63,760 bases of DNA, from the NCBI GenBank assembly GCA_050230475.1, contig JBFLGF010000191.1:1-63760 (forward strand), read 5' to 3'. The position numbers and the translations under genes are program-made. The DNA is from Ancylonema sp. Taxonomy: Eukaryota. How positions within the stretch are numbered: the first letter of the stretch is position 1; every line of letters starts with the position of its first letter. Under the pieces are notes generated by a model that was given only the letters and a program-made list of their open reading frames with translations, was not told where the DNA came from and ran no database searches. This document shows positions 1-63,760 of this stretch, one piece after another.

Positions 1-25900: not shown

Positions 25901-26336
25901 CGTAGAACTCCCCGAAAAAGTGATCAAGTCATCATGTGCAATTTTGTGACGTAAGGAATAACGTGTGAAGCATCTGGAACGTTCCGACGATTTGTTTACA
26001 TTTCCTTGCTTTTCCTTATATATAACTTGTATGCTACTGACCACACTTTTAGACCCCATAGTGGCACGCCAATTCCGCCTTGCTGCGTCTATTCACGCGT
26101 GTAATTTCATTCCGTCAGTGTACGAGTAGTGGGTACCGAGGGATGGTGATGAGATATGCAAGGTACAAAATTTAATATGTCCACATTGATGCAGGAGAAA
26201 AATTCCCTGAGTCGTCTTTTTTTTTTTTTTTTTTTTTTTTTGTGTGCGGAGGTAACATGACGTGGCATATACAGACCTCCGCTTCTATTCAGATTTACAA
26301 AGAAAATGGTTTAGATGAGGGGGGGTGGGGGGAGTC

Positions 26337-27139
26337 CAGGGATGCACCGGGACGGCAAAAATGTCTGCAAACGCCGTTTTGCAAACGCGGACGTACGGAA
26401 TACGTGCGTACGGCAAAAGTGTTGCAAACGTCCGCAAAAAACGTTTGCATTTTGCAAACGTTTTGCAAACGTTTGCATTTCGCAAACGTCCGCAAATTTA
26501 CTCCTAGATAGGCCCGTTCCCAGCTAAGCCGTGAACCCATTATATCCGGTGGACTCTCTATTTTGTCGTACCCCCAGTTTGTCCCCGTCAGTTTTGTTGT
26601 ATCCCCGTTTATGTCATCATTACATTTCCCCCGTGTTTTCCCTGTCCCCGTCGTTTTTCCATGTAGCACGTCCCAATTTTGTCGTGTCTTACGTTCCACC
26701 ATCGTATCTTGGCCCGTAGCCCGTCTCCCGTTCCATCGTAGATTCTGTTTGTCGTGTGTGAGACAGAATCTTTCAGTTTTCAAAAATCTAGCATCTGACG
26801 GGTGAGCGTCGTTCACGACCCGTCCCATCCCCCGATGCCGTCCGAATCCCCTGTTGTCAGTAGATTCTGTACACATTCATGACCGAATCTACCGGTTTTT
26901 TACAAAAATCCGGAGTCATTAGTACGGACATGTACGAACTGTACGGACGCAAACGTTTGCAAGCGCAAACGTTTTCATTCGTACATTCCGTACCCGTTTG
27001 CCGCATGTCACGGCCGTATTCCGGACGTTTGCGGGCAAATCCGTACGCCGTTTGCATTTGCCAGGGCCGGCAGATTGCCCTCGGCCCCGTCCGGAAAACG
27101 TGCCGGACAGAAAACGGGCCCCGGCCCGGTGCATCACTG
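26337..27139. mobile_element. hAT-type MITE with perfect 8-bp TSD
   Basis: TIRs CAGGGATGCACCGGG / CCCGGTGCATCACTG (14/15 match); TSD GGGGAGTC at 26329-26336 and 27140-27147; subterminal GCAAACG repeats. Confidence 0.92.
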
Positions 27140-27599
27140 GGGGAGTCACAATCGTGGAAGTTGCAACAATATCAGTAAGGTAGGAGAAAGAAGGCCAATA
27201 AAATGTATGAGAAGTTCCAAAAAACATATTTATTGAAGAACAAAGAAGAGTGCACCTACGCATGTCTCTATGTAATACAATTTTTATTTATTCTAAATAT
27301 TTCCTTTTGACACCAAACTGCAATCTGATGTGTCTTATCAAGTCTGAGAGTCCAACCCAATTCCCCAAATTCATCTACAGGTCATATGCTGAGTGGAAAC
27401 TAGCACAAGGTCTCGTTCAAAAACTCAAGAGAGTATAATGAAGACGAAAAACCACATTTTGTACATATCAGATGCTTCCTCCTCCCATACCATCGCAATC
27501 CAATTGACTAGTCAAGTAGGAAGATGACTTACTATATCCACCTACTCTAATCCCTGCCAACATGTCATAACATGATTATGGCTAGGTTTCGTTATTCAC

Positions 27600-28795
27600 A
27601 ATGATGTACATACAATTCGCCTTCCCTCCACCCCATGACAGGCTACAGCTGCAGCTACAGCTAGAGCTAGGTTACTGTACCCTACGAGCACTGTGCAAAA
27701 TGCTGTAGCTGGTCGACAATGTATTCCCGGAAACCTTCCTGCCTCGGGATCAAGGAAGATCTACAAAAAGAACACTTGACACGCCCATAGTTTCGCGTGA
27801 TGTGGCGCCATATCCTCTGTGTCACATACATATATGGAATACCAGCTCAGGTCGTGCCGCATGCGGCGAAGTCGTGAAATCATTCGTTGAATTCGTTGAA
27901 TTCAGCACCAGTGATTGTGCGGCATTTCCAGAAACGTGACACTCTGGACGCGTGTCAAGTTGCCTTGTTTTTCAGTACGAACGTCTTCTGCGCTATCACC
28001 TCCCCGAGTATGAATCTTGAAATTGAAAAAACAACATGCAGCGCAATTAAGAAGCCTTCAAGTCATGGCTCGCGATTCGCCTCTTGCTCGACGTGTGGCC
28101 GATTGGCCGTGTGGCCCATACGGGCTCGAGACTCCCTTATTTGCAACGATCCACGAGGTCACCCATCTATTCACCACTCTCATCCTCGTTCGCCTCAAAT
28201 GTCTCGGCATCTAAAGCCCATTTGATGTCGGCGAAGTCGTCTGTGTGAGGCGTAAGTTCGTGATCAGGAGTTATCTGCGCGGGTCTTCCTGCCACTGAGC
28301 GCGGTGAGATAATGCCTCCATGTAGAGAACTCCTGCGAACGTGAGCTTTCATCGTTGACACGCGACTGATCATATGGTAGTCATTGAGATCGTGCAAAAG
28401 CCCTATTCTTTTCACTGCCAATGCCGGAGAGATGTCAGCCAGTAGCAGCAGAAGGCAAATCAAAAGCAGGAATGGTAGTTTCTGCGACGTGTTTCTATCT
28501 CCAACTGTCGTACAAAGACCTGCAGAACAGAATGTCTGGGCTTTAAAACGATTGTAGAGAGAGATAAGGGTTGAGGATGTTTCGGCCTAGACGTCCCTAT
28601 TTTTTAATCGTCTGTTAGATGGCACGCTTCACTTAAGAGATGTTGGACAATGATATCTTAAAGACAGTGGATGGATGAGGCGGCCTTCGTGTTTCATCTG
28701 TGTTGTTCACCCAAAACTTGGGTACCGGCCGTGGTTAGCTTGAAAAGATATGGTGACTCACGGAGCCGCCAAATTCTGGCAAGCTGCCAGGCCAT
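27600..28795 (-). CDS. Putative spliced gene of unknown function with a signal-peptide/anchor-like segment; exons 28795-28762, 28519-28175, 27943-27843, 27760-~27600 (3' structure uncertain)
   Basis: ATG exon with GTGAGT donor and acceptors TTCTGCAG, GTCCAG, TTTTTGTAG; phases agree over three introns, giving MAWQLARIWRLRLCTTVGDRNTSQKLPFLLLICLLLLLADISPALAVKRIG...EDESECHVSGNAAQ...ARPELIFLDPEAGRFPGIHC. No family was recognised. Confidence 0.55.
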
Positions 28796-28913
28796 GATTC
28801 GTTGAGGTGGCAATGCTGACTGGGCCTAGCCGACTACGTGGCTTCCTGATTACCCCATCTGTATTCGTGGCGGAGATGGATGCTGTGGCAATGTTCGACA
28901 TGTTGCCATCGTA

Positions 28914-29452
28914 ACAATAAACCCTTGATATAGTGACAATTTAATAGACATTGGAAATTAATGTCACTATATCGAATGCCAGGTGTGTCATTGTACAGCT
29001 AGATAGTGCGACATTGATAGGGCGACATTGAGCTAATGTCACAAAGTGAATTTTATATTGTTTTGAGCAACCACATCGGGTGCGCAGAGGTGCTTATTGA
29101 AGAAGGCAGGTCATCTATATGGCGTTTGTTCTGATATCCACTCGCTACAATAAAACCTCTTTGAAGTGATGATGTCAGGACAGGAATAAATTATTAATTC
29201 AAGCAGATTATTGATTTATTTTTATTTATTTTCTATTAGATTGGGGAAGATATTAATTTTCACAGCAGTAATTTGGACAGGTTTCACTCTATAGTGACAT
29301 CCCAATAGTAAAATCTAGGAAAATTTGGTCATTATAGCTATTGTCACTAAATCGATTGGGTTTTTATATAGGATTAGAAAAAGGGCAGAAAAAATGTCAC
29401 TATATCGTGATTGTCACTATATCGAGTGTCACTATATCAAGGGTTTACTATA
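28914..29452. mobile_element. Tc1/mariner/pogo-like MITE
   Basis: TIRs TAAACCCTTGATATAGTGACA / TGTCACTATATCAAGGGTTTACTATA; internal TGTCACTATA repeats also occur at ~9315-9397 and ~14518-14560. Confidence 0.75.
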
Positions 29453-29857
29453 TCTAGAAAGTGGAACTTGTCGGTGGAACTTGCAAGGGTGGTATGTTTT
29501 CATGTCATATAGTAAACCTTGTCTTAATTAATACTGTTTAATACTGTTTTAATCAATAACTTGTCCTTATTGATAAAGTTTTCTGGTACCGCCCTTGAGC
29601 GTGTGTAATAAGGGTTGTGCAACCTTAAAAGCAATCGCAATTTAAGAGCCTTAATAAACATTTTGAAGTTAAGGTTTTAAGGATTTTTGGATTAAAAAAT
29701 CCTTAAATGTGGCTCCTCTAAAACCCTTAAAAATGCCATGTAACCACTTAGGCTGCAGACCATCTGAAGTGCATATCGTCTATTTCGTTCGGATGCCTCG
29801 TTCCTTGGCGGTTTTTTTTTTTGCACATTTTTCAGGCAATGGATTCTTAGTGGATCC

Positions 29858-30420
29858 CATGTGAGTATGAAAACGGAAAAAAATACTTGCAAACGCCGTT
29901 TTGCAAACGCGTAGGTACGGAATGCGTGCGAACAACGGATTTGCAAACGGCGTTTGCATAACGTTTGCATTTGCAAACTTTTTGCGAACGTTTTGCAAAC
30001 GTCAGCAACGTATTTCTTCATATAATCTATAGTACACATCCGGTAACTGAAGTATGAAAGTTTTTAAGACTCCTCATCATTGGTTCATGACGTTTTTACC
30101 ATTAAAAAGTAACCAAGATTTTGTGAAAATTCTGAAAAGCCAAAGTTAAAAACTGCACGCCAACGTTTGCGATCGCAAACGTTTGCGTCCGTACATTCCA
30201 TACACGTGTGCCGCATTTCACAAACGTATTTCGGACGTTTGCAATCGCAGACGTTTGCATCCATATAGTCCGTACACGTTTTCCGCATTTCACGGACGTA
30301 TTCCAAAAGTTTGCGAGAAAATCCGTACGACGTTTGCATTTGATAGATTGCTCACAGCCCCGTGCGGAAGACGTGCCGTGCAGAAAACGGCCCTCGTCCC
30401 GTCCCGTCGGTGCAACTATG
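29858..30420. mobile_element. hAT-type MITE, same family as 26337-27139
   Basis: Collinear GCAAACGCCGTTTTGCAAACGC...CAGAAAACGG blocks; right end GGTGCAACTATG; TSD GTGGATCC / GTGGATCT. Confidence 0.8.
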
Positions 30421-31874
30421 GTGGATCTTGAAATTAACAAATGTCAGTTGGCGAGTCCGTTGCTGCTTATCAAATGCTTCATCAAGGTCGTGCTGCACGA
30501 AAAGGGGGAAGCCATTGGGGCCTATGGGGAACACTTCACGAAGTTGGACAGAAGAACAAAAGTCATTTTTGGGCGTCGTATACCGCTTCAAGGTGGGTAC
30601 GTTGGACGAAGTTCATATATGTCAATATTTGACAATACATATTGTCAAACTATGTTGTCTTTACCATCGCTTTATTGTCAACTTGTTCAATCTTGTCGCC
30701 TTCGCAACATATACTAAATTCAAACCCGGGGAAAAACCAACAAGAGAAACAAGAGAAACTAGAGTCGGGGGCGGCTACGAGAGCATGAAGGCGCACATTC
30801 GAGGTGGTGCCAGTCTGATAAATAATCTGAAGACCGCTATTTTTTGCGTATAATCAAAGCAAGCAGATGGAAGCGGTGGCACTACCAAAAATTCTAAATT
30901 TCACATAATTGAAGGAGAATCCGTACTATTTGATATTTTTTTACTTCAGGAGACCATTTTAGCCAACCTTCCGTTTCGGTGGGTCGAAAATTATTACGTG
31001 AAGTTGGCGTTTCAGTTTTTAAGAGAAGACATCTAGATGCCTGACATGAGGAAATAACTAGGTACTAGTTTACTAACTGTTTTATTTTATGTTGTTTTGC
31101 AACGGCTGTCGAGTGGAGAACGGGTGGAGAAATTTGAATTGGTGGCGGAAATGGCGGCGGAAATGGCGGCGGGGTCATCATCGGCCACGGCGGAGGTGGC
31201 ATCACCGGATCCACCCGAAGAGGATAATGTAAATCTGGGAGTTGCAGAATGCGACCCGAAATCGCATGTGTCCCTCTTTGTCGTCGAAGACCAAGAAGGG
31301 TTTGATGCTGCAGTGAACGAGTTATTTCAAGAGCTTGAGTTGGAAGGGATAAAAGACATTCTTATCGAAACGAGCGTCCCAAATGTTTCACGAGTGATTC
31401 GGATAACAAACTTGTCAAAAATATTTGGGCCGCTCTTGGTCTTATATGACAAATACGTGGACACCATCTAGGGACAAGAGTACGTGGGTAAACATAGTTA
31501 TATATATTTCAACCCTAGTTCATTGTATAATCGAATGCCTTTTGTGGTGGTTCAAGAGTCGTTGTTAGGGGAGCCACTGTCTATCGACTATTAGGAATTT
31601 TCAATTGTGGAGTCTTTCTATGCACTCGAGAACGAGGGTGCATGGGTTCGCAAGATGGTCGCAAGATGATATAAGTTAAACGTAGATTTAGCAGTTTTTA
31701 TTTAATTTTAGTCTCGTCTTATAATGACCGAGAGTCATTTTCTTTTTGGGATGAGTTAGATCACGAGAGCAAGAAAGTTTGTAATGTCCTTTCAATCATG
31801 GTCTACGAACATTATGATCCTCTTATCAACTTTTATCCACATCGATAATTGCGATAAGAAATAGTGGTTATGGC

Positions 31875-32329
31875 TATAAGCTTTTGAGTGAACTAGGTAT
31901 AAGCTTTTGAGTGATTAGACGTGCCGGAATAATTAGGTGGGCGACAAAACGAACCGTACGCAAAAGGATCTCTCTCACTCATGATCAACGAGACAGGAGT
32001 TGCGGGTGTGGAACGAATTATTATTGTGATTGCATCGGGGATGGTAATACCCGATGCGCTTTAAAGATTGTTGTGTGCCGACCTATCATTGACTGACAGC
32101 TCTTCTACATGTCAACGGCACATGCCGGACATTTCTGACACGACTAAACAAGCCAATCACGACGCTTCAAACAAATAACGTCTCTAAGCGTCGGAAACAT
32201 GTCAGGTGCCCGGGCACAAACTTGCCCGGCCCCGCATACAGGCACATCTAGAATATTGCTCCCGGTTAGAGTAACCGGTTACAACTGGACTAGCACGCAT
32301 AACATATGGCTATCCAAAATATTCTAACA
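31875..32329 (-). repeat. 3' LTR of the second Copia (with extra 23-bp terminal segment)
   Basis: Near-identical to 37207-37667; preceded on the minus strand by the purine-rich tract GAGTGGGTG. Confidence 0.93.
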
Positions 32330-35300
32330 CACCCACTCGGATGCCATGCTAAAGTTGGCATAGATGCAGACATCAAAAGGAGTACCCAAGTCATTGCCAA
32401 ATCATGGCAGAACCATTGCATAAATATACAACAGTTTTAGTCTTCCCTAGCATACAAGCGTGCTAGGGGTTTCTATCAATAACTGCAGCCGTTCGGAAGA
32501 CGATCGGAAGACGATCGGAAGCCGATCGAACTCCAGAAACGATCGCTCCAGATCCTTAGTCGTTTTTGGCCGGCCCTGAACATACAAAACAAATGCCTCA
32601 AGTTAGGCGAAAAACAAAAAAACTTATGAAAATATTTTTTGATTTCTTAACTTTTTCAACTTCACGATTCTGAAACTTTCACACTTTCCAGTCAGAAAAA
32701 TCTCAAAACAGCATAACTTCAAAATTAAAAATTACCAGTTCTATCAGCACCAACTTTTGACACAAGTTTTGCAACAATCATTAGGACATACATTCGAAAA
32801 TTCAGAACAAACTGACAAGTTTAAAGTTGAGCTTCAACACTTTCTGATTTTAAAGTGTCCTTATTAAGCGTTTTCACAAGAGTGTCTTTTCATTTTTAAG
32901 GTATTAAGGTGAAAGTGTGACTTAGCTGGATGAGCTGAAGTTGGTATACCCTCCCCATTACTTCTGCATGAAAAGAAACATAACAACACACCCCCTGCCA
33001 ACATGCATGGCATTTGAAACCTTCGATCATAAATATAAAAGAAAAGACTGACACCCCCAGTTCAGTATAACCGTCCAAAACCTAGACTTTTGCTGTGTCG
33101 TCCAGTAAAACTTGGGGTAGAGCTTTAGTTAGCATATCTGGGTTGATTGGCGCCTGCAAGATACACATATTTTATAGTCTCCCCGTGCTGGTGGCATTCC
33201 CGTACCCAGTGATACACATTAAAATGTGTGCTTGTGTTTTGCTTTCTGTCTTTGCACAGGATTCTGGATCATGGAGAGAGCTGAGGTTGACTCAGTGTGG
33301 ATTGTGATTTGGTTTGGGAATTTGAGTTCTTTCCAGAGAGACTTTAGATACCAGCATTCTATAGACACACTACAGGCAGCGATATACTCAGCCTCAGCAG
33401 TGCTCTGTGCAACAGTTGACTGTTTCTGTGACTTCCAACTCAGTCCCCCAACCGTGGTTACCCATCCTGTGACTGACTTCCCTGTCATGCACAACTGTTC
33501 CATGATGCATCGCAGTAACCCTTTACTTCAAATATGTCCTTACCCACAAGTCAGTCCGTGGTTCACAGTCCCTTATATCTGAATAGTTGATGTAATGCCC
33601 TTATGTGTGCGACCCCAGGATTTCCCATGTGTTTAGCCAGTATACCCCAAGTGCATACCCGATGTCCAGTCTGGTTTGTCATGGCATATATGAGAGATCC
33701 CACTTTCCCTCGAAAGTCTGTTATTTCTTCAGGGGTAGGGAGGGGGAAGAGTTGGTTCATCATTTCTGTGTGAATTGAGTTCCAGGGGCGAGGGGGAGTT
33801 TTTTGGTTGGATTACACTCATGCATCCCATAGCGTTCGAGCACTCCCCTTAAGAAACCTGACTGTCCCAGTGTGAGCAGTCTCTTCTCTGTCTATCCTCT
33901 TCACTTCCACCCCCTAGGATATGGGTTAGGGCCCCCAGATCCTTGATTTTGAACTTTTTACTGATATCTTGTTTAAAAGTTTTAACGACCATGGCGTTAG
34001 GACCAACTATCACCTGATCATCTTCGTGTATTCCCACTATGATCCGTGACTGTCCTGCTTCCCGTGGTATATATACATGTGTCCATTACACATTGTGTAA
34101 ACCCTATAGATATCATAAATTTTCTGAACATCTCACCCCACACGTGGCTACTCTGTTTCAGTCCGTACAGTGCCCCCCTTAAGTCTCAGAACTTTTCCCT
34201 CAGCCCCCCCATCAATATCCATACGTGGTGGAATTTTCATGTATACTTCTTTCTTCCAGACTTCCATGCAAGAACGCAGTGATTACGTCCATCTGTTCAA
34301 TTTCCCAGTCATATTGGTTGGCTATAGCTAGTAGTAGGGAGATAGATGTACTGTCTACTACAGGTGCAAATATTTCATTATAGTCAACTCCTTCTTGATG
34401 TAGAAAACCCTGTGCGACCAGTCTGACTTTATATCTTTCAATATTCCCGTGGGTGTTATTTTGTTTTAAATACATATCTGCACCCCACAGCCTTTTTACC
34501 TGGAGGAAGCACACACACCTGAAAGGTGTTGAACGTCCCCAAGGGCAGCGAGCTCTTCCACAATAGCCCTGTCCCACTGGTCCGAGTCTGGCCTCATCAT
34601 GGCATGGTTGAGGGTGAGAGGGTCGGAGGAGTCAGCAGACGTGCTAATCATACAGAATCCAGGATCCACAGAGACCGTTGAAGCCTGTGTAGAAACATGC
34701 TGGCCTCCCACTCTCGTCCTGAATAGTTGCTGCCAGCGCCTGCGTCATCGAACTCCTCCCCATCGTATCACATGAGATCCCCATACTCTGCAAAGTTTGC
34801 CCTCCTTCTCCCCATCACCCTCTCAGCTATGCTCACAGCATTTACCCCTTGCCCCTCCCCTTCACCCCCTCCATGAACCTCCTCCTCCTCGCTTGCCACT
34901 CCTGCGTTGTTGATCCCTGACTGGCAGTCAGACAGCTCAACCACAGAGATGGGGTCCTCAGCAGCTGGTGGTGGCGGAATCTGTAATACTGGGATCTGGG
35001 CTCCTGGGTCGTTGTGTGCTGCTGCTGCTGGCACTGCTGCTGGAGCTGCTGCTGGTACTGCTGCTGCTGCTGCTTCTGCTGCTCCTGCTGCTGGCGTTGC
35101 AGCTGTTACTGCTGCTTCTCCTGTCACCCCTCCAGCCTTAGGCTCATTATCCGTGTCGGGGAGGGAACAGCTGGAGAAAGTGTCCATCTGCTTTGGCCTC
35201 GACCTGGGGAGCTCTCTCCCCCATGAGTCTCGGATACCCCGGCACTTCCTCGAGGAAACGGACGTCTGTCCGCACCATCACGCCGGCTCTGAGCGGGTCG

Positions 35301-37194
35301 AAGATGTTGTACCCAGCTTGATCTGCTGCCAACCCAATATATACCCCAAAAGCAGTCTTGGCAGCATACTTGTCCCCTTGTTTATTTTTATCATGCCCAA
35401 CTAGCAAATATTGAACCAGACAGCCGAATGTGACTTCTGTTATCTGTCCCCATTTTTATCTGACGTCCTGTCCACTCCTCAATAGGTGTATCCCCCCTGT
35501 CAATGAACTAGTGGGGGTCCTGTTCCTTAACCAGTTTGCGTGCATCAGTGCCACATCCCACTACGATTTAGGCAATTTAGACCACAACAGCAAACACCTC
35601 ATCTTTTCCATCAATGTTCTGTTCAACCTTTCACACATTCCATTCTGTTGAGGTCTGTAGGGAGCAGTCAGTTCATGTCTGATGCCTTTATCCTCACAAT
35701 AGCCTCTCCACTCTTTACTTGTGTATTCACCCCCCCCATCTGTCACTTCAACGCCCAACGCCAGTCCTGATTCAACTTCAAGTTTCTGTACAGTGATGCG
35801 CGTTTTGACTGAGAGCATCGCTCTTGTGCCTGAGGAGAGATACTGTTGACAGTCTAGTGTTGACCTCTATCCCTGTCTGTGCGTAGTCAAAAACCCTCCG
35901 TGCATTGACTTAACACCAAAAGGAGACCCAAAAGGACCTATCAGGTCTAGATGCAACTTTCGGCATAGTGGCCACATCCTCGCTAGCAATAGCATGCCCC
36001 TTCTGTCCCATTTTCCCCATACAACAACAACAGATCTCACAATCCCTGACCTCAGTCAACTCTTCCCAGTCTCGGTATATCACCACGTCTGGCCATGTCG
36101 ACATGGCTGGGTGGTATACCAGGGTGACCCAGTTTGCCAATGCCAGAGCATGCCGATGGACCAGATTACCTTGGAGACCAGAAGAACCAGGCATGATGAT
36201 AGATGCATGCAGCAACGACAGACCCATTCCTCTGCCTGCTGACATCAGCCCATTTCAGTCCATTAGTCAGTTTGGGGCGGCCATGTGGGGTCTGGGCAAA
36301 GCTCAGCCCACCTCTCTGGACGAGGCAGTCGGTGGACACCAGGGTCGCAGCGAATGTAGGGACGTGCAGAGCAGCGAGAGGGACGACGAAAGAGGAGTCG
36401 TCGTTCTTCACTATCACGTGCACGCCTGTCCCCTCGACCTTGTGAGGTGACGAGCCGTCAGCAGTGGTGATGTAGGCCTTCTGCGTGCTCAGGGTAGGTG
36501 TGTACTCCACAAAATGTTCACGTGCCGTGAAAATGTGGTCGGTAGGACCTCAATCCAGGATCAGGGAGTCTGAGTGAGAACCAGCAGACAATGCCCGGGC
36601 AACATCGAACGAGAAAGCACCGAAAGCTAAATAATCCACATTAGCGTTGAAGGGTTTGTCAGCAAAGCGAGCAAGTCTAGCTTGTGCATCAGCCCTCCTA
36701 GCAGCTTCTGGGTTCATTAGAGCCATGTCAGATGTTCTTTTTCTACAATGTTCAATTGTGTGCCCTACAATGTTGCAATATCTGCACTTCTGCCTCCCCC
36801 CTGAACTTCCCTGAGTAGCGTGCGCAACATTTCCAGCTGCTGGCGATGTCGCAGGGCACTGAGCAGCTCGGTGGCCTGCCTGGTGGCACGTATGACACTT
36901 CCAAGCTCCCGCATGGCCTCCGCCAGGAGCTGGTGAAGGGCAGTTCGCTCTGATGTGCCCGAATTTGTGGCAGCCGAAGCATTCGACGCCTGCAGCGTCT
37001 CTGCGACCAGCTCCAGTCGCACCACCAGATCTGCTGCTACCTCCAGCGCAATGTCAAAATTACGTGCAGACCTTAACAACTACGAATATATTTGCGCTCA
37101 CTGGCAGAATATACCGTTCACAAAGATTCCCGCAGCGAAATCGCGTGGAGCCTTTAGTTTTTAACCAACACGGCGTCAGCACTAGACCGCACGT

Positions 37195-37206
37195 GGGCCC
37201 ATAACC
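37195..37206 (-). promoter_or_regulatory. Primer-binding site GGTTATGGGCCC (internal tRNA-iMet fragment type, as in Drosophila copia)
   Basis: Lies immediately internal to the 5' LTR; the motif is known from copia-clade elements. Confidence 0.8.
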
Positions 37207-37667
37207 TATAAGCTTTTGAGTGATTAGACGTGCCGGAATAATTAGGTGGGCGACAAAACGAACCGTACGCAAAAGGATCTCTATCACTGATGATCAACGA
37301 GACAGGAGATTGCGTGTGTGGAACGAATTGTTATTGTGATTCATCGGGGATGGTAATACCCGATGCGCTTTCCAGATTGTTGTGTGCCGACGGTCGGCAC
37401 AATTGACCGTCGGCCTATCATTGACTGACAGCTCTTCTACAGGTCAACGGCACATGCCGGACATTTCTGACACGACTAAACAAGCCAGTCACGACGCTTC
37501 AAACAAATAACGTCTCTAAGCGTCGGAAACATGTCAGGTGCCCGGGCACAAACTTGCCCGGCCCCGCATACAGAGCAAGGCACATCTAGAATATTGCTCC
37601 CGGTTATAGTAACCGGTTATAAGTGGACTAGCAAGCATAACATATGGCTATCCAAAATATTCTAACA
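37207..37667 (-). repeat. 5' LTR of the second Copia
   Basis: Minus-strand termini are TGTTAG...CTTATA; directly followed by the PBS. Confidence 0.93.
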
Positions 37668-37849
37668 ATGGCTACGTATTGTAGTCATCGTTTTCCTCAG
37701 ACATGTGTGTGCATGGGAATAGCAAAGATGTATGAAGAGATTATGTACAATGACAACTAGGACGAACTCACACACTTCGATGAACGGTTCGAATATCAAC
37801 ATATATGCTTTTGTGGGAAATGTTGTTTTTTCTTCATAATTGACCGTTT

Positions 37850-38374
37850 TTAAGGTCGCCAATGAGTTTAGAGATATGCTTTGGCTCTGAAAACAACTCT
37901 TTTGTGGATATTTAACTCGACATTTCTTTCCATGTCTTTTTTCTTTTCAATAGTTTGCTCAAAGTTGCGGCACTCCATTTATAACCACTCTCTCTTCCTA
38001 CTCAATTCTCCTACCTTTCACGTCCCTTGCTTCTCTAAATATATTAATAGTGGAAGGTCGCGTGCTGTTTTCCTCAAATGAAAATGAACCACGTCATGTC
38101 ATGGCGCGAAGTAAAGCGAATTGAAACTAACAATGGCCGCGACATATTTTTCCAATGGAATATTTCACAATTTTAGCGTTTGAAAGGGACGTGGCGTCAC
38201 CAACATAAACATTTACACCGATTTATTTCCCTCGCGTACGTTTTTTGGGAGGGAAAAAATGTCGACCGCGGGAAGGAGTAAAACCCTAAACATCTCCCGG
38301 TTCGTCCGGTTCCGAAACGGTTCCATCTCGGAACCGGTTCCATAAAAAAAAAACAGCCGGTTCGTGCAATTATG
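37850..38374. mobile_element. Right half of a hAT-like element, homologous to ~39020-39470
   Basis: Shared blocks CTACCTT(T/C)CAC(G/A)TCCCTTGCTTCTC, GTCACCAACATAAACAT and CCGGTTCGTCCG(G/A)TTCCGAAACGGTTCCATCT; ends GTGCAATTATG. Confidence 0.7.
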
Positions 38375-38559
38375 AAGGCAGCTATGGCCTTGGTTGTAGG
38401 GATGAAGTGGGACCGCTTCGTCACCCGGTCCACAACCACCAGGGTAGCATCGTGGTAGTAGCTAGGGGATAGATCTGTAATTACCGTAATTGGGATTTTG
38501 CCCCTCTAATTACAAGCCAAGTTACGATATTACGCGAAAACCGCGTAATTCGTAATTTG

Positions 38560-38697
38560 CATAGTTGTACGAACTCCGAACCGTTTCCCAAACGGATCTT
38601 AGATGGAACCGGTTCCAACAAAAGTGGTCGCGGTTCGGAACTGGAGGATTTAAGGTTTTTATCAATTGAACGTCATTTTGAGGGGTAATGTGGCACC

Positions 38698-38729
<32 letters not shown>

Positions 38730-39470
38730 CGTGTGACTCTTCATGCTCTATCTAATAAAAATATTAAACAATTTATATCCATGGTATACAAACTAAAAAC
38801 GATTTTCCGCATGAGTACACCCTTATGATAATTGGTGCATTTGTATAATTTGCTCGCTTCTTTGCAAACTGGTTTTCTATTTATGTACAAGTGGTTAAAT
38901 GAAATGGTTATATCTTTTTATGATCATCCAATGCTCATTTCCATTACATATATCTTTCCTCATTCCCATTTCCGTGTTTTACTTCCATGTGAAAATGTTG
39001 CGAGAGGATGTTTTTACCCGTAATCTAATGGCAATTGACATATGCTTCAACCTTCCATTTTTGTTCTCTTTTAAATCGTGCTCACAAAGCTCCAACATGA
39101 CTTTTATAATTACACTCGTCTCCTCTACCTTCCACATCCCTTGCTTCTCCAAAGCCGGATGTGTGTGTCAAAGTGGAAGGCCGGGTGTTGTTTTCGGCCA
39201 ATGAAATTGCACCAAAACGTCTTACCATGGCTCATTAGAACTTGCAATGGCCGCGCAATTTTTTCCCGATGAAATGTATAGTAATTTTAGCGAATGAAAG
39301 TGACGTGGAGTCACCAACATAAACATGTACAATGATTTCCCCGCCTACATTTCTTGGGAGGGAAAAAATATGATACCGCGGAAAGGAGGAAAACCCAACA
39401 AATCACCCGGTTCGTCCGATTCCGAAACGGTTCCATCTTGAAACCAGTTTTGTTACCGGTTGCAACTATG
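38560..39470. mobile_element. hAT-like non-autonomous element
   Basis: Ends CATAGTTGTAC / TTGCAACTATG; flanks GTAATTTG / GTTCTTTG (6/8 match). Confidence 0.75.
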
Positions 39471-39689
39471 GTTCTTTGAGAAGCGTCACTTTACAATTTA
39501 TACACGAAGCTTCGCAGAATTGTCGATATCAAGCCGGGATTTTCAAGTTTACACGTGTAGGAACCAATAAACACGTACGGATTCGTGTGTTTTCTATGAT
39601 CGCATGTGTTTACTTAAAACTTCACAGGTATTGTCTTACATTTAAACAAAAAAGCATCGTTCAGTTGTACGGAAAAGTACATGTCCTTG

Positions 39690-39930
39690 TACCGCACTGG
39701 CCACACATAATGACCCTAAATACTTATGAAAAGGGTGGGTCGGGTCAAATTAAATAATTCAGTTTCTTGAAAAAGTGGGCCATTCTATAATGTGGGTCAA
39801 TAGATAATAAATATTTCTCACGATGTTGGAGAATTTTCTATTGGGTGCGCGGGTTGGGTCAAGTGGCGGTTTCTTAGCTAAATTAATTCGTTTGAAATAA
39901 CCTTGGTCATTATCTATGGCCCCTACGGTA
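39690..39930. mobile_element. Tc1/mariner-like MITE, inverted copy of 13472-13714
   Basis: TACCGCACTGGCCACACATAATGACC / GGTCATTATCTATGGCCCCTACGGTA; the interior is collinear with the reverse complement of 13472-13714. Confidence 0.85.
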
Positions 39931-41152
39931 TATTTGTACATCATACACTCGAAATACGATATTTTGATTATAATATAATGTGTACGGTGGTATACGGTAT
40001 GTGTTGGTTCCACTTAGATTACGCTTGTGCCCGGGGTAACGGAAATTCTGGGTCCGTCATGACCAAAAGTAGTGAATCGTGGTAATTCGTAAGTTTACCA
40101 CGGGTCCGCGTAATGACGCGTCAAATGACGCGTTATTCACTGTCAAACGTTACCGTCACGGTATCGTCCACAACCCTACGAGTAATGCTCTTGTGTGTAA
40201 TTGCCATGCACTAGTTATGCAATTTCACAAATGTACTCCTCTCCTGCATCCTTTCATTCATTGTTTGTGGGGAACTAAGACATTGAGGGGAGGAGTGAGG
40301 ACATGGAAAGAAGGCGTGTTCATTTGAGGTAAGGAGCACTTTTCTTCTTGTGAACATGTGCGCACATGTGCAGGCATGTGCGTGGCCGAGTGTTGCAGGT
40401 TCGCAAAGAGTGCGCAGTGACATTTGAGTTAGGCCCTATCCCGCCTGGTCCTAGCCTATCCACGTTTCCGGATTCCCCGCTCGCGCCCTATCCTGTCAGC
40501 ACTGGGTTGGGGATTACCCAGTCGAAAGGCGAGGGGGGTGGGGCATTTGGGTCAGCACCACTTATGGTACACATGAGGGTTGTCGTTTTTGTTTTATCAA
40601 TTTTCACCGATGATCGGCGTCTCCGATCTGGATTGGGGCCGGTCGGAGATACCCTGATCCGGTTGCCTTACTAAATGTATACAACTCTGAAACCCTGATG
40701 GAGGAGGGTTCATCGATTGTAGACCCCTCTACTCTGATGCAGACATACGCCCTTCACTAGTGTAATGAATGAAGATGTCACCTTCAAGTTTCGAAAACTT
40801 CGGCCTTGTGTTCTTTTTTGAAACCCAAGACAGGTCACGCTAATAAGCCATCTAATCCCAATACTTGTTCATGCATATGAATACAGTCTGCACACAGTGA
40901 CAAACAACAGCCCTTGTGCTTCTTGGGAGATGACGTCACACGTCTACTCATCCCACCATCTTGGATGATCAAACCCAAAAGAGCTAAATAGGCTTCATGA
41001 GCCCATAGAGCCTACAGAGTCCACCGCACACTCAAAAAGCGTTTTGTACACCATACACAAGATGGCTACTAGTCTTGATTTATAGGAACTGTGCGAAACA
41101 CTGAACACACGTGAATCGGACCAGAAATTCCTATATTCAATATCCGTAATCC

Positions 41153-43756
<2,604 letters not shown>

Positions 43757-44705
43757 GGCTGCTGTCAACCCGTCTGCACAACATCAACAGTTCCTCGTAA
43801 TCAGCTCCAGCGACGAGGAATTTGCGCAATCTGCAAACCACTCTACGGCAACCCGCGATAGCGCTTTCTGCAACATAGCCTTAATGGCCTCAATTTAACT
43901 GCAGGTGGTCACTGATTGACGTTGACTACCACACTACTACTCCTATGACAATAATAAACTGAGCCATACGGTCCAGAAGGGCCAATATGGTCGTCCGAGT
44001 GAGCAGACAGTGCACCACTAAACCCGCACCATACAAATATAATAAGGCGGCTACGGTACTGTCGTGCCGGATGACTAGTACTGCTGCCCAGTCCGGTCGA
44101 AGGAAGAAAACTCAGTTGGTGGATTTTATAAAAGGAATGTTTCTTCTGAGTGTATTGGCATGCATCTTCGCGTGACAAATGCGCACAGAAAGGATAAAAC
44201 TTCACGATAAAATTACCCACTAAACCTGTCCTGTACGACCGGGTGTCCAGCAGACCCAATGTAATCATGACCTGCACTCTGTGCTCTTCTACGATCGAAG
44301 ACAGATACCCTCTCACCTCAGGGACAAGCTGGCGACCTAGAGACGCAAAAGAGGGAATGCTAGGGTGAGGCCATCAGGTCTTATCAGCTGCACACCGATG
44401 GCGAGAGAGGAGCTTCGCTTTTGAATCCCTGAACCCCAAGAAAGAGTGGCAGAAATCAACAATATCGGCAGAAAGGTTCTGCGCGAACTTCCACGTTTTA
44501 GGCAACACTCAGTACACCCCCGATATGAGAACTTACAGCACAGCAACACCTGTCTAGATTTATAACCTGTCTAATCGACTAGAAAATCTGGCGCCCTGGA
44601 TAGAAGAAACTTTTCTCTTATTTTTCCCCTGCCAAATCTCCCTCGATATTAGCATAAGAAACCGCGATATAAGAAATATAGAAATACAGATTTTATTATT
44701 ACGAG

Positions 44706-45247
44706 TACCGTACCAGCCAGAGATAATGCGCCAGCAGATCGGAAAATTAATTATTAATAGTAGGCTCCAAACAGTTGCGCCAGCCAAATTTGAATTAATT
44801 AGTACGCGCCAAGAGTGTGCGCCATGCAAATTTTAATTAATAAAAATGATCCAAAATCCAATCCAACTTGCGCCGTTATATAGGGACATGCGGGAGCTTT
44901 CAACCCATGGGTTCTGAGCTCCTCGATCCTAGCGACCTTCCAAACTGTGCCAAAGACCGCTTTCCGTACACGAGCCCGGGGTTCCGCAGCTCGAAACCCG
45001 GGGGCGTGGAGCTATTCTTCGTTATAGAAGAAATAAATATAAATATTGAAATTTGATTCTCGATGGGAGATCAGAATATTCGCTAAATTATATTGTTGCG
45101 CCAAATTTTCGTCGATTTTATTTAGTTATTTGCGCCAAAAGGGTGCGCCAGCGTGGTCAAAATAATTAATAAATAACGCGCCAAAAACGTGTGCACCATG
45201 CAAAATGGTACTTATTTTTTGGCGCGTTATCTTTGGCTGGTACGGTA
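44706..45247. mobile_element. Tc1/mariner-like MITE
   Basis: 28-bp TIRs TACCGTACCAGCCAGAGATAATGCGCCA / TGGCGCGTTATCTTTGGCTGGTACGGTA with TA ends; internal GCGCCA repeats. Confidence 0.88.
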
Positions 45248-45709
45248 GGGTTGGTGACACCGCATTTTCGGCCCGCGGTAGGGGGTTTCTACCACGGTAT
45301 TCTCCCCCAACCGCTTCCTACCGATTTTGGATTCAGTCCGACTGAGCATCGGTCGGGGGTAGGACGGCAATAGGCAGTAGGGAAATCGGTAGGGACACGG
45401 TAGGGACACGGTAGGGAGCGGTAGGAAACGGTAGGGATTTTTTTTTCCAGCGTAAAGTCAAAGATATAATTGGCGACCCAAAAAAAAAAGTAACGGAAAT
45501 ATTCGATTCCCTGCTGTTCCCTACCGATCCCTACCGTTTCCTACCGTTCCCTACCGATTATTTCCTACCGCCCTACCCCCTACCGAGCCAACCGCGGTTG
45601 GGCTAATTTCCCTACCCCCTACTACATATTTGAGCATCGGTAGCTACCGCGGTAGCTACCGCGGTGAAACGGTAGGAAGTTGGGCGGTAGGGCGGTGTCG
45701 CCGACCCTA
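45246..45709. mobile_element. hAT-type MITE with CGGTAGGG/CCTACCG subterminal repeats
   Basis: TIRs TAGGGTTGGTGACACCGC / GCGGTGTCGCCGACCCTA; 8-bp TSD ATTACGAG at 44698-44705 and 45710-45717. Confidence 0.88.
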
Positions 45710-46819
45710 ATTACGAGTTTCTTAGTCACGGTAAGACCCCTCTAAATTATAATTCCCTTTTCAGCAAAACCTGTCTAAAAGAATACCGCCTAAAAGAATA
45801 ACCTCTCTAAAATAATAGAAAATGTCCCCTCCAACGTTGAGAAGTGTAGTTGTTCAACCGGTCTAAATGAATAACTTGTCCAAAAAAATAAAAAATAAAT
45901 CCCCCCCAACACTGTTCTTTTTGACAAATTTTATTGTATCAATATCCTTCGCCTATCCATACTTCGAAGATTACTTTTCTCTAGGAATGTGGCGCAACCC
46001 GAAGCCCTTCGGGTTGCGTGTTGCTATTTTTTTCGCAACCCCACGCAATCCCGCACAACCCCACGCAACCCCACACAACAACACGCAACCTCAAAAAGCA
46101 ACAACCAACCCCAAAAAACAACACGCAACAAAAAAAAAACACAAAAAAAGTCAAGTCACCCCCAAATGATGCAATGATAGAAACAAAGTTATGATACATG
46201 TAATGCGAGTTGAGCGTTGTTATTAGTAACGCACCGCACATGAGGAAGATGGAATCACTGGAAGGTAGTGAGATGGTCTCAATGTAAACAAAATGTATAT
46301 TTCTTTTGCATGTCGACTTGTGATGCCTTCAACATCGATGCTCGGATTAGATGATTGGTTTGCTTTACTTGAAAGTAAAGAAAACCAATGGTTGGTTTTC
46401 TTCATCCATAACGCAACGAGCGTTTTTATAATTTGTTTTTTAGTACCTTAATATGTTCAACATATGGTATCGCTCCGCACCAACATTTCCCATTTCTTCA
46501 TCGTTTTCAAGGAAAACATAGCAATTGTTCATACATTAAAATATTAGTATAAATCTAACATAGTATCTCACTTATAATTCATGGGAGTGTGAAACCATTG
46601 CAATGCTTTGAAGCGTGAATAAAAAAATAAGCAATACATGGGGCCACCGTGTGAGTGATATTTTTATGTGAGTGAGGGAGACTACACATGGCAGTTGGCA
46701 TAGAGCATGACAAGTAAGGGATTCGGTCCAATACATTTTACAAATTTCTTGGAATACATACCCAACAACAAAATTGTCATAAATAAAAGTGCCGCAATCA
46801 TAACTCGAAGTGTATCTAT

Positions 46820-47180
46820 CGTTGCCTGCTACGGAGCTTGGTGTGCTCACACTTTTACACGACGCAAGTCGGTGTGCACACTCACAATTTCTTTGTTGCT
46901 GAATACAAGCAATGCAGACTTACACATAAACTATTGCTCGTTGATCGAGAGTTATCGTTGTACATAGTGTACTATTGTATCGCATTCTTTATATATCAAA
47001 CTCCCATGTAGAGCTATCGCGTTGTCAACTTGCCCGTAGTGAGAGAGTTGCCGAGTTGCCGAGTTGCCGAGGCGTTTAGATGATCGTTTACGATCACTGC
47101 CGCGATTCAAGCGAGCCAAACTCCTAAGATTAAGCGAAAGGGACCCTAGCCATCAACTTTCCTGAGACTACTTGGGATAC
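46820..47180 (+). repeat. Fragment of the LTR-like family of 56442-57332 (3' portion)
   Basis: CACACTTTTACACGACGCAAGTCGGTGT, GATCGTTTACGATCAC and AGCGAAA...GCCATCAA..TTCCTG blocks match the reverse complement of 56442-56780. Confidence 0.75.
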
Positions 47181-48134
47181 CTCGAGCCTCTCCTAGCGTA
47201 CAAAGATCTTTCATCTCATAGAGTCACTCAAGAAGTGCGTGATGGAATGGTAAGCATGTTTCTTGAAGACTGCACTGATATCAGCATTGAGACCAACACC
47301 CGACTACTCGGTGCAGCGAAGTGCATGGAGAGATGGATCAGTGATGCTATAGCAACCAAATACAAATGAGGACGTAAATGAGCGAGTTGTGAATGGATTC
47401 GTAGATGACCAAGTGCAAGCTAGAAAAGAAGACCACAAAGTAGAATCTGTGTAAGAAGTGAAAGTGGAGAAAGTAGTCGAGGGAGATCCTGAGTTGATCG
47501 ATGAAAACGAGAAAGAGGAGAGGGAGCTGAGGCAGCGACTGAAGGATCTTGAGTGGAAATGGGATGAGTTGTAGCGAAGCCGAAGGGACATGGGAATCTC
47601 CAACGCTTCAGAAAGGAGCAACGGAGTAGATGAGGAACGACGACTGCAAGTGGACCTGGCTGGAGCAAAGCTAAGGATATTTGGGGGCATGGCATACAAG
47701 TATGAGGGGGCAAGAATGCGATCAACATACATTCCACCTCGGGTGGCGAGGGAGAACACAACAATGGACAATGGCTGGGATCCCGAGGGCATCAAGAAGT
47801 ATAACGATCAGAGTGACGAAGAGTTTGACATGTATATCGATGACTAGAGACGTGTGAACGTGGATGAGAAAGGAAAGAAACAAAAGGAGACACTTGGTAT
47901 AAATCGACAGGATCATGGATGGATTTCGAGAATGTTCTTTGGGACGTATGGAGTGCAGCGTATGTATGTAGTAAAAGTTTTTCTTTGTGAAGGAGAGCAG
48001 AAGTAGTGGAGGGATGTGGTACGGAAATAGTGAAATTTCTACGATAATTATTATAAAAAAAAAAAAAAAAAAAAAAGGGGAAGGGGGAGTTTTTTTTTAA
48101 GAAGAGGATATAGTCACTATTCTTGATTAGGGGG

Positions 48135-48240
48135 TATAGTGGAACCTGTCCTAATTAATACTGACGTGTTAATTAATAACCTGTCTTAATTCACATTTTT
48201 TCCGGTCCCGACAGTATTAATCAAGACAGGTTTTACTGTA
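48135..48240. mobile_element. Tiny pogo/Tigger-like MITE (106 bp)
   Basis: TATAGTGGAACCTGTCCTAATTAATACTG / CAGTATTAATCAAGACAGGTTTTACTGTA; a related end lies at ~29507. Confidence 0.75.
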
Positions 48241-48280
48241 TGTTGGAATAATAATTGTAAATGCATCAAGTTAATAAATT

Positions 48281-49150
48281 TATAGTCGGCCCCGCCCCGC
48301 AAATCCCGTCCCGCTTTTCGCCCCGGGCGGAAAATTTTCTGCCCGGGGCGGAGCTGTAGAGATTTTCTTTGCTATTTGTAAAAGGATCCGAAGACCACGT
48401 AGATCATGTACATCTTTTCCAAATTCAAATCCGACTAGAATAGTTATAGTTAGGTACACATGAATTTTCATATAAAGTAGCACAATTTGCGAAGGTGGTA
48501 TTGTGATTGCTCACTCTTCATCAACAAGTTTTTTCCTTTTCGGATATTTCCTCTTAGTAATATTTGGTTTTTTGCTCCAAATGATAACGAGATTCCCATC
48601 TCTGTTAGCCTATAATTACCAACACATAAACAAAAACGAAAAAAATCATAATATACATGCGAAGGGATGTTACAAAACGGCATTGGTACAAACATTTTAT
48701 ATATTTTATATATATGAAAATAATTGTTATATCCATACATATATATATATATAAATATAAATATGTATATATATGCATAAATATATATATTTTAAAACAC
48801 TAAGTACGCTTGCTATCTTTACCCGTGTAATATTCTTTTGTATATCTCAAATTTTATTTTATTTACTTTTTTTTTTTCAACGCATTACACCACGTCATGC
48901 TACGGAGCCGGACTCATGGGTGACATTAGATGATATCGGACGTGTTACGTTTTGCGCACACTCTGCAAGAATTCAGTTTTGAACAAACCGAACATATCTC
49001 AGCATTTGTTTTTGTTTTTTTTGTTTTTTTTTTGGTATCGTGACCTATGGCTTTGCCCCGCAAATTCCGGCCCGCTTTCCGCCCCGGGAGAGCCCGTTCC
49101 GGGCGGCGCCCGGGGTGGAAAATCTTCCGCCCGGGGCGGGGCCAACTATG
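48281..49150. mobile_element. hAT-like non-autonomous element with GC-rich GCCCCG subterminal repeats
   Basis: TIRs TATAGTCGGCCCCGCCCCG / CGGGGCGGGGCCAACTATG; flanks AATAAATT / AGTAATTT (6/8 match); AT-rich core. Confidence 0.75.
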
Positions 49151-49739
49151 AGTAATTTGCATGGTAGTGATTCGGGGTTATTAAGTATCGGGAAATAATA
49201 AATAAATAGGTATCGACGAAAGGGTTCATCATCATCATTTGAGACATTGTACGATAGTAAAAATGTCGAGTCGTTATGTGACATACCGACAAGAATAGAT
49301 AAGGGATGGGCAAGGGGCATAAATAATATTGGAAGTAATTGAAAAAATACATTTTGGAATAAGGACATATTAGGGGTTATTTTGTAAAAGGACAATAAAT
49401 TGTTCGGTATATCGATATGTCGATTGTTCGACATTTGATCGATGACATAATTCATATATAAGAAATAAGTAGAGGGAAGGTTCTAGTAAATTGATAGACG
49501 TGACTAGCATATTGATAGGGGTTGGGATAGATTATCGGGATGACTAGATGAGTTAGCAATATGACTAAACATTTGCGGCGCCGTAGAGAAAATCGTACGG
49601 TAGTCGGAATGTTCGGTATCTTTTTGTAACTCGAGGGATAAAGCCTGTATTGGCGACAACCTCCGAGTAATTATTTTCATCCACTACTTCATTTGCAGTC
49701 ATATTGTTGCTTGATCTTATGGATGTTACCAGCAATTCG

Positions 49740-49855
49740 TCAGCGTCAACCGAAGTATAGGTTGTCATAGCGTCAGTCGATGTATAGGCTGTCAAGAAGC
49801 ATCAACCGGTGAATAGGTTGACAAGAATAGCGTCAGTCGAAGAATAGGCTGTCCC
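49740..49855. repeat. Four degenerate ~27-31-bp tandem units
   Basis: GC(G/A)TCA(AC/GT)CG...ATAGG(T/C)TG recurs four times. Confidence 0.7.
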
Positions 49856-51624
49856 CGATGTCTGAATCCGAACAAATAAAAGATGACTAGAAGAAACTAC
49901 AAAGTGACTAGGATAGCGGCGCCATAACTTTATGCGGTACGCTAGGAGATTCTAAAAACTTTTGTATCCACAAGGGATAAAACCGACTTGGCAAACATCC
50001 TAAAATCAGTTATTCCAATCATCTTGACATCCTTGCATAATGTTGCACTCGTGTTGAATGTTTTTTGTAGTTCCCCTATGTTTCCCTTGCATCGATAGCT
50101 CCGGACCATACTGTGGAAGTCCCTGTCTCCAGAGAGGCAGAAACGAAGTCCTGCCCACAGAAAGGCTGAAGCGTGAGAGAGATTCTTGTCCACAAAGAGA
50201 CAGAGGTCAGTCAAAGGAAATAGTTGTCGAGAGCGTCGATAGTGTTTCGATAAGACGTTTGACAACGAACAGATTATGTATACGCCTATAATACGCCTTT
50301 CGAGAAGTATGTAAATTAGTTGTAGTATAGTGTGAAAATACACGTGCCTGAATCGGGTGGTGAAGTAATTTTATGTAGCATCATGTGTCATGGAAGAGTT
50401 TTAAGAATAGAGTCTACTTAAGTGTTTTCGGGAGCATTGTCGTCAACAGAGTTACGGATTGTTGCTCGGCTGTTTTAGGGTGGGGTGTGCTTGCCTTATT
50501 CTGTTCCGTTAGGGTGGTGAAATAACGTACTCAGATGGGGTTCCAATTGTGCTCCAAAAACGCATAAAACGCATCTCCACGTTTTCGGGAGGATATGAAC
50601 ATGGGCAAAGTAAGACGCGAACGTGTAAATGACATATTGAAAATAGATTGAGACGTTCAAGTGTGAATGTGAATCATTCCATGTTTTCGAAATTTGTCGC
50701 AATTTGAAAAATACGACATGGAAAAGAAAGTTTCGATACTATGTATTATTTCCCCATACAATTTGGGAAGAAGTCTCTTTCTGCTTTTTTATTTGAAAAT
50801 GGTGACAACACGCATATTCCTTAGCACTAGTTGTTTTCATAACTCATATGTTATGCTAAATATTTGTTTGAAAATGTTGTTAAAATCACAAGACAAATGA
50901 TCCACACAATAATTGAATTTTCGGAGTTCTCTTCACAAAGAAACCTGTTATCACCCCGAAAAACTGAAATAACCACAATCTGCAGGTCTGGTACGTTGGA
51001 TGGACCCCGGTCCGGAACCTGGACCTCGGGAACCCGGTTCGTGCAACTATGCTACATCTTTTTGATTCAAATATGACAAGCTGATGCCACCATGCCCAAC
51101 TCCCATATTCCAATCAGATTAAGATACTAAAAACCACATCATCAAGACGGCTCATTCGCTTTTTCAAAGGTGTCCGATTGAGTTTCAAAGAATAAAAGAA
51201 TGCACTAAAATAGTGTGTGAAGCAAGCAAGTGTCTAAAATTTGTCATCATCTACACTTGACAAACTAGATCACATACTAGTAAAACAGATCACACACAAC
51301 TTTGATGGTTCATCACGCTTTCTTGCTCGATACTTCATGAGCCACTATCGTACAACAGTAATGTACAAGCGGAGACCTTGCACCAACAAAACGCCGGTTT
51401 CAACGACCCACGACACACTCCTTAATAATTTTCTACATTCACACACTAATATTGCTTGGAGGCACGCTTCCACGAGCACGAAGTCTCTTTCCTTCCACGT
51501 CGCCTTGGTGTCGGTTCCTCCGATTTGCTCGAGATCGATTTTGTTTGCACCGTGATTGGTTGGAGCACCGGTTTTGAAAGCAACTTGGGAGCAACGGAGG
51601 TGGTCGATGAGTTTTTCCACACTT

Positions 51625-51924
51625 GCCTTCTTCATCCTTTTTCCGCACCACCACCGTAGCCGATGCGTACTTGGTTTGTGTGCTTTTCCGAATCATGCCG
51701 AGGACCATAAGTTTTTGGCAATTTTGGTCGACAAACTCCCACTCTGTAGGGCTGAGTCGATGTGCACTTTGAAAGACGGGTTCTGTTGTAGTAAGGGGAA
51801 TGGTCATGGGTGTATTGTAAGATGTACCCAGATCGTCGAAGGAAAATGTAAAACAATCGCAATTCTCCTCTAGAAGGTTCACCACTTTTCCCCGTTGTTC
51901 TTTTGTAAGTTGCGCACCGATGTT
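51625..51924 (-). pseudogene. Ty3/Gypsy reverse transcriptase N-terminal stub
   Basis: VVNLLEENCDCFTFSFDDLG...MTIPLTTTEPVFQSAHRLSPTEWEFVDQNCQKLMVLGMIRKSTQTKYASATVVVRKKDEEG; recognisable homology stops before the RMCxDYR and YxDD motifs. Confidence 0.85.
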
Positions 51925-52244
51925 CTATTTAATGTCAGGTGTTGGTGGATCGTTGGTGTCGTTGACGGGTAAAATGGAACCATGTGATAGGTTGCCAAAT
52001 TCAGGTGGGATGATGTGCTCCAAAGATGGGGATGTGTCCGCCAAATATTGACCATCCATTGTTGTTGGTTCGAAGACTTGTACTTTATTGTCGAAGAATT
52101 CACCGGATTCTTTATCGAAGTGTAAATGATGGAAGTCGTCGGGAACCGTGTAAAATGCTCCCCTCCTAACCGTAGATGATGATGCCGGATGGTTGGGTGA
52201 TTTTGGTTCCGCATATTTAAGTGGTGTGTTGTGGACAACAAGTA

Positions 52245-53160
52245 GCATGCCTCCTAACCACTTCACCATGTTGCGGTCCATTGAGCGGTCAAGCAATTGA
52301 TTACGTTGGTAATCGTTGAGTCTTTTTGCATTCTTATCGCTACACTCAAACCCCATCATTCTTTCTCTTTCCCACATGTTCGAAGATTCCCAATCATGGC
52401 GTGTGTGAGTGTACACCATGCCGGGTCCGGGACTTCCATCTGATTGCATGACGAATTGGTAACTCCCAGGAAATGACACCAAATTTGGTAAAGCTCGTCA
52501 TTTTTCACCGATTTTATTGACAGTGGCAAATGGTGGAGTGTCGTTTTGAAATACCAGAGCCGGTGAATGATACCTCTCCAAATGTAATTCCACCAGTGGG
52601 AGATCTGGCACGTCTGGTAGTGCGTTTTCCAACATTTGTGGTTTAATGAAGTTGGTCCAGATGCATTGAAGCCGGTGTGCTGTGCTACCGCAGCCTACAG
52701 CATCCACCACTGCGGGCGTTTCTAGGAAGGATTTGATGAGAATTGTTGTGTCAACAACTTCTTGATTGAGTTCGCCCAGCGGGTAAGTATTTTCAAACAC
52801 GAACACTTGGGGGTATAGTTTGATTTCCGTCAAATGGTTGACCGCCCGAATGAGGTCGAAGAAGTAGGGAAAGCGTTCATCTTGTATCCCAACTTGAATC
52901 CTCCTCGGCTCACCATTTGGCATTCCCATCCTGCTACAATGTAGTCAATAGGTCCTTCTAACTTCACTAATGCAGTCAGGTGATCATTTGAAATTTGACT
53001 TATTTTTATTTTTTGGTAAAAATGTGCTTGATGTGTGTCGAGAATCCTTGCAGATGTTTGTATGGGTAAAACATCGCACAAGGTAACGTGCTTCCATGAT
53101 TGATACCAAACCACTACAACTCGATCCACCGAATGGTTCCCAAACATGTCCTTGTTGTAT
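52245..53160 (-). pseudogene. Retrotransposon-encoded cytosine-5 DNA methyltransferase domain (disrupted)
   Basis: Motif I WEPFGGSSCSGL (~53139-53104), motif IV GPIDYIVAGWECQMVSRGG (Cys at 52920-52922), GIQDERF, motif VI FVFENT, motif VIII DAVGCGSTAHRLQCIWTN, motifs IX/X ERERMMGF...QRNQLLDRSM; at least two frameshifts and one internal stop. Confidence 0.88.
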
Positions 53161-53764
53161 GGGTTTAGGGTCAAAACGCGCATTGGCCCGTGGTGGTATA
53201 GGAACAGCGTCACGGATTGGGATACCTTGTCAAGGTCGTGGAGACGGTGCTATTCGAAGAGTCAACACCCGAGTCTCTGCTTGCCGAAGGGTTTCATGCT
53301 TTGTAAACGTAAAGCCGTCAATCTTTGAGTTGCCGTTTTCTCCGAAACTTATGCAAGTGTTCGGCCCGAAACTTCAAGTTGAGGGCGTATAGCATCACGG
53401 ATGTCCGTGTGACATTTGTAGTTAGATACACGAGGGTGTTTGTTTCCCAATTCGTAAAAATTGCTCAAAGTCCTCCTCTGGTATAGTGAGAGTGACTACA
53501 ACCTTCCGATGTTGTAAATTGTTTTCTGACACATGGAACTCATAGTCAGCCAACACGTCGTCCTCATGTGTTGAAGCAAATATTGTTTCATCTTCGCGTC
53601 CCAAGATATCGACTGATGTGCCGATCTCCATCTCCATATATTGCATAGGTTTTGGATTGGAGGTTGGATGTGGCTGGTGATGCGCAATCCGAATAGAAGC
53701 CATTTGTTTGCCTCCCTTGTCCTAGTCTACATGGCAATGAAACCGATGGGTCCAAGTGTCGAGA

Positions 53765-54070
53765 CTACTCCGATGGGAACCAGGAATGCATTCCCAAGAA
53801 GCACCGAGAAGGCGTCTGCTAGTGAAAGATGTAAGTTTGTAAATACAAACTATTGGTGTGCATCTTTGCCAATGCTGATAGGGAACTTCTTTTTGGTTGT
53901 CTTTAGAGACGTATGAATATCGCCACATGCGGTTGTATATGCAATGCAAGGCTCGACGTCCTAGGGTGTAATGTCCAAATCTTTAGTTAAACCTTTTCCG
54001 ATGATCACGGTGCCTCCACCTGAATCCACAATGACGTTTTGTGCAGGGACTTCTCCAATTCGCAGATTAT
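53765..54070 (-). pseudogene. Retropepsin-like aspartic protease remnant
   Basis: VIVDSGGGTVIIGK, then in frame past two stops AYTTACG and AFSVLLGNAFL. Confidence 0.8.
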
Positions 54071-56441
54071 CGATAACGTTTGGAATCGTAATAATAGTCC
54101 AATTTTCCGTTGCACGGACTTTAGTGGCAACTACCGGTAATGCATGCACCTTAGGCAGCACCAAGAATATTGTCGATGGTTTCAAACACGACTTCTCAGG
54201 TGGTGCTAGTAGGTTGGGCACCACTTGTTTTGTATTGTCGACACATCGATTATCCAAACATTTCAGGATGTGTAGGAGGTGTGACTCCATTCTATCCATT
54301 TGTTCTTGGCCCGCTGCTTGTCGTGCAGTCCATTGTTCAGAAAGATTGTTAAATTGTTTTTCTGTGATAGAATTATGAACTGTGGCTACGGAAGTATATG
54401 CCGGTGTGTCTTGAGCAAGAGCTGGTGCAAGTTTGGTTGGAATGTTTGCCCGAAGTTCATCGTACCACGCTCCTTCTACTTCTTGGATTTACATCGATGT
54501 CGAATATGGAGGATTAGTTATCCAACGTTTCCTTCGTTGTCGTTTGAGAATAGAGATGTTGCTTTCACTCTGCAACCGCTCCTCATATGGAAGATCATGA
54601 AGTGTCTCCTTTGCTTCCTCCATCGTGACGTAGAGTTGTTAGAATCGCATGTATCGAAAGTTATCAGAGACAAAGGTGAATTCCATAGTGTACTCCAGCT
54701 GCTCCTAGATTAAATCAATTCGCACCTCTTGTTATGTAAATGTCCTCTTCCAGGGTGTGGTGTCGATGGTATGGACTGGTTTTGCGTCAACTGAGATTTT
54801 CCGAAGTGAAGCCAGAGGGCAGACCGCTTCCAATAATTGTGGATGTGTGTAAGGTGGAGCTACTTGTCGATGCATTGTAGGTGATAAGTTTGTAGGGTTG
54901 TACTTCCCCTCCTAAGTTGGTGTAGGCAGGTTCGAGTAGCTTTGTCAAAAAAAAAACTCGGCGAGAAATCGATGAGCTTGATGCAGAAGTTGCGCTCCTC
55001 CACTCGATGATCTTCCGCTCCTTGTAAAAAATATTGAATTAAACACTTCAATTGAAGTGAGAAAATGCTTATTCGAAGCCGAATGCAATGTTACAACTCA
55101 AATGTGAATTAGATAAGTTGATTTTGCAAGCAGAATATTTTTGTGCAATCTTGTAAAAACTTGTGAACAGGGGATGGTGTAACAAGCCTAGGCGTTCGGC
55201 ACGTAGTAAGAAAGGGTTATGGTACCACGTGGTATCCAAAGATAGGCGTGGCAAGACTCTGAGCCGTGGGGCTTTCTCAGAGAGGGAATGATATACATCT
55301 CACTTGTAACCTAGAAGTAGGAAGATCTGGTGGGCACTAGATCCTTGCAGGGGATAGAGACGGAGCTCAATGTAAGAGAACCACTGGTAACCAAATGGAA
55401 AAGTCTCTGACAGGGAGATGTCAGTGCACTCGAGAAATGTCCTTTGCAGGCACTCTTTCAAATTACAAAGACCGGGGTAAGACATTTTCCAAGTGAACGT
55501 GTCACCCAAGGGGAGTGTGAGTGTAAGGTCGGCTCACAGGATAAGTATACAACCTCTCTTATGTTAAGAGATTGGGGAGAGTGCAACCCGAAGGTGGGAC
55601 ACAGAGTAAGGTTTACCGGAATATGACCTGAAAAGGCACTTTGTAAATTTTGCCTCACTGCTGCAAAAGCACTCCGTGGAATGGTCAAACAAGTTAGCAA
55701 AATTTGACCCTCCTAGGTTTGCAAGTTACGGAACCGCTTGGGCAATACCAAAGGAGGTGGCAAGTCTCAAGGTTACGGCTCTAAGGCACGACTTTTCCTT
55801 CGGACTGCCGAACTTGCTTTATTCTATCAGACAAGTTTTGATTTGGTGAGTAGTAGTTGTTTGACCGCTGAAGGGTCAGTCACCGTGTAAAAAGATTGTT
55901 TTGACCACTTAAAGGACCAGTGCCTTGTAAAATGTTGGGTGTCGCGTGGACCGGACAACGGTAAAGTAACTTGCTAGATGCCAGATGCAAAAATCGATGG
56001 ATAAAATAGAGATTGGGCACAACAGTGTCCAGGATATGATGCAGATCTATACAACCTAACAACAACAAAGTCTGTTGGCTGTCTCATATGCAAGATTGAT
56101 CAACACAAAGTTTTTTTTTTTTTTTTTTTAAGTTTTTGAATTCAGGCAAAATTTACAAGTTTACAGATCATTAAAATTTCTTAAATTTCTGCACAAATGG
56201 CACACTTTGCAACCTAACAATTCTGCACAAAATAGTATTTCACAAAATTCATAGAATTTTGATGAACGACACGCACATCGAAGCAAGATTCACAAAGAAT
56301 GCTCACGATTTTTTTTTCTACCTCCAGCTCTAGTAGCGCGTAGCGCTAAAAGCACACAAGATTGATGGTTTAAAAAAAAAAACTAAGCAATTTCAGTCGA
56401 TTACCCTAGCATTAGCGTCGATGCATAAATTCTGGTCGCCT

Positions 56442-57332
56442 TGTAAAGCTAGAATCCCAGGAAATTTGATGGCCAGAGACCTTTTCGCTAAATATAAGGT
56501 GTTTGTGTACGCTTGACTCACGGCGGTGATCGTAAACGATCACTTGAACGAGTGGAGGTACGTCGCCTTGTTTCGGCAACTCTCTCACTATGGGCAAGCT
56601 GTCAACAAGATAGCTCTACATGGGATCCAAGTTAGAGTATGCGATAAAATAGTTCAGCAAAAACACCTACAGCTCTCGGTCAGCGAGCAGCTATTTGTGT
56701 TTAAGTTTGCACTGCTTCTAATCAGCAGCAAAAAGACGGTAAGTCTGTACACCGACTTGCGTCGTGTGAAGTGTGAGGTCACGAGGATGCGTAGAAGGCG
56801 ACGATAGTAAAGTACGGAGAGGGAGAGCTCGATCAGACAAGCAATAATATTGGCAAGCAAGGAATGCGAAAGCACAAATTGCGAGCAAAGCACGATTCTT
56901 ATACCAGATACAAAATACACGAGAGGCAAGAAGAAATGCAAGTCTCTATAGTGTTAGATTCAGCGAAAGCTGAATTCTGAGTCTCGATTACAATGTTTTA
57001 TTCGAACTCTAGTGACGACGCTAGACGCGTGTCTATCTACAATTGATTCTTAGAAATAAGTCTCGCGCGCAAATGTTTTATCTACAATATCTATCGTCGG
57101 ATATTCATTGACGGCTAGCATTTATTTCAAGTAATTTATTGATCACATTTGGATTGCTAACTAGTTAAAAGTCACGTCGGATTGACGGCTAGTAAATGCT
57201 AAACAAATTCAATTCAAATTTTGAGCGGGGGCGCAGAGTGACGACTAGAGCTCGGGAGCGGGGCCGGCGAGCGGGGCGGAAGTTGTTGTGCGGCGGAACT
57301 CATAATATGGCGCGGCGCGGACGTCATTTATC
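56442..57332 (-). repeat. Putative 5' LTR of the DNMT-bearing Gypsy element
   Basis: Dispersed homologs at 24094-24735, ~24930-24990 and 46820-47180; homology ends near the minus-strand ...CTTTACA (56442); the outer boundary is uncertain. Confidence 0.6.
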
Positions 57333-60172
57333 ATAAGGAGAGAGTTGGTAGATATAGGGAGTAATATAGAGAACGATCTCAGACGTCGTGACAACCGGGT
57401 AGCTTTCATCCAGCCACAACAAAACCCCCGGTCGCCACGCGGTTGCGAAGGTGCCACCCGGGTGGGATGCGGTTGGGTGGTCGCCAAGTTGGCCGACAAA
57501 ATGCGAAAATTTAGTATACATATTTAATTTTAACGAAATAAGAAGTAAACTCGCAATAACATTTACATTATTAAAAGACGTCTGAGCACTAAATTTTAGC
57601 GTCAGTGAAGAATAACTGAAACCAATGCGATGAGAATGATGCAAGTTTGTCATGCCTATTTGAGTCGTCAACTCAAATCCCATATGTTTTAATTTAAGTA
57701 TAAAAACAGCCGCGCCGCTATGCTTTTCCGCTTAGTCACGACTCCACCTCCGCTCATGACATTCCGAGCTTCGTTGCTGACCAGCGCCGCAACCGGCACC
57801 GGCTTTGTTATGTTTGATTTTTCAACCTTTGACTATTTCTTTTGTATTTGAATTGATTAGCCTACGTGCCGATAAGTTATCAATAATACTTGATCGTGAC
57901 CGTAGCTTTCTATATCGACTGCTCATAATAAATGAGATGTCTGCAGGCAGTAGTACTGCACGCGCCGAGTTGATTATTTATTTCTTGCCACGCGTATCTG
58001 AGATAGCGCGCAAATATAATATTTCGAGTTGCCAACAACAAAGGATTTATATAACACTTTCAAATCATAAATTTTGATGGATTTGATGCTAAAGAGATTA
58101 CCTTGCACACCATTGTTTTTTGTGTGTCCTTGTTATCGCTTAGCTTGCCATCGTGACTATTGTTTTTGCAAGTTTCATTACTTTGTCGATTTTAGCCATT
58201 AAATTGAACTTCTTGTTATAAGTGGTCAATTGTAGCTCGGATTATTGAACTAGTATTATTGTCGTATTCAATACAACAAAAAAAAGTCGTTGTAACATTT
58301 TTTCAGAAGTTAATTCCGAGTATTGTAGCCTATCAACGTTTCCAACGAGTTTAAAGATTCGTAGTGCGCGCTGAGCTTATTCCAGAATGCCAACTTGTGA
58401 AGTGAGTTGTCGCACGTGCCTCATATAAGAGCCTAAAATTAAGAGTTTAGATGTCATGTCTAGTCGATAATTTTTATTAGCCTTAGATCAAGGTATGATT
58501 GTATGAGCTTCGTGTTGCTTCACTAGCCATAAGTTCATATATTATGAATGCTTGCTTGTGCGTGATATTTGCATCTCAAGTGAATGCTACACACCGTTTT
58601 ATGGTAAGTTGTTTTATTTTGTCGTTTACATAGTCAGAATCCGGTTACCCTCACAAGTGTCATCACCCTTGCAAGTTTTGTGACTATGTATTGCGTTGAC
58701 GTCACCAGAATCGTTTACGTCAACCTACACCACTTAGTGTACGCTAGATCGTGTCTTCACGCTTTGAGCCGTCTTGTTCTTCTCATCGTTTGAAATAATT
58801 TTTGGGACCGGAGAATATATCCATCGCGGCAGAATAAAGGTCCCTAGATTTTGTAGGTATTTTACGGGAATAACTGTTTCCTATTGGTTGCGGGAGCTAC
58901 GCTTTCATTTTACGACTAAAATAGAACGTACGGACAACATCCTTTTCCAGCTGGTCGACTCTGCTGTGATTGGCTCACAAATCCTCACAAGAAATCCCCA
59001 CATAAAGGATTCAGGCCCCAAATCCTCATAAAAATCACTCTGACGATTTTCAAAATGGATTTTCAAATCACTTTGGTTCCGATAAGCAACAATTCGACGC
59101 TTTATTTTCATGTTGGTTGGGGAGTCGATTAATTTAGGGTGTCTCCCCAACCGAAGTCGACGAATCCTCCGTCCTATAAGCTATGCTCTTACTACTTAAT
59201 TCTGTCATCTATGCAAAGATCGTTGCAATAATCACACAGTCATGAATTAAGTAACGCACGATAGTACAAAATCACTTCAACAAAAGAAACGGTAGAAAAA
59301 CTTTGATTACCATTTCGAAGTGTAATATTTTCTCTTTGGCCAGACATCACAAGTCGCTCCCGGCGCCACACAAGTCGATTAGACTAAACCTTAATAATAA
59401 TATCGACAAGACATCGACATCCGTCGACACGTGGCCAAATGTGCCAATGACAACACATGTCATATCAAACTAACAAAGCTAATTCGATATAACAAATCGA
59501 TACTTGCCGAGACAACAAATCATGTCTTGAAATACTTCGTTAGAATGACGCTTCTCAAAAATCGATATATAACAACAAACATAGTTCCCAGCCCAAACTT
59601 AACAATCAACACTATGTAAAGACTCGATTGTATGAGGTACAATCCCTTGACGTACCGATAGAGATCGATGACGTCACTACACGTGCGGCTAGTAAGGCAA
59701 CCTTAAACATGCTAATGACACATGCGGACGCGTGCGGATATAGATCCGCATGCAAGCAAGCGCTGACTACTTGCATCACAACATACATAGCATCACACCA
59801 CACCACAACTCCCCTGTCTAGCGAGACTACAAACATGCAGTTTGGTTTTACTACTATCCAAGGCAATGGAGACCTTGGTCGCCCAGATGCGCGGTGAGCT
59901 GGCGATCTGTTTGGCTAATGGGTTCCTGCCGACATCTAAACACTACTCAACGCAGCGGTATCACTACACAGAGTAATGCAAGACACGTGCGAGGCGATGA
60001 TAGAAGTTCCGGGAAGTTATCAGAAAAGTTAAGGTACAACGCTACTCCTGGCCCTATTATAGTGCAGTGGGTGAGGCACCCCCGCACGTGCGAAATCAGT
60101 GGCAACTCTACTAGCGTAACGCTTACGATGAAAGCTACCCTAAACCAATCAGTGTCCGACTTACAAGCCCGT

Positions 60173-60619
60173 TGTTAGGGGCGGATGCAAAACGTCCCTA
60201 GCAAGCTAATTGCAATGCACAATAGCTATGATGGCGAAAGGCCGGAATAACAATGGTGGCCGAAGCCGGAGACAGGATGTTTTGGTTTTGGCAATAATGG
60301 TCAACTCGGAGAGTGCAATACATGAGTTGATAGGAATGCTCTAGAGGTATTCCTATGGACTAAATATAGGAAAGTCGACCCTAGGCGATTCTAGGATCAA
60401 TGTGGGATAACTAGAACTCGATATAAGAGTAAATTGGAAAGCTAAGGGCAAACACTAGTTATGGGGACAAAGTCGCTAGGAACACATATCTCACTATAAA
60501 GGGACAGAACTTGATATAAGGACAAATTCGCTACTAGCACTCTAGGGCTAGTAGCATGGTGTAGGAGGCACACTCTAGAGACACACTAGTGGCTATAACA
60601 CTAGTGGCTAGTCCTAACA
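60173..60619 (-). repeat. LTR (447 bp), TGTTAGG...CCTAACA, probably the 3' LTR of a minus-strand Gypsy-like element
   Basis: Perfect 7-bp inverted termini; PPT-like GGGGGGTAC abuts it on the minus strand; no TSD is seen. Confidence 0.8.
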
Positions 60620-61615
60620 GTACCCCCCGTGTAAGAAGAGCTGGGTAGACGGCCGGGCTGAGAGGTGGAGAAAAAATGAGCCCGGGGACCCGGGTGGAGG
60701 GCGGAGCTCCGGGCTGAAGGCAATGAGGGCCGAGATCGCGGCGGGGGAGTACATGAGCCTAGGGTCGGGCGGAAAATGTCGGGCTCCCGTCAATTGGGAA
60801 ACCGGGAGCGGGGACCCGTGAAGGGACGGCTGGATGGAGACGATCTGAAAATTGGAGATCGGGGAACTGCGGAAGCGACCTTCGGATCCAAATGTGTCAG
60901 AAACTTGGGTTCGACAGGATGACGCCACGTGGAGGAAATTGGCGGATTGAGCCAAGATGGACGCCCCGCTGGCAGATTAGAAATCTGGGTAGGGTGGAGA
61001 TGCCGTCGGATGACTCCCAGTGGACGGCGGAGATAGAGATAAGTTCTCAAAAAACTTGGCGAGCTGCGAAACGCCGATGTGGAGAGACATTGCCGAATTT
61101 CGAGGTTCCAGAATGTTCCGAGTACGGCTAGGATGCAAGCCCGGGCATTGAAGGTTGGAGATGAGGCCACGTCGAGCGGGACGAACCAAAATCTGGAGAC
61201 TGGGACCTCGATCCCCCGCCAATCTGCGCAAGCGTAGCGGCTGGAAATCAGGCCGGAAGTTGCATGCCGCACGTGCGACCGAGCTAGCTACGGCCAGCAG
61301 AGGGCTCCGATCACGCGAAGTGCTAGTAGGAGAGCACGGGCACGTCAAGTCAGACGGCTTGATGAGGGGAAGGGTCGTGGGAGGGTAGGGACTGGGGTAG
61401 ATAAGAACAACTCCATCGTGGTAGCCGCTCTGCAGGGGCACGGAGGTCGAGGTTTGACTCCTCGGGGAGCTATTAACTGGAAATTGGGATCGGGAGGGGG
61501 ACTGAAGGGGGTCGAAAACAGGGTTGGGAATTCGATTAATGTCCGGTGGTGTAGTAGGACGATATGGAGAATTGTAAGGGAGGGAGGGGTGTAGGTGCGG
61601 CTGACAGGTTGTTGA

Positions 61616-61925
61616 TGTTAGGACTGCCCCTCTATAGCCACTTGTGTCTCTAGAGTGTGCCTCCTACACCATGCTACTAGCCCTAGAGTGCTAGTAGCGA
61701 CTTTGTCCTTATATCCAGTTCTGCCCCTTTATAGTGAGATATTTGGTCCTAGCGACTTTGTCCCTATAACGAGTGTTTGCCCTTAGCTTTCCAATTTACT
61801 CTTATATCGAGTTCTAGTTATCCCACTTGTATTGAGCCGGTTTCCTCCTATATATAGTCCATAGGAATGCCATTAGAGCACTCCTATCAACTCATGTACT
61901 TGCACTCCCGATTATGATCACCACC
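61616..61925 (+). repeat. Truncated inverted copy of the 60173-60619 LTR
   Basis: TGTTAGGAC...GTGTCTCTAGAGTGTGCCTCCTACACCATGCTACTAGCCCTAGAGTGCTAG... is the reverse complement of ~60290-60619. Confidence 0.9.
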
Positions 61926-62419
61926 ATTTTCCATTCGCTCATACCATCTCATTCATTCGGCATTTCGCCACATTTCCGCCATCTTTCCATGGTTGTGGAG
62001 AAGAAACCTCAGGTGGTTCTGGTTCCCATTCCCCGGAGGTGCTCGGATGAGCAGAGATGGAAGGAGTTGGCTGCTTGGCCAGTCGCTCTCCCATTCTGAA
62101 AGCAGACTCGGACAAGAGTGGTTCGGTCTCTTCGTATCTGATCGGCTCGTCCGTCACCGAATCCCAAGCCACTTTCTTGCCTGTTGCTTCCGTGGCACCC
62201 AATCTGGAAGATCGCCTCAGATTTAGGTTTTCAGCAGCAGCTTGCAGCTTCAAGGCCGACTTGAGAGGCAGCTGGCACCCTTGAAGAAAGGGGTCATCCT
62301 CCACCACATAGCCATGGTTGAGGTAGCGAGGCTCAAGCTCCTGCAACTCGTCTATGCGCTGCATGAAAGTGCCTTGTTGCGCTTGAAGAACATGCTGGGT
62401 GGCCTAGGAGGAAGCTAGG

Positions 62420-63684
62420 GAGTATCCAGCTTGCTTCTGCTTGCACTGCGCTTCGGTGTGGTGCATCTTCTGACAAAAAGTGCACCTGGCACCCTTCGTC
62501 CGATCTGCCTCCGTGAGGTTCCACCTCTGCAGTGGTGCAGACCCAACGCTGCTTGCAGCTCCCGAGGCAGCAGATATAGAAAGACGCTGCTGCGTCTGCT
62601 ACTGCTACTGGCCACCTCTGCTAGGAGCTGCCTAAGATTGGCCAGCTCCACATGATGTCGGCTTGGACGGGCAGGGCCGCATCAGATGACGTGTCTGGCC
62701 GCACGTGTGGCAGGCACGGTCGTCGCGGCCAGAGTAGGCAAGAGTAGGAGATGGAGTAGAGCCTGAGAGTAGGTTGGAGCGGGTGGGAGCAGAATTTTGC
62801 CTCCCAGATGACTGCTGCTCCTACTGCTAGCCGAAGTTCCCTTGCAGAATTTGCACTCTCCTCGCCACGGGCTGCATAATCAGGTTGGTGACGTTGTTGT
62901 TGGCCGGATCCAACCCGAAGTTGTAGAACTCCGCCGTCCTGGTCTGCAACGTATTCTCCGCTGCAGCAGTGATGGTGCGAATCTGATCGCGACCCATGGT
63001 TGGTAAGCTTGTAGCCAGCCGTCTCGCCTCCTCAGCTCGGTAGGTAGCGTCCATCTCAATCTTGACAACTCTGGGTAAAGCGTTGTAGAACCACAGCGCC
63101 CCCTCCCTCGGGATAGTCCGTCCAGACTTCTCAGAAGCAGTAGCATCTTCATCGATCTTTGTGAAGATCATGTGGACGGAGTCCTCTGGGTCCGCCTGAA
63201 AGTTACGCAGCCTGTTGAAGGCTTTGGTCACGTCGTTGATGAACCGCAGACGGATGGCAACGAAGAAAGATTCGATGTCGTCCGGTTCATCGGCTAGCGG
63301 AGGCTGAGGAGGGTGTGCAGGGTCGGGATGGTTTGCCTCTTCCCGTCGGTAGGTCATCCAGGCTCTGCGGGCGGCAGCTCTATCCGCTTGCCGCTGATGA
63401 TCCGCGTGGCCGGCTGGAAAGACCGCACTCCTTTCGGTGACGTGGTTGGTCAGAACTTTCCTGGCATCCCGCCCGAGGAAAGGAGCCAAGTCGTAGAGGA
63501 GGAATTCGATCTCCCCATATCCCTTCTTGATGCGGGCCGGACGCATTGCGATCTTATAGTAGAGACCGCGAGCATCGATGAAGAAATCTGTTTCGTGGGA
63601 GCTTATCGCCCCATTGTAGTGAGCGATGGAGTCGGCCATGTCTTCAGAGTCGTCTTCTAGAATCTGTCTGTTGAGCAGAATCAC
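62420..63684 (-). pseudogene. Retrotransposon Gag remnant with two CCHC zinc knuckles
   Basis: 285-aa ORF with capsid-like FFVAIRLRFIND...LRNFQADPEDSV...FYNALP; downstream CHTCGQTRHLMRPC (~62715) and CTFCQKMHHTEAQC (~62485); premature TAG at 62827. Confidence 0.75.
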
Positions 63685-63760
63685 CCGCGGAGCTAGCGGT
63701 GATGTGGTCTCTTTTGTCCCGTCATCTTGGGAGCCGGACCGCGAGCCTGCGGGTCCTTAC

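Follow-up and report, generated by a model that had tools for sequence, protein, structure and literature searches.

The window, by which we mean the whole 63,760-nucleotide stretch analyzed here, holds a copy, decayed and truncated, of a Ty3/Gypsy retrotransposon from a multi-copy family. The Pol polyprotein of this family has a DNMT3-like cytosine methyltransferase (DNMT) between the protease (PR) and the reverse transcriptase (RT). We predict that the enzyme of intact copies methylates the new cDNA of its own element, and we give this reading as a whole a probability of about 0.6. The window element is a decayed addition to the Gypsy-DNMT3 elements already described. The interesting part is the wider spread of such elements in green algae and the two slots that the methyltransferase occupies in their Pol proteins.

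Domain order and decay of the window copy

Three-frame translation of the minus strand gave, from 5' to 3', an aspartic protease, a C5-DNMT, and the N terminus of a Ty3/Gypsy RT (Table 1). The initial annotation had read the same order, and motifs and profile scores confirm it. Against profiles made from database relatives with the window left out, the protease scored 27.2 bits (E 9e-8; 12 relatives), the DNMT, translated with X at its breaks, scored 226.6 bits, and the RT piece scored 63.7 bits (E 4e-19). Shuffled controls (200 codon shuffles in each of three frames) reached at best 1.8, 2.7, and 3.1 bits for the three profiles. The relatives had been chosen on the DNMT alone, so this choice could not have shaped the PR and RT matches. 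The protease also aligned with the protease of one relative, P0075, at 28% identity (E 3e-5). Pfam found no DNA_methylase, protease, or RVT_1 match on the window pieces (0 of 9, then 0 of 4), so the profile check proposed in the initial annotation succeeded only through the relatives, whose profiles match all three domains and which themselves match PF00145. The domain assignment in the window therefore rests on the relatives. A PDB sequence search returned 0 matches for the RT piece and only three chance-level matches for the protease piece.

Table 1. Features of the retrotransposon copy in the window
Feature	Position	Strand	Remarks
Non-coding, highly repeated region upstream of the ORF	55180..56115	-	candidate LTR or 5' leader
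ORF region with many stops, Gag position	54045..54875	-	ATG at 54875; same frame as protease
Retroviral-type aspartic protease	53766..54044	-	DSG at 54026-54018; 2 internal stops
Long PR-DNMT linker	53176..53765	-	frameshift near 53725, several stops; no similarity found
DNMT3-like C5 cytosine methyltransferase, pseudogenized	about 52225..53175	-	226.6 bits, family profile
DNMT motif I (EPFGG)	F at 53133	-	translation
DNMT motif IV (GWECQ)	catalytic Cys codon 52922-52920, kept	-	translation
DNMT motif VI (ENT)	52794-52786	-	translation
DNMT motif VIII (H-R-x-Q)	52677-52666	-	translation
DNMT motifs IX/X	about 52370-52246	-	translation
DNMT-RT linker, about 100 codons, in frame	51922..52224	-	stop at 51927-51925
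Ty3/Gypsy RT N terminus, about 100 residues	51623..51921	-	cut off at 51623

The common Pol order is PR-RT-RH-INT, of which the window shows the PR and the RT N terminus only; full-length relatives of the same group run PR-(DNMT)-RT-RH-INT. A profile search found no RNase H, integrase, or PHD finger anywhere in the window. The last ORF piece, 51924-51439, had been taken as RT; it is RT only down to 51623 and unrelated sequence further on. That piece does share one frame with 52944-52498 and 52497-51925, as had been claimed, but GWECQ and the protease lie in another frame, with breaks near 53725, at about 53025-53005, and at about 52893. Two relatives, P0038 and P0142, align across the DNMT-RT linker. 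The region in the Gag position had no capsid or CCHC signature, no match to the Gag profile of the relatives, and no Pfam match, and in an Atlas search, the stretch ahead of the protease returned nothing but leads below 0.9.

Upstream of the ORF, the summed depth of contigs from X1, a sequencing run that may be the source sample, was 27,000 to 42,000 over the repeated region, versus 590 to 9,200 over the coding part and about 125 to 150 on unique contigs; this depth is not a copy number. The copy is truncated, and the window holds no second LTR. No clear primer-binding site and no tRNA genes were found. The RT is cut off by a short, highly repeated sequence (51480-51623) whose first letters on the minus strand are TGT; it had no Pfam match in the frames tried. 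Another very abundant repeat lies upstream of the element at 56455-57300, with inverted copies, 74 to 75% identical, at 46816-47167 and 24094-24760.

Motifs I, IV, VI, VIII, IX, and X of the window DNMT stand in unpermuted order. The motif set of the initial annotation thus holds in its order and its catalytic cysteine, but not in motif VIII, where the second arginine is lost. The threonine of the P-T pair and the glycine of motif X are lost as well. Relatives keep these three residues in 150 of 151, 150 of 151, and 139 of 144 cases, respectively. The reading frame is broken by a frameshift at 53025-53005 with a deletion of about 67 nt, by a second frameshift at about 52893, and by a stop at 52500-52498. 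X1 contigs matched the window with 0 to 1 differences and no gaps across 52850-52941, 52912-53039, and 53057-53194. Both frameshifts are therefore present in the genome. Other copies have one extra base near 52881-52892. In one contig of X3, an independent metagenome, 130 letters stand in place of 63 letters of the window (52947-53011), which gives a net deletion of 67 nt in the window copy. The short spacing of motifs I and IV agrees with this deletion: it is 71 residues in the window, versus 83 to 99 in the 13 type-B relatives and 87 to 95 in 94 type-A relatives (types defined below). Two of these changes, the stop at 52500 and the one in motif VIII, are transitions of the CpG type and are absent from most other copies. 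With its stops, frameshifts, deletion, and lost conserved residues, the window copy is dead, and it is impossible for an active enzyme to come from it.

Relatives, enzyme type, and two positions in Pol

Over 50500-57500, we found 3102 X1 contigs, of which 2371 were less than 95% alike to the window, and every part of the element was covered. The element is a multi-copy family. Other copies show loose ends at 51623 and 51635 that, by eye, continue into the next RT motif of the relatives. Among the contigs shown, no single one bridges DNMT and RT in another copy from the host, so we infer their linkage in sister copies from tiled pieces and database relatives. Of the 48 differences to other copies that were listed inside the DNMT, 27 are silent, against an expectation of 12.6 for the same transition/transversion mix (p 1e-5); the count covers the 48 best-supported rows only and is not a Ka/Ks estimate. 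This excess in the sequence comparison points to purifying selection on the DNMT in active lineages. A search of viral and metagenome contig collections for related loci gave no confirmed locus.

Direct database searches returned P0002 (55% identity, ENA metagenomes, a cluster of 10) and P0001. A profile search returned 2602 cluster representatives at E<=1e-3, 656 at 1e-10, and 234 at 1e-30; the weak tail of the 2602 probably includes ordinary C5 methyltransferases. We sorted the best 150 relatives by the position of the DNMT in Pol. In 86 of them (type A), the DNMT comes after RT-RH and/or before the integrase, usually with a PHD finger. In 13 (type B), it comes after the protease and/or before the RT (12, plus P0142). 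The other 51 are too short to tell the slot. P0133 is ambiguous (PR-DNMT-INT with no RT found, on the A side of the tree) and was left out of the A and B counts. The full-length type-B proteins P0045, P0166, and P0169 run CCHC-PR-DNMT-RT-RH-INT in a single ORF and have no PHD, which bears out the earlier proposal that the DNMT belongs to the Pol polyprotein of a Gypsy element. Some type-A Pol proteins (P0041, P0050) have a G-patch domain at or just past the C-terminal end of the DNMT. Among the 20 of 150 relatives that were looked up, the named type-B members are from Closterium (Zygnematophyceae), and the one named type-A member is from Scenedesmus sp. PABB004; the others of the 20 are metagenome records.

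DNMT and RT trees, a check proposed in the initial annotation, were built from the window and these relatives, and both place the window with the PR-DNMT-RT group. In the DNMT trees (FastTree with 152 rows and a quick IQ-TREE with 46 rows), types A and B lie on opposite sides of one branch, which had an SH-aLRT of 98 in the quick IQ-TREE. The slot label needs 1 change on this tree, versus a mean of 11.6 after shuffling. The window DNMT is on the B side, grouped with P0002 and P0026 (99). These two, at 52 to 57% identity, form its subgroup, followed by P0019, P0151, P0153, and P0021. In the RT FastTree (57 rows), all 11 type-B rows stand together with the 99-residue window piece at 0.86, a weak placement because the piece is short. 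Both DNMT and RT trees are unrooted, with neither host DNMT3 nor non-DNMT Gypsy RT outgroups; midpoint rooting of the RT tree puts type B within type A, a nesting that the DNMT tree does not show.

It is extremely improbable that a single host DNMT3 retrocopy inserted in a dead Gypsy, or a chimeric assembly, produced this arrangement. Such an accident would fit the failure of Pfam to find any of the three domains in the window pieces. However, the same order occurs in 13 of the best 150 relatives, some of them single-ORF, and the DNMT and RT trees agree. Furthermore, contigs of divergent copies together cover every part of the element, and identical or near-identical contigs carry both DNMT frameshifts without gaps. 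The shared order, the contigs, and the RT tree contradict a one-off event, and we rejected it.

The methyltransferase resembles DNMT3. A family profile run against the PDB found DNMT3A/B/C first (E 1e-22), with DRM at 1e-12 and HhaI at 1e-9. We then took the DNMT domain of P0075, for which the AlphaFold model had a pLDDT of 95. Foldseek again placed DNMT3A/B/C at the top (E 1e-19), and VIA-align matched the model to DNMT3B with a Z score of 29.0 and an rmsd of 2.5 Å over 275 residues. The runners-up were M.MpeI (Z 25.1), DNMT2 (23.2), HhaI (22.9), DNMT1 (20.2), and DNMT5 (19.8). The best viral match was a phage enzyme (E 2e-17) with a poorer fit (rmsd 7.1). By this predicted fold and the profile, the family is closer to DNMT3A/B than to DNMT1, 2, 5, CMT, DIM-2, or bacterial enzymes, a closeness judged on the family alignment and P0075 rather than on the broken window protein or a rooted DNMT tree.

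The catalytic residues are well kept in the relatives. The motif IV cysteine is present in 141 of 141 and the motif VI glutamate in 150 of 151 rows with a residue there, and both motif VIII arginines and the SAM-binding motif I are almost invariant. The residue before the catalytic cysteine is glutamate in 88 of 140 relatives and the canonical proline in 41 of 140; the window has glutamate. Because glutamate is common at this position in the relatives, the odd GWECQ loop is a family trait and not decay.

On balance, we lean toward the following history. Rather than a peculiarity of Klebsormidium, Gypsy-DNMT3 would be an old green-lineage superfamily, present in chlorophytes and streptophytes and made up of hundreds of divergent clusters. 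A single captured DNMT3 would have changed its place in Pol, and two lineages would have resulted, RT-RH-DNMT-INT-PHD and PR-DNMT-RT-RH-INT. The family-wide E-C loop may confer an activity or specificity of its own on nascent cDNA. The window would then preserve the remains of another subgroup within the second lineage, and its streptophyte host would be one from which such elements have not been recorded. An accessory enzyme that can occupy different Pol slots is reminiscent of retroviral dUTPases. Among the matches listed, our literature search on transposon-borne DNMTs led only to PMC5890265, its citations, and the EpiLTR preprint discussed below, with no description of two slots or of Closterium or Scenedesmus elements; subscription journals and bioRxiv supplements were outside its scope.

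Described elements and the host genome

The closest described element is KnitGypsy-Dnmt3 of Klebsormidium nitens, a Gypsy whose Pol ORF includes a DNMT3, with a Ka/Ks of <0.2 (de Mendoza et al. 2018, PMC5890265, cited here and below from the available part of its text). The initial annotation had named the right precedent. Like the window element, KnitGypsy-Dnmt3 has a DNMT3-type domain without the DRM rearrangement inside a streptophyte Gypsy Pol, under purifying selection (PMC5890265), and the window domain is likewise intronless. The two differ in host, and the copy in the window is both truncated and dead. KnitGypsy-Dnmt3 has a DIRS-like layout of repeats (PMC5890265); the window copy lacks its 3' half. 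None of the 20 relatives looked up, out of 150, was identified as a K. nitens sequence. KnitGypsy-Dnmt3 gave no methylation in yeast, a result that its authors call inconclusive because human DNMT3B failed too (PMC5890265). The available part of PMC12344493 repeats the account of this element.

The Closterium type-B elements (GJP34393.1, CAI7911866.1, CAI7886383.1, CAI5973665.1, CAI7855100.1, CAI7850249.1, and CAI7734670.1) are annotated as hypothetical or unnamed proteins only. They share with the window the order (CCHC-)PR-DNMT-RT and the G-W-E-C-Q loop, and they fall on its side in both the DNMT and the RT tree. However, they are only about 30% identical to it, and the window falls in its own subgroup with the metagenomic P0002 and P0026. 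Type A, exemplified by the pol KAF8056149.1 of Scenedesmus sp. PABB004, has a homologous DNMT and a related RT, but its order is PR-RT-RH-DNMT-INT-PHD and it lies on the other side of the DNMT tree.

Other retroelements also carry such enzymes. SymbioDIRS-Dnmt3 and SymbioLINE-Dnmt bear a retroelement-borne DNMT, as the window element does, but they belong to other retroelement classes and are independent captures; the DIRS form is a DNMT3, and its domains methylate CG de novo in yeast (PMC5890265). The EpiLTRs of Euglena gracilis and Cymbomonas tetramitiformis are LTR elements with a C5 DNMT in Pol (bioRxiv 10.64898/2026.05.21.726589, available in part). Their enzyme is sister to DNMT4 and is accompanied by DAM and a chromodomain, whereas the window DNMT is DNMT3-like. 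In the part of that preprint available, the authors treat streptophyte Gypsy-DNMT3 as known and distinct from their own enzymes. Pfam found no DAM or chromodomain match in the full-length type-B relatives P0045, P0166, and P0169. The available parts of PMC11244446, PMC11982613, and PMC9940879 hold nothing further on transposon-borne DNMTs; in PMC9940879, a Chlamydomonas Gypsy bears a PHD, and the legend lists no DNMT for it.

The window also carries genes of the host, namely an F-box plus Tub gene, a MOV10-type helicase, and a plant-like eS7. For the Tub gene, 7978 candidates were scored, and only the liverwort Calypogeia fissa, 43% identical, reached E<=1e-20. By these genes, the host appears to be a streptophyte, probably not close to well-sampled land plants.

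The window holds several other elements. On the minus strand at 62000-63760, there is a second Gag-like ORF, in which a CCHC knuckle lies at 62727-62659; it matches the Gag of the Closterium type-B relative P0056 (E 2e-5). An inverted-repeat element comes next, and neither a protease nor a DNMT lies after the ORF. This ORF may be a piece of a different Gypsy that belongs to the wider group of the DNMT-bearing element. The neighboring element, at 60319-61898, has long terminal inverted repeats (184 nt, 96% complementary), an additional 53-nt outer pair, and a GC-rich interior; it is possibly a non-autonomous DNA transposon. Two Copia-type elements lie on the minus strand, one at 20956-23976 with RVT_2 and one at 32079-37573. 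The flanking direct repeats of the latter (31898-32241 and 37207-37573) are 98% identical, so it is probably young. Short GC-rich palindromic repeats at 48292-48354 and 49055-49142 flank an AT-rich core and are MITE-like. Among the 2-kb non-coding bins in 6001-14000, 24001-32000, 46001-48000, and 58001-60000, several are poor in CHG (observed/expected 0.5 to 0.7) with CG not depleted (0.8 to 1.3), a possible footprint of long-term CHG methylation of host repeats.

Predicted role of the methyltransferase

Ty3/Gypsy particles package Pol, which the protease cuts, and the RT makes double-stranded cDNA there. A DNMT released from such a Pol would stand alongside the RT and would meet the double-stranded cDNA before and during integration. 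Because the RT makes the cDNA in the particle, a Pol-borne DNMT3 catalytic domain without PWWP or ADD would act on that cDNA in cis. It would add 5mC de novo, in CG context by analogy with DNMT3A and SymbioDIRS-Dnmt3. The new copy would then enter the genome already marked, and it may resemble host DNA or be kept quiet and tolerated. The CpG observed/expected ratio is 0.86 in the element and 0.72 in its DNMT part, versus 0.61 and 0.49 in the two Copia elements of the window. Since the element is not CpG-depleted relative to these, it shows no footprint of extra CG methylation, which speaks against the simplest form of this reading.

The DNMT could also act after integration. In this scenario, it would travel with the integration complex and methylate the insertion site or the promoter of the element, leading to self-silencing and less harm to the host. 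The type-A arrangement suits such an activity, with the DNMT directly before the integrase in proteins that usually bear a PHD finger, and a slowing of transposition that benefits the host is among the options offered in the available text of PMC5890265. In type B, the group of the window, the DNMT precedes the RT, away from the integrase, and the full-length proteins have no PHD. We hold this reading to be unlikely for the window element. It is compatible with cDNA methylation, the two not being exclusive, and it fits type A better.

The E-C loop in place of P-C hints at yet another role. The domain might be kept for something other than C5 methylation of DNA, such as nucleic-acid binding, covalent trapping, RNA methylation, or other cytosine chemistry. 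The frequency of E-C in the relatives, the lack of CpG depletion in the element, and the inactivity of KnitGypsy-Dnmt3 in yeast (PMC5890265) would all agree with this. However, the near-invariance of the cysteine, the glutamate, both motif VIII arginines, and motif I in the relatives argues against it, as do the P-C members of the same tree and a fold nearest to DNMT3A/B. We consider such a role distinctly unlikely and prefer the reading in which the enzyme methylates the cDNA of its element.

The contribution of the window copy is limited to a further host and a decayed example. The role of retrotransposon-borne DNMTs was left open in 2018, and the sole Gypsy enzyme tested was silent in yeast. 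The relatives now supply many DNMT3-type domains that are intact and compact (about 330 residues), that occupy two slots, and that in some cases come from cultured Closterium and Scenedesmus strains; these can be assayed for activity and sequence context.
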